DNA of 64,000 nt from Macrostomum lignano (Eukaryota). Each line of letters starts with the position of its first letter. Within the stretch, counting starts at the first letter, position 1. Location of the stretch: the NCBI GenBank assembly GCA_002269645.1, contig NIVC01000396.1:124001-188000 (forward strand). Reading direction: 5' to 3'. Made by a program: the position numbers and the translations under genes. This document shows positions 1 to 64,000 of this stretch, in pieces. The notes under the pieces were generated by a model. It was not told the DNA's origin. It saw only the letters and a list, made by a program, of their open reading frames with translations, and searched no databases.

Positions 1-631
1 CCGGCCGTTCGGCGTGGCTGAGGACAACCCCAGGCCTTTACGCTGATTGGACGCTGTCCTAAAATCTCTTCCCCTACCAGTTTATGCCCTCAAACTTTAG
101 GACAATGCAATTTGACTGCAAGACCACTGCTGACTCTACGAGTAAGTCTTCTAGGTTGTCAGTGCAGCGGTTACATTCAAATGATCATAAAAAGTCCGCA
201 TCCGCATTAATACGAATAGCCTCATAAGCTTTCACATTCTAGCCAATAAATAGACAGTAGCTTAGTATATTTTAGTAGCTAAAAAACCAATTGCAGAGTT
301 AAGTGCAAAAGACGAAAAAAAGAGATAAACGCCTAATAATTACAAAAGCCATTGGGAACAAAAAAGTGCAAAATGCAAAGCCACAGGTAGCAACCTCTGA
401 GTACAATTAGTTGCGTAGGCAATTCGCTACTAAGTTCAGATTTACAGCTTTTGATTCTAAATCTCCAATCAAAAGCTTTTAGCTAAACGGCTTCACAGAT
501 CGAAGCTACTAAAAGCCTTGTGGCTGAGCAGATTGAAACTACTAGAATACTGAGAGCATCAATTTTAGCACTATAAATATGCAAATCGGCCCACGCAGTT
601 GTGGCTGAAGAACCCCGGAGCCCAGCCCAGC

Positions 632-3448
632 TCAGTCATGCCGAATGCTCGTCCCCGCGGTTGTGGCTGAAGCGGCTGTGGCTGCGTCAGCGTCAACGGC
701 TGCAGCGGCAGCGGCTGCGCAGTCAGCCGGCTGGGTCTGCATCGCGCTGTGGCCGAACATCAGCGAGCGTATCGTCTCGTCCAGGTGGTTCACAGACTCG
801 CGCACCGTGACGATCACTAAGCACCGAGAGCTGCCAGTCAAGTGCGGCTGCAGCAGGCGGGTGAGCTTGCTCTCACGGAAGCAGGGCCGCTGCCTTTTTC
901 GCAGATCTTCGAACACCTTGCCCAGGCTGAGCAGTGACCGGTTGATGGCGGACGCTTCGCGAAGGCCGGCGCCGCACACGCCCGACTTCTGAACGGACTC
1001 GGAGCCCGCTAGGTCGCAGAGGGTCAGGGTGCTGGTCACCGACTGACTCGTGACTGTACAGGCGTCAGTGAGATGATGGTCTGGTTACTAAGTTAGTCTC
1101 GGTGAACTATCACTGACGTCTCACTGCTCAAAACGCATAATTCTCAAATTTTTTAATGATAAAGAAGAAAAACTCACGCTCAGAGGCAGCACCACTTTCG
1201 CCGCTGACCCGCAGCATGACAATCACGTGACTTCGGGAGCTGACCCCATTGAGCCTGGTGGCCGAGTAGATTCGGGTCCGTTCGCAGCGCGCGATGCACC
1301 GGTCAATGTCGGCTTCGGACGTCACCGGGATCTCCGTGAGGCCTTGGATTGCAGCCGCGCCGCTGACGTCAGTCATGAGTTTCAGCCCCTTCGGAGCGGT
1401 GCCGCCAGCGTTGGCTGCTCGAGGCGGTCGAAGGAGATCGCGAATGTCTTCGTTGTAGACCTCAACCGCGCACATTGCGAAGCTGAACTGCCAGCCGGAG
1501 CGGCCGCGGCAAGCCCGCAGCACGGAGGCGATGGCCAGACGGTTGACGCCCGGGTTCAGCTGATCGCCAACCATGGTGTGGGTCTTGCCTGTCTGGGAGC
1601 CGGTTGGGGAGGAAGCTGCTTGAAAGGATCGTAAAAATCTGTACAATAAGCTTTCTTGTTTAAGCCTGGTGACGCGTGTGACTCCCTGATCTACTTGATC
1701 TGATTGATGATGCATCCAGAATATGCTTTTCATTTGCCGGTCACGATTCTTTAGTCTGCAGCTGGGTCACTTCGATTCATCCGCTCCGAGGTTCATTGCT
1801 CTACTTTGGGGATCTTTTGCGACGACTTGTTTTGCTCCTGCTGTAGATCGTAGCACGATTATTAAAGATCCCTAAGCAAGCCCTACAGTTTTCAATGACA
1901 ATCACGAAAGCATCAGTTAGCCTCACCGCTGCCCGTCTGTCCGTAAGCCATGATGCAGACATTGTGGCCGCTGCAGCAGGAGCCGACGAGCTCCGTCATG
2001 GCGCCGAACACGCAGGCGCTCGAGCTCTCCGGACCGAACACTCGGTCGTAGTAAAAAGCGCGGCTGTCAAATGAGTTTAAACTGGCGTTGGCGCCGGGAA
2101 CGCCGCGCGTCCGCAAGAGAATTTTGCACCTGCCGGCAACCTTCAACAGGCCGGCGCTATCGTCTGGGCGAATGCGCACAAAGATGCGCAGCTTGCCGCG
2201 TCGGTCGTCCGGAATCGCGCGACCGCCGGCCGCGCCATCCATCCCCCACGAGGCCACTGAACTCGGCGTCGACAACCGGCACCGCTGCTGATGCGGAGAC
2301 GGCTGGCGGTGGCTGGGGAGCATCGTCATGGACATCGATCTAGTCGTGCGAGACTCCTCCTCGTCCAGGTCGCTCCTGTCGTCGTCCTCTTTCGCAATTG
2401 AAGCTGCTTCAACTGCCGCTGTAGCCGCTGCCGTAGTTGCCGCGTGCAACTGCTCCGAGAGGTGGCACACCTGCAGCATTGCTTGATCTCTTTCAGTTTT
2501 CAGTCGGCGGGCGAGCTCCTTCAGCTGGCGGCGCTGCTCCTTGGCATCGCGTAGCACTCTCTTCAGCTTGGCTTGCCGAGCGCGCAGGCAGCGGTTTTCG
2601 CGCTCCGCCTGTTGTACGCGGTTGACCAGCTCTCCTACGAAGTCCTGGCTGGCGGCACTGGAGGAGGGATTGAGGGCCGGAGTGGTCCGGAGTGTGCATA
2701 GTCATAAATTTTCCCACTTTATCTGCAAGGTGTCGAATAGCCAAGCTTGCTGCCTTATCGCCCAGATGTAGCGACATAATTATGAATTTTAGAGACTGCT
2801 AAATGGAGTAATTTGGTCTTACAAAAATCAGGAACCCTAGTAGGTAAAAAATGCAAATCATAAATTGGAATTTAGATTATCCGCTCACCGCTCTCTGCAG
2901 TCTCCAGTGCCTAGATCGCTGAGCCGCGGCAGATTCGTTGAGCTTTGGTCGCCGGCGGCACCGCTGCCTGCGACTCCCTGCTGCAACTGCGCCGCCTCTT
3001 CTAACGTCGCACGCAGCCGAGCCTCGAGTTGACGCAGCTCGGCCCGCAGCGCAGGCGGACAGAGTCGCAGTCGCCTGTGGAAGTCGCTCAGTTGGTCGGT
3101 GCACTCAAAAGCGCGCAGGGCGGCGCACTCAGCCGGTGCCAGATAGGCCTGTGGACCACGTTGAAGCCTTTCCGAAGCACCTGGAGGTTCATCGGTCGCT
3201 TCGGTGGAGGCTGCAAGCAGGCGACGCCGGTCGCGAGCCATGTTTGCCAGCGCGGCGGTCAGCGCGGATAGCAGGCGCGCCAGGCGCTCTCGGGCTGTTA
3301 TCCACGGTCCCGTCGCCGTCTCATCTGTAGTAGCTGCTGCTGGTGAAGTTGGAGATGCTCCGCTAGCGCCGCCAGCGCTGCAGGAAGCCGATCGGCTGTG
3401 GGAACTTTGGCAGGCGGAGCCGAGGGTAAAGCGATCAGCCGCTGACAT
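632..3448 (-). CDS. C-terminal-motor kinesin (kinesin-14/KIFC-like), 4 exons, about 707 aa
   Basis: Exons 3448-2889, 2657-1927, 1588-1178, 1053-632 joined by GT-AG introns in consistent phases (2,1,1), total 2124 nt. Motor motifs: RIFVRIRP, YDRVFGP, AYGQTGSG|KTHTM (P-loop split by intron), EVYNEDIRDLL, SSRSH, DLAGSE, FRESKLTRLLQ. N-terminal coiled coils precede the motor. Confidence 0.9.
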
Positions 3449-3685
3449 AGCAGTGGGCAGTTACACTAATTAGACATGATTATAATTATGTTGATGGCTT
3501 ACTGCTTAACCCAATTTAGTTATTAGCTACTTTAGTAGACTTCTTTCGGGAAATGGTCTAATATCTGCATATTTAGATGGCAACGGTTTCAGCCATAGAA
3601 AACACTAAAGAACAGGAGATTGCTGATAGGACTGAAATGAGTCCCTTATATGCCTTATTTTTGTTCAGCTAACAGCTTGGCTCAT

Positions 3686-4436
3686 TATAGCATTTTGCAG
3701 CCCATTTGGGCTTACGCGCATTTAATTTAATCCAAGATACGTTTGCCAATGTAACGGAGCTTTTGTCTATGGTAGCAAGGCTGGCGCAGCAGCATTTAAT
3801 TTGGTCCAACAAGCATCGATTTGGTCCAAACACTCGTGAGCCATTGGACAAACTCTTGCCTTCTCTCAACCGTCTGCAGGTTTTTGCGCACCGCTGGAAT
3901 GTCAGCGTCTCTACCAAAAATTTTCAGTGTCTTTTCCAGAGCTCTGCTGATAGTCGAAATCTGATAACCAACTGGAGCTGTTCCTTCAACTTCTGCTGCA
4001 TTTTCTGAAACGTCAACAAAGGGTTCGTCTCTACTGCATCGAGTAGCAGTTGGACCTGAGGCTCTCGAGCAACTTTCCTTGGCGATTGCCACCCTTTCGC
4101 AGGCAATCTCTGCCGGCAGAGTTTCAAGGCGCTGCTGGATGCTGTAAACCACCTTTTCTTTTACATTCAGCAACCTTGCAATGTCCTTTGGGTGTTCACC
4201 TCCGTCGAGTGCTTCGATCACAAGCCAATGACATTCGTTCAATAGCCTAGCATATGGTCCACAATTCTGGGACTGAGCTGCAAATGAACTAAATGGACCA
4301 AATTGATGCTTGTTGGACCAAATTAAATGCCGCTGTGCCAGCCTTGCTACCATAGACAAAAGCTCCATTACTTTGACATACGTATCTTGGATTAAATTCA
4401 ATGCGCGTAAGCCCAAATGGGCTGCAGAAAGCTATA
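3686..4436 (-). mobile_element. Tc1/mariner-IS630-type DNA transposon, internally deleted (non-autonomous)
   Basis: About 143-bp imperfect TIRs (3686-3828 vs 4293-4436) ending in TATA on both sides (TA TSD-compatible). Interior encodes frameshifted N-terminal HTH remnants (VIEALDGGEHPKDIARLLNVKEKVVYSIQQR; ISTISRALEK; ERRQEFVQWL). No DDE domain. Confidence 0.8.
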
Positions 4437-4489
4437 TTAACTCAATCTAAAAAGAACGCACACATCGACCGACTGATATGCCTCTGGAT

Positions 4490-4637
4490 CAGGGGTCGGC
4501 AAACTCTATTCGGTCTCTCACCTCATTTCCCTTCTTCTCTCATACATCTCAATTTATTTTCTCTGCAGTCATGCAGTCATGCGCTAGTCTCTAGTTTTTA
4601 TATCTGACCCTTAAATTGAAAAAATTGCCGACCCCTG
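4490..4637. mobile_element. 148-bp MITE with hAT-like termini
   Basis: Perfect 13-bp TIR CAGGGGTCGGCAA ... TTGCCGACCCCTG. Flanks (CTCTGGAT / ATCTACGA) are not a clean TSD. Confidence 0.65.
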
Positions 4638-4749
4638 ATCTACGAGCGTATGATCTGGAGTTTATCTGCAATGATGTAACTCATTCGCTGTAGCGCACTT
4701 TAATAATAACCTTCTCGAATTTTCGTCATCCTATTTCTAAAAGTCAAAC

Positions 4750-4846
4750 CAGCCGTGTCCCACTCGTGAGGCCATTCTATCCTTGGAAAACACGGCATTG
4801 CAGCCCAGTAATGAATGCAGCGGTGGGACAAAATGGGACACGGCTG
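4750..4846. mobile_element. 97-bp MITE
   Basis: Perfect 13-bp TIR CAGCCGTGTCCCA; direct repeat GTCAAAC at 4743-4749 and 4847-4853 (7-bp TSD). Confidence 0.75.
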
Positions 4847-4882
4847 GTCAAACATTCATTATCTTTAGTGCTCACCACCCCC

Positions 4883-6013
4883 TCAACAAAGGACACACAA
4901 GACACATAGCTGGCGAGCAGACGAGGTGAGAGAGCCTGGCAACGGAGCCCCCAACACCAAACAAAAGCAGGCGCGAAAGGAAAAGCAAAGCAAAAGGAAC
5001 GCAGCGCCGAAAGCTGCATCGCCCGGCGACAAATAGCAGTTCACTGCGTCGCTGCGCCAGTCGCCCACGCTCTGGATCTCCCTGACTGACAGACCGAAAC
5101 GCGCTGCCCAGGTGGCTGCACCCCTCCGCAAGCTGTGCACGGAGTAGCCTGCCGCGCTGATGCCCGCCTTATTGAGCCATCACTTGAACTGCACGTCCAA
5201 CATCCGGGATGTCAGAGAGGCGCTGCCGGCTGAACCGCCTGAGGTGGTGAACAGGCCCTGCTGCGGTAGCTTCAAACGATTGCAGCGAATATGATCTCGC
5301 AGCGCCGTGACGGGACAGAGCGGGTGACCGGGCGTCAGCTGCGGCAGCAGTACCCGGTGGCTCCTGCCGAACTGGTTGCTTTTCCCATAGCTGGACAGCA
5401 GAAGCAGACCGTCCTTGCACTCCGACAGAGAACTGAGCCGCAGCACTGGCGGATCAGCGCGCCCAACAGGCAACAGGCTGGACTTCCTAAACATACCCCA
5501 CCAGGCGCACATGACTGCCGCCCAGCAAGCAGCTTGGGCTGGGTTCGAGCAGTCAGCTTGGCGACGCAGCCTTGTTAAAATCTCGGGAGACACAGGCAGC
5601 TTGCGGCTCGGCTCCGCCCCGAGCTCGAGCTTGGCTCCCCGCAGCACCAGGTGCAGCAACGGATGCTTGGTCAGATCTGGCGCCCCTGCCAGCTGGAAGT
5701 TGGCGGAGAGAGCACTGATGTGCACGCGGACGCTGCCGAAGGAGCTGAGCCGGCCATCCACGAGTCGGGCAACGTAATTCGCGAGGTCCTCCGCCCGGCA
5801 GCAGAGCGGGTCGAGCCACCGCTCGAGACAGAAGCGTTGCCAGGAGCGGATGGTGGACAACAGCGACTTCTTGGATGATGAGGCATAGGCCTGCTGGAGA
5901 AGCTTGGCGGCGGCGGCGTCGAGAGACCCAGGGAGGCGACCTGCAAAAGGAGAAAGGCGGCGGTGGGAGGGCTGAGCGCATGACTGGCAAACTCTTGCGG
6001 GCTGACACAACAT
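4883..6013 (-). pseudogene. Tyrosine recombinase with one in-frame stop
   Basis: MFRKSSLL (R), GKSNQFG (K), HPLCPV, HSLRRGAA (HxxR), GDW, AVNCYL (Y). ORFs 5180-6013 and 4883-5140 are in one frame, separated only by TGA at 5182-5180. Confidence 0.85.
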
Positions 6014-6590
6014 GTTGCATAGGCTCGCAACACAAAATTAACCAATTCTTGACGGCAGTGCAGACGGGAAGCTGCGTCAGCAAACAGCTGGAACCGGCCA
6101 GGCACATGATGGGCGGTAACCATCACGTTCTGCTTCAGGCAAAGCAGAGCAACAGTTTGCAGCAGCCGCAGCAACCGGGGCTCCCTGGAAGACCCCTTGT
6201 TGATGATCGGGCAGGTGGCGGCGTTGTCGCAGTAGACAGCGACCCGGCAGTTGTGCAGCTGATGGCACCAGCGCAGCAAGGCCAGCAGGACCGCAGAAGC
6301 CTCCTTGTAGTTGATGCAGCACTCGCTGAAGACGCCGCCAGCATCGACATCCGACTTCAGGTAGCACCAGTCAAAACCAGCCGGGTCACGCAAAATAGCT
6401 GCCGCTCCCACCAGGCAGGCGTCCGTCTCTATGGCAACCGGTCTCCTGTCCGTGGGCCAAATTTTACGACCTCGCTGCTGCCGCAAGGCCACCTTCCACC
6501 AGCCGAGGATGCTTCTCAACTGGTCATCCAACAATAGCCGATCCTTAGAGCTTGACAGGTTGCTGACGCGGTACCCGGCGCCGCTACCAA
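5671..6590 (-). pseudogene. RNase H domain of Ngaro/DIRS pol, with no RT upstream
   Basis: LGWW connection motif, ETDACLVG, INYKEASAV, YCDN..IINKGSS, HVPG..FADAASR; the frame overlaps the YR ORF. No YxDD-type RT upstream in any frame. Confidence 0.85.
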
Positions 6591-7467
6591 TCCAAGGTCG
6601 CGGTCACCGAGCTGTCCCAGGCGCCGGCACCCGCCTGCTGCACCCTGAACTCGTTGTCGTAGCGCAACACGCGACCGCGGTCGAAACCGAGGTCAAGGAG
6701 GTCGCCGATCTTGGCTGCGTGCTTCAGGTACTCGAGCAACTCCAACATGTCGATGGCGCCGTCTCTGAGAACAAGAAGCCTGCCGTCCTTCAGCATCTGC
6801 ATCAGCGCATTTGCATTCCCGGTAATCCAGTCACCAACAGACAGAATGTCCAGAGTGAACTGCTTCCCCGCCTGGCTCGATTTGTTCAGTGACAGCAGCC
6901 GCTTCCGAGTGCTGATGAAGTCTGGCACCCGATACGTGCTCGGATGCTGCTGTCCTGGCTGCTGCACTTCATTTGGCCCTCCAGTTGTGGGTCCCAAAAC
7001 CAAGTCCTCAAGGTATGAGTACTCACCGGGTACCGCGACATTCGGTGGTCGTTGCGGCGGCTCATCAACCGCGGGCCGGCCGCCCAGCTGCCGGATCTCA
7101 GCCTCCATGCGCGCTTGATCCCGGCGAATCGTCAGTAGGCGCAGCTGCTTCTCCGCCTCCAGCAGCTCACGGTCTAGCTCGCCAGTCCCGTGGGTCTCTC
7201 CGCCGCCCTCCTGTCGCCGGCTGTCGCCCTCCTGTCGCCGGCTGTCGCCCTACTGTTGTCTGAAGACATCTCGCTGAGCTCCTGCCTCCTTGGATGATCG
7301 CTGCTGTCACGATCGCCGATGAGTCCAGAGATCGATGCTGATTGGGCTCCTGCTGAGTCTCGTGCCTCCGCCTGTCGGAGTCTCTCTTGCAAGGTGTGTT
7401 TGTTTCCAGCAGTGTGCAGGCCACGCAAGGCGTGCGCAGCTCCTTTACAGTCATAGGGCTGTGACAT
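6584..7467 (-). pseudogene. Gag-like ORF (frameshifted) with N-terminal SAP-like motif and coiled coil
   Basis: MTVKELR / RGLHTAGNKHTLQERL split over two frames; ELDRELLEAEKQLRLL coiled coil; C-terminal RYDNEFR..AW motif resembling Ngaro gag. Confidence 0.6.
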
Positions 7468-8535
7468 GACTCAGCAGTCCAAAAATTTTTTCCAAAAAAA
7501 TTCAAGCGCGCAGCGAGACAAACTCAGCCTAGCCCGCAGGCATAAAAACCCTCCCGAGGGAGGGGGTGGGCGCAAGCCGGGGGGTTTGGCGGTGTACACA
7601 AACGCCGGTTAGTGCTGGCAGCACAAACCAGCTCATTTCCAGAAACTTCTTGTACGTGTCACAACGTAAGGCCAAAAATACTCCTTCATGGGACGCTTTA
7701 TGGCAGGAAAATAGACAGAAGTTGATGGGTTAGTTTAGAAGCATACAAGCTAGATTTTCATTTTAATATGGATTAAATAACCATATCTTGAGGTTTAAAA
7801 CAAAAGTTCACAATATGTACTTCTTTAACTTCGTTGGTATATAATTTGCATATGGGATTATTATCTTATTTGTTGTAGCGTTGCAGAAGCTCTTTTTTAA
7901 TTTTTTCAATGCCTGCAGAGCGCGGGCCTTGAAAGCGCGGTGTCCGGGAGGCCACCACTCTCCAGCGAGCGTGCCCAGTAGCCCGTAAAATGGCGTAAAT
8001 GTTTCTCGTAGCGCAGGATAAGATTGCTTTCCATCAAATTAGGGGCCTTTATAGGCCTTTAATATTTAAGTTTCCTTTAAATCAATTTTCTTTATAATTT
8101 TCGACTGACAAATTTTAAGTATCAAATTAAATTAAATTTATTTACTTGTTAGGCCTACAAAGTTTTTATCAAGGACGACTTAAGTAGAAGGACGGGAAAC
8201 CTCGTTTCTTAGAAAATTTTTGAAGGCACTTTTTCCCGAAAAAATACACTGCGGAGATAGAAAATTTTCATTTTTTCAGCACAAAAATTGCTATAACTTT
8301 TGATAGGAGGCAGATCCAGTGTTGATCTTTTGATATGTTGTGCCTTTTTTATTGCTCTATCGATATTTATAAAGCTTTCCGTTCAGAAAATTAGGATTCT
8401 ACTAGCAATCTTCGCCCCCCGATGGGGGACATCTGGATAGAATCTCTGTTTTCTAAAGTAACAAAAAGACAGCCAAAAATCCTTCAAAAAGACAACAGAC
8501 AAACTGCTCAAATGAAGTGCATTGCAAAAAGAAAT

Positions 8536-8975
8536 CATCCCAAGACTGCAAGCATCCCCCAGATAGCAAGCATCCCCTAGATAGCAAGCATCCCCAAGAT
8601 GGCAAGCATCCCCCAGATAGCAAGCATCCCCCAGATTGCAAGCATCCCCCAGATAGCAAGCATCCCCAAGATAGCAAGCATCCCTCAGATAGCAAGCATC
8701 CCCCAGATAGCAAGCATCCCCCAGATAGCAAGCATCCCCCAGATAGCAAGCATCCCCCAGAAAGCAAGCATCCCCCAGATAGCAAGCATCCCCCAGATAG
8801 CAAGCATCCCCCAGATAGCAAGCATCCCCCAGATAGCAAGCATCCCCCAGATAGCAAGCATCCCCCAGATAGCAAGCATCCCCCAGATAGCAAGCATCCC
8901 CCAGATAGCAAGCATCCCCCAGATAGCAAGCATCCCCAAGATAGATAGCATCCCCAAATAGCAAGCATCCACCAG
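8536..8975. repeat. 18-bp minisatellite (CCCCAGATAGCAAGCATC)n inside element A
   Basis: Direct reading; the same unit occurs inverted at 15482-15885 inside element B. Confidence 0.95.
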
Positions 8976-9059
8976 ACAATAAGTAGCTAGTGCGACAATT
9001 TCCTTAGCATTATAGCGGCTCCTTTAAAATTCGCTTACTTTTACGTTTGAAATTGTGTA

Positions 9060-11290
9060 TCTTTTTATGTTTAACAGGGTGGCTCTTTTATGTTCTACGC
9101 TCGTACATGGTAACTCTTTTATGTTTGATACGGTGGCTTTTCAATGTCTGACATAGTGGCTCTTCTATGTTTGACATGGGGGCTCTTCTATGTTTGACAT
9201 GGGGGCTCTTCTATGTTTGACATGGGGGCTCTTCTATGTTTTACAAAGTGGCTTTTTAATGTTCAAAAAGGTGGCTCTTTTATGTTTGACATGGTGGCTC
9301 TTTAATGTTTGACATGGTGGCTCTTTAATGTTTGACATGGTGGCTCTTTAATGTTAGACAAAGTAGCTCTTTAATGTTTGACATGGTGGCTCTTTAATGT
9401 TAGACAAAGTAGCTCTTTAATGTTTGACATGATGGCTCTTTAATGATAGACATGGTGGCTCTTTAATTTTTGACATGGTGGCTCTTTAATGTTGGACATG
9501 GTGGCTCTTTAATGTTAGACATGGTGGCTCTTTAATGTTCGACATAAAGTCACTTATATGTTTGACATGATGGCTCTTTTATGTTTAACATGGTGGCTCT
9601 TTAATGTTTGACATGGTAGCTCTTTTATGTTCGACATGGTGGCTCTTTAATGTTCGACATGGTGGCTCTTTTATGTTCGACATGGTGTCGCTTCAATGTT
9701 TGACATGGAGTTACGTATATGTTTTACATGGTGGCTCTTTTATGTTCGACGTGGTGGCTCTTTAATGTTTGACATGGGGTCTCTTCAATGTTTGACATGG
9801 AGTTACGTATATGTTTGACATGGTGGCTCTTTAATGTTTTACATGGTGGCACTTTCATGTTTGACCTGGTGGCTCTTAAATGTTTGACATGGTGGCTCTG
9901 TAATGTTTGACATGGTGTCTCTTTAACGTTTGACATAGAGTCATGTATATGTTTGACATGGTGGCTCTTAAATGTTTGACATGGTGGCTCTTTAATATTT
10001 GACATGGTGGCCCTTTTATGTTCGACATGGTGGCTCTTTAATGTTTGACATGGAGTCATATATATGTTTGACCTGGTGGCTCTTGTATTTTTAACACGTT
10101 GGCTCTTTAATGTTCGACATGGTGGCTCTTAAATGTCTAACATGGAGTCACGTATATGTTTGACATGGAGTCATGTATATGTCTGGTATGGTAGCTCTTT
10201 AATGTTTTACATGGAGTCACCTATATGTTTCACATGGTGGCTATTTTATGTTTGACATGGTGCTTCTTAAATGTTCGACATGGTGGCTCTTTAATGTTTT
10301 ACATGGTGGCACTTTCATGTTTGACCTGGTGGCTCTTTAATGTTTGACATGGTGGCTCTTTAATATTTGACATGGTGGCCCTTTTATGTTCGACATGGTG
10401 GCTCTTTAATGTTTGACATGGAGTCATGTATATGTTTGACCTGGTGGCTCTTTAATGTTTGACATGGTGGCTCTTTAATGTTTTACATGGTGGCACTTTC
10501 ATGTTTGACCTGGTGGCTCTTTAATGTTTGACATGGTGGCTCTTTAATATTTGACATGGTGGCCCTTTTATGTTCGACATGGTGGCTCTTTAATGTTTGA
10601 CATGGAGTCATGTATATGTTTGACCTGGTGGCACTTTCATGTTTGACCTGGTGGCTCTTTAATGTTTGACATGGTGGCTTTTTAATATTTGACATGGTGG
10701 CACTTTCATGTTTGACCTGGTGGGTCTTTAATGTTTGACATGGTACCTCTTTTATGTTCGACATGGTGGCTCTTTAATGTTTTACATGGTGGCTCTTTAA
10801 TGTTTGACATGGTGGCTCTTTAATGTTTGATAAGGTGGCTCTTTAATGTTTGACATTGTGGCTCTTTAATATTTGACAAGGTGGCTCTTTAATGTTTAAA
10901 ATGGTGGCTCTTTAATTTTCGAAATGGTGGCTGTTTTATGTTTGACATGGTGGCTCTTTAATGTTCGACATGGTGGCTCTTTAATGTTCTTAATGGTGTC
11001 TGTTTTATGTTTGACCTGGCGGCTCTTTAATGTTTGACATGGTAACTCTTTTAGGTTTGAAATGGTGTCTCTTTAATGTTTGCCATTGTGGCTCTTTAAT
11101 GTTTGACATGGTGGCTTTTTAATGTTCGACATGGTGGCTCTTTTAGGTTTGAAATGGTAACTCTTGTATGTTTGATATGGTGGCTCTTTTATGTTCGACA
11201 TGGTGGCTCTTTAATGTTTGACATTGTGGCTCTTTAATGTTTGAAATGGTGGCTCTTTAATGTTTCGACATGGTGGCTCTTTAATGTTGA
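9060..11290. repeat. 23-bp minisatellite (TTTAATGTTTGACATGGTGGCTC)n inside element A
   Basis: Direct reading; higher-order variant blocks are present. Confidence 0.95.
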
Positions 11291-12585
11291 GAATTTTGTG
11301 TTTTTTAACGTGTTTTAATAAAAAAAACATTTTTCACCACTAAGATTCGAACCAAGGTCGCTACATTAGCATTCCAGTCTGTTTGCATCCGGCTATCTCT
11401 TTTCAATTGGAGAACATGACTTGTGGCCCTTATAATTCAATACTTATAGCAAGTCGGTAAGAGTAAAAAGTTATGACATAATCAATTTCTCAGTCAGCCA
11501 GTATCAGTCTCAATTCAAGTTAGCAATATGGTTACGCAATTTCAATGAAGTCTTGTGTGCGTTTCTGTGGCACTGTTTTCACCTTGTTGTGATGCAATCT
11601 TTATCACAATCGTAATTCAGCCAGTCAGTTTTTTCTCTAGCATTCTTACAATGCATTTCAAGTCAAAAATTTGGCTTGACCTTTGCAAAAAAGCATGTTT
11701 TTCGAATATTTAATCCCTTTAACATTGAGCAATTTCTTAGCCAAGATACATGTACCGTCCCAGGAACATTTCTGATCGAATGCTGCAAGTTTGAAGAAAA
11801 TCGGTTGAGCCATTTTTTCTGAAATCTATCGCATAGCTAGTTAGTTACAGACATTTCATTTTTAGTATATAGGATGTTAATTTTTTATTCTACGTATATT
11901 TTTCCATATACTAAAAATGGTCTGTCGGTATGTGTGTGTGTGTATGTGTGTGTGTGTGATCGATTTTAGCAAAAACGGCTCAACCGATTTTCTTCGAACT
12001 TGCACTGTTCGATCAGAAATTTTCCCGTGACAGTACATGCATCGTGGCTAAGAAATTGCTTGATGCTAAAGGGATTAAATATTCGAAAAACATGCTTTTT
12101 TGCAAAGGTCAAGCAGCTCTTTCGACTTGAAATGCATCGTAAGAATGCTAGCAGAAAAACTGACTGGTTGAATTCTGATTCTGAAATAGATTGCATCACA
12201 ATACACTTTATTTATCGTCTGTGTACTGGCTGAATTTGACACTCAATTGAATTGCGTCACAGCTTTGAGTGTGAAAGCATAGCGCAGTACTGAATTTATA
12301 TTACGTAACCATATTGTAAACTTTCATAGACACTGGTACTGACTTGCCTAAGAAATTGATTATGTCATAACTGCTTCGTGAGACTTTTTACTCTACCTGA
12401 CTTGGTGTGAGTGTTGAATTATATAAGTGGTACAACATCACTGATAACTTCGATGAGAGCTAGCCTAGAGCTGAACAGACCAGACTGCTAATGCAGCGAC
12501 CTAGGTTCGAATCTAAGTAGTTTAAAAGTAGTAGTGTAAATTTTTTTATTAAAAGGTTTTATTAAAGGACTAAATAAAAACACTT

Positions 12586-15348
12586 AGATTACTGCACTCG
12601 ATAAGCCAAGGATTATTGCTATTAATAAACCAAGGACTACTGCACTCGATAAACCAAGGACTATTGCTCTTGGCAAACCAAGGATTACTGCACTCAAGAA
12701 GCCAAGGATTATTGCTATTAATAAACCAAGGATTACTGCACTTGGAAAACCAAGGATTACTGCACTCGATAAACCAAGGACTATTGCTCTTGGCAAACCA
12801 AGGATTACTGCACTCAGGAAGCCAAGGATTATTGCACTTGGAAAACCAAGGATTACTGCACTCGATAAACCAAGGACTATTGCTCTTGGCAAACCAAGGA
12901 TTACTGCACTCAAGAAGCCAAGGATTATTGCTATTAATAAACCAAGGATTACTGCACTTGGAAAACCAAGGATTACTGCACTCGATAAACCAAGGACTAT
13001 TGCTCTTGGCAAACCAAGGATTACTGCACTCAAGAAGCCAAGGATTATTGCACTTGGAAAACCAAGGATTACTGCACTCGATAAACCAAGGACTATTGCA
13101 CTTGATAAACCAAGGAATATTGCACTTGATAGGCCAAGGATTACTGCACTTGATAAACCAAGGATTATTGCACTTGATAGGCCAAAGATTACTGCGCTTG
13201 ATAAACCAAGGATTATTGCACTTGATAAACCAAGGATTATTGCACTTGATAAGCCAAGGATTACTGCGCTTGATAAACCAAGGATTATTGCACTTGATAA
13301 ACAAAGGATTATTGCACTTGATAAACAAAGGATTATTGCACTTGATAAACCAAGGATTATTGCACTTTATAAGCCAAGGATTATTGCACTTGATAAGCCA
13401 TGGATTATTGCACTTGATAGTAAAGAATGTTGCACTTGATAAGCCAAGGATTAATGCACTGGATTATTCAAGGATTATTGATATTAATAAACCAAGGACT
13501 ACTCCACTCGATAAACCAAGGATTATTGCTCTTAATAAACCAAGGATTACTGCACTTGGAAAACTAAGGATTACTGCACTCGATAAACCAAAGACTATTG
13601 CACTTGATAAACCAAGGATTATTGCACTTGATAGGCCAAGGATTACTGCACTTGATAAACCAAGGATTATTGCACTTGATAGGCCAAAAATTACTGCGCT
13701 TGATAAACCAAGGATTATTGCACTTGATAAACCAAGGATTATTGCACTTGATAAGCCAAGGATTATTGCACTTGATAAACCAATGATTATTGCAGTTGAT
13801 AAGCCAAGGATTATTGCATCTGATAAACCAAAGATTATTGCACTTGATAAACCAAGGATTATTGCACTTGATAAACAAAGGATTATTGCACTTGATAGGC
13901 CAAAGATTACTGCGCTTGATAAACCAAGGATTATTGCACTTGATAAGCCAAGGATTATTGCACTTGATAAACCAAGGATTATTGCAGTTGATAAGCCAAG
14001 GATTATTGCATCTGATAAACCAAGGATTATTGCACTTGATAAACCAAGGATTATTGCACTTGATAAACCAAGGATTATTGCACTTGATAAACCAAGGATT
14101 ATTTCACTTGATAAACCAAGGATTACTGCACTCGATAAGCCAAGGATTATTGCTCTTAATAAACCAAGGATACTGCACTTGGAAAACTAAGGATTACTGC
14201 ACTCGATAAACTAAGGATTATTGCTCTTGGCAAACCAAGGATTATTGCACTTGATAGGCCAAGGATTACTGCACTTGATAAACCAAGGATTATTGCACTT
14301 GATAAACCAAGGATTATTGCACTTGATAAGCCAAGGATTATTGCACTTGATAGGCCAAGGATTACTGCGCTTGATAAACCAAGGATTATTGCACTTGATA
14401 AACCAAGGATTATTGCACTTGATAAGCCAAGGATTATTGCACTTGATAGGCCAAGGATTACTGCGCTTGATAAACCAAGGATTATTGCACTTGATAAACC
14501 AAGGATTATTGCAGTTGATAAGCCAAGGATTATTGCACTTGATAAACCAAGGATTATTACACTTGATAAACCAAGGATTATTGCACTTGATAAACCAAGG
14601 ATTATTGCACTTGATAGGCCAAGGATTACTGCACTTGATAAACCAAGGATTATTGCACTTGATAGGCCAAAGATTACTGCGCTTGATAAACCAAGGATTA
14701 TTGCAGTTGATAAGCCAAGGATTATTGCACTTGATAAACCAAGGATTATTTCACTTGATAAACCAAGGATTATTGCACTTGATAAACAAATATTGCACTT
14801 GATAAACCAAGGATTATTGCACCTGATAAGCCAAGGATTACTGCACTTGATAGGCCAAGGATTACTGCACTTGATAAACCAAGGATTATTGCACTTGATA
14901 GGCCAAAGATTACTGCGCTTGATAAACCAAGGATTATTGCAGTTGATAAGCCAAGGATTATTGCACTTGATAAACCAAGGATTATTTCACTTGATAAACC
15001 AAGGATTATTGCACTTGATAAACAAATATTGCACTTGATAAACCAAGGATTATTGCACCTGATAAGCCAAGGATTACTGCGCTAGATAAACCAAGGATTA
15101 TTGCACTTAATAAACCAAGGATTATTGCACTTAATAAACCAAGGATTATTGCACTTGATAAACCAAGGATTATTGCACTTGATAAACAAAGGATTATTGC
15201 ACTTGATAAACCAAGGATTATTGCACTTTATAAGCCAAAGATTACTGCACTTGATAAACCAAGGATTATTGCACTTGATAAACCAAGGATTATTGCACTT
15301 GATTAATCAAGGATTATTGCTATTAATAAACCAAGGATTATTGCACTA
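12586..15348. repeat. 24-bp minisatellite (AACCAAGGATTATTGCACTTGATA)n inside element B
   Basis: Direct reading; gives spurious 8-aa-repeat ORFs. Confidence 0.95.
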
Positions 15349-15481
15349 GCTGAGAAGCTGATTACTGCGCTGTCTAAAAAAGAGATTATTGCGCTCGCTG
15401 AGACGTGGATTGTTGCACAACCTGAGAAAGCGATTATTGCATTAGCGGAAGTAACATTTGCACTAGCTACTTGCTGTCTCG

Positions 15482-15885
15482 TGGATGCTTGCTCTCGAGG
15501 GGGGATACTTGCTATTTGGGAGAGGGGGTACTGGCTACATGCATGGGATTCTTTCTATCCAGGGATGCTTGCTATTCAGGGATTCTTGCTATCTGCAGGA
15601 TGCTTGCTATTTAGGGATTCTTGCTATCTGCAGGATGCTTGCTATCTGGGTGGATGCTTCTATAATATCTGGGGGGTGCTTGCTATCTGCAGAATGCTTC
15701 TATAATATCTGGGGGTGCTTGCTATCTGCAGAATGCTTCTATAATATCTGGGGGTGCTTGCTATCTGCAGAATGCTTGCTATCTGGGTGGATGCTTCTAT
15801 AATATCTGGGGGGTGCTTGCTAATCTGCAGATGCTTGCTATCTGTGGTGATTCTTGCTATGAGCATTAGAGGATGCTTGCTATCT
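15482..15885. repeat. Degenerate 18-bp minisatellite (GATGCTTGCTATCTGGGG)n inside element B
   Basis: Reverse complement of the unit at 8536-8975. Confidence 0.9.
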
Positions 15886-16164
15886 GCGATTGTTCACTTT
15901 TGGAGGGGGTTGCTTGCTGTCTTGGGAATATTTTCTATTTAGGGAAACGATATTTTGTTGACTGTTTGTTAATTTTAGAGAAAAAGTGATTTTTTAATTT
16001 TGCAAACATCTTAGTCCGTGACAATTTTACACGAATAAGGTGATTTTTAAAATGTGAAGAAGGAATTAGTGTTTAAGAAAATGTGTTTTTTTATTGTTTT
16101 CCATGAACTATTTTTGCTCCTTTCTTATTGGGCGCCCCGAAGGGGGGCCGCACTAGATTGCTTC

Positions 16165-18996
16165 TCCTAATACTAAAGTTGGTGCGATGATTGTTTGTTT
16201 GTTTGTCTGTTTGTTTGTGTGTTGCATAACTCCTCCTAGAATACTTGCAAGTCAGCGTTGAAACTTATATGGGGAAACTGCAAATTTTCCGGGGACTGCA
16301 GTGGGCTATTTCAATTTTTTATTTTCACATTTTAAGATCCCTAAAAAAGCAGAAAACTGATTTCCTAACCTTCTCTGGACACTTTTTCTGCTCGGAGCCG
16401 AAAATTTGCATGATTTTGAGCGATTGCGCCACAACTTTCTCCTATCTCTGTAGTGTATTTTCTCGCCAGTGGGGGTTGGTCGCGTTCTCAGTGGCAGCGT
16501 GTGTACAAGCGGACCCCGGCTGAAAAATTGAACTGTGTGTATTTCGTGGGGTGGTGGGTAAGTAAGCGCAATTATATGGCTATTGTGCTGAGATTCAATT
16601 GGTTTTATTATCAGCGCCTTTCAATTGACTGCCCTGTGCATTGGTTAGACAGTGAAATTCAATGAAGAAACTTGCGGGCCTCTTTAGCAGGCAGTGAACG
16701 TATGAACGTACACTCAATATTGCAATGCTATAAATCGGCAAATTTCAAACTCAGACTGTTGCTGGAGTTTTTAACTTTGAGAGGAGAGACTTATATTGCT
16801 GGAAAGAACTTGCAACGCTGAGTTCGGGGATATAAATTGTTTGCTTTAAATATGAAAACTAAATGCTCTGCATTGGAAAAACTATTTCCATACTTTTAAC
16901 TTCCTGCAAAGATTGTAGGAAGATTTTAGTTGAGGGGTTGAGTTAAATTTAATGATTCCCCGGAACGAGGGGGTTGGGCTTGGACTGAGTGTACATAGCT
17001 GTTGTACAGTGTAAAAAGATAGATAGAACTGTGCCGAGATTCAATTGGTTTTATTATCGGCCCTGTGTATTAGCTGGGCAGTGAAATTCAATGAATAAAC
17101 TTGCGAGCTTCTCTAGCAAGCAGTCAGGAAATCGGTAAATTTCAAACGCTAACTGTTCCTCGAGTTTTAAACTTTGAGAGAAGAAACTTATATTGCTGGA
17201 AAGATCTTGCAACGCTGAGTTCGGGAATATAAGTTGTTTGCTTTAAATATGAAAAGAAAATGCACAGCATTTGAAAAACTATTTCCATACTTTTAACTTT
17301 CTGCAAAAATTGTACTCAGTTTTGCGAGACGTAATAGATAAAGTTGGGGGAGGGTTCAACTTCTCACTGCTGCTGTGTATTGGAGGGTTGATTTAGATTG
17401 CGCAATGTTTTTGTTAACTTTAACTGAGACTGATACTGACTGACTGTGAAATCGGTTGCGCAATGAATTGATTCAATTAGTTCAATATTTTTATCAGTGC
17501 CTTTTAACACGAAGCTGTGCGTAGTTCTAACCCTAAAGCTAACCCTAACCCTAACCAATGAATCCGGAGAGTTGAGTTGTTTGACGGAAAAAATTCGATT
17601 GAGTCCAGTTTAGCGGAGACGATTTCAATGTTTTAATTTTGACGGAGAGAATTTCTGTTTCGTGGAGAGGATTTCGATGGTGTTCAGTTTCACGGAGAGG
17701 ATTTCGATCACGTTCATCTTCACAGTGAGGATTTCTGTTTCGCGGAAATAATTTATGATTGATTTCTGTTTTATCGAGACGATTTTGATGGATTTAAGTT
17801 TCAATGAGAGGATTTCGAAGGAGTCCAGTTTCATGGAGAGGATTTCGATGGTTTTCATTTGAACGGACAGGATTTCTGCTTTGCGGAGAGGATTTTGATG
17901 GATTTTGCATCTTCAGTCAGTCAGAGAAGAGAGTAAAGAGAAGAATGAAAAGAGAAGAGAGATGAGATGATAGAAAACAGAGTAGAAATGAGACGAGAGA
18001 TTAGACATGACAGATGGGAGAAAAGAGGGGAGTAAGGCGGGAACGAAGGAGAGAGAAGAGAAGAGGAGAGAGGAGACGAGAGGGGAGATATGAGATAGCA
18101 GAGGGAGACAAGAGAGATGATAGGAGAGAGAATAGAGATGAGGGATAAGAGCGTACAGAGGTAATAGAAAAGAGGGAGAGTAGAGGAGAAAGAAGGAGTG
18201 AGATGAGGGATGAGAGATGAGAGAGGAGGGGAGAGAGAAGAGAGGAGAAAAGAGGGGAGAAATGAGAGATGCGATGAGAAAAGAGATGAGTGAGAACATA
18301 AGAGAGAAGAGATTAGAGATTAGAGAAGAGAGGGGAGAAGATGAAATGAGAAAGGAGAGGAGAGAAGAGAGAATGGAGAGGATAGAAAAGAGAGAAGAGA
18401 AGAGACAGGGGATAGTGGTAAGGAGGAAAGAAAGATGGGAGACAAGAAAGTAGAGTGTGAGAGCGTATATGAGATATGAGAAATGAGAAGCAGATAGGAG
18501 AGAAAAGAGAAGAGAGAGAGGGTTAAGAGAGACGATAGATAAGTAAGAAGAGATGACATATGAGAGAGGAGAGAAGAGGGAGAGATAAGAGAGAAGAGAG
18601 GAGACAGGAGACAGAAGTGAAGAGGAGAGATATGAGAGAAGAGAGGAGACAGGAGACAGAAGTGAAGAGGAGAGATATGAGAGAAGAGAGGAGACAAGAG
18701 GAGAGGGTACAGACGAAAGACGAGGGAGAAGAGATAAATAAGGGAGTAGGGGTAGAGATGAGATGAGAGAGAGGAGAGAGAAGAGAGTCACGATAACAGC
18801 GAAGAGAGGAGAGAGGAGATATGAGAGACGTGAGAGTCTTTGAGCTATGGTCTTTGAAAGGTTTTGTAAAGAATTTGGAGACGATCTGGAAGATAGGGTT
18901 CAAGACATGGAATTTCAGTTGATAGATATTTCAGCAAATGGTATTCCGGTGATGGGAGTTCTTCCCCTTTCTCCTCCATCGGAGGAGTTGGCCTCG
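16165..18996 (+). mobile_element. Non-autonomous Helitron-like element C (second family)
   Basis: 5' TCCTAATACTAAAGTTGG, (TTTG)n; internal about 300-bp duplication (about 16585 and 17030); AG-rich tract; 3' hairpin CTCCTCCATCGGAGGAG then TTGGCCTCG. Confidence 0.7.
17922..18835. repeat. AG-rich low-complexity tract inside element C
   Basis: Direct reading. Confidence 0.95.
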
Positions 18997-20273
18997 TCCT
19001 AATACTAAAGTTGGTGCGATGATTGTTTGTTTGTTTGTCTGTTTGTTTGTGTGTTGCATAACTCCTCCTAGAATACTTGCAAGTCAGCGTTGAAACTTAT
19101 ATGGGGAAACTGCAAATTTTCCGGGGACTGCAGTGGGCTATTTCAATTTTTTATTTTCACATTTTAAGATCCCTAAAAAAGCAGAAAACTGATTTCCTAA
19201 CCTTCTCTGGACACTTTTTCTGCTCGGAGCCGAAAATTTGCATGATTTTGAGCGATTGCGCCACAACTTTCTCCTATCTCTGTAGTGTATTTTCTCGCCA
19301 GTGGGGGTTGGTCGCGTTCTCAGTGGCAGCGTGTGTACAAGCGGACCCCGGCTGAAAAATTGAACTGTGTGTATTTCGTGGGTGGTGGGTAAGTAAGCGC
19401 AATTATATGGCTATTGTGCTGAGATTCAATTGGTTTTATTATCAGCGCCTTTCAATTGACTGCCCTGTGCATTGGTTAGACAGTGAAATTCAATGAATAA
19501 ACTTGCGGGCCTCTTTAGCAGGCAGTGAACGTATGAACGTACACTCAATATTGCAATGCTATAAATCGGCAAATTTCAAACTCAGACTGTTGCTGGAGTT
19601 TTTAACTTTGAGAGGAGAGACTTATATTGCTGGAAAGATCTTTCAATGCTGATTTCGGGGATATAAATTGTTTGCTTTAAATATGAAAACTAAATGCTCT
19701 GCATTGGAAAAACTATTTCCATACTTTTAACTTTTTGCAAAGATTGTACTCATTTTAGGAGTTCAATGGTGTTCGACTGACCCCCCAACAGTTGGGGGGT
19801 TCAATTTCTAATTGCCACTGCGCATTGGAAGGGGGTCGGTCGCTGTGTATTGGAGGGTTGATTTAGATTGCGCAATATTTTTGTTAACTTTAACTGAGAC
19901 TGATACTGACTGACTTAGAAATACGAGCGTAAATTGCGAAATCTTTTGATTCAAATATCTCATTTTTTATCGGACCTTTTCAACACGCAGCTCTGTGCAG
20001 CTCCAACCCTAACCCTAACCCTAACCACCGAATCCTGAGAGTTTAGTTGTTTGACGGAGAAACTTTCGATTGGGTCCAGTTTCACGTAGAGGATTTTTGT
20101 TTCGCGGAGAGGATTTCGATCGTGTTCAGTTTCACAGAGAGGATTTTGATGGATTTGGAGAACAGTTAGATAATGGGATTCGGGTCTTGGGATTCAGCTG
20201 ATGGAGTTCAGGGAATGGAATTCCGGTGATGGGAGTTCTTCCCCTTTCTCCTCCAGAGGAGGAGTTGGCCTCG
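18997..20273 (+). mobile_element. Non-autonomous Helitron-like element D (shorter copy of C)
   Basis: Starts TCCTAATACTAAAG directly after the end of C; first about 550 bp near-identical to C; ends with hairpin CTCCTCCAGAGGAGGAG plus TTGGCCTCG. Confidence 0.75.
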
Positions 20274-21500
20274 TTAATACTAAAGTTGGTGCGATGTTTG
20301 TCTGTCTGTATGTTGCAATTTTTCTCCAAGACTACTTGCAACTCAGCGTTGAAACTTATATGGGTAAACTGCAAATTTTCTGGGTTGGGTTTATAGCTAT
20401 TTTAATCTTTCATTTTCACATTTTAAGATCCCTAAAAAAGCAGAAATAATATAACAATAGGGAATATGATCCACCTTGCGCAACTCTTAGTGATTGCGCC
20501 ACAACAGCTGGCCTATCTGTGTAGTGTATTCTTTTAGCTGAAGGGGTGTAACTGGGCCAGTTGGCATCAATTTTTAGTGATTACGCCATAACTTTCTCCT
20601 ATCTCGGCAGTGTATTTTCTCTCCAATGGGGGAATGGGGGCGTTCTCAGTGGCTGCGTGTGTACAATCGGACCCTAGCTCACTGGCTGATTGTATAGACA
20701 ATTGCGCAACGATATGTTTTCTGATTTTCAATAGGCAGCCCTGTGTATTTGTTGGACACTGTGTATTTGTTGGACAGTAAAATTCAAGGAATAAACTTGC
20801 GAGCCTCCCACTGCTGCAGGCAGTGAACGTACACTCGATAGTTCAATTCCTTAAAACGGGAAATTTCAAAGCCAAACTGTTCTTCGAGTTTTAAACTTGA
20901 GGAGGAGACTTATATTGCTGGAAAGAGGTTGCAACGCTGAGTTAGGGGATATAAGTTGTTTGCTCTAAATGTGAAAATTAAAAGCACAGCATTCGAAAAG
21001 CAATTTCCATACTTTTAACTTTTTGCAAAGATCGTACTCATTTTCGAGGGTTTAATGAGGGTTTGACAGACCCCCAACAGTGGGGGGGGGGGTTCAATTT
21101 CTAGCTGCGCTGCGTATTCGAAGGGGTTCGGTCGCTGTGTATTGGAGGGTTGATTTAGATTGCGCAATTTTTTGTTAACTTTAACCGAGGCTGATACTGA
21201 CTGCCTGAGAAATAAGTTGCGCAATTTAATTGGTTCGATGTCTTTACGGCGCCTTTCAACACGCAGCTGTGTGTAGCTCTAACCCTAACCCTAACCATAA
21301 CCAATGAATTCTGAGAGCTGGGTTCTGTTTGACGGAGAAATTTTGATTGAGTCCAGTTACACGGAGAGGATTTTCGCGGAGAGGATTTCGATGGTGTTCA
21401 GTCTCACGGAGACGATTTCTGTTTCGCGGAGAGTTCATGGAATGGGATTCCGGTGATGAGAGTTCTTCCCCTTTCTTCTCCGAAGGAGGAGTTGGCCTCG
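20274..21500 (+). mobile_element. Non-autonomous Helitron-like element E (diverged C/D family)
   Basis: Starts TTAATACTAAAGTTGG directly after D; same modules; ends CTTCTCCGAAGGAGGAG TTGGCCTCG at 21500. Confidence 0.7.
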
Positions 21501-22099
21501 TATATACTAAAAATGTGATGTCTATATATATGTGATAGATTAGAGAAAAAATGGCTGGACCGATTTTGTTCGAACTTGCACTGTTCGATCAGAAATTTTC
21601 CCGTGACGGTACATGCATCGTGGCTAAGAAATTGCTCGATGCTAAAGGCATTAAATATTCGAAAAACATGCTTTTTTGCAAAGGTCAAGCAAACTTTTCG
21701 ACTTGAAATGCATTGTAAGAATGCTAGAGAAAAAACTGACTGGTTGATTCTGATTCTGAAATAGATTGCATCATAACTGAATTGTAACTCCGACTTGAAT
21801 TGGAAATGCAGTGTGGAAGCGTAGCACCAGACTTGATTTAAATTGCGTAACCATATTGTTAACTGATACTGACTGACTGAGAAACTGATTATGTCATAAC
21901 TGCTTCGTGTGATTTACTCTATGCTTGGATTTTAAAGTGTTAAATTATATAAGTGCAAAATTTGATGTTATCAAAACGATGAGAGCTAGCCTAGAGGTGA
22001 ACAAACTGAACTGCTAAATGCAGCGACGATGGTTTGAATTTTCATAGAGTATAATTTTTTAATTAAATCTTTTCAACGTCAGGAAAACTAAAAGACTTT

Positions 22100-25000
22100 T
22101 TAAAAAGAAGCGTCATGTAAAAATCGTAGAAGCGTCATGTAAAAAATCATAGAAGCGTCATGTAAACAATCATAGAAGTGTCATGTAAAAAATCATAGAA
22201 GCGTCATATAAAAATCATAGAAGCGTCATTTAAAAAATCATAGAAGCGTCATGTAAACAATCATAGAAGCGTCATGTAAAAATCATAGAAGCGCCATGTA
22301 AAAAATCATAGAAGCGTCATGTAAACAATCATAGAAGCGTCATGTAAACAATCATAGAAGCGTAATGTAAACAATCATAGAAGCGTCATGTAAACAATCA
22401 TAGAAGCGTCATGTAAACAATCATAGAAGCGTCATGTAAACAATCATAGAAGCGTCATGTAAACAATCATAGAAGCGTCATGTAAACAATCATAGAAGCG
22501 TCATGTAAACAATCATAGAAGCGTCATGTAAACAATCATAGAAGCGTCATGTAAACAATCATAGAAGCGTCATGTAAACAATCATAGAAGCGTCATGTAA
22601 AAATCATAGAAGCGTCATGAAAAAATCATAGAAGCGTCATTTAAAAAATCATAGAAGCGTCATGTAAACAATCATAGAAGCGTCATGTAAACAATCATAG
22701 AAGCGTCATTAAAAATCATAGAAGCGTCATGTAAACAATCATAGAAGCGTCATGTAAAAAATCATAGAAGCGTCATGTAAAAAATCATAGAAGCGTCATG
22801 TAAACAATCATAGAAGCGTCATGTAAACAATCATAGAAGCGTCATGTAAACAATCATAGAAGCGTCATGTAAAAATCATAGAAGCGTCATGTAAACAATC
22901 ATAGAAGCGTCATGTAAACAATCATAGAAGCGTCATGTAAACAATCATAGAAGCGTCATGTAAAAAATCATAGAAGCGTCATGTAAACAATCATAGAAGC
23001 GTCATGTAAACAATCATAGAAGCGTCATTAAAAATCATAGAAGCGTCATGTAAACAATCATAGAAGCGTCATGTAAACAATCATAGAAGCGTCATGTAAA
23101 AATCATAGAAGCGTCATGTAAACAATCATAGAAGCGTCATGTAAAAATCATAGAAGCGTCATGTAAAAATCATAGAAGCGTCATGTAAACAATCATAGAA
23201 GCGTCATGTAAACAATCATAGAAGCGTCATGTAAACAATCATAGAAGCGTCATGTAAACAATCATAGAAGCGTCATGTAAACAATCATAGAAGCGTCATG
23301 TAAACAATCATAGAAGCGTCATGTAAACAATCATAGAAGCGTCATGTAAACAATCATAGAAGCGTCATGTAAACAATCATAGAAGCGTCATGTAAACAAT
23401 CATAGAAGCGTCATGTAAACAATCATAGAAGCGTCATGTAAACAATCATAGAAGCGTCATGTAAACAATCATAGAAGCGTCATGTAAAAATCATAGAAGC
23501 GTCATGTAAAAATCATAGAAGCGTCATTAAAAAATCATAGAAGCGTCATGTAAAAATCATAGAAGCGTCATGTAAACAATCATAGAAGCGTCATGTAAAA
23601 ATCATAGAAGCGTCATGTAAACAATCATAGAAGCGTCATGTAAAAATCATAGAAGCGTCATGTAAAAAATCATAGAAGCGTCATGTAAACAATCATAGAA
23701 GCGTCATGTAAACAATCATAGAAGCGTCATGTAAACAATCATAGAAGCGTCATGTAAAAATCATAGAAGCGTCATGTAAACAATCATAGAAGCGTCATGT
23801 AAACAATCATAGAAGCGTCATGTAAACAATCATAGAAGCGTCATGTAAAAATCATAGAAGCGTCATGTAAACAATCATAGAAGCGTCATGTAAACAATCA
23901 TAGAAGCGTCATGTAAAAATCATAGAAGCGTCATGTAAACAATCATAGAAGCGTCATGTAAAAATCATAGAAGCGTCATGTAAACAATCATAGAAGCGTC
24001 ATGTAAACAATCATAGAAGCGTCATGTAAACAATCATAGAAGCGTCATGTAAACAATCATAGAAGCGTCATGTAAACAATCATAGAAGCGTCATGTAAAC
24101 AATCATAGAAGCGTCATGTAAAAAATCATAGAAGCGTCATGTAAAAAATCATAGAAGCGTCATGTAAACAATCATAGAAGCGTCATGTAAACAATCATAG
24201 AAGCGTCATGTAAACAATCATAGAAGCGTCATGTAAACAATCATAGAAGCGTCATGTAAACAATCATAGAAGCGTCATGTAAAAATCATAGAAGCGTCAT
24301 GTAAACAATCATAGAAGCGTCATGTAAACAATCATAGAAGCGTCATGTAAACAATCATAGAAGCGTCATGTAAAAATCATAGAAGCGTCATGTAAACAAT
24401 CATAGAAGCGTCATGTAAACAATCATAGAAGCGTCATGTAAACAATCATAGAAGCGTCATGTAAAAATCATAGAAGCGTCATGTAAAAATCATAGAAGCG
24501 TCATGTAAACAATCATAGAAGCGTCATTTAAAAATCATAGAAGCGTCATGTAAACAATCATAGAAGCGTCATGTAAAAATCATAGAAGCGTCATGTAAAA
24601 ATCATAGAAGCGTCATGTAAACAATCATAGAAGCGTCATGTAAAAATCATAGAAGCGTCATGTAAACAATCATAGAAGCGTCATGTAAACAATCATAGAA
24701 GCGTCATGTAAAAATCATAGAAGCGTCATGTAAACAATCATAGAAGCGTCATGTAAACAATCATAGAAGCGTCATGTAAACAATCATAGAAGCGTCATGT
24801 AAACAATCATAGAAGCGTCATGTAAACAATCATAGAAGCGTCATGTAAACAATCATAGAAGCGTCATGTAAACAATCATAGAAGCGTCATGTAAAAAATC
24901 ATAGAAGCGTCATGTAAAAAATCATAGAAGCGTCATTTAAAAAACCATAGAAGCATCATGTAAACAATCATAGAAGCGCCATGTAAACAATCATAGAAGC

Positions 25001-26345
25001 GTCATTTAAAAAATCATAGAAGCGTCATGTAAACAATCATAGAAGCGTAATTTAAAAAATCATAGAAGCGTCATGTAAACAATCATAGAAGCGCCATGTA
25101 AACAATCATAGAAGCGTCATTTAAAAAATCATAGAAGCGTCATGTAAACAATCATAGAAGCGCCATGTAAACAATCATAGAAGCTTCATGTAAACAATCA
25201 TAGAAGCGTCATGTAAACAATCATAGAAGCGTCATGTAAAAAATCATAGAAGCGTCATGTAAACAATCATAGAAGCGTCATGTAAACAATCATAGAAGCG
25301 TCATTAAACAATCATAGAAGCGTCATGTAAAAAATCGTAGCAGCGTCATGAAAAAATCATAGAAGCGTCATTTAAAAAATCATAGAAGCGTCATGTAAAC
25401 AATCATAGAAGCGCCATGTAAACAATCATAGAAGCGTCATTAAAAAATCATAGAAGCGTCATGTAAACAATCATAGAAGCGTCATGTAAAAAATCATAGA
25501 AGCGTCATGTAAACAATCATAGAAGCGTCATGTAAACAATCATAGAAGCGTCATGTAAACAATCATAGAAGCGTCATGTAAAAAATCATAGAAGCGTCAT
25601 GTAAACAATCATAGAAGCGTCATGTAAACAATCATAGAAGCGTCATGTAAACAATCATAGAAGCGTAATTTAAAAATCATAGAAGCGTCATGTAAACAAT
25701 CATAGAAGCGCCATGTAAACAATCATAGAAGCGTCATTAAAAAATCATAGAAGCGTCATGTAAACAATCATAGAAGCGTCATGTAAACAATCATAGAAGC
25801 GTCATTAAAAAATCATAGAAGCGTCATGTAAACAATCATAGAAGCGTCATGTAAAAAATCATAGAAGCGTCATGTAAACAATCATAGAAGCGTCATGTAA
25901 ACAATCATAGAAGCGTCATGTAAACAATCATAGAAGCGTCATGTAAACAATCATAGAAGCGTCATTTAAAAATCATAGAAGCGTCATGTAAACAATCATA
26001 GAAGCGTCATGTAAACAATCATAGAAGCGTCATGTAAACAATCATAGAAGCGTAATTTAAAAAATCATAGAAGCGTCATGTAAACAATCATAGAAGCGCC
26101 ATGTAAACAATCATAGAAGCGTCATTTAAAAAATCATAGAAGCGTCATGAAAAAATCATAGAAGCGTCATGTAAACAATCATAGAAGCGTCATGTGAAAA
26201 ATCATCGAAGCGTCATCTTAAAAATCGTAGAAGCGTCATGTAAGAAATCATAGAAGCGTCATGTAAAAATCATAGAAGCGTCATGAAAAAATCATAGAAG
26301 CCTCATTTAAAAAGTAATGAAAGTGTCATTTAAAATATTAAGAAG
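22100..26345. repeat. Highly homogeneous 23-bp minisatellite (AATCATAGAAGCGTCATGTAAAC)n inside element F
   Basis: Direct reading; edges are more degenerate than the centre. Confidence 0.97.
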
Positions 26346-26744
26346 CATCATGGTAGAATAAAAGAAGCGTCATGTCAGACATGAAGGGTGTCATGTAAAA
26401 ATTAAATGAAGCTATAATGCTGTGCTGGGGAGAATTACTGAGATGTCAAGGCTCTCAGAGAATAACTTAGATTACGGGGGGGGGGTTTCTGAGATGTCAA
26501 AGCAATAGTCAGAGGCTATTTCAAAGTTCATGTACTTTACTCAATTTTTTATTGCATTCTTTGTTGGCTCGCCACGGGGGGGGCGCTGATAAAAAAGCGT
26601 AATGTAAAAAATAAAAGAAGCTTCATGTCGAAGTTAAGAGATTCATTTGGGAATCCCTACGATGTCGAGGCTTGCAGGGAATCGCTATAATGCTGTAGTA
26701 GTGCTATAATGACTCTCAGAGAGAATTACTGAAATTTCAATGCT

Positions 26745-26805
26745 TTAGGGTTAGGTTAGGGTTAGGGTTAGGCTAGGGTTAGGGTTAGGCTAGGGTTAGG
26801 GTTAG
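26745..26805 (+). repeat. Interstitial telomere-like (TTAGGG)n tract
   Basis: About 10 imperfect TTAGGG/CTAGGG/TTAGG units. Confidence 0.85.
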
Positions 26806-29800
26806 AAGGTTGACAGATATTTTTAGATTTCCAAGGCTTATTGGGGGCATTGCTGAGATGTCAATGGGGGAAGTTGATATGTTAAAGCTTGTGGGGGGGA
26901 GTTATTGACATGTCAAGGCTTACAAGGTTTGACAGGAGATTTTTTAAGATTTCAAGGAAATATGTAGCTTATTAAAAAACGTGTATTGCATTTTTTTGGC
27001 TCCCCAACGGGGGGCGTAGATTGCTAGTCCTGTATCTAAAAATCACAAAAATGCATGACACAGCTCTAATATTTGGTTTTATGAATCTATTTTATCATCT
27101 GTGTTACGACTATTTGCTATACAGTCAGGTAAGAAGGATAAAATAGACTCATAAAATCAAAGAGCCAAGCCGTGGCATTCTAATGTATTTCAAGCACAAG
27201 ACACATGAAAATATACGTAGAATAAAAAATTAACATAGAATCCTAATTTTCTGAACGGAAAGCTTTATAAATATCGATAAAGCAATAAAAAAGACTAAAG
27301 GCTCTATAGTCAATACTTGGTAGGTATGTGAACTTGTATTGTTGTAATTATTTTTACTTAATTTTAATTTAATGATGATTGATGTAACTGATATAATATG
27401 ATTATTGTTCCATTGAATTTGATCTTTATTTTGACATAATAGTCCAAATTAATTATTGATTGATTGATACATTAATTGTGCATTATTTTCCCTAGTAAAC
27501 ACTGGGTTCCTAATGTTAATTGGCCTATAATGTTGATTTATAAAGTTCTCTTGAAATTTTTAGGTATTTTAGCTAGAGAAGTTAGTAGAAGTGCTTGCTA
27601 TATAATCAAGTTTCCTAATAGGCAACATTTTTTTAGAAACAAGTGATATCTAGGATATAGAAGAAAAAATGAACATTGCCTCTATAAGTACCTGGCACTT
27701 AGAAATAGATTTTTTTAATATAATATAATTGTTTAAAAATAGGTTTATTTCATTTAATTCTAATTAGTATTTAAGAATAATTATAGAAGCCAAGATAATA
27801 GCTAGTATCTACTTTATAAGTCTTAGGTAAGTAGGTTATGACTCATTATTAGTTACTTTTAGATTATTGAAAACCCAGTAGTATTATGCATATGCAAGTG
27901 CCATTTAATACTATGGAAATAATCCCAAGTCTCCATGTAGGCTCTAAATAATAAGGTAAAATATTGCTTTTTTCAATGCATATTTATATATTAGTATATT
28001 TATATTTTAGTTGCCATGCATTATATAGTGATAAACATAGCAATAAAACATATGAATGGTATATTAATTTAAATTCCACTTGGCACTTCTTTACCTTTAT
28101 TCAACTCCCTTTATTCATTTACTAATAAAGCTGAAAATCACTTGTAGGTAAGATTCCCATTTGATTAAATTCCCCTATAAATATAATTGCTAGAAAATGC
28201 TGCTACAATAAAACGCAGCAACATATGTGATTGCAAATGCTAACATTAGACTTTGTATGTCATTAGTTACTGGTATATATGAAGTGAGCTAGGTTTATAG
28301 TATACATGCTTTTGAAACAGCTGTTAGAGAGTTTCAGTATACAAAAGGTGCAGCAACTTAAATAAGAGTGCAACAAATAACAAACATATAATAGTGCAAT
28401 AGTAAATATAGGGGACACAAATGAGGCACTGCTCTGCTCTGAATTAGCTATTTGATTCTCAAGCAATCTTGAGCAAATTATTGAATTTTTGCTTTTTTAG
28501 TAGACAATTGTAGTTTCAATGTCTCTTGTATCCTACAGCCTTATTCCTTGTGTCTTATGCAGTACTAGATTCTAAAGTGCATGTTCTGATATTTATATTT
28601 TATCATTGCACCCTGAAGGTAAGCAGTCAATCAATTTAAGGTGGTGCAGTCAAGTTGTATTACTTACTGCTGATAACTGTACAGTATATTGCAAAAATTT
28701 GCAGCATAGCTAAATCTGCAAAACTTGAAAAGTTCACTTGAAAATGCAGCCACCATCTTTACTTGTCATCTGAAATACAAAACTCAAATGTTTCAATATT
28801 TTAAGTGGCAAGTTTAAAAGCATGATTTACCTAATATACCCAAAGTGATAACCAACTTTCTCTCTATGTGCAACATGGCCTGCATGAGCTTTCATCAAGG
28901 AACTCTATAAAAACTATTTTATAATCCCAAAATAGACATACTAGTTCTACTTTGAATAGATACTATACACACTAATAATAGATTAACCTTTTTTACTTAG
29001 TGTCAATTTCATTCTAGATTACATATTGCACTTAATTGAACAATTTAATTGATACTTCTTGCTATGATTCTTTTTAAAAGCTCTGCTTTAGCATTCTAAC
29101 CTTGCCTTAAATCACCAAGATTTTTAAATCTCCTAGTCTCTAATCCCTAGGATACCTTGCTACTGCAGCCATGTATAAGACCTTAATTTTCAGGTATTCT
29201 TATAAGCACTGCCTTGAAATTTTGACCTTCAATGACATTCTCATCAAGCATTGTCAGCAGCCTACTCCTAAGAAGCTTCTGTATTGTCATCAAGCCTACA
29301 CATATAACATCTAGATATTTCAGATATGTATAGAAATTACTTGATTTTCTGTTATTACTACCTTCTGATGCAGCAGAAGGATGATCTGCTAGTTGCTCAA
29401 AGATAGAAGCAGCCCTGAAGCACTGCAGGGTACTCTCAACCAGGGGCTTTTTTATAGGAAATGCCTTGGAGTAAGTAGCAAGGAAGACAATGATGCCATG
29501 TATCCTTGCATGAAGGAGGGTAGATATTAGAATATTTCTTCAAAGCTGCTTAGCTTCTTGGCCATGTCGTCTGCTATGCCAATAAAAAAGACTTGCCCAT
29601 CCTGCTTTAATTTCAACCATGGCTAACTCCTCCATTATGCAGTGCCTTAGGTGGTAGAGTCAAAAAGATGCCATTTTTGGCAGTTCTAAATCAGTAAAGC
29701 TGCTTAGCTATGCCTCTCTAAAGCCACTCAACTCTAGGTTGAGATAATCCTCCAGCCTCAGCAAAGAGATAGAGGCAAGTTGATTTGGGTTAAACCTGGC

Positions 29801-29980
29801 AATTGCCCTCAGGCTCTTCTGACATAGTTATTTTTTGCAGCTTGGAAGCTATTGGCTATTCTTTGGCCTCTTTTGGTGGCAACATGCTCAATGAGGAATT
29901 GCCTCTCTGTAGCATGCTATGCTAGCATTCAAATAGTTTCTTCTTTGGCAGATATGTGGTAAAAGCCAGAGCAAAAGTCC

Positions 29981-30235
29981 CATACATGCGCAACTGCTGG
30001 CCGACCTGGCCAATCTGGCCACCATAAATTGTGGTGGACTAGGGGTAAGTCGCAAAAATGCCCAGCCTAAAGAATACTAATTAGATGACGAGGCATTTAG
30101 CCCTTATAAGACAGTCATAATTACTCCTGCCGTTTACCCAAAATTGCGTTAGGGTTTCTTTCACAGGTAAGTTGCATTTTTGGTCAAAAAGTAAGTCGCA
30201 TGGCCAGTGTAAATCAGGGGGGTTGCGCATGTATG
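29981..30235. mobile_element. 255-bp MITE (hAT- or P-type, 8-bp TSD)
   Basis: Perfect 14-bp TIR CATACATGCGCAAC; perfect TSD AAAAGTCC at 29973-29980 and 30236-30243. Confidence 0.85.
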
Positions 30236-31299
30236 AAAAGTCCTGTTAGAACTATTCAATCCAGCTAGCCATATCAGCTTCAAAGTCCTCTACTATAGCT
30301 AAATTGTTGACATTGGTATTAACAATAAGGAAATATAGTACTTAGAAATAAAATATATATTTAAATATGCTTACTTGGAAAAGAGCTCAATGCTGCAATA
30401 GTAGCAACTACTTTTTCATACCAGCTGATGGGCCTTGTAGCATTGCTTCAGTCAAGCAAGCAGCCAGATATGTGATTTTAAGATATGTAACAATGAAAGC
30501 ATACACAATTATTGCTGCAGCAACTTCAACTGTGTAGTTGATTTTTGTCAAAGGGCATAAGGATCCATTTTTGTATGCAGAGTGTATGCTGCCAACAAAA
30601 ATTGAAGAACTTACAAAATTGTTGTAATCTAATAATTGTCAAAAACTATCAGAATTAGGGATATCAATGTTTTAGATGTTCTGTGGCCAATTCTGCATTT
30701 GCTTGTGCTGCATTCCTACAAATTCAGCAACCCTTTCTAAAAGTTAAACCAAAACTTTAAAATGAGAGAAAAGTTTCTAGACTAGCATTGTCTAAAGTAT
30801 AATTTGTTGCAACAGTATTTTCTAATGAAAAAGTTACAGCTGACAGCTTTATGCTAGCATAGGATCTGTCTATAGCAATATTGTTTCAGCAGCAATAATA
30901 GTAACAATAGTAGAGACTGCAGTTATATTAGCTGCAAAAATCTGTATAACTAAGCTATAAAAATCAGGGGCATATAGGCAATATTAAATGCATGGCAATA
31001 TGTAGTTAAAATTGCTGCTGCTATCTTTGCAGCCAATTTTACAAAGCTAAATTAGCTGCTAGATAAGAGCTAAAATCTGCTAGCTCCTAGCTTCATGAAA
31101 TTGTCCAAGGGCTAGTGCCATTGTTATAATTGACAAAAAATCATACACTATCAGGATTTACATACCTTGCAATGGCAAATTACTATCAATATAGCCTGGC
31201 AACTGGCCACTTAGCAAAATTAAGGCAGAATGAGGCTTGGCAATTGCAATTGATAACAATCACCTAAGAAAAGACAATGTACTGTTTGATGCTCAAATA

Positions 31300-32140
31300 T
31301 TATTCACTAGTGCTTTGGATTTGCTCCATATTGACATAGGATATAAGATGGTTCAGAAAATCAATGCAACTAGACTGTGCTATTTCCTTCATTTGTGAGC
31401 CAAAGTGCCTTAGCAGGCTCTATGGACATTCATTGTCTATCAGTTGTCTATCAGTTGGCCCTCATTGTCTATTAGTCCAACTCTATCTTGGAAATGGATG
31501 TTGCAGTCCAATTGGCATTTCCATATATGTCTATAGGTGTCAAACTTTGGGACAACAAACTGCAGCTGCTGGTTTGCAAAGGTGGCTTGCAGCTTACAAG
31601 CAGCATCATAGGAGATGACAAACTTCTTTGCCATGCAGGAAGCAGCTGTACTGCGCACTACTGTAGCACTATAATGCAAACTGAAATTAATTAGAAATTA
31701 TGGCATTATATGCTATTTTAAGGTCAGAAAGTCAATGAAATGTGATATACAATACTGTGGTGTTAATAACTAGTGGTTTTCTTTTCATGATATGTACTGC
31801 ATACACATTGCATAGCAATTGCCATACCTCTCTGGAGTGATGACATCCATTAAAGATTGTACTTTCAAGGCTAGTTTTGAGACACTCTGCATATGCATCT
31901 AACAAATGACAGGAAGTGCACTGCTAGCTTATATCACCAGTTTTACTATAATGCATACACCTTACAATGAGAACAAAAATGTAATGAAAGGAGTCTTTAG
32001 GTGATCCTTTTTTATTGCCAATCTTCTATGTCTAGTATTCTTTCATTGAATTTGCTGAGCAGTGGCACTTCTTGATTGGGAAAACTTGGTGTAGCTTCTT
32101 GCAATTGGTGTGGCTGCTTGGTGCAATTGCTTCTAAAAGT
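31300..32140 (-). pseudogene. Degenerate KDZ (Kyakuja-Dileera-Zisupton) transposase remnant
   Basis: ISYDAACKL...FVVPKFDTYRH..KCQL...VGLIDNEG, then ECP*SLLRHFGSQMKEI...IDFLNHL; an upstream CxC-like KKCHC..GSP. Many stops. Confidence 0.65.
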
Positions 32141-33183
32141 GTATTTTAAGTGAAAGAGAATAATGAAACAATCCATACATGAGTGCATATGTGCACACTA
32201 TATATGTATAAACCTATTCAATTCCAATAGTTTAGAATCTAAATTTCTACTAAGCCAGAATAGGTGGAGGCCAATGCTCTATCCCATGAAGCATAGTGAT
32301 CACTCTACTAATAGGTCCACCCAGTAGGTCATCATTGCCAAAAAATCTAGGCACAGTGCATCGCCATATGGGTAATAGCAAGGACTGCTCAAGTAGAAGG
32401 ACATTACACTCCAGTTATTGTATAAATTTTTTTGGTGGCCAATTTTTTAAAGTGCTGTAACTTTTTAAGTATTGCATATAGAGGGCTAATTATTTTGCTG
32501 ATTTGTTCAGAATTTATTCCACTTTAAAATAATGCTACATTTACAGTTGTATCTATACAAGGACGGAAGCAAAATACAGTAAAGTATATGTACCTTATTA
32601 TTTATTATAAAAGCTAAATTTATAATTTAAGCACGCTTTCTGATTTTTAGTTACTAGGAGCGTATAAACATGTAGTAGCTAGCTACATCCAAGGCATAAA
32701 GTGATTAAAGAGCAAAGATACATGCATCCAATGGCCATTGGCTTGACACGGGAGGCTCTAGCAAAGACTGACGAATGACATTATAAAAAGGGAAAATTCT
32801 TGATGCTGCAGCAGCTAAATGTCAAAACCTTAAAGCAAAAAAAAAAACAAAATAAAAGATTTAGAGTGTAGATTGACAATCAGTCACAACTAAACTTGAA
32901 ACTAAACAAGGATGAAAGGGTATATAACCATAAACCATTGGAAGGCTAACAAGACATGGTAACAAGAACTGGACTAATTTAGCCCTCACCCTAGTAAATG
33001 TGCAGTAAATGAAGAAAATCTGCACAAAGGTACAATAAAACAATTTGTGTTATAAAAAGGTACCACCTGCGATGTCATGACGATTTAGTTTTTAGCTGAT
33101 GACTACTACAAGGAGCCAACTTAGCCCGAAGGCACAAGCTTTTGCAGATGCCTACAACTGGTTTCGGACTGGCGTCCAGCAGG

Positions 33184-35985
33184 CTAAGACTTCCATCGCA
33201 CAACACCTCCAAAGTATGTATTCGCCAGTCGCCTGGCCACGCAATTCTTTTGGTCTGCCTGTAGATTGATGTCTAGAAACGCTTCAAAAATGGCTAGAAA
33301 AGCAGACATGCAATAGTTGATGCAGTGAGACTTTGCAGCACCAAAGAATGCGTAGCAAAAGCGAGCGAATGCCACCATCCACTCTGGAGGGTGGCAAAGC
33401 TTCCCTTGTGAGAGAAACAAAGTAAATTCGCTGCCGGCAGATAGTTGGCAATTTTCAGGATTTAGCCTAACCAGATGCTCTTAAATGGTAACATATCTGC
33501 TAATGAAATATAGTGCTGCTGACTCCGCATCACTCAAGCTGTCAGAAAGCTGTGGGAGATTGTCAAGGATCTTCTGGTCTCTCTTGGAAACCACAGCAGA
33601 GCAGCAGGCTGACAGCTGATGGTCGTCAGTGAGAGTAATGTGATGCAAATGCCTGTAAAACTGCATTCGATGTAGGCATGCAGTGGCCAAAATCTGATCA
33701 ACCAAAATATAATAGCAGCTGCCATGACCTTGTTGGTACACAGAGAACTCTCCCTCGAGTTGGTCAGTCTGCAGTTTGCCTGGAAAGAATAAATAAATTT
33801 TGCAGATAAGGATTATAAATGCATGTCTCACTTTTATAATCTTATATGCACCGAGCAACACATATGAAAATCCTTGCTTGTCAATAGGTGCCTGCACAAA
33901 TTGGCTAATCCATTTGCCATCGGACAGCCTTGCGCATCTTGGTGGTCAGTGATTTAGCGCGACTGGCTCCTCTTCCACCTGGCATGCGGTCCATAATAGC
34001 AGCAAAACTGAGTAGCTCCTGGATTCCATGCGAGTTGATGCTATTGATTGGAGCTCATCGATAGTCATTCAGTCTGACATGCACTTCAGGTGACTTGACA
34101 TTAAGGATAGTTCAGAAGTTGATGAACTTCTCTACAAACTCTGCTATTTCATTGTAACCATTCAGCTAAAGAGCCACAACTGTTTTGTCATGGGAGATGT
34201 CTAGCACAAGGGACACTTTCTGTCTCTCGAGAGGTGAAGAGTGATACGCAACTGGATTAAGTGGCATCAACCTCGATTTTCACAAGGTCGCTCCACTTAG
34301 CTCGCTTGACTGCACCTCTGACCACTGGCTCAAATTCAATCTCGCCTGCGTACTGTATTAGCCAGTTGTTCCTAACGTTCTTCAATAGGTGTACAGGATT
34401 GTACAGCAAGTACAATGGTTGATCTAGCTGGATTCTTAGCAATCCATGGAGCAGTAGAATCTTCTGCTGCAGTTGCTTAAAGTAGTTGTGGTTCATGAAA
34501 TAGTTATCGCATATAATGCTAACAACTGAGCCCCCATTCTCATGTAGTAGGTGAATGAGACGCACTACCTGGTCATGCAGGAAGGTTGACTGTAGGCTAT
34601 ATATTGGAATTAGTCTGGCAACATATGCCTGACCACCCATAAATGGCTTGACCATCAAGGCCAAAACAGTTTGTGCAAGTTGCTATGGTTCATCCTCTGT
34701 ATACCCGATAGACTGCCAATGTGTCGCTTGAGAGTAGCTGGATAAGGCAAACAGGCATATTGCCACATGGTTCCATATGCTACCCTGCCAGAAAAATTGA
34801 GATTGGCTGCAGCTAAGACGTTGCCAAAAGTGGATCAGACTCCATTTGTATTTGGTAAGCTTAGCTTTAACTGTCTCAATAGAAATGCTTGTCAAGGATT
34901 GTTGACTAGATCACAAGCGGCCTGCAAAGTCTAAATGCTTGTCTAATTCAACAGACTGTACAACTTGTACATGCTTCACTCTGTTCAGCATAGCTTCCAA
35001 CTGGCTGAACTGCTCAAGTTGGTTTTGAAAACCCAATAGATCTATGATGTGCACTGATGTATTGCATCAGTGAGCGACTGCTGTTAGGTTGCTTCTTATG
35101 GAAACATAGGCATCCGCAGTTCGATCAGTAACTTTCAGCAGGTTCACATGGTCCGACTCTTGCTGCACCAGCCATCCATCAGTAGAAATGCAGTTCATTT
35201 TACTAACATGCTCAGTGAACATCTGCCACAAACTAATGCGGTCATGTGCATTAAACTCTTCTAGTTCATCTAGGATTGCAGCTCGCTCATTTAAAAGCAT
35301 GCAACATTGGGACACATCCCTTGATTTCCCTAAAAAGTTCAATGATATCAAAATATTACTTTTTTAATCTAAGTATTACTTTGGCTAAAGCCAAAGGGAC
35401 GTCGGAAATCTCACTTGGTACAGTTTGATGCAATGTGCTAGGTGCAACAGATGGGAATATACTTGGTGGATCAACAGGCCATAGAAAGTGCTTCACTTTC
35501 ACTATCCTTGCATTTTTAGGCCAATACTTGACACAAATCCTTGTCAAGTTTGTTATACTCTGTGGAAAATAAGTATAATATTGACATTATAATGTAAAGA
35601 ACAAGCATGGAAAGGTTTTAATGCACAAAAAATATCTACCTTAACTGTGGTAGGCAAGGCTTTTTTCCATGCTTCATAGTCAGCTGTAGACTTTGGGAAA
35701 CTATAAACAGTAACTTTAGGCCCAGTAAGGTAGTTTCCTTTGCAGCCAAGAATGTAGCACTTCAATGGTATAAACACTAGCTAGAATTAGGTTTATGACA
35801 AATTTAAACAAATGTTTCTTTTAATAGATAACAGTTTTAGGGCAATAGCCTAAGTAATAATAGAACAAAAATAATAATTTATATAATAATAATAAATACA
35901 CTCATAAAATGTAGTTTCCTTTGCAGTCAGGAATGCAGCACTTCAATGGCATGAACACTAGCTAGAATTAGGTTTATGAAAAATG
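33184..35985 (-). pseudogene. Degenerate THAP-domain P-element-type transposase
   Basis: THAP (KC..GCKGNY...YSFP...W...ACSLHY, PPSIFP); LAQTVLALMV; SIICDN..N; YNPVHLLKNVRNNWL; QTDQLEGEFSVYQQ..G..YYI. Fragmented across frames; no TIRs found. Confidence 0.8.
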
Positions 35986-36469
35986 TAAAAAATAAGTAGG
36001 TAAGTATACTTAACCTACCTAGTCAATATAGTCATAGCTATTCATATTCCTAGCCAAGATAAGACCAATACTTAAAGCTAATATTTGCAATAAGAGTAAA
36101 AACAAATATTATGCCTCTGCCTCTGCCATGCCTCTTTGTATTCATTTTAAGTATATTAGTGAAAGAAAAAACTTTTGGTGGCTCCTTTCTCTTTGTCTAT
36201 CATTACAAAAAGAGTAAACTTTTCTAATTAATTTTTACTGAAGAAAAAGTCATAAAAAGAGCTTAAATGCAAATGGCATGGACCCAGTCGAATTAAAAAG
36301 TAATACAATATGATGTTTGTGTTCACATATTGATGGGACTTTTTAAGGCAAGGCTGCAATCAAGCACAGCAGTTAATTTAGGATGAAAAATGTGAAAATT
36401 TCCTATCTTGTCAATGCATTTTATGGTGAAAATTGGCCATGTAAAAATTTCCATGAAAGCTGAGTGTAA

Positions 36470-38300
36470 CGTCCTTCTACTTAAGATGTTCTTGGGTAAT
36501 AGTAGAAGATGTGGTTTACCAAGTTGGGGGTGCCACAGTCTGTGCAAGAGTTGTGATCCTGCATGCCAAGGCAGTGGCGAATGGTTCCACACAAGGTGCT
36601 GGCTCTAGCATAGAGTTGATTGATGGTGACATTCTCTTGTTGATTGCAGTTAGATTGTTGTTGGCAAAGAGGTAGGTTGAAGAGCACTCAAAGAGGTTGG
36701 CAATGTTCTATGGTGACAATACATTAGGTACTAGGTGAGGCCCTATTGACCCAGCTAACGCTGCTATAGTCAGCACAGGCATGGATAGTGGCAATGTAGG
36801 CCATGTGGAGGACTTTAAAGTGGGCACCTATGTTGCAATAGGCTAGGGTGTTGATGGTACTACAGAGTTAGGCCATCCGCTGGTAGACCTCAGTGCCATG
36901 TTTGGCAAAATTGAACTCACCATTGAGAGTGATACCAAGCAAATGGGGATGCAGGTTGAAGGCAATGTCATGGCTGCTGATGGTAAATTGGAGGCGCACC
37001 TTGCTATATGAGTGAATGTCATATACTCACATTTTTGTAGCTGATAAGTACCTTCCAATGGCTGCACCATGATGCCTTGGTTTCTAAGGCTAGCTGGATT
37101 ATGTGGGCATAGTCAGTAAAACAGTGATAGGTGGCAAGGAGATTGAGGCCGGATTCCTAGGTATGGCTGATAGTGGGTGGCCTGGCAGGGCATTGCCACA
37201 GACATTGTGGGCCAGGCAAAAAAGTCAGAGTTGATGTCAAGGTTGATGCATGTGTCTTCCTTATGCTGCTGCTTTGCCAGGATAATGGTGTTGCAGAGGC
37301 AGTGGTAGGCCTTGTGGAAAACTTGCTCATTTAATGAATAATACACTTGTAAAAAGGGAATGCCAAACTAAACATGCTTAGTGCCAACATGTTTCAATGC
37401 AAACCATCCTCTTTAGGGCACGCTGCAACAAACAACCTCAACAACCATATATTTATAATCAGAACTAAACAAAACAGTAGACAGAATGATTTTAGTCCAG
37501 TCAATAAAATAGAGTACATTGAGAAGAGAGTCACCCTCTAGTGACCACTCACAGTACTCTGAGTTGGTGCTCCATGTACCCCACTGCTAGCAAGCTGTAC
37601 ATTTAAACTATGCTTATTAACTTTGATGTACAAGCTATGAAGCTTCAATAATTCTTATTTTAAAATCTTTTTTACATCTATCTAACATTGAACATCTGCA
37701 TAGGATCATTGTCAAAACATGCTGTGCAACCTAACAAGTGATCTTAAATTGCAAAAACTTAAAGGTAGGTCTGTTGGAAAAAGGAGATGTTCTGCTCCAT
37801 GGCATTGAGTTCAACTAGACTACAAGCAGTTTGGCAGGCCTCTTGAGCAGCATTGCAGTCGTTGTTCCAGAACTTGGCAGCGTTGTGGCAGCAGCCCCTC
37901 AGGATGGTGTACAATGTGGCTGTGCAGGATGTCTTTGCAGAGATTGTTGTAGGCCTGATTGGTGCTATTTGCAAATTGTGCAAAGCATTTTCAAGAGTTA
38001 GAGCTTTGAGCAGAAGCTTGCCCAGTCTGCCTTTTTGAAGGCCGACTGAAAGGGGCTGTGGGAAGCCCTCTGACACTTGCTAACTTGGATGGCAAAGTTG
38101 ATAGGAAGATGATGAGAGCCTAGATCGTTGATGGGGTCTAGCTTTTGTGTACCACTTTGCCAGTGGTGCCCCAACACCATGTAGAGTTGGGCCTAGGTGG
38201 TTGGAGGTGGCCCACAATTCGAAGGCAAGACTGGTGTCTTCATCAAGCTTCATCAGAGCTATAGTCAGTTTTGGATGCACATATGCAAGTTTTGTTCCAT
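36470..38300 (-). mobile_element. Old, deleted non-LTR retrotransposon related to the LINE at 40461-43039
   Basis: Endonuclease C-terminal DLGSHHLPI...FKKADW; thumb-like HPHLLGITL...ADYSSVSW; C-terminal TINQL..RHCLG...CTDCG...HI matching the young copy's CCHC region. Most RT and RNase H sequence is missing. Confidence 0.65.
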
Positions 38301-38574
38301 AGACAGCGAGACAAAGGCACTGTTTTGTAACCCAGTGTCAGAATTGAATGACAATGGAAACTCCTATTTTGTATTTTTACCTTCCTATTTAGGCAGACAA
38401 GAGCAATTACTTCAACAATAAGCCTGATTGCCTGAACAGTAGTTTGTTAGTAACCTGTATATTTAATAGCAGTAGTAGGGAGCGAGGTGGAATTAGATTA
38501 GTGCTATGTTCACAGTTTTCAAATGCAAGTACATGTAAGCCTACAGAGGGCATACTTCTTTAACCGATTGCCGC

Positions 38575-38648
38575 TGCAAATGTCCGGCTGGCAAAAGTCG
38601 GCTGGCAAACGTCGGCTGGCAAACGTCCAGCAGGCAAACGTCGTAGAC
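38575..38648. repeat. Short tandem GGCAAACGTC-type repeats, possibly a transposon subterminal repeat
   Basis: Four to five about 14-bp imperfect units; no partner end found in the window. Confidence 0.4.
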
Positions 38649-38836
38649 CCGTTCAAATCTTTTGTTATCATAAGATGGACAAAATTTACCTATTGATAAA
38701 AGTTTACATGTGCATATGTTAAACTAATACTTTTTTCATTCAAAAGTTTTCTTAAAACCCCTTTCTCTACTTATAAGTAGACAGTATAGCACTCCTACAC
38801 TATCTTAGTTTCAGAGAAATCAATAAAACATTTTTA

Positions 38837-39799
38837 ATGAAGCTCAAGGCACAGCCAGACTATGACACCCAGCGGGATGAGAAGGAGGGCCGCCTGCGGG
38901 ATGTGTCCGACCAGGCCATCTGGTGGCTGTCCTCCTGCAAGCCCGGTTATGGAGTGCAGAACCTCATGAGTGACTCGCTGGCCACCTACTGGCAGTCTGA
39001 CGGGCCGCAGCCTCATCTGGTGAACATTCAGTTCCGCAGGAAGACGGCCGTCTGCTCTCTGTGCGTTTATGTTGACTTCAAGCAGGACGAGTCCTACACT
39101 CCCAGCAAGCTGGCTGTGAAGGCTGGCAACCACTTCCAGGTGCGCTCCTGTTTCCGCATTTCCTCAGCCAGCCTCCCAGATCCTCAGTTGCTGGGCTCCC
39201 GTAGCCTCCCAGATCCTCAGTTGCTGGGGGCACCGCCAGCCTCCCAGATCCTCAGTTGCTGGGCTCCCGTAGCCTCCCAGATCCTCAGTTGCTGGGCTCC
39301 CGTAGCCTCCCAGATCCTCAGTTGCTGGGGGCACCGCCAGCCTCCCAGATCCTCAGTTGCTGGGCCACCTCCAGCCTCAAAGATCTTCAGTTACTTGGCC
39401 ACCTCCAGCCTCCAAGATCTTCAATTGCTGAGCCACTGCCAACCTCCCAGATCCTCAGTTGCTGAGCCACTGGTCAAGTTAGCTCCAATCTTCGGCTTCC
39501 CTGACAATCCAGAGACCCATCACGCACCTTAACCCACGCCGCAGGACCTGGAAGAGGTGGAGTCCGTTGAGCTGCTCGAGCCCTCGGGCTGGGTGGTCAT
39601 CGACCTGCGGAGCGGCGGCCGGCCGCGCCGGGCCTTCATCCTGCAGCTGGTGGTGCTGGCCAACCACCAGAACGGCCGCGACACCCACCTGCGCCGGATC
39701 AAGGTGCTGTCGCTGGCAGCTGGCGGCGGCAGCGGCGTCGGTGACAGCCAGCAGGGCGGCGGAGCCTCCAGCCTGGCCATCTTTGATAAAATTCGCTGA
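38837..39799 (+). CDS. ANAPC10: Anaphase-promoting complex subunit 10 (APC10/Doc1), 2 exons, 185 aa
   Basis: Exons 38837-39139 and 39545-39799 (phase-0 GT-AG intron). Motifs WWLSSCKPGYGV, YWQSDGPQPHLVNIQF, DESYTPSK, NHQNGRDTHLR. Confidence 0.95.
39168..39470. repeat. 33-35-bp intronic minisatellite (AGCCTCCCAGATCCTCAGTTGCTGGG...)
   Basis: Fills most of the APC10 intron. Confidence 0.9.
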
Positions 39800-40371
39800 G
39801 CTCTTCATCTCTCCCTCTATACGGGGTCCTAGCGCTTTGCGTTTATTTCAATTGGCATTTTTCACTTTTTTATGTCTATAAGTAGTACGATTTGCTACTG
39901 ACTGCTACACTACTGATCGATATCAGTAGTTGATGCTAATTTTCCCGATGTATTTGCATAAATAAACAAGTATTTAGTAGGCCGGTACTGTAGGTCAAAA
40001 ATGATTTGCTGCATAAAATTAGTCATTTATTTGTACAAAGCCTTATCAAATTAAATGGAGAAAGTAAGATATTAAATGTTTTTTTTCTTTCGTATTATTT
40101 GTTATTGAGTACGATTGCTAAATTTTGAGTCATTTTAAACAAAAAGTAGAAAACTTCGTACTCTACGGCCGTGCTTCTGTGCTCAGAAACCCCTACTTAC
40201 TCACTGACAGGCCAAGGAGATCTCGAAGGGCTATTCTGGAGTAGCAACTTCTCACGCAACCAGTTTACTTTCAGACACCATTTTTAAGCTACTCAGAGAG
40301 CAGGCGGTCTCTGAGACCACCAATAGTTAAGGGGAGGGCTTGCGGTTAGGGTTAAAGTCAAGCCTCGGGGG

Positions 40372-40460
40372 GATTGCTGAGCTACTGCGGGGGGTTGCTG
40401 AGCTGCTGCGGGGGTTGCTGAGCTGCCGTAGTGTGAGTTGCTGAGCTGCTGCGGGGGGTT
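40372..40460. repeat. GC-rich minisatellite, left part (interrupted by the LINE)
   Basis: GGGGTTGCTGAGCTGCTGC units continuing at 43040. Confidence 0.85.
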
Positions 40461-43039
40461 TCTTTCTTTCTTTTTCTTCAGGGCTCCTCCGTATCCGACT
40501 CTGCCGATCTAGAGGGGGGCAGGCGCCCCATGCTGCGAAGTAGGCCGATGATGGCCTCCGGGGACTCCATCAAGTCCTCGGAGGCGAGCCCATGGACTGC
40601 CCGGTAGCGGTCGCCACGGGGGCAGTCGTGTAGGATGTGGCGCACCGTGTCCTCCGCGGCGCCGCAATCGGGACAGGCAGCGGAGTCCGCGATGCCAAGC
40701 CTGTGGCGGGTGCTGAAGTTAATCATGCTGGCGCCAGCGCGGAGCTGGTTTATCAGCACCTGGAGGCGGCGTGGGAGGTGAGCCGGTGGTGGTTTGGCCG
40801 GTGCCGCGTAGTCGGCGTCCATGGCCCGGCGGCGGCGGCGGAGGGCTGTCCTAGCCGCTTGTAGCTGGAGCGGCACGTGTTGTTGGTCGAGGGCGGCCGC
40901 TTCCGATGCCGCTTTGTCGGCCTCCTCATTGCCCGCCAGACCGCAGTGGGCTGGGACCCAACGGAAGGTGACCGTGCGGTTACCGGTCGTGAGACGGAGA
41001 AGAAGGTCCCAACAGTCCGACGCCACGCTGTCAGTTTGGGCCAGAGGGCCGGCACTCAGGGCCTGGACCGCGCTCAGGCTGTCGGTAGCGATGGTGACAG
41101 ACGGGGGGGCATCGTTGGAGAGAAGGAGCCTGAGGGCCTCGCGGATGGCGACCAGCTCCGCCGTAAAGCTGCTGCACCAGGCTCCGGCGGGTACGCAGTG
41201 GCGGGTGCCAGGGGCCTCCCATTGAGCGATGGCCGCTCCCCCGCCGTTCCTCGAGCCTTCGCCGACGGACCCGTCGGTCCAGATGTCGCACGGGCTGGCG
41301 GCCAGATCGGCGACGGCGGGGCTGACGCGCTCCAGCTTCTCGAGCGCCGTCATCTGGCGGGAGACCAGGGCGGTGAGAGAGGTGTCGAACTCGACCGTCT
41401 CCGCCCCTTCGGCATCCCAGGGTGGCGGGCCAAGGTGGCGAGCCGCGCGTTGGAGACGGTCAAGCTCGCAGCCGCTGCAGAGCTCCTCTGCGGATCTACG
41501 CCAGCAGCCCCTGTGGGGGCGGTTGGCATCCAAGGCCGCTCCGGGTTGGCGGCTACGCTCTTCGCCGACGTCGCCTGCCCCGTCGACCCGGTGCGCGGCG
41601 GCCGCCGTTCTGGCCTGGGCTGCGTAAGTACGGTTCTATAGGCGAGGTCGCGTGGTCTTGGTGGCGATGATGTGGGCGGGAGTGTCCGCCTGTAGCCGCG
41701 CCATACGCTCGCGCAGCATGCTGGCGCGCTCCATCGCGACATGACTGACCGGGGGGGAGCTCTGCGATGCTGAGAAGTCGGTCGGTGTGGGTGGTTTGGA
41801 CGCACCCTGTGATGAGCCGCGCACAGGCGTTTTGTTGTCGTTCAATCATGAGTCGGGAGCTCGGGGCTGCTCCCGCCAGCCAGATTCCGCTGCCGTAGTC
41901 GGCCACTGAGCGCACGGTGGCGGTGTAGACCGCTCGAAGGCCATGCGGCGGCGAATGTCTTTGGCGTGTTCGGCAAAGCCGAGATGATCGTCGAGTTTCA
42001 CCCCAAGGAAGACTGGGTGGGGCTCAAAAGCCAGTTGTTTGTTGCCGATGCTGACATTGAGCCGAGCCTTGCCTCTATTTTCCGCTGGGCTGAGGCTGAA
42101 GGTGCTGTAGCAGCATTTGCCTGGGCTCAGCAGCACTTTCCAGCGCTCGCACCAACGTTCGACCGCGTCGAGAGCCGGTTGGAGTTTGCTCGCGCAGTTG
42201 GCTAGCTTGCGGTCCAGGGCCAGCAGGGCGCTGTCATCGGCGTAGAGGCTGGTCTCGACCTCCGGGGCGGCTTCCGCGATGGCCTTTGGCAGGTCCTTCA
42301 CGTAAACCAGCCAGAGGAGCGGGGCGATGACGCTCCCTTGGGGCAGTCCCTCGCGAAACACTCGCTCCTTACTGGTGGCGCTGCCGAAGCGGACCTTCGC
42401 GCGTCTGTCATTGATGAAACTGTTAATCTATCTGAGAAAGCAGACAGGGACGCCGAGTTCGCGAAGCTTACAAATGAGGGCCTTGCGCCAGACCCTGTCG
42501 TAGGCCCTCGAGAAGTCAAGCAGGCAGAGCATTGCTCGTTGAGCCTGCGGGTCCTCTAGGCCGTCGAAGATGGCCTGGGCGATGCGAGCGATCTGCTCTT
42601 CGCACGATCGGCCCTGGCGGAATCCAGCCTGCACCGAGCTGAGCATCCCGCGGTCTTCAAGGTCGTGGCGCAGGCGGAGGTAAACCATTTTTTCGGCGAC
42701 TTTGGCTATGCAGCTAGTCAGGGCCACTGGACGATAGCTGCCGGGGTCATCCGCGCGTTTTCCGCGTTTGGGTATCGGGATGATGATGGCCCGGCGCCAC
42801 TGATGCGGACAACGTCCAGCGAGCCAGGCTTTGTTAATGAGATTCAGGAGCCTGTTCTCGCTGCGGGCCGGGAGGCGTTTTAGCATCTCGTTTGTCACCT
42901 CGTCCGGGCCTGGGCTCTTTCTGGACTTAAGGGAGCGGAGTTCGGTGATGTTGAACTCCTTGCACAGGCCTGATCTGGCGGTTGGCGTGTGTGCGCTGCA
43001 TTCTGTGCGCATGGCGGCGAAGGTGTCACGGTTGATGGG
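40461..43039 (-). mobile_element. 5'-truncated LINE (I-group/Ingi-like) with RT, RNase H and CCHC; disabled
   Basis: KSPGPD, SYRPVALTSC, QAGFRQGRSC, LDFSRAYD, GLPQGSVIAP, LYADD; RNase H WTDGS..AELVAI..TDS..WVPAHCG..NEEAD; CPDCG..HILHDC. (GAAA)-rich tail at 40461-40477; stops at 42428 and 41636 plus frameshifts; candidate TSD GCGGGGGGTT at 40451-40460 and 43040-43049. Clade call is tentative. Confidence 0.9.
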
Positions 43040-43545
43040 GCGGGGGGTTGCTGAGCTGCTGCGGAGGTTGCTCAGCTGCTGCGGGGGTTGCTGAGCTGCT
43101 GCGGGGGTTGCTGAGCTGCCGTAGGAGGGGTTGCTGAACTGCTGCGGGGGTTGCTGAGCTGCCGTAGGAGGGGTTGCTGAACTGCTGCGGGGGTTGCTGA
43201 GCTGCCGTAGGAGGGGTTGCTGAACTGCTGCGGGGGTTGCTGAGCTGCCGTAGGAGGGGTTGCTGAACTGCTGCGGGGGTTGCTGAGCTGCCGTAGGAGG
43301 GGTTGCTGAACTGCTGCGGGGGTTGCTGATCTGCCGTAGGAGGGGTTGCTGAACTGCTGCGGGGGTTGCTGAGCTGCCGTAGGAGGGGTTGCTGAACTGC
43401 TGCGGGGGTTGCTGATCTGCCGTAGGAGGGGTTGCTGAACTGCTGCGGGGGTTGCTGAGCTGCCGTAGGAGGGGTTGCTGAACTGCTGCGGGGGTTGCTG
43501 AGCTGCCGTGGGGTGAGTTGCTGAGCTGCCGTAGGGGCGGGGAGC
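43040..43545. repeat. GC-rich 43-bp (20+23) minisatellite, right part
   Basis: Direct reading. Confidence 0.9.
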
Positions 43546-43938
43546 TGCTTTGGCTGAGAAGCTGGAAACTGAGGACACAATGCTTTTTTTCTTTTCAACA
43601 TCTTCATATTCACAGCGCCCCACGATACACGCGCAACTGGACACAAAAGTGACAGGACAGTTTTATTAGTTAATAATTTTGTGCCAAAGAAATAAACTTC
43701 GAATTTCACATGTAAAATCATGCAATACGAGCTTTGTATTTGAAAATGAGAGCTACTAACTCCAGAGTTGTCGTTTAAGATCTCCTTGGCCTTAGGGAGT
43801 GATTGAGCTCACTGAGCTCATATAGCCCTTACTGAAGATAACAGTTGCCGTCCAGATAAGCCGCTAAGCGAATATAAGCGAATGTGGGTAGAACTGCTTT
43901 GTTGACAAGCTATAAAGTGAGCCAATTTAGCCACCACA

Positions 43939-44262
43939 ATGGAGCAGTGGGTTGTTCTGGCCATCATTCTGGCTGTGCTGGCAGCTGGCTGCCTTGTCAG
44001 CTGCTATCTCTGCTACAAGCGCCGGTTGCAGCGTCGGTGTGAGGAGAAACTCGGAAAATCGCATGCGGCTCGGAGTGCCATCGCTGGGGCCTACGTGAAC
44101 TCGGCCATGATGCAGCAGGGGGAGCTGGGCGGCAGCGCCGATCTCATCGCCGTGGCGCCGTCCGCGGCCAGACCAGTCCGGTTTGATTATTACGGCGAGA
44201 CTGGCAGAGGCGACTCGGCGATTTTCTACACGCACGGGTCCGCGGCTGGCACCGCCGTTTGA
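43939..44262 (+). CDS. Small single-pass membrane protein, 107 aa, unknown function
   Basis: CCACCACAATGG start context; N-terminal hydrophobic helix, Cys cluster, KRR stop-transfer; GC-rich island. Could be the last exon of a longer gene (TTTAG just upstream). Confidence 0.6.
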   Translation: MEQWVVLAIILAVLAAGCLVSCYLCYKRRLQRRCEEKLGKSHAARSAIAGAYVNSAMMQQGELGGSADLIAVAPSAARPVRFDYYGETGRGDSAIFYTHGSAAGTAV

Positions 44263-44401
44263 GGCCGCGGGAGCTCTCCCTGTACTGTAACTGCATGTAC
44301 ATGTTTGTGATTTGGGGTGCTGTTTTGCTCATTGGTATAATTGTATGCTCAGGAGGGCCTCCACCTATTGTGACCCGTTAGGAAATCAGAATTTTGCTTC
44401 A

Positions 44402-45025
44402 GGGCGCCAAAATGAGTGCCTAAGGCGCCAAAATGAGTGCCTGGCGCCAAAATGAGTGCCTGAGGCGCCAAAATGAGTGGCCTGCGGCGCTAAAATGAGT
44501 GCCTGGCGCCAAAATTAGTGGCCTTCGGCGCCAAAATGAGTGGCCTGTAGTGCCAAAATGAGTGGCCTGTAGTGCCAAAATGAGTGCCTGTGGCGCCAAA
44601 ATGAGTGGCCTGTGGCGCCAAAACGAGCTGTGGCCTGTGGCGCCAAAATGAGTGGCCTGTGGCGCCAAAATTAGTGGCCTGTGGCGCCAAAATTAGTGGC
44701 CTGTGGCACCAAAATGAGTGGCATGTGGCGCCAAAATTAGTGGCCTGTTGCGCCAAAATGAGTGGCCTGTGGCGCCAAAATGAGTGGCATGTGGCGCCAA
44801 AATGAGTGGCCTGTGGCGCCAAAATTAGTGGCCTGTGGCGCCAAAATGAGTGGCCTGTGGCACCAAAATGAGTGGCATGTGACGCCAAAATGAGTGGCCT
44901 GTGGCGCCAAAATGAGTGGCCTGTGGCGCCAAAATGAGTGTCTGGTCCCAAAATTTTTTTGGGGCACCAAAATGAGTGGCATGTGGCGCCAAAATTAGTG
45001 GCCTGCGGCGCCAAAATAAGTGCCT
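44402..45025. repeat. About 22-bp minisatellite (GGCGCCAAAATGAGTGGCCTGT)n
   Basis: Direct reading. Confidence 0.95.
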
Positions 45026-45804
45026 GTGGAAAATTATAGTTTTATTATAATAATAATTTTATTTCGCACTTGTATTTTTGTTTCCAAACTGTAACTATTT
45101 GTAAATGCGTCACATGTCTTCTCCAAATGCATTAAAATTGTGCTCTAATTTGTAAAAAAATGGATTGATTTTGTAGACGCGAAAGCAATGTTAAATATAG
45201 TTTTTCAACATTTTCATTATCTAAAAAATTAAAATACAGACTACTGTTCACCGATGGCTTAGAAGTAGTGCATTGAGAACATGACATACAATATTAAAAT
45301 TTCTAGTGTATAAGCACTATTGGGGGTATAATATACTGATGCAAAATCCATGCCCTGGCACCTGTGCACCGCCAATATTAAGGTTTCGATCCCCCTGGTC
45401 TGTTTCCCCCCCCCCCACCCCCACCTCATTCAGTCAGTGCATCCCGTCAGGCTTCTAGGCTCTGCATTGGCGCGCTGCGTGTACCTTTCTTCTGGGGCGA
45501 AAAAAGTGGTAAACATCGGATTCCTTCTAAAACACCTGGTCGAGGGGCATTCATTTTTGGGTTGCCGGCCAAACGGCTGTATACGCTCGTAAACCTTAAT
45601 TAGGGGCAGCGCAGAGTTGCTAACGAAGCGCCTGTAGAAGTCGGAAGACGCGACTTAAACAGGTTCGGCGCCTGTCCCACCGGCAGTTACTTTAGTCTCC
45701 TGTGGCAGGTTTGAAACTAGAAAATCTGAAGCCAAAACAGCGGCGCTAGCCAGGATAATTTAGCAAATCATTCAACCAGACAGCATTGCGGACACGCGCA
45801 CGCG

Positions 45805-46746
45805 ATGAGCCTGACTGCCATCGCCGAGGAGCCGCCACCGTCGCCGCCACCGTCGCCTCCGCCGAATCCGCGGCCGCAACCGGCGCCTCCTCCATCGTCG
45901 CCTTCGCCTCCACCGACGCCACCGACGCCTCCATCGCCTGCATCTCCGCAGACGCCAAACGAGTCTTCGCTGATGGACGGCGGCGAGTGCGGCGGCGGTG
46001 CCAAACCGGAGGCGGCCCAGCGGCTCGGCCTCCGGTGTCACCGCCTGCGGGCGGCCGCCTCCGCGGTGTACTATGCGGTCGCCCTGGCCGCCCTGGCCGC
46101 CTCCGCCGTCCTGCTGATCGGAGGCTTCCGCAGCGGCTCCCGCGCCGCCCTGACCGCCGGCACCCTGCTGCTGTGCGCCGCCTTCGGCCTGTGCACCAAC
46201 CGCTGCTGCCTCGGCCAGCTGCTCGGCTCTCCGCCCACCGCCGCCGCCGTCGGCACCAAGGCAGCCTCGTCTCTCTCGTCGCCGTCAACGGGGAAAAAGT
46301 CGCCGCGGAAGGAGCGCCCGGAGGCGTCGGCGTCGGTGGCCGCGATGGCCAAGCGGAGCTTCCGGCTGGCCGCGGTGGCCGCCGCAGCAGCGGCGTCGGC
46401 CTCGGACGAAACGGCAGCGGCGTCGTCTTCGCCGCCGACAACACCGCGTCGGGCGCCGCTGAACGTCAACGGCCCCCTGCTGGGCGGCGGCCGGCGCTGC
46501 TCGGCATTCGGCCTCGGCCCGGGCGACCCCGCGGCCCGCCTGGCGTTCATGCGGCAGCGCTCGGCGCCCGGCTCGGCGTCTGGCGCCGCTGCGGTTGTCG
46601 CCGGCGCCGGCGGTGGCAGCGGTGGCCGGCGGATGAGCTCCGCGCTGCAGCTGCAGCAGCTGGCCGCCTCGGCAGACGATGGCGACGATGCCGGCGGCTG
46701 CTGGATGTCATCCGGAGGCCTCGGGGAGTTTGTCGAATTCGCCTGA
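45805..46746 (+). CDS. Intronless proline-rich protein with two predicted TM helices, 313 aa, unknown function
   Basis: Long GC3-rich ORF; poly-Pro N-terminus; hydrophobic hairpin (AVYYAVALAALAASAVLLIGG / ALTAGTLLLCAAFGLC); Ser/Ala-rich tail. Confidence 0.7.
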   Translation: MSLTAIAEEPPPSPPPSPPPNPRPQPAPPPSSPSPPPTPPTPPSPASPQTPNESSLMDGGECGGGAKPEAAQRLGLRCHRLRAAASAVYYAVALAALAASAVLLIGGFRSGSRAALTAGTLLLCAAFGLCTNRCCLGQLLGSPPTAAAVGTKAASSLSSPSTGKKSPRKERPEASASVAAMAKRSFRLAAVAAAAAASASDETAAASSSPPTTPRRAPLNVNGPLLGGGRRCSAFGLGPGDPAARLAFMRQRSAPGSASGAAAVVAGAGGGSGGRRMSSALQLQQLAASADDGDDAGGCWMSSGGLGEFVEFA

Positions 46747-46931
46747 TTGATTGACAGCTCAAGAATCCTGCTCCGTATTGAGCAGCTGCCGTGAACAGAA
46801 GTTCAGGCAATTCTGACTTTCAGCACCGGTAAAATCTTTGATAAGCGGCTTTAGAGGCAAAGATAAAAGATAATGTAGCTTGACCTGTGCCAGACAATTC
46901 GATGCTAATATACATAAAAAAATTCTACAAT

Positions 46932-47105
46932 CGGGCGTCAATGTCTAGAATGGGGCGCCAATGTCTAGAATGGGGCGCCAATGTCCGGAATGGGGCGCCA
47001 ATGTCTAGAAATGGGGCGCCAATGTCTAGAATGGGGCGCCAATGTCTAGAAATGGGGCGCCAATGTCTAGAAATGGGGCGCCAATGTCTAGAATGGAGCG
47101 CTAAA
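46932..47105. repeat. 20-21-bp minisatellite (ATGTCTAGAATGGGGCGCCA)n
   Basis: Direct reading. Confidence 0.9.
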
Positions 47106-47634
47106 GTCAAGTTCGGATGAAAGATCTGTACAGATACCTTAACTCTAAAACATTTGCTTATGTTTCCCTTTTATATTACTAAAAGTAGGCTTAAAAGTGT
47201 TTAACGGTATTTTTCGAGTTCGATTGAATTTTTGTTGCATGCATTACAGTCTACCTCAAAACCGCTTGCTTCACCCCAGACGCACATTTTTATTAAACTA
47301 TGCGAATATTTTTGCATTCATATTTGTTACCATAGCAACTGAAGTGTTTGCTTTCTCAATTGAAATCTAACTTAAAGATTTTTCGCATTGAATTTTTTAG
47401 AAAAAGTATTGAATTAATCTGATTGCCTTGAAGTAACGCAAGTGTTTGCGAAAAAATCTAATTAATTGAATTTTTACCGGCTGGGAAAACGGGAAAAACA
47501 TCTCGAGATATAGCGAGTCAGCCTGGCTTTGTTTACTGTGGATACAGCAAATTACAGTAAGACAGGCTCGCAACTGTATTTGTTAAGGCGGAGATCTTGT
47601 CTGTCAATAAGATTTGACTTGCTGATTGAAAATG

Positions 47635-47920
47635 ACTTTGAAATCGACAGCCCTGTATTTGAAATCGACAACCCTGTATTTGAAATCGACAGTTCTGTAT
47701 TTGAAATCCACAACCCTGTATTTGAAATCCACAACCCTGTATTTGAAATCCACAACCCTGTATTTGAAATCGTCAACCCTGTATTTGAAATCGACAACCC
47801 TGTATTTGAAATCCACAACCCTGTATTTGAAATCCACAACCCTGTATTTGAAATCCACAACCCTGTATTTGAAATCCACAACCCTGTATTTGAAATCCAC
47901 AACCCTGTATTTGAAATCCA
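47635..47920. repeat. 21-bp minisatellite (TGAAATCCACAACCCTGTATT)n
   Basis: Direct reading. Confidence 0.95.
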
Positions 47921-48656
47921 GGAGCAGCCATTGTTCCAGACTGCGCCAGTCTCTCAGATTGTCAGTGTTTCCAGAAAAACTAATTAATTAATTTCCAGCT
48001 CCGGCCCGACACTCGAAACGTCGTGAAGTGTTGAGCGAGTGGGTGGCAGTCAAATCTCAGCTAAACGGTTCTCAGTTGCACACCTTTAGTTTATTGATTA
48101 TTCAATCAGCACAACGATGCTTTGTCAACCCGCCGCCCCTCACGCATCCCCTGTTGCTAGGCAGGCGCAATGATACTATTATTATTATTATTTTCGCAGT
48201 CATCCTACTCAACAGCTTCTCAGGGGGAGAGCAGGGTTATATTTTAGCTCGGCGAGTTGGCCCGCCCTGACAGCCGAGAGAATTCACGGCCGCTGTCCCA
48301 GCCTCTCAATCTGTTCTGCTATTTTGACCAAGCCCTTGTTCATCATCTCTCCTGCTGTTTGTCTATTCACTTCTGTTCGGTGTAGCTGGCATTGAGAGCC
48401 CCGGAGACCCGCCCTTGCCAGGCCTGACCCACCCCCAAGCCCAGCTGCAGTCGCAGACAGCATAAAAAAAGAAAGAAAAGAAACTTCGCAAACACTCATT
48501 GAATAAGGACCGCAGCAGCTCTCTTTGACGCGAAAACTTACACGGAGAGTGCCGGGCGTGTTTTGGCCTTGCTCAAGACAGCTTGAGTCCACCCCCCCCT
48601 TGCAGTAGCTGGGCTTTGGTTCTCACGGTTTGACAACTCTTATCAGCTGAGAGACC

Positions 48657-51600
48657 ATGTCAGCCTCCGCTGTTCTACATCCTTGGCATTCTCCGATTGC
48701 CGCTCTGTTGAAGCTGCTGCCGCCGCTGCTGGCGGTGGTGCTGTTGATGATGGGTCTGCCGCGGACAGGTGAGCTGATTCTCAAAGAAGATTTCTTCTTT
48801 TGGGAAGCTTTTAGGAAAGATGGGATGTCAAAGTAGGAATTATGGACGGATTGATGTAGAAAAAATAGGAAAGATAGAGGGGGAACAAGGGGGAGATTGA
48901 TGGGTGAATCCAGGAGATGAGATCCAGAGAGAGAGACGAAGGACAGAGGGAGAGATGAGAGACAGAGGGGGAGATGAGAGATTGAGAAAGAGATGAGAGA
49001 TTGAGGGGAGACAATGGACAGAGGGGGGAGGAGAGGGACAGAGGGGGAGGAGAGGGACAGAGGGGGAGATGAGGGACAGAGGGGGAGATGAGGGACAGAG
49101 GGGGAGATGAGGGACAGAGGGAGAGATGAGGGACAGAGGGGGAGATGAGGGACAGAGGGGGAGATGAGAGATTGAGGGAGAGATGAGGGACAGAGGGGGA
49201 AATGAGGGACAGAGGGGGAGGAGAGGGACAGAGGGGGAGATGAGGGACAGAGGGGGAGATGAGGGACAGAGGGAGAGATGAGGGACAGAGGGGGAGATGA
49301 GGGACAGAGGGGGAGAGATGAGGGACAGAGGGGGAGATGAGGGACAGAGGGGGAGGAGAGGGACAGAGGGGGAGGAGAGGGACAGAGGGGGAGGAGAGGG
49401 ACAGAGGGGGAGATGAGGGACAGAGGGGGAGATGAGGGACAGAGGGGGAGATGAGAGATTGAGGGGAGACAATGGACAGAGGGGGGAGATGAGGGACAGA
49501 GGGGGGAGATGAGGGACAGAGGGGGAGGAGAGGGACAGAGGGGGAGATGAGGGACAGAGGGGGAGATGAGGGACAGAGGGGGAGATGAGGGACAGAGGGG
49601 AGGAGAGGGACAGAGGGGGAGATGAGGGACAGAGGGAGAGATGAGGGACAGAGGGGGAGATGAGGGACAGAGGGGGAGATGAGGGACAGAGGGAGAGATG
49701 AGGGACAGAGGGGGAGATGAGGGACAGAGGGGGAGATGAGGGACAGAGGGGGAGATGAGGGACAGAGGGGGAGATGAGTGATTGAGGGGAGACAATGGAC
49801 AGAGGGGGAGGAGAGGGACAGAGGGGGAGGAGAGGGACAGAGGGGGAGATGAGTGATTGAGGGGAGACAATGGACAGAGGGGGAGGAGAGGGACAGATGG
49901 GGAGTGATGAGGGACAGAGGGGGAGTGATGAGGGACAGATGGGGAGTGATGAGGGACAGAGGGGGAGTGATGAGGGACAGAGGGGAGAGCACCAGAGCTG
50001 CATCGCCTACCTTTTCCGCAACCCGGCAGCTGAGACCGCCTGCAACAGCAGTTTGAACATCTCGGAGATCAGTGAGACCACACCAGCCGGTTATGGCATC
50101 TACTCAATCGACTCAAGCTACCAGAACACCCTGCTGGGACTGCCTGAGTACATCTGCTACTTTGAGCTCAGCGGCGGCTTCCTGCGACTCGCTCGCACCT
50201 TCGATCTCGAGAATTTCACCTCGTGCAGCGACGGCTCAACCATCTCGAAAGCGTCCGTGCCGTCCGCCATCACCGTCACCATTCAGTGCACATCATCTTC
50301 GGACACGGCCACCTTCCTCATCCGGCTGGTGGATGTGAACGAGTTCCCGCCAGCCTTCAGCCCGAACTACTTTGCGGTGAACGTGTCTGAGGTCTGCGCG
50401 CTTTGATGGATTGCTAATCTAGCCAAGATGCATGAATCACCAAGCAATACGTTGACCACCCCTCTCCACCCTCCAGTCAGCCAGTGTCAACACGCTCATC
50501 ACGCAGCTCAACAGTCACGTGACCGACGCCGACAAGTCCAATCAGCTGACCTTCAACTTTCAACTGACGGTGCGCAGCTCATGCATTTTTCTACTTTTTT
50601 CTTCTCCATACACTCCCTTGTCAACCCTCTGCAGACTGTCAGCTCCCAGCCTAAGGACTCCCCTACCCAGCCTACAGACTCCCCTACCCAGCCTACAGAC
50701 TCCCCTACCCAGCCTACAGACTCCCCTACCCAATCTACAGACTCCCTACCCAATCTACAGACTCCCTACCCAGCCTACAGACCCCCCTACCCAGCCTACA
50801 GACTCCCCTACCCAGCCTACAGACTCCCCTACCCAATCTACAGACTCCCCTACCCAGCCTACAGACTCCCCTACCCAATCTACAGACTCCCCTACCCAGC
50901 CTACAGACTCCTCTACCCAATCTACAGACTCCCCTACCCAGCCTACAGACTCCCCTACCCAATCTACAGACTCCCCTACCCAGCCTACAGACTCCCCTAC
51001 CCAATCTACAGACTCCCCTACCCAATCTACAGACTCCCTACCCAGCCTACAGACTCACTCAAGCGTTTCCCTTCCACCCGCTCTGCCAGAACGGCACACT
51101 GGGCAGTTTCTACATCATAGACGGCATTACATCCGGGATCGTGCGGCTGCAGCGGACGCTGGACTTTGACGCCGGACCGCGCCAGTACATCATGACCGTG
51201 GCGGCCTCCGAGCTGCCGACCGAGCCGGCCAGCCAGCCGGCGGCGCTGACGGGCTTCGCCACCCTGGTGGTGAACGTCTTGGACTACGACGATCAAAATC
51301 CTGAGTTCACTCAGAACTCGTACTCGCTGTACTTTATGGAGAATGTGAGTGACGTCACTAGCATGTGTTTATTAAACCGCTTCAGGGCTCCGGTTCAGGG
51401 GAACCTGTAAAACTTTAGTAGTTACCAAGCAAAGTAACTCCAGGTTTGTGGGCACCCGGGTTGCAACGCCTTTGGTGACAATGTCCCACAGCCAGCGCTC
51501 GTATCATCTTTCCTCAGGTGATTGATTGGTTAAAACCACGAGACATTTTTCGGGTCCAAAAAGGTTCACTTAGTCAAAGAATTGTTTGACCTCTCTTTTG

Positions 51601-54600
51601 TTCTGAGGTGAGATTCTGTATCCAAGAAATGCTCGCAAATATCAATAGACTCGTACGATTTTCGGCCAACCGAGAGTCTTGGCAGCGTTGAGACGCTTTT
51701 GAAGAGCATCTACATTATCTAGAATGGCGAGTACGTCACCCTGTTAGATGAGCAGACCTTTTAAATCAGAGAGGCTGCTCTCCATCATGCGTTGAAGAAT
51801 GCAACCGCGATTCAGACCTCTAGAAGTGTTGACGACGAAGTGTAACTGATGTCCTTCAGAGGGTACCATAATTTCTACTTTCAACAAAGGGTCCAGCCTC
51901 TTTCTGCTTAGTGATCTCTTCATCCTCCAGTTGTCATATCTAGCCGTGCAAACTAAAGCAAAAGGCAGTGAAAGCGGCTGATTGAACCCCCCCTCCCACG
52001 GCTCCATCCAGAACACCGCTTACATGAACTCGCCGCTGACGGCCAGCCCACTGCTGCTGGCCCTCGACCAGGATGTGGGCATCAACGAGACCATAAATTA
52101 TGCTATCGTTTCCGGTATGCTAACAGTTGTTTGACGTGGTGATTTGTCTTAATAATAAATAAATTCTATTGAAGTAAAAGAACTGAGAAATTCTACCCCA
52201 ATTTTCCAGCTTATTGGTGGAATTCGGCAGGTAATAATATATATTCATTGAGAACTAATCCAAGTATTCTATTAATGAGTTATCTAATACTAAACAGGGT
52301 GTCAAACGGGCGTGCCACTTTATTGCTAGGGTCGTAGTTTTGGTTACCAGGCCACCAGTTTAGTTGCCAGGGCCACCAGTTTGGTTACCGGGGCCACCAG
52401 TTTGGTTTCCAGGGCCACCAGTTTGGTCACCAGGGCCACCAGTTTGGTTGCCAGGGCCACCAGTTTAGTTGACAGAGCCATCCGTTTAGTTGCCAGGGCC
52501 ACCAGTTTAGTTGGCAGGGCCACCAGTTTGGTTGCCAGGGCCACCAGTTTGGTTGCCAGGGCCACCATTTTGGTTGCCAGGGCCACCAGTTTGGTTTCCA
52601 GGGCCACCATTTTGGTTACCAGGGCCCCCAGTTTGGTTGCCAGGGCCACCAGTTTAGTTGCCTTTCAGATAAAAAATTAATAATTGCGCTTTTGTACGGG
52701 TCTCGTGTTCGAACATTTAGAGCTGCTAATTTTTAGCATTTTGTTTTACTGCTTTAATTCGCTTAGTTTTGTGCGTAACAATGTGCTTTAAATATAATTG
52801 TAAATCTTTTTTACAACTCACTCAGTCTCACAAAATTAAAACTTTCAGTTTTTTTTCCTTCAAACAATCTCGCCTTCTCAAATGCCATTCCGCACACTCA
52901 GGCTCGCAGATTGACAACACCAGCTTCATCGCCATCAACTCCACCACGGGCCAGTTCAGCATCGTCAGCCTCATCGACAGGGAGAGTCTGCCAGCCAGCC
53001 AGCTGTTTGTGCTGGTCAAGGTACGCGATCCCGATCCCGATCCCGAATCCCGATCCCGAATCCCGATCCCGAATCCCGATCCCGAATCCCGATCCCGAAT
53101 CCCGATCCCGAATCCCGATCCCGAATCCCGATCCCGAATCCCGATCCCGAATCCCGATCCCGAATCCCGATCCCGAATCCCGATCCCGAATCCCGATCCC
53201 GAATCCCGATCCCGAATCCCGATCCCGAATCCCGATCCCGAATCCCGATCCCGAATCCCGATCCCGAATCCCGATCCCGAATCCCGATCCCGAATCCCGA
53301 TCCCGAATCCCGATCCCGAATCCCGATCCCGAATCCCGATCCCGAATCCCGATCCCGAATCCCGATCCCGAATCCCGATCCCGAATCCCGATCCCGAATC
53401 CCGATCCCGAATCCCGATCCCGAATCCCGATCCCGAATCCCGATCCCGAATCCCGATCCCGAATCCCGATCCCGAATCCCGATCCCGAATCCCGATCCCG
53501 AATCCCGATCCCGAATCCCGATCCCGAATCCCGATCCCGAATCCCGATCCCGAATCCCGATCCCGAATCCCGATCCCGAATCCCGATCCCGAATCCCGAT
53601 CCCGAATCCCGATCCCGAATCCCGATCCCGAATCCCGATCCCGAATCCCGATCCCGAATCCCGATCCCGAATCCCGATCCCGAATCCCGATCCCGAATCC
53701 CGATCCCGAATCCCGATCCCGAATCCCGATCCCGAATCCCGATCCCGAATCCCGATCCCGAATCCCGATCCCGAATCCCGATCCCGAATCCCGATCCCGA
53801 ATCCCGATCCCGAATCCCGATCCCGAATCCCGATCCCGAATCCCGATCCCGAATCCCGATCCCGAATCCCGATCCCGAATCCCGATCCCGAATCCCGATC
53901 CCGAATCCCGATCCCGAATCCCGATCCCGAATCCCGATCCCGAATCCCGATCCCGAATCCCGATCCCGAATCCCGATCCCGAATCTTGATCCCGAATCCC
54001 GATCCCGAATCCCGATCCCGAATCCCGATCCCGAATCCCGATCCCGAATCCCGATCCCGATCCCGAATCCCGATCCCGAATCCCGATCCCGAATCCCGAT
54101 CCCGAATCCCGATCCCGAATCCCGATCCCGAATCCCGATCCCGAATCCCGATCCCGAATCCCGATCCCGAATCCCGATCCCGAATCCCGATCCCGATCCC
54201 GAATCCCGATCCCGAATCCCGATCCCGAATCCCGATCCCGAATCCCGATCCCGAATCCCGATCCCGAATCCCGATCCCGAATCCCGATCCCGAATCCCGA
54301 TCCCGATCCCGAATCCCGATCCCGAATCCCGATCCCGAATCCCGATCCCGAATCCCGATCCCGAATCCCGATCCCGAATCCAATCTGGAATCTCAAATCC
54401 CAATCTGGAATCTCGAGTCTCAATCTGGAATCTCAAATCTCAATCTGGAATCTAAATCCCAATCCGGAATCCCAAATCCCGAATCAGAATGCAGTTGGCC
54501 AAATATCCCTAAAATATCCCGCAGGGCTATCAAACCGACAAGCCCACCACCCGGGTGGCGCTGGCCCTGGTGCTGGTGACGGTCGGAGACAGAAACGACA

Positions 54601-57600
54601 ACGCTCCGGTCATGTCTGCAACAGACTACTCAGCCACCATAGTAGAGAATTCGCCCGCTGGAACTTTTGTCATTGGCGTGTCCGCCACCGACAGAGACCT
54701 GGTGAGCTCAACTCTCGGCTCGTTGTTGCATCATGTACTTCGAATCCTGGAAATACCGCTAGCCTTACGGAGATTTCCAGTCACGGGAATTTCACAGGGA
54801 TTTCCATTCTTATGGGATTTCCAGTCTTGCGGGTTTTCCAATTTTGTGGGATTTCCTGTCTCGAGTGATTTCCAGTCTTTGTGGGATTTCCTGTCTCGAG
54901 GGATTTCTTGCCTTGAGGGATTTCCTGTCTCGAGGGATTTCCAGTCTTTGTGGGATTTCCTGTCTCGAGGGATTTCTTGCCTTGAGGTATTTCCTGTCTC
55001 GAGGGATTTCCAGTCTTTGTGGGATTTCCTGTCTCGAGGGATTTCCTGTCTCGAGCGATTTCCAGTCTCGAGGGATTTCCAGTCTCGAGGGATTTCCAGT
55101 ATTGTGGGATTTCCTGTCTCGAGGGATTTCCAGTTTTGTAGGACTTCCAGTTTTGTAGGATTTCAAGTTTTGTGGGATTTCCAGTTTTGTAGGATTTCCA
55201 GTCTTGTGGGATTTCCAGTTTTGTGGGATTTCCAGTCTTGTGGGATTTCCAGTTTTGTGGGATTTCCAGTTTTGTGGGATTTCCAGCTTTGTGGGATTTC
55301 CAGTCTTGTGGTATTTCCAGTTTTGTGGGATTTCCAGTCTTGTGGGATTTCCAGTTTTGTGGGATTTCCAGATTTGTGGGATTTCCAGTCTTGTGGGATT
55401 TCCAGTTTTGTGGGATTTCCAGTCTTGTGGGATTTCCAGTTTTGTGGGATTTCCAGTCTTGTGGGATTTCCAGTTTTGTGGGATTTCCAGTTTTGTAGGA
55501 TTTCCAGTTTTGTGGGATTTCCAGTCTTGTGGGATTTCCAGTTTTGTGGGATTTCCAGTTTTGTGGGATTTCCAGCTTTGTGGGATTTCCAGTCTTGTGG
55601 TATTTCCAGTTTTGTGGGATTTCCAGTTTTGTGGGATTTCCAGCTTTGTGGGATTTCCAGTCTTGTGGGATTTCCAGTTTTGTGGGATTTCCAGATTTGT
55701 GGGATTTCCAGTCTTGTGGGATTTCCAGATTTGTGGGATTTCCAGTCTTGTGGGATTTCCAGTTTTGTGGGATTTCCAGATTTGTGGGATTTACAGTTTT
55801 GCGGGATTTCCAGTCCTTTGGGATTTCCAGTCTTGTGGGATTTCCAGTTTTGTGGGAGTTCCAAATTCGTGGTCCCAAGACTCTGAATCATCCCAATGAC
55901 CGTTGCAGGGTGAGAACTCCACAGTCAGCTATCTGCTGGCCGATCCCAGTGGCGCCTTTCAAATCGATCCCAACAGCGGTCACGTGACTGTGGCCAACGC
56001 CAGCCTGCTGGACCGGGAGGCAACGCCAGAGTTCAATGTTACAGTGAGTTCAGTTTTTCCCACTGACCTACTGAAAGTACCAAGACTGGATGCGGGGTCG
56101 CCTGGTATCTGACTTGGGATCAGGAAGGGATGAGTAGCGTAGTGTTAAAGTCCCAGGTTCGATTCCGCCCGCCACCACATAGACCTTGGAGTGTCTGTCG
56201 GGATAAGTCGGGATTCGGGACGGATAAGTCGGGATTCGGGATGGATAAGTCGGGATTCGGAGTGGATAAGTTGCCCCTTCGACTAGTTAATTAACCGAAC
56301 AGGTCAATAGCTATACGCAGCAACCAATGGCCTTTCGAAGGTCTGGTCGGAAGAGACGGCCACGCCCGAGCGTTTTGCCTCGACGCCGTCCCGCCTGACC
56401 ATCCGCCTGACCGACGTCAACGACAACTCGCCGGTCTTCGCCAACGCCTCGGGCATCAGCATCAGCCTGGACCGCTCGGTCGCTACGCCTGGAGCCGCCC
56501 TGCACACGCTGGTTGCTACGGACGCGGATTCTGGAATTAACGGTCAGCTGACATTCAGTATAGTCTTTGTCAGCGTGCCCGGGGCTGAGTCTTTGTTCAA
56601 CTTGGACTCGGGCAGCGGACTGCTGACGGCAGCGGCTGGACTGTCGTCTGCGCCGCAGGATCTGTGAGCCAACAGGAGGGTGCATTTTGATGGAGCTGGT
56701 GCCATTTTTGTCTGTGTTTGACCTGTGTCAGTTTGAGAAGAGTGCCAGTTTGAGAAGAGTGCCAGTTTGAGAAGAGTGCCAGTTTGAGAAGAGTGTCAGT
56801 TTGAAAAGATTATCAGTTTGAGCAGAATAGCAGTTTGAGAAGAGTGCCAGTTTGAGAAGAGTGCCAGTTTGAGAAGAGTGCCAGTTTGAGAAGAGTGTCA
56901 GTTTGAGAAAAGTGTCAGTTTGAAAAGATTATCAGTTTGAGCAGAATAGCAGTTTGAGCAGAGCGTCAGCTTGAGAAGAGTGACACCTTACCTGATCAAT
57001 GCACAAAAACCTTCACCAGCTTCGTCTTAAACGTCGTGGCGGAGGACCGTGCGGAGCCGTCGTCCGCACGGCGCCGTTCCACCGTCTCGGTGTCGGTGCG
57101 CCTGACGAGCTCCACCAGCAGCAGCGCCAGCACCGTGGCGACCACTTCGTCAGACGCTGTCACCACCAGCAGCAGCCAGGCGCCTACTTCAACAACCAGC
57201 AGTTCGACGACAAGCACCACGACGACAACGACGACGACCTCCACGACTTCAACAATGGCAACTTCTGCTGCGCCAGCGGAGTCGTGGAACGCCTCAGTAG
57301 CCGCATCGGCAGTCTGGATGATTAACGACAGCCACGCAACGGTTGAGGTGATGTCCATGTCTTTAATAATATATATATATATATATAATACAGCCTCCTG
57401 TATGCAGGGTAGGGAGGGGCTCTGGGCAGCTTGACTCTGGTACAAAAAATAATGCAATGCCCCACTCTGACTACTGACTTCCAGCTTCGAACCACACAGA
57501 TCAGCAGCAGTGGCAATCAGACTGTTACCATGGAAACCGTTGTCCTGCCAGTCAACTCCAGTCTTATCGCCCAGGCGCCAACTACCGAAGCGCCGTCGAC

Positions 57601-59547
57601 CTCGACGAGCGGCTCAACCTCGCTGACAACGCCCGAGTCGGTCACGTCGTTGGACTCGCTGAACGCCACGACGTACGAAGCTGCAACAACAAGCGAGACG
57701 ACAGCGGCACCGACGGAGCAGCTGGTCCAGCCGGCGCCGCTGGGGCTGATCGTGGCCTGCGCCCTGCTGGCGGTGATCGCATCCGCGCTGGGCCTGCTGC
57801 TCGGCTGGTTCCTGTTCGAGCGGTCCCGCCTGAAGGCGCTGGCCGCGGAGCGTCTGGCAACCATCGAGAGCCTGCAGCAGAAGACCAACCCCATCTTCTC
57901 CAACGGGCAGCACCCGCCGCCGCCGGAAGTCGGGCCGGAGTCGTGAGTTGCTTCCTCGGGAAATTTTGATTTAGTGTATTTATCAGTGATCGAATTTATT
58001 CACAAAACAGACTACTTATTTGCGACTTCAAGTAGTATGAAGACGAGAGGGGACGGGGCGCCATGAACGGCGACATGAAGAGTCAACGGCGATCTGAGCC
58101 AGAATGGGGACAAGGAGAGCCAGAATGGGGACAAGGAGAGCCAGAATGGGTAAAGGAGCGCCAGAATGGGGACAAGGAGAGCCAGAATGGGTAAAGGAGC
58201 GCCAGAATGGGGACAAGGAGCGCCAGACCGGGGACAAGGAGCGCCAGAATGGGGACAAGGAGCGCCAGAATGGGGACAAGGAGAGCCAGAATGGGGACAA
58301 GGAGAGCCAGAATGGGACAAGGAGCGCCAAAATGGGGACAAGGAGAGCCAGAATGGGGACAAGGAGCGCCAGAATGGGGACAAGGAGCGCCAGAATGGGG
58401 ACAAGGAGCGCCAGAATGGGGACAAGGAGCGCCAGAATGGGGACAAGGAGAGCCAGAATGGGTAAAGGAGCGCCAGAATGGGACAAGGAGCGCCAGAATG
58501 GGTAAAGGAGCGCCAGAATGGGACAAGGAGCGCCAAAATGGGGACAAGGAGAGCCAGAATGGGGACAAGGAGCGCCAGACCGGGGACAAGGAGCGCCAGA
58601 ATGGGTAAAGGAGCGCCAGAATGGGGACAAGGAGAGCCAGAATGGGGACAAGGAGCGCCAGACCGGGGACAAGGAGCGCCAGAATGGGGACAAGGAGCGC
58701 CAGAATGGGGACAAGGAGAGCCAGAATGGGGACAAGGAGAGCCAGAATGGGGACAAGGAGAGCCAGAATGGGGACAAGGAGAGCTAGAATGGGGACAAGG
58801 AGAGCTAGAATGGGGACAAGGAGAGCCAGAATGGGGACAAGGAGAGCCAGAATGGGGACAAGGAGCGCCAAAATGGGGACAAGGAGAGCCAGAATGGGGA
58901 CAAGGAGAGCTAGAATGGGGACAAGGAGAGCTAGAATGGGGACAAGGAGAGCCAGAATGGGGACAAGGAGAGCCAGAATGGGACAAGGAGCGCCAAAATG
59001 GGGACAAGGAGAGCCAGAATGGGGACAAGGAGCGCCAGACCGGGGACAAGGAGCGCCAGAATGGGGACAAGGAGCGCCAGAATGGGGACAAGGAGCGCCA
59101 GAATGGGACAAGGAGCGCCAGACCGGGGACAAGGAGCGCCAGAATGGGGACAAGGAGCGCCAGAATGGGGACAAGGAGCGCCAGAATGGGACAAGGAGCG
59201 CCAGAATGGGACAAGGAGCGCCAGAATGGGACAAGGAGCGCCAGAATGGGTAAAGGAGCGCCAGAATGGGACAAGGAGCGCCAGAATGGGGACAAGGAGA
59301 GCCAGAATGGGTAAAGGAGCGCCAGAAAAAGGAAGTAGACAGGTCGCTAGGGGGTTTTCAGGCTCTAGTAGAGAATCATCCTTCATCCCCCCGAGTCTAA
59401 CTCAGTCCAGCTCGAATCGCTCACAGTGCCCTCAGCGGCAGCCACCCGCAGCCAGACGGGTCAGCGGCGATCTACGTGTCCCAGCAGCTGGCGCCAGACC
59501 CGGCCTACCAGACTCTCTCCGTGTCCATGCCCGTCTCGGACTTTTAG
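48657..59547 (+). CDS. Cadherin-related protein: signal peptide, 5 EC repeats, Thr/Ser-rich stalk, TM, short tail (isoform 1)
   Basis: Exons 48657-48768 (signal; link to the next exon uncertain), about 49996-50391, 50477-50569, 51090-51344, 52012-52114, 52902-53020, 54525-54701, 55909-56043, 56311-56663, 57020-57347, 57485-57942, 59406-59547. All junctions from 50391 onward are GT-AG and phase-consistent. Motifs DVNEFPP, DYDDQNP, DRNDNAP, DVNDNSP, TDAD, DQD, DRE. Confidence 0.88.
48940..49985. repeat. 19-bp purine-rich minisatellite (GAGGGACAGAGGGGGAGAT)n
   Basis: Direct reading; abuts the first EC exon. Confidence 0.95.
50655..51055. repeat. 21-bp intronic minisatellite (CAGCCTACAGACTCCCCTACC)n
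   Basis: Direct reading. Confidence 0.95.
52345..52660. repeat. 21-bp intronic minisatellite (GGGCCACCAGTTTGGTTGCCA)n
   Basis: Direct reading. Confidence 0.95.
53027..54380. repeat. 13-bp intronic satellite (CCCGAATCCCGAT)n
   Basis: Nearly perfect 6+7-bp unit starting 6 nt after the splice donor. Confidence 0.97.
54775..55862. repeat. 17-bp intronic minisatellite (GTGGGATTTCCAGTYTT)n
   Basis: Direct reading. Confidence 0.95.
56135..56275 (+). mobile_element. tRNA-derived SINE-like remnant in a cadherin intron
   Basis: A-box-like TAGCGTAGTGTT (56135) and B-box GGTTCGATTCC (56156-56166), abnormally close together, followed by three 21-bp repeats. Confidence 0.45.
56730..56985. repeat. 17-bp intronic minisatellite (CAGTTTGAGAAGAGTGC)n
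   Basis: Direct reading. Confidence 0.9.
58095..59325. repeat. 20-21-bp intronic minisatellite (GGGGACAAGGAGCGCCAGAAT)n
   Basis: Direct reading. Confidence 0.95.
59406..59547 (+). CDS. Cadherin terminal exon, option 1 (tail ends ...MPVSDF)
   Basis: CTAACTCAG acceptor, phase 2 matching the donor TC|GTGAGT at 57942; TAG at 59545-59547; AATAAA at 59673. Confidence 0.75.
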
Positions 59548-60186
59548 AACTTCTTTTATATATAGTCATCCTACATAATTGTATTTTTAATAACGCATTA
59601 CTAACAAACATAGCCTGTTTCCTAAATCGAAATTCTAATTCCATTCGAATGTTTTTTGTTTTTTTGAAGTGCAATAAAATATTTTTTTTTTTTTCAAAGC
59701 TTAGTTACTGCATGCAGTTGTTGAGTGCAACTCAAAATTCCCTAAAACAGTTAGTCATAGTAGTAGTTTTCGATGTACTTTTGGTGGCTTCTGTTGTTTT
59801 CGGCTGATGCCTGGTGTGATGTCAGAGAAGGAGACGGCTCTAGAGCGGGCACGAGACACCAGAGGTAGATAAGGGATTTCAAAAGGGGACAAATGACTCC
59901 AGAAGGGGGCAATAGGCGCCAAAAAGGGCACAAGGTGCGTCAGAAGGGCACAAGGTACGTCAGAAGGGCACAAGGTGCATCAGAAGGACACAAGGGACGC
60001 CAGAATGACACGGGGCGCTAGAAGATCGGGTAATTATTGAGACCATTTTTTCAGCAGCCTTTGTATTTGTGTTAGATTCTAACTGGCCTTGCTTAATACA
60101 GTAGTCACTAATTTGCTTTGAACGCTTTCTATTCTAACACAAAAACTAATTTTTAAAAACTATTTGCTGCAACAATACTGCCGCAG

Positions 60187-60325
60187 CGCTGACGGTGCCG
60201 ACACCGGCGACGCCACCGAGATGGGCGTCCGGCGCAGTCAGACGGACCTTGTCGAATGCGGCCAGTTCGAGGCGGAGGCGACGGCGGGGGGCACCGCTGC
60301 GGAGCCGGCCTGCATGCCCGAGTGA
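60187..60325 (+). CDS. Cadherin terminal exon, option 2 (tail ends ...PACMPE)
   Basis: CCGCAG acceptor with upstream CTAAC/CTAAT, phase 2, GC-rich open frame to TGA at 60323-60325; AATAAA at 60496. Confidence 0.6.
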
Positions 60326-61069
60326 GTTGAAGGCTGTTCGTTTAACTAATCGATAATGTCTATTTTTAGCATATTGATTTTCCACGAGCCTGGGTAAGGC
60401 TAACTGTCTAATAGAAGTCACGTGACACGCCTTTATTGGTGTGAGGAATGTACATTGCCCCCCGTACAGGGAGGGACAGGTAACCCGAGAATGGCAATAA
60501 AACAAGATAAGCAGTAACAAAGGCCGCACGCAGCGGTTCCGTGAAAGGGCGGGAACGATTATAGGTAGATAAATTCCAGCAAGTTGATGCTGCGCGCCAA
60601 TACTACTAACTGAAGTTTAATAGTAGCTTTAAAGGGTAAATATTGCAACTATTTACTTCTAAATTAAACATTTTTAAATATCTGTTGTCTCGATTTTCAC
60701 AGTGTAGAGACAGTTTAAATGATGCTGGGTAAGCAAGCGGTAAAAATAAGCTGCCCAATCAATCCATTGAGTCTACCCGTTATGTCTGTTTATTAATTAT
60801 TCGTCAGTGTTTTTTGTTGTTGTATTCTTCCTTTGAAAAAAACATTGCTCTTTCGAATCAGGCTTTGCTTTAAAGTACGAGTGGTATACTGAAGTATTTC
60901 CTTTGGGGACCTTTAAATATCTAACGAGCTATCGCAGCCACCTCACTCCACGATCGATCCATCTGATTGGCTGCCGTATCGCCAACCAATAAGCGCGAGT
61001 TGGGGGTTGGCGCAGCAAATCTCAAACTGTACACTCTAAAGCAGGCATCTACGCATTTGAAAATTTCAG

Positions 61070-61247
61070 CCCCGCGGCTTGGCCAAGCAGCCCCGATGGA
61101 GGCCAGTCGCACGTGCCGGCAATCTATCAGCTGTTTGATGACAATTTGGCGGTCACAGCTGAGTACGTGCGGCACCAACAGGGCGCCGACCATCCCAAGT
61201 ACCACCGCGCACTGGCGGCCTTTGTCACTCTGCGAACCAAACTGTAG
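61070..61247 (+). CDS. Cadherin terminal exon, option 3 (tail ends ...LRTKL)
   Basis: TTTCAG acceptor, phase 2, GC-rich open frame to TAG at 61245-61247; class I PDZ-type C-terminus T-K-L. Confidence 0.65.
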
Positions 61248-62115
61248 TGCAATGTTGGATGGCCGTACATTATAAATGCATGCTTTCCCTGCCTTCTTGC
61301 TTATCCTTTCACTCTAATCTTGTTTATTATTAATATCACCTGATGAAGGAATATTCTCTTTTCTTAACTTCTATTTATCACCAATGCTTGCAATTTCTAG
61401 TCAGAGCTTCTGAGCACAAAGAATCTATCTAAGAAATAGACACTTAATATTTGTATTGTATGAAAAATCTATTTATTTTTTTCTGAAAAAATGTAAATCG
61501 TACCCTTGTTTTTGTTGCTTTATTAAGAATTTTTTCATTAAGATATATTGGATGAAAAATCGATAAGAAAGACAATTATCGAATTTAGCCTTTTTCATTA
61601 AAAGAACTCTGGCTCTTATTTACAAAGTGTTAAAATTACCCAAAAATAGCTTCAGCAATACAAAACCAGATTCAGAAGGATGAGAATTTATTGAAGTAGA
61701 AAATTACAAAATCAAAATAATGGTTACTCAATTTACCATAGCAGCAGTTTATCAAAGACTACTCAAGTAGAAGGGTGGAGAATTTCATTTCTTAGAAAAT
61801 CTTAGGAGGCAGATTTTACTGAAAAATACATTACGGAGAGAGCATTGTTTCTCGTCCATAATGTTATAAAGTAGTCCTATAATATACAAGTAGTCCTTTA
61901 TATGCAATTATTGCACACAGTTTTTTAGGCATTTTTTGGATAAATCAAAATGATGAAACAAAAGCAAAACTGAGAGGAATATGTTTTATGGCACTGCCGA
62001 ACTTCAACTTTAAAATGACATAATATCACTTCTGGGTTGAAGGAAATAAAAAAGTACCCAGAATTTCGTATCGTAAATAAACTCTTTTTAAATAAACTTC
62101 TTTTGGGCCAACTTG

Positions 62116-62730
62116 TCACTCTAGCAATGGCTCCCTAATCATCAGCCAGTCAATAGTCTATGGCCCAAACTGTCACTCTAGCAATGGCTTTCATCCCATC
62201 CATCATCAGCCAATCAATAGTCTATGGCCCAACCTGTCACTCTAGCAATGGCTCCCATCCCATCCATCATCAGACACTCGATAGTCTATGGCCCAACCTG
62301 TCACTCTAGCAATGGCTCTCATCCGATCCATCATCAGCCACTCAATAGTCTATGGCCCAAACTGTCACTCTAGCAATGGCTTTCATCCCATCCATCATCA
62401 GCCACTCAATAGTCTATGGCCCAATTTGTCCCTCTAGCGATGGCTCTCAGACCATCATCAGCCACTAAATAGTCTATGGCCTATCTCTAGCGCTGGCTCC
62501 CATCCTATCCATCATCAGCCACTCAATAGTCTATGGCCCAACCTGTCACTCTAGCAATGGCTCTCATCCAATCCATCATCAGCCAGTCAATAGTCTATGG
62601 CCCAACCTGTCCCTCTAGCAATGGCTCCCATCCCATCCATCATCAGCCACTAAATAGTCTATGGCCCAAACTGTCACTCTAGCAATGGCTCCCATCCGAT
62701 TCATCATCAGCCACTCAATAGTCTATGGCC
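62116..62730. repeat. About 64-bp minisatellite directly 3' of the CD36-like stop codon
   Basis: About 10 units TAGTCTATGGCCCAA...CATCAGCCACTCAA. Confidence 0.9.
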
Positions 62731-62737
62731 GAGCCTA

Positions 62738-64000
62738 TCAGGCCGTAGCAACGGGCTCCTCCTGTGCCAGCAGCCCAGTCCGATCGCCTTCGCCGACGTC
62801 CCTGACTGCTGCATCACTGTCCTGGACTTCGCTGCCTGCCTCCGTGACAGCGCAATTAACTGAACCGTCCCCGCCGACGCTTACACCGACGCCATTGACG
62901 ACGTTTTCAACGGCTCCCGACGTCGGTGACGAATCAGCCTGGGTGGTTTTTGCGTTTCTCCTTCGCTGCAATAGCAGCAGAAACGTTGCCACAGTTGTTA
63001 CTAAGCTTCCCAGGCCCATGGCAACCCCGATAGCGATTTTGGCAACCAACTGCGGGGTCAGCAGAAGGTCACGCAACTGACTAGCCGTGTCGACGTCAAC
63101 GACGGCGCTCTCGTTTATCCACAGCATCGGGTAGAACTGGGACCGGAGATTCGGCGCGAACGCGGCGTAGGCGGGACCCGCGTCCAGCTGAAGGTTGATC
63201 TGCAGCCGCTTGTACAGCTGCAGCACCGCCCCACTCAGCGGCTCGATGTCCACGTAGGTGCGGTGGGCGCGGTCGTCAGGGTACAGGCCGCGTACCGAGG
63301 CCTGGGAGGAAAAGGGATTTGTATCTTGATTAAGATGGGTATCAAGATTGGGATTGGGGTCTGGATTGGGATGGGGATCTGGATTGGGATGGGGATCTGG
63401 ATTGGGATGGGGATCTGGATTGGGATGGGGATCTGGATTGGGATAGGGATCTGGATTGGGATTGGGATCTGGATTGGGATGGGGATCTGGATTGGGATTG
63501 GGATCTGGATTGGGATGGGGATCTGGATTGGGATAGGGATCTGGATTGGGATTGGGATCTGGATTGGGATGGGGATCTGGATTGGGATTGGGATCTGGAT
63601 TGGGATGGGGATCTGGAATGGGATGGAGATCTGGGTTGGGATCTGGACGCAGACAGGGAATCCAATTACCTGAATCTCGGGAGCAGCCAGCAGGAAGTGC
63701 GGCAAAGAGGCCACCACAGGTATGTGAAGGCCGTCGAGCCTTTTGCACTCGGTGAGGTTGAACAGGCCGGCGGGAAGACAGTTACCGGCCGGGGTGCAAT
63801 AGCCCGCATTGTCCGGGTTCTCGCTGGCGTTGGCCAGCAGCCTGTCCGGACCGGTGAATCGCCACAACCGGAGGAGGCCGCCAGCCGCATCAACCTCGCT
63901 GTCGAAGACTCCATAGAGTGAGCGGCAGATGTCGGAGATGAAGGCGGGCAGCAGGGCGGATTTGTTAAGGAACGGCGGAGCCAGACTGCCGTCGGAGCCG
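62738..64000 (-). CDS. CD36/scavenger receptor class B family protein, last two exons (gene continues beyond the window)
   Basis: Exons 64000-63670 and 63301-62738 (phase-0 GT-AG intron). Motifs GSDGSLAPPF, DICRS, YC...C.PAGLFNLTEC, SLPHFL, DIEPLSG, KRLQIN, YPMLWINES, C-terminal TM helix. Confidence 0.93.
63335..63645. repeat. Hexamer-based intronic satellite (GGATTG/GGATGG/GGATCT)
   Basis: Fills the last intron of the CD36-like gene. Confidence 0.95.

Follow-up and report, generated by a model that had tools for sequence, protein, structure and literature searches.

The window, the whole 64,000-nucleotide stretch of DNA that was analysed, comes from Macrostomum lignano (assembly Mlig_3_7, NIVC01000396.1) and contains the cadherin gene BOX15_Mlig028117g1, whose CDS range in L003 corresponds to window positions 48657-59547. 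The gene encodes five cadherin repeats, a mucin-like stretch and one transmembrane (TM) helix. The features of the locus are as follows.

48657-48768, + strand: exon 1, with the start codon and the signal peptide MSASAVLHPW…PRT; the N-terminus of P0122 maps here; donor ACAG|GTGAGC (+ strand)
50030-57347, + strand: ectodomain exons, encoding the five cadherin repeats and the beginning of the S/T-rich mucin-like region
50030-50391, 50477-50569, 51090-51344, 52012-52114 and a microexon at ~52208-52230, + strand: ectodomain exons, first set, approximate
52902-53020, 54525-54701, 55909-56043, 56341 (or 56311)-56663 and 57020-57347, + strand: ectodomain exons, second set, approximate
57485-57942, + strand: TM exon, encoding the last part of the mucin-like region, the transmembrane helix and a 44-residue juxtamembrane segment, from the translation and all GenBank models
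57943-57948, + strand: GTGAGT donor of the TM exon, the proposed branch point of tail choice
58098-59327, + strand: 21-bp minisatellite, repeated 59 times, in the intron that separates the TM exon from tail 1 (Tandem Repeats Finder)
59427-59547, + strand: tail 1, the annotated last coding exon and proximal 3' end, (S)ALSGSHPQPDGSAAIYVSQQLAPDPAYQTLSVSMPVSDF*, which forms the C-termini of P0122, P0001 and P0121
59673-59678, + strand: AATAAA, the likely poly(A) signal of the annotated isoform, 126 nt past the tail 1 stop and kept in the L001 copy
60187-60321, + strand: tail 2, an unannotated candidate exon of 135 nt (45 codons), (S)ADGADTGDATEMGVRRSQTDLVECGQFEAEATAGGTAAEPACMP(D), open in the required phase
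60322-60327, + strand: consensus donor GTGAGT closing tail 2 (CCCGA|GTGAGT, 60321|60322), which holds a TGA at 60323-60325
61070-61247, + strand: tail 3, an unannotated candidate terminal coding exon, PAAWPSSPDGGQSHVPAIYQLFDDNLAVTAEYVRHQQGADHPKYHRALAAFVTLRTKL*, whose frame fits both a junction with tail 2 and a direct junction with the TM exon
61597-62096, + strand: candidate distal poly(A) signals from a pattern scan (ATTAAA at 61597; AATAAA at 62045, 62076 and 62091)

The ectodomain exon model follows the GT-AG rule, stays in frame and matches the GenBank proteins P0122 and P0001. Minisatellites crowd the introns between these exons. In the homeolog P0001, the Pfam Cadherin family (PF00028) is detected in three stretches (E = 2.4e-35). 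In the PDB, 105 cadherin chains match at E < 1e-10, and the ectodomain translation contains the calcium-binding-type motifs DVNDNSPVF and DRNDNAPV. With tandem repeats carrying such motifs, the product of BOX15_Mlig028117g1 is a member of the cadherin superfamily. The hydrophobic N-terminus and the stretch PLGLIVACALLAVIASALGLLLGWFLF, which is followed by ERSR, may reflect a single-pass type I topology. An S/T-rich mucin-like region of about 210 residues, encoded in exons 57020-57347 and 57485-57700, precedes the membrane helix and the tail. The gene encodes a mucin-type, probably single-pass cadherin, as originally proposed. Searches with the ectodomain returned M. lignano proteins. A 49%-identical paralogue family (P0005, P0006 and P0127) is represented by truncated WormBase-ParaSite models only; no GenBank model of this paralogue came up in a profile search that extended to about 1500 aa.

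The annotated, transcript-derived model shows that tail 1 is a genuine last exon. The GenBank models derive from a genome-guided transcriptome (PMC5730564), and all three homeologous models (P0122, P0001 and P0121), whose C-termini have the same structure, end in tail 1 through the junction …GPES|ALSGSH…. In all three gene copies the acceptor is 59426|59427. The annotated protein with this tail has 865 residues and ends in …SMPVSDF (tail 1-containing proteins range from 865 to 868 aa). The original prediction had identified this last exon and its stop correctly and had placed its start at 59406, 21 nt too far upstream: the acceptor 59405|59406 is not the one used by the GenBank models, and the additional stretch (59407-59427) has a non-coding codon score of -3.9, compared with +12.3 for tail 1 itself. 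A role of tail 1 as an internal exon feeding tail 2, as in the automatic model P0128, is unlikely, since the in-phase GTs found by eye within it (GTCAGC, GTCCCA and GTCCAT) carry C or T at intron position +3 in every case.

Downstream of the TM exon, which ends in GAG TC|GTGAGT with a phase-2 donor at 57942|57943, reading of the sequence confirmed most of the elements first described for this region: the donor itself, three GC-rich islands with CAG acceptors before 59406, 60187 and 61070, their open phase-2 frames, peptides and stops as quoted, and AATAAA at 59673 and 60496. One shared phase-2 donor (57942) thus faces acceptors at 59427 (and 59406), 60187 and 61070, all of which are open in phase. 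In a sliding scan from the TM exon to the next gene, the three islands are the only non-repeat coding-like peaks, and no other coding-like + strand segment was found between tail 1 and tail 2. The minisatellite at 58098-59327 is open in every frame, yet it is non-coding and its coding scores are false positives. Using M. lignano codon usage, the codon log-odds of tails 1, 2 and 3 are +12.3, +14.1 and +8.4, respectively; in each case the stated frame is the best of six and beats 1000 of 1000 dinucleotide shuffles, and the per-codon values lie within the leave-one-out range of known exons. GC3 is 0.87, 0.86 and 0.69, compared with 0.78 in the training set. Coding on the minus strand was rejected at the islands, since the frames on that strand have lower scores and most are interrupted by stops. 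Every island occurs once per locus, which sets aside the concern, raised with the original prediction, that those at 60187 and 61070 are high-copy repeat fragments. A Pfam scan of the tails returned nothing meaningful.

The score of tail 3 is concentrated in 61131-61244, and its first 20 codons are neutral. Two older automatic gene models, P0128 and P0129, also call tail 3 coding. They are the only models with tails 2 and 3 and are poor predictions from an older assembly, with frameshifts and extensions into the antisense of CD36. The internal tail 3 acceptor used by P0129 (61130|61131) was rejected because it has the wrong phase for both phase-2 donors. An exhaustive search of 1.8 billion representatives with tail 3 as the only query yielded two real relatives, both M. 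lignano models at homeologs of the locus, and two chance matches to repeat proteins; no homologue outside M. lignano was found.

We then compared the candidate exons among the three copies, which are 98-99% identical even in introns, so that exon-versus-intron constraint tests have little power. The candidate exons (434 nt) contain 0 indels, compared with 19 indel events in about 2400 flanking columns, and 1.15% of their sites are variable, compared with 2.2% in the flanks. Known exons show 22 synonymous versus 11 non-synonymous differences between copies, and the three candidate exons pooled show 3 versus 2. Tail 3 is identical in the L002 copy and differs from the L001 copy at three positions, all three synonymous (p about 0.02 for neutral sequence). 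The frames and splice sites of tails 2 and 3 and the stop are intact in all three copies. Together, these features suggest that the frames first assigned to tails 2 and 3 are those of genuine coding exons, and that the two tails fit together in frame.

These data bear on the view that only tail 1 is used, and that tails 2 and 3 are former exons or rarely included noise whose coding appearance was left by the short time elapsed. In its favor, tail 1 is the sole form annotated in the three copies, no homologues indicate long-term conservation, and the divergence between copies is too small to prove selection. However, the intact frames, splice sites and stop, the lack of indels, the exclusively synonymous changes in tail 3 and a codon bias as strong as that of known exons all argue against it, as does the second class I PDZ-type end carried by tail 3. 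We consider this view unlikely.

The organization of tail 2 changes how the three islands are read. Its codon score exceeds those of the other five frames, and the 11 codons that precede its first ATG score +7.2, in the top 0.17% of flanking non-coding windows. The splice sites are intact, with no indels, in all three copies. The original prediction had tail 2 ending in its own stop; that TGA (60323-60325), however, is part of the consensus donor GTGAGT at 60322. The 64 kb carry only 7 copies of GTGAGT on the + strand; three of these serve as donors of the cadherin gene in agreement with the GenBank proteins, and another one ends tail 2. For GTRAGY in the 48-62 kb interval, 6 of 8 occurrences are such donors. 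By comparison, among the window's 567 ORFs with 45 or more codons, just 2 have a terminal TGA embedded in GTGAGT. A stop embedded in a donor is also the construction that had been noted at the TM exon. As 135 nt is a multiple of three, tail 2 preserves the phase, and its product continues in frame through tail 3. Because of its length, its preserved phase and its GTGAGT end, tail 2 reads as an internal exon spliced in frame to 61070-61247. The most economical model is that tail 2 is an internal, possibly cassette, exon instead of a last exon. Tails 1 and 3 read as terminal exons with their own stop and no donor, whereas tail 2 does not. Since tail 2 has a donor after 45 codons and joining it to tail 3 keeps the latter in a coding-looking frame, two 3' ends, rather than the three last exons originally proposed, would be the most economical arrangement. 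It seems to us an evenly balanced call that two alternative 3' ends lie downstream of the TM exon, one formed by tail 1 and the other by tails 2 and 3.

We propose the following model for the choice between the two ends. The donor at 57942|57943 would be joined to the proximal last exon (59427-59547), with the poly(A) signal at 59673, to produce the annotated 865-residue form. Alternatively, the same donor would skip the tail 1 exon and its poly(A) site and be joined to the acceptor at 60187, and the GTGAGT donor of exon 60187-60321 would in turn link it to the distal last exon at 61070-61247. This distal route would add a 104-residue tail ending in …TLRTKL, and skipping of the 135-nt exon, whose length is a multiple of three, would still yield the TKL end. 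Transcripts of the distal form may end at the hexamers in 61597-62096; such hexamers are common in this AT-rich stretch, and their use is predicted from the pattern. Both forms would share the ectodomain, the membrane helix and the 44 juxtamembrane residues, the last being common to all tail forms, and would differ in the distal cytoplasmic tail. The tail-less form proposed earlier, produced by reading through the TM exon donor, follows arithmetically from any phase-2 GTGAGT donor and does not point to an isoform.

The GenBank annotation of the three copies contains the tail 1 form and its junction only, with nothing annotated between this form and the CD36 gene. The annotation pipeline retained only isoforms at a level of at least 75% of the major one (PMC5730564), and thus the missing annotation of tails 2 and 3 is weak evidence. 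A literature search with the three gene identifiers found no paper.

A different explanation, which we judge slightly less probable than exclusive use of tail 1, is that tails 2 and 3 belong to an independent two-exon gene of small size located between the cadherin and CD36. Such a gene could have a promoter of its own, or it could be the downstream member of a polycistronic unit, with a spliced leader added at 60187 by trans-splicing. An ATG lies in frame within tail 2, the old automatic model P0129 starts there, and a 92-residue protein, for example, could begin at the ATG at 60221. The usual length cut-off of TransDecoder misses ORFs below 100 residues, which could explain why such a product is missing from the annotation. 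Trans-splicing affects 38.8% of M. lignano genes, and polycistronic precursors make up about 7% of the transcriptional units (PMC5730564). However, the 11 codons upstream of the ATG have, per codon, a stronger coding character than those downstream of it, there is no coding-like first exon upstream, and the phase match with the cadherin donor as well as the length of tail 2 in whole codons would be due to chance. The product would also lack a Pfam domain, its tail 3 part has no relatives beyond M. lignano, and it resembles a disordered tail with a PDZ-type end.

The original arrangement, with three exclusive last exons on the donor at 57942 and tail 2 stopping at 60323-60325 and polyadenylated after the AATAAA at 60496, is very improbable: all three acceptors have the right phase, an AATAAA lies 170 nt past tail 2, and an unspliced donor combined with intronic polyadenylation is a known route to truncated forms, but the stop sits in a perfect GTGAGT (three of the six other + strand occurrences mark GenBank-consistent donors), chance would have to account for both the 135-nt length and the agreement in frame with tail 3 (about 1 in 9), the protein would finish in …CMPE, which lacks an end motif, and one AATAAA in 170 nt of AT-rich DNA is near chance expectation (AATAAA or ATTAAA occurs only three times on the + strand in 59541-61000).

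With two alternative 3' ends as the preferred reading, both true C-termini, …VSDF of tail 1 and …RTKL of tail 3, fit the class I consensus [S/T]-x-hydrophobic, in agreement, at the level of sequence, with what had been noted for S-D-F and T-K-L. Based on amino-acid frequencies, such an end occurs by chance at roughly 4% of random ends. Each alternative tail also has a YxxΦ-type motif (YQTL or YQLF). The AIY earlier described as common to tails 1 and 3 does not reflect a similarity above shuffled controls (p = 0.62), and an origin of the two tails as duplicated exons was rejected because their local alignment score is below the shuffle mean. With both true C-termini matching the class I consensus for PDZ ligands, it appears plausible that the gene chooses between cytoplasmic ends in the manner of PCDH15.

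Vertebrate PCDH15 has 11 cadherin repeats. Its alternative ends each carry their own C-terminal PDZ-binding motif (…STSL, …NTAL and …MTKL; PMC7532178). As in the CD1/CD2/CD3 forms of PCDH15, the M. lignano gene encodes a predicted single-pass cadherin in which a common TM and juxtamembrane part would be followed by alternative 3' exons, and the ends of PCDH15 are likewise not all single exons, exon 37 being common to CD2 and CD3. In contrast to PCDH15, there are probably two ends here, not three, the tail sequences are unrelated according to the tail 3 search, and both isoform use and PDZ binding are predictions for M. lignano. The gene is not a PCDH15 orthologue: its ectodomain, with only about 5 repeats, is no closer to PCDH15 than to CELSR, clustered protocadherins or CDH23. 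The best non-Macrostomum matches are fragments of CELSR2, PCDH23, FAT4 and clustered protocadherins (about 25-32% identity), and in the PDB comparison PCDH15 ranks 15th (4e-32 versus 5.5e-82 for CELSR1). With tail 3 relatives confined to M. lignano and an ectodomain no closer to PCDH15 than to other cadherins, the suggestion of an ancestral system is not supported.

In its build, the protein also resembles CDHR5, with few cadherin repeats, a membrane-proximal S/T-rich mucin-like region, one helix and a short unstructured-looking tail with a PDZ-type end. CDHR5 functions with its partner CDHR2 in the vertebrate brush border, where its canonical PDZ-binding end is needed for apical targeting (PMC10916864). 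The likeness concerns build only: CDHR2 is found at 25-29% identity among the distant matches, alongside many other cadherins, and CDHR5 is absent among the matches listed. Moreover, the known CDHR5 splice forms vary the extracellular mucin-like repeats and leave the tail unchanged, unlike the arrangement proposed here.

With alternative last exons, the C-terminus is set by the splicing-in and cleavage of a proximal exon, in a competition between splicing and polyadenylation. The M. lignano locus would fit this general mechanism, as its proximal terminal exon and poly(A) signal appear to lie inside an intron of the distal form. It is common for receptor tails to be changed by alternative last exons. 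The present case is one of ordinary alternative splicing, still unproven; nothing about it is mechanistically unusual, and it touches no long-standing open question. A practical point is that an open island closing with a G-TGA-GT stop should be treated as ending in a splice donor until shown otherwise.

It is tempting to speculate, more in doubt than in confidence, that a Macrostomum-specific mucin-type cadherin switches between the …SDF last exon and a …TKL exon pair with an optional 45-codon cassette, with each tail recruiting different PDZ scaffolds or sorting adaptors, as an independent invention of a PCDH15-style switch. Should the distal exons prove to be used, an isoform would be missing from the public annotation of this gene and of both homeologs, one that differs in its cytoplasmic end and brings a second motif of PDZ type. 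The locus would then represent a small, testable case of adhesion-receptor tail switching outside vertebrates, in a flatworm for which transgenesis is available.

The ectodomain read from plus-strand exons was 96% identical in a protein search to BOX15_Mlig000043g1 of Macrostomum lignano, and the GenBank proteins Mlig010783g1 and Mlig028117g1 fall in the same 90% cluster. The latter protein (P0122, 865 aa) carries the residues of the window at all positions where the copies differ, and the gene range at the window's own locus (L003, NIVC01000396.1:162657-193547) is identical in length to window 48657-59547. Thus, the window belongs to M. lignano assembly Mlig_3_7, and its cadherin gene is already annotated. 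The two other homeologous loci (L001 and L002) are ~98-99% identical to the window in DNA, and this three-copy picture is consistent with the duplicated karyotype of the sequenced line (PMC5730564). The features at issue, with the neighbouring genes, are as follows.

Upstream of the cadherin: ANAPC10, neighbouring gene
57485-57942, plus strand: TM exon, the last exon common to all forms
59427-59547, plus strand: tail 1
60187-60321, plus strand: tail 2
61070-61247, plus strand: tail 3
CDS end at 62738, minus strand: CD36-family gene, convergent, downstream of the cadherin

The cadherin begins with a signal peptide, followed by about five cadherin repeats (Pfam PF00028) and ~210 residues of Ser/Thr-rich mucin-like sequence, then a single transmembrane helix and a 44-residue juxtamembrane segment (end …PPPPEVGPE). 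All modelled introns are GT-AG and in frame, and the GenBank proteins agree with them except for one microexon and two alternative splice-site choices. The microexon (~52208-52230, 7 codons, AYWWNSA) is present in the GenBank models and absent from our own, and an acceptor lies at 56340|56341 in the former versus 56310|56311 in the latter. Three residues (QDL) are missing from the GenBank model of this copy only (56655/56663). Their loss implies a donor 9 nt 5' of GTGAGC with an intron that would begin GC (…GCGCC|GCAGGA), which points to a GC-AG intron or else to an annotation artefact.

The original prediction placed three alternative last exons, resembling the CD1/CD2/CD3 switch of PCDH15, downstream of the TM exon. 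Reading of the sequence bore out its starting point, a TM exon ending TC|GTGAGT in phase 2. The three islands also lie where they had been located, each preceded by CAG and open in the frame of the phase-2 donor. In these frames, a codon-usage log-odds score trained on 1614 codons from genes of this window gave +12.3, +14.1 and +8.4 for tails 1, 2 and 3, in each case exceeding the other five frames and all 1000 dinucleotide shuffles. Per-codon scores fall inside the leave-one-out range of known exons, the opening 20 codons of tail 3 being neutral, and GC3 is 0.87, 0.86 and 0.69 (training set, 0.78). A sliding scan of 57400-62800 found the islands to be the sole non-repeat plus-strand peaks 3' of the TM exon, the 21-bp minisatellite giving false positives in the same scan, a sign that the score has its limits. 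Each island occurs once per locus. The three islands are not chance ORFs.

The intron separating tail 1 from the TM exon is taken up by the 21-bp minisatellite (58098-59327, 59 copies, 92% matches). The repeat period is divisible by three, all three plus-strand frames are open (GDKERQN-type repeats), and the array scores as coding. A related 20-bp repeat lies between tails 1 and 2 (59924-60005).

All three GenBank proteins share the C-terminus …GPES|ALSGSH(P/S)QPDGSAAIYVSQQLAPDPAYQTLSVSMPVSDF. These C-termini place the tail 1 acceptor at 59426|59427 (ctcacag|T), 21 nt downstream of the predicted start at 59406; the 21 nt separating the two acceptors score -3.9 and are non-coding-like. Since the GenBank models were built on a genome-guided transcriptome (StringTie/TACO plus de novo assembly, with TransDecoder ORFs; PMC5730564), the tail 1 junction is RNA-supported. 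Tail 1 as last exon therefore stands, with a corrected start; it is already known, so one of the exons predicted as new is not new.

GenBank annotation of the three copies lists no gene or exon at tails 2 and 3. This is weak evidence, because the pipeline retained only isoforms of at least 75% of the major form (PMC5730564). Splice sites and stop are intact in all three homeologs, which show no indels in 434 nt of candidate exons versus 19 events in ~2400 flanking columns. The three changes seen in tail 3 are all synonymous, as against 22 synonymous and 11 non-synonymous ones in the gene's confirmed exons, the homeologs being too alike for a strong selection test. The intact exons count in favour of tails 2 and 3 belonging to the cadherin; the absent annotation, the closeness of the homeologs and the neutral start of tail 3 count against. 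We regard it as unlikely that tails 2 and 3 are unused or relic exons. Tail 3 is a credible candidate for an alternative end.

An exhaustive HMMER search with tail 3 against 1.84 billion representatives returned only two real matches, both old WormBase-ParaSite M. lignano models, and detected no relatives outside M. lignano. One model (P0128) links the TM exon to part of tail 1 and to tails 2 and 3 and continues into CD36 antisense; the other (P0129, 72 aa) begins at the tail 2 ATG and splices from the GTGAGT that closes tail 2. The two models are frameshifted and carry misleading automatic names. Tails 2 and 3 were thus taken as coding by independent gene finders as well; the models are not transcript evidence. 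P0128 (A0A1I8FDA2) maps to 57660-63920 and P0129 (A0A1I8FTW7) to 60221-61244; their UniProt names, "J domain-containing protein" and "Transposase", are baseless for these sequences. A 49%-identical paralogue is represented by truncated models only, too short to test deep conservation of the tails.

A start at the tail 2 ATG, as in P0129, would suit a separate small gene made of tails 2 and 3, possibly trans-spliced. The 11 tail 2 codons before the first ATG, however, score +7.2 in total (top 0.17% of flanking non-coding windows) and are more coding-like per codon than the remainder of the exon, and therefore translation should enter from an upstream exon. No other coding-like plus-strand segment was found between tails 1 and 2 in the scan of 57400-62800. 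The phase of the 60187 acceptor fits the TM-exon donor, and the 135-nt length of tail 2 keeps tail 3 in frame with or without it. We consider a separate gene slightly less probable still than relic exons.

The stop assigned to tail 2 (TGA, 60323-60325) falls within a putative donor, CCCGA|GTGAGT. Cut at 60321|60322, tail 2 has 45 codons and enters and leaves in phase 2, and its junction to 61070 keeps the coding-like frame of tail 3 (…ACMP-D-PAAWPSS…TLRTKL, then stop). The plus strand of the 64 kb contains just seven GTGAGT hexamers; three (51345, 56044, 57943) are cadherin donors agreeing with the GenBank proteins, and another ends tail 2. Such donors make up six of the eight GTRAGY sites in 48-62 kb. 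Of 567 window ORFs with at least 45 codons, only 2 terminate at a TGA within GTGAGT; judging by coordinates, the pair is expected to be the TM exon and tail 2. The G-TGA-G construction recurs at the end of the exon ending 56663. The supposed tail-less read-through form at the TM exon reduces to the same construction, overlooked at tail 2. The tail 2 donor, as read from the sequence, is hard to dismiss. The nominal end …CMPE matches no end motif, as expected if tail 2 is internal. Tail 2 is thus predicted to be an internal exon, and three terminal exons, each with its own in-frame stop, are improbable.

Long minisatellites occupy many cadherin introns (48800-50000, 50650-51050, 52340-52680, 53020-54450, 54750-55890). 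Others lie just past the CD36 stop codon (64 bp x 9.4, 62138-62730) and in a probable CD36 intron (18 bp x 17.8, 63323-63642). They give rise to spurious ORFs of great length on both strands, and the load is consistent with the repeat-rich M. lignano genome (PMC5730564). Identical 92-residue ORFs lie ~2.8 kb apart on the plus strand (16245-16523, 19077-19355), so a duplicated segment flanks a strongly skewed repeat at ~18-19 kb. Further features are as follows.

5.7-6.5 kb, minus strand: weak RT-associated RNase H-like match (PF17917, under curated cut-off), within 5180-7108
40478-43012, minus strand: retroelement remains, RNase H (PF00075, 1.7e-15) and two reverse-transcriptase pieces (PF00078)
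43939-44262, plus strand: GC-rich 107-aa frame with hydrophobic N-terminal helix, upstream of the cadherin
45805-46746, plus strand: GC-rich open frame, 313 aa, GC 0.74, upstream of the cadherin

Both retroelement regions are intergenic. The two GC-rich frames have no Pfam match, and no gene is listed for them in the part covered by L003.

We then propose an ordinary alternative-last-exon choice from the TM-exon donor. In the proximal choice, the donor would join 59427, with cleavage after AATAAA at 59673, yielding the form in the annotation, whose 40-residue distal tail ends in SDF. In the distal choice, tail 1 would be skipped and the donor joined to 60187, then 60321 to 61070; cleavage after one of the signals at 61597-62096 would give a 104-residue distal tail ending TKL. 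Taken as a whole, this statement is in our judgement an even call. The observation behind the original prediction was largely correct and its interpretation is partly supported: of its three last exons, tail 1 was already annotated, tail 2 is probably internal, and tail 3 keeps its candidate status. The cadherin and CD36-family genes are convergent (61250-62737, both strands), and their 3' UTRs would overlap if the distal signals (plus strand) are used and CD36 uses minus-strand AATAAA copies at 61323-61687.

Both …VSDF and …RTKL fit the class I PDZ-ligand consensus, as predicted. The chance of such a fit for a random end is ~4% (amino-acid frequencies), and two candidate ends in succession are suggestive. 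YQTL in tail 1 and YQLF in tail 3 are also putative YxxΦ-type motifs, one in each true tail. The AIY common to both tails does not indicate common origin, their alignment scoring below the shuffle mean (p = 0.62).

Comparisons with databases and solved structures do not support membership in the PCDH15 or CDHR5 family; the nearest relatives are CELSR, clustered protocadherins, CDH23 and FAT4 (25-32% identity), with PCDH15 well down the list. CDHR5 is alike in build: it too has a mucin-like region next to the membrane, and the PDZ-binding end of its short tail is required for targeting (PMC10916864). PCDH15 CD1, CD2 and CD3 differ in the cytoplasmic domain only and have their own PDZ-binding ends (STSL, NTAL, MTKL), with exon 37 common to CD2 and CD3 (PMC7532178). 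The logic of the tail choice proposed for the M. lignano cadherin would be alike.
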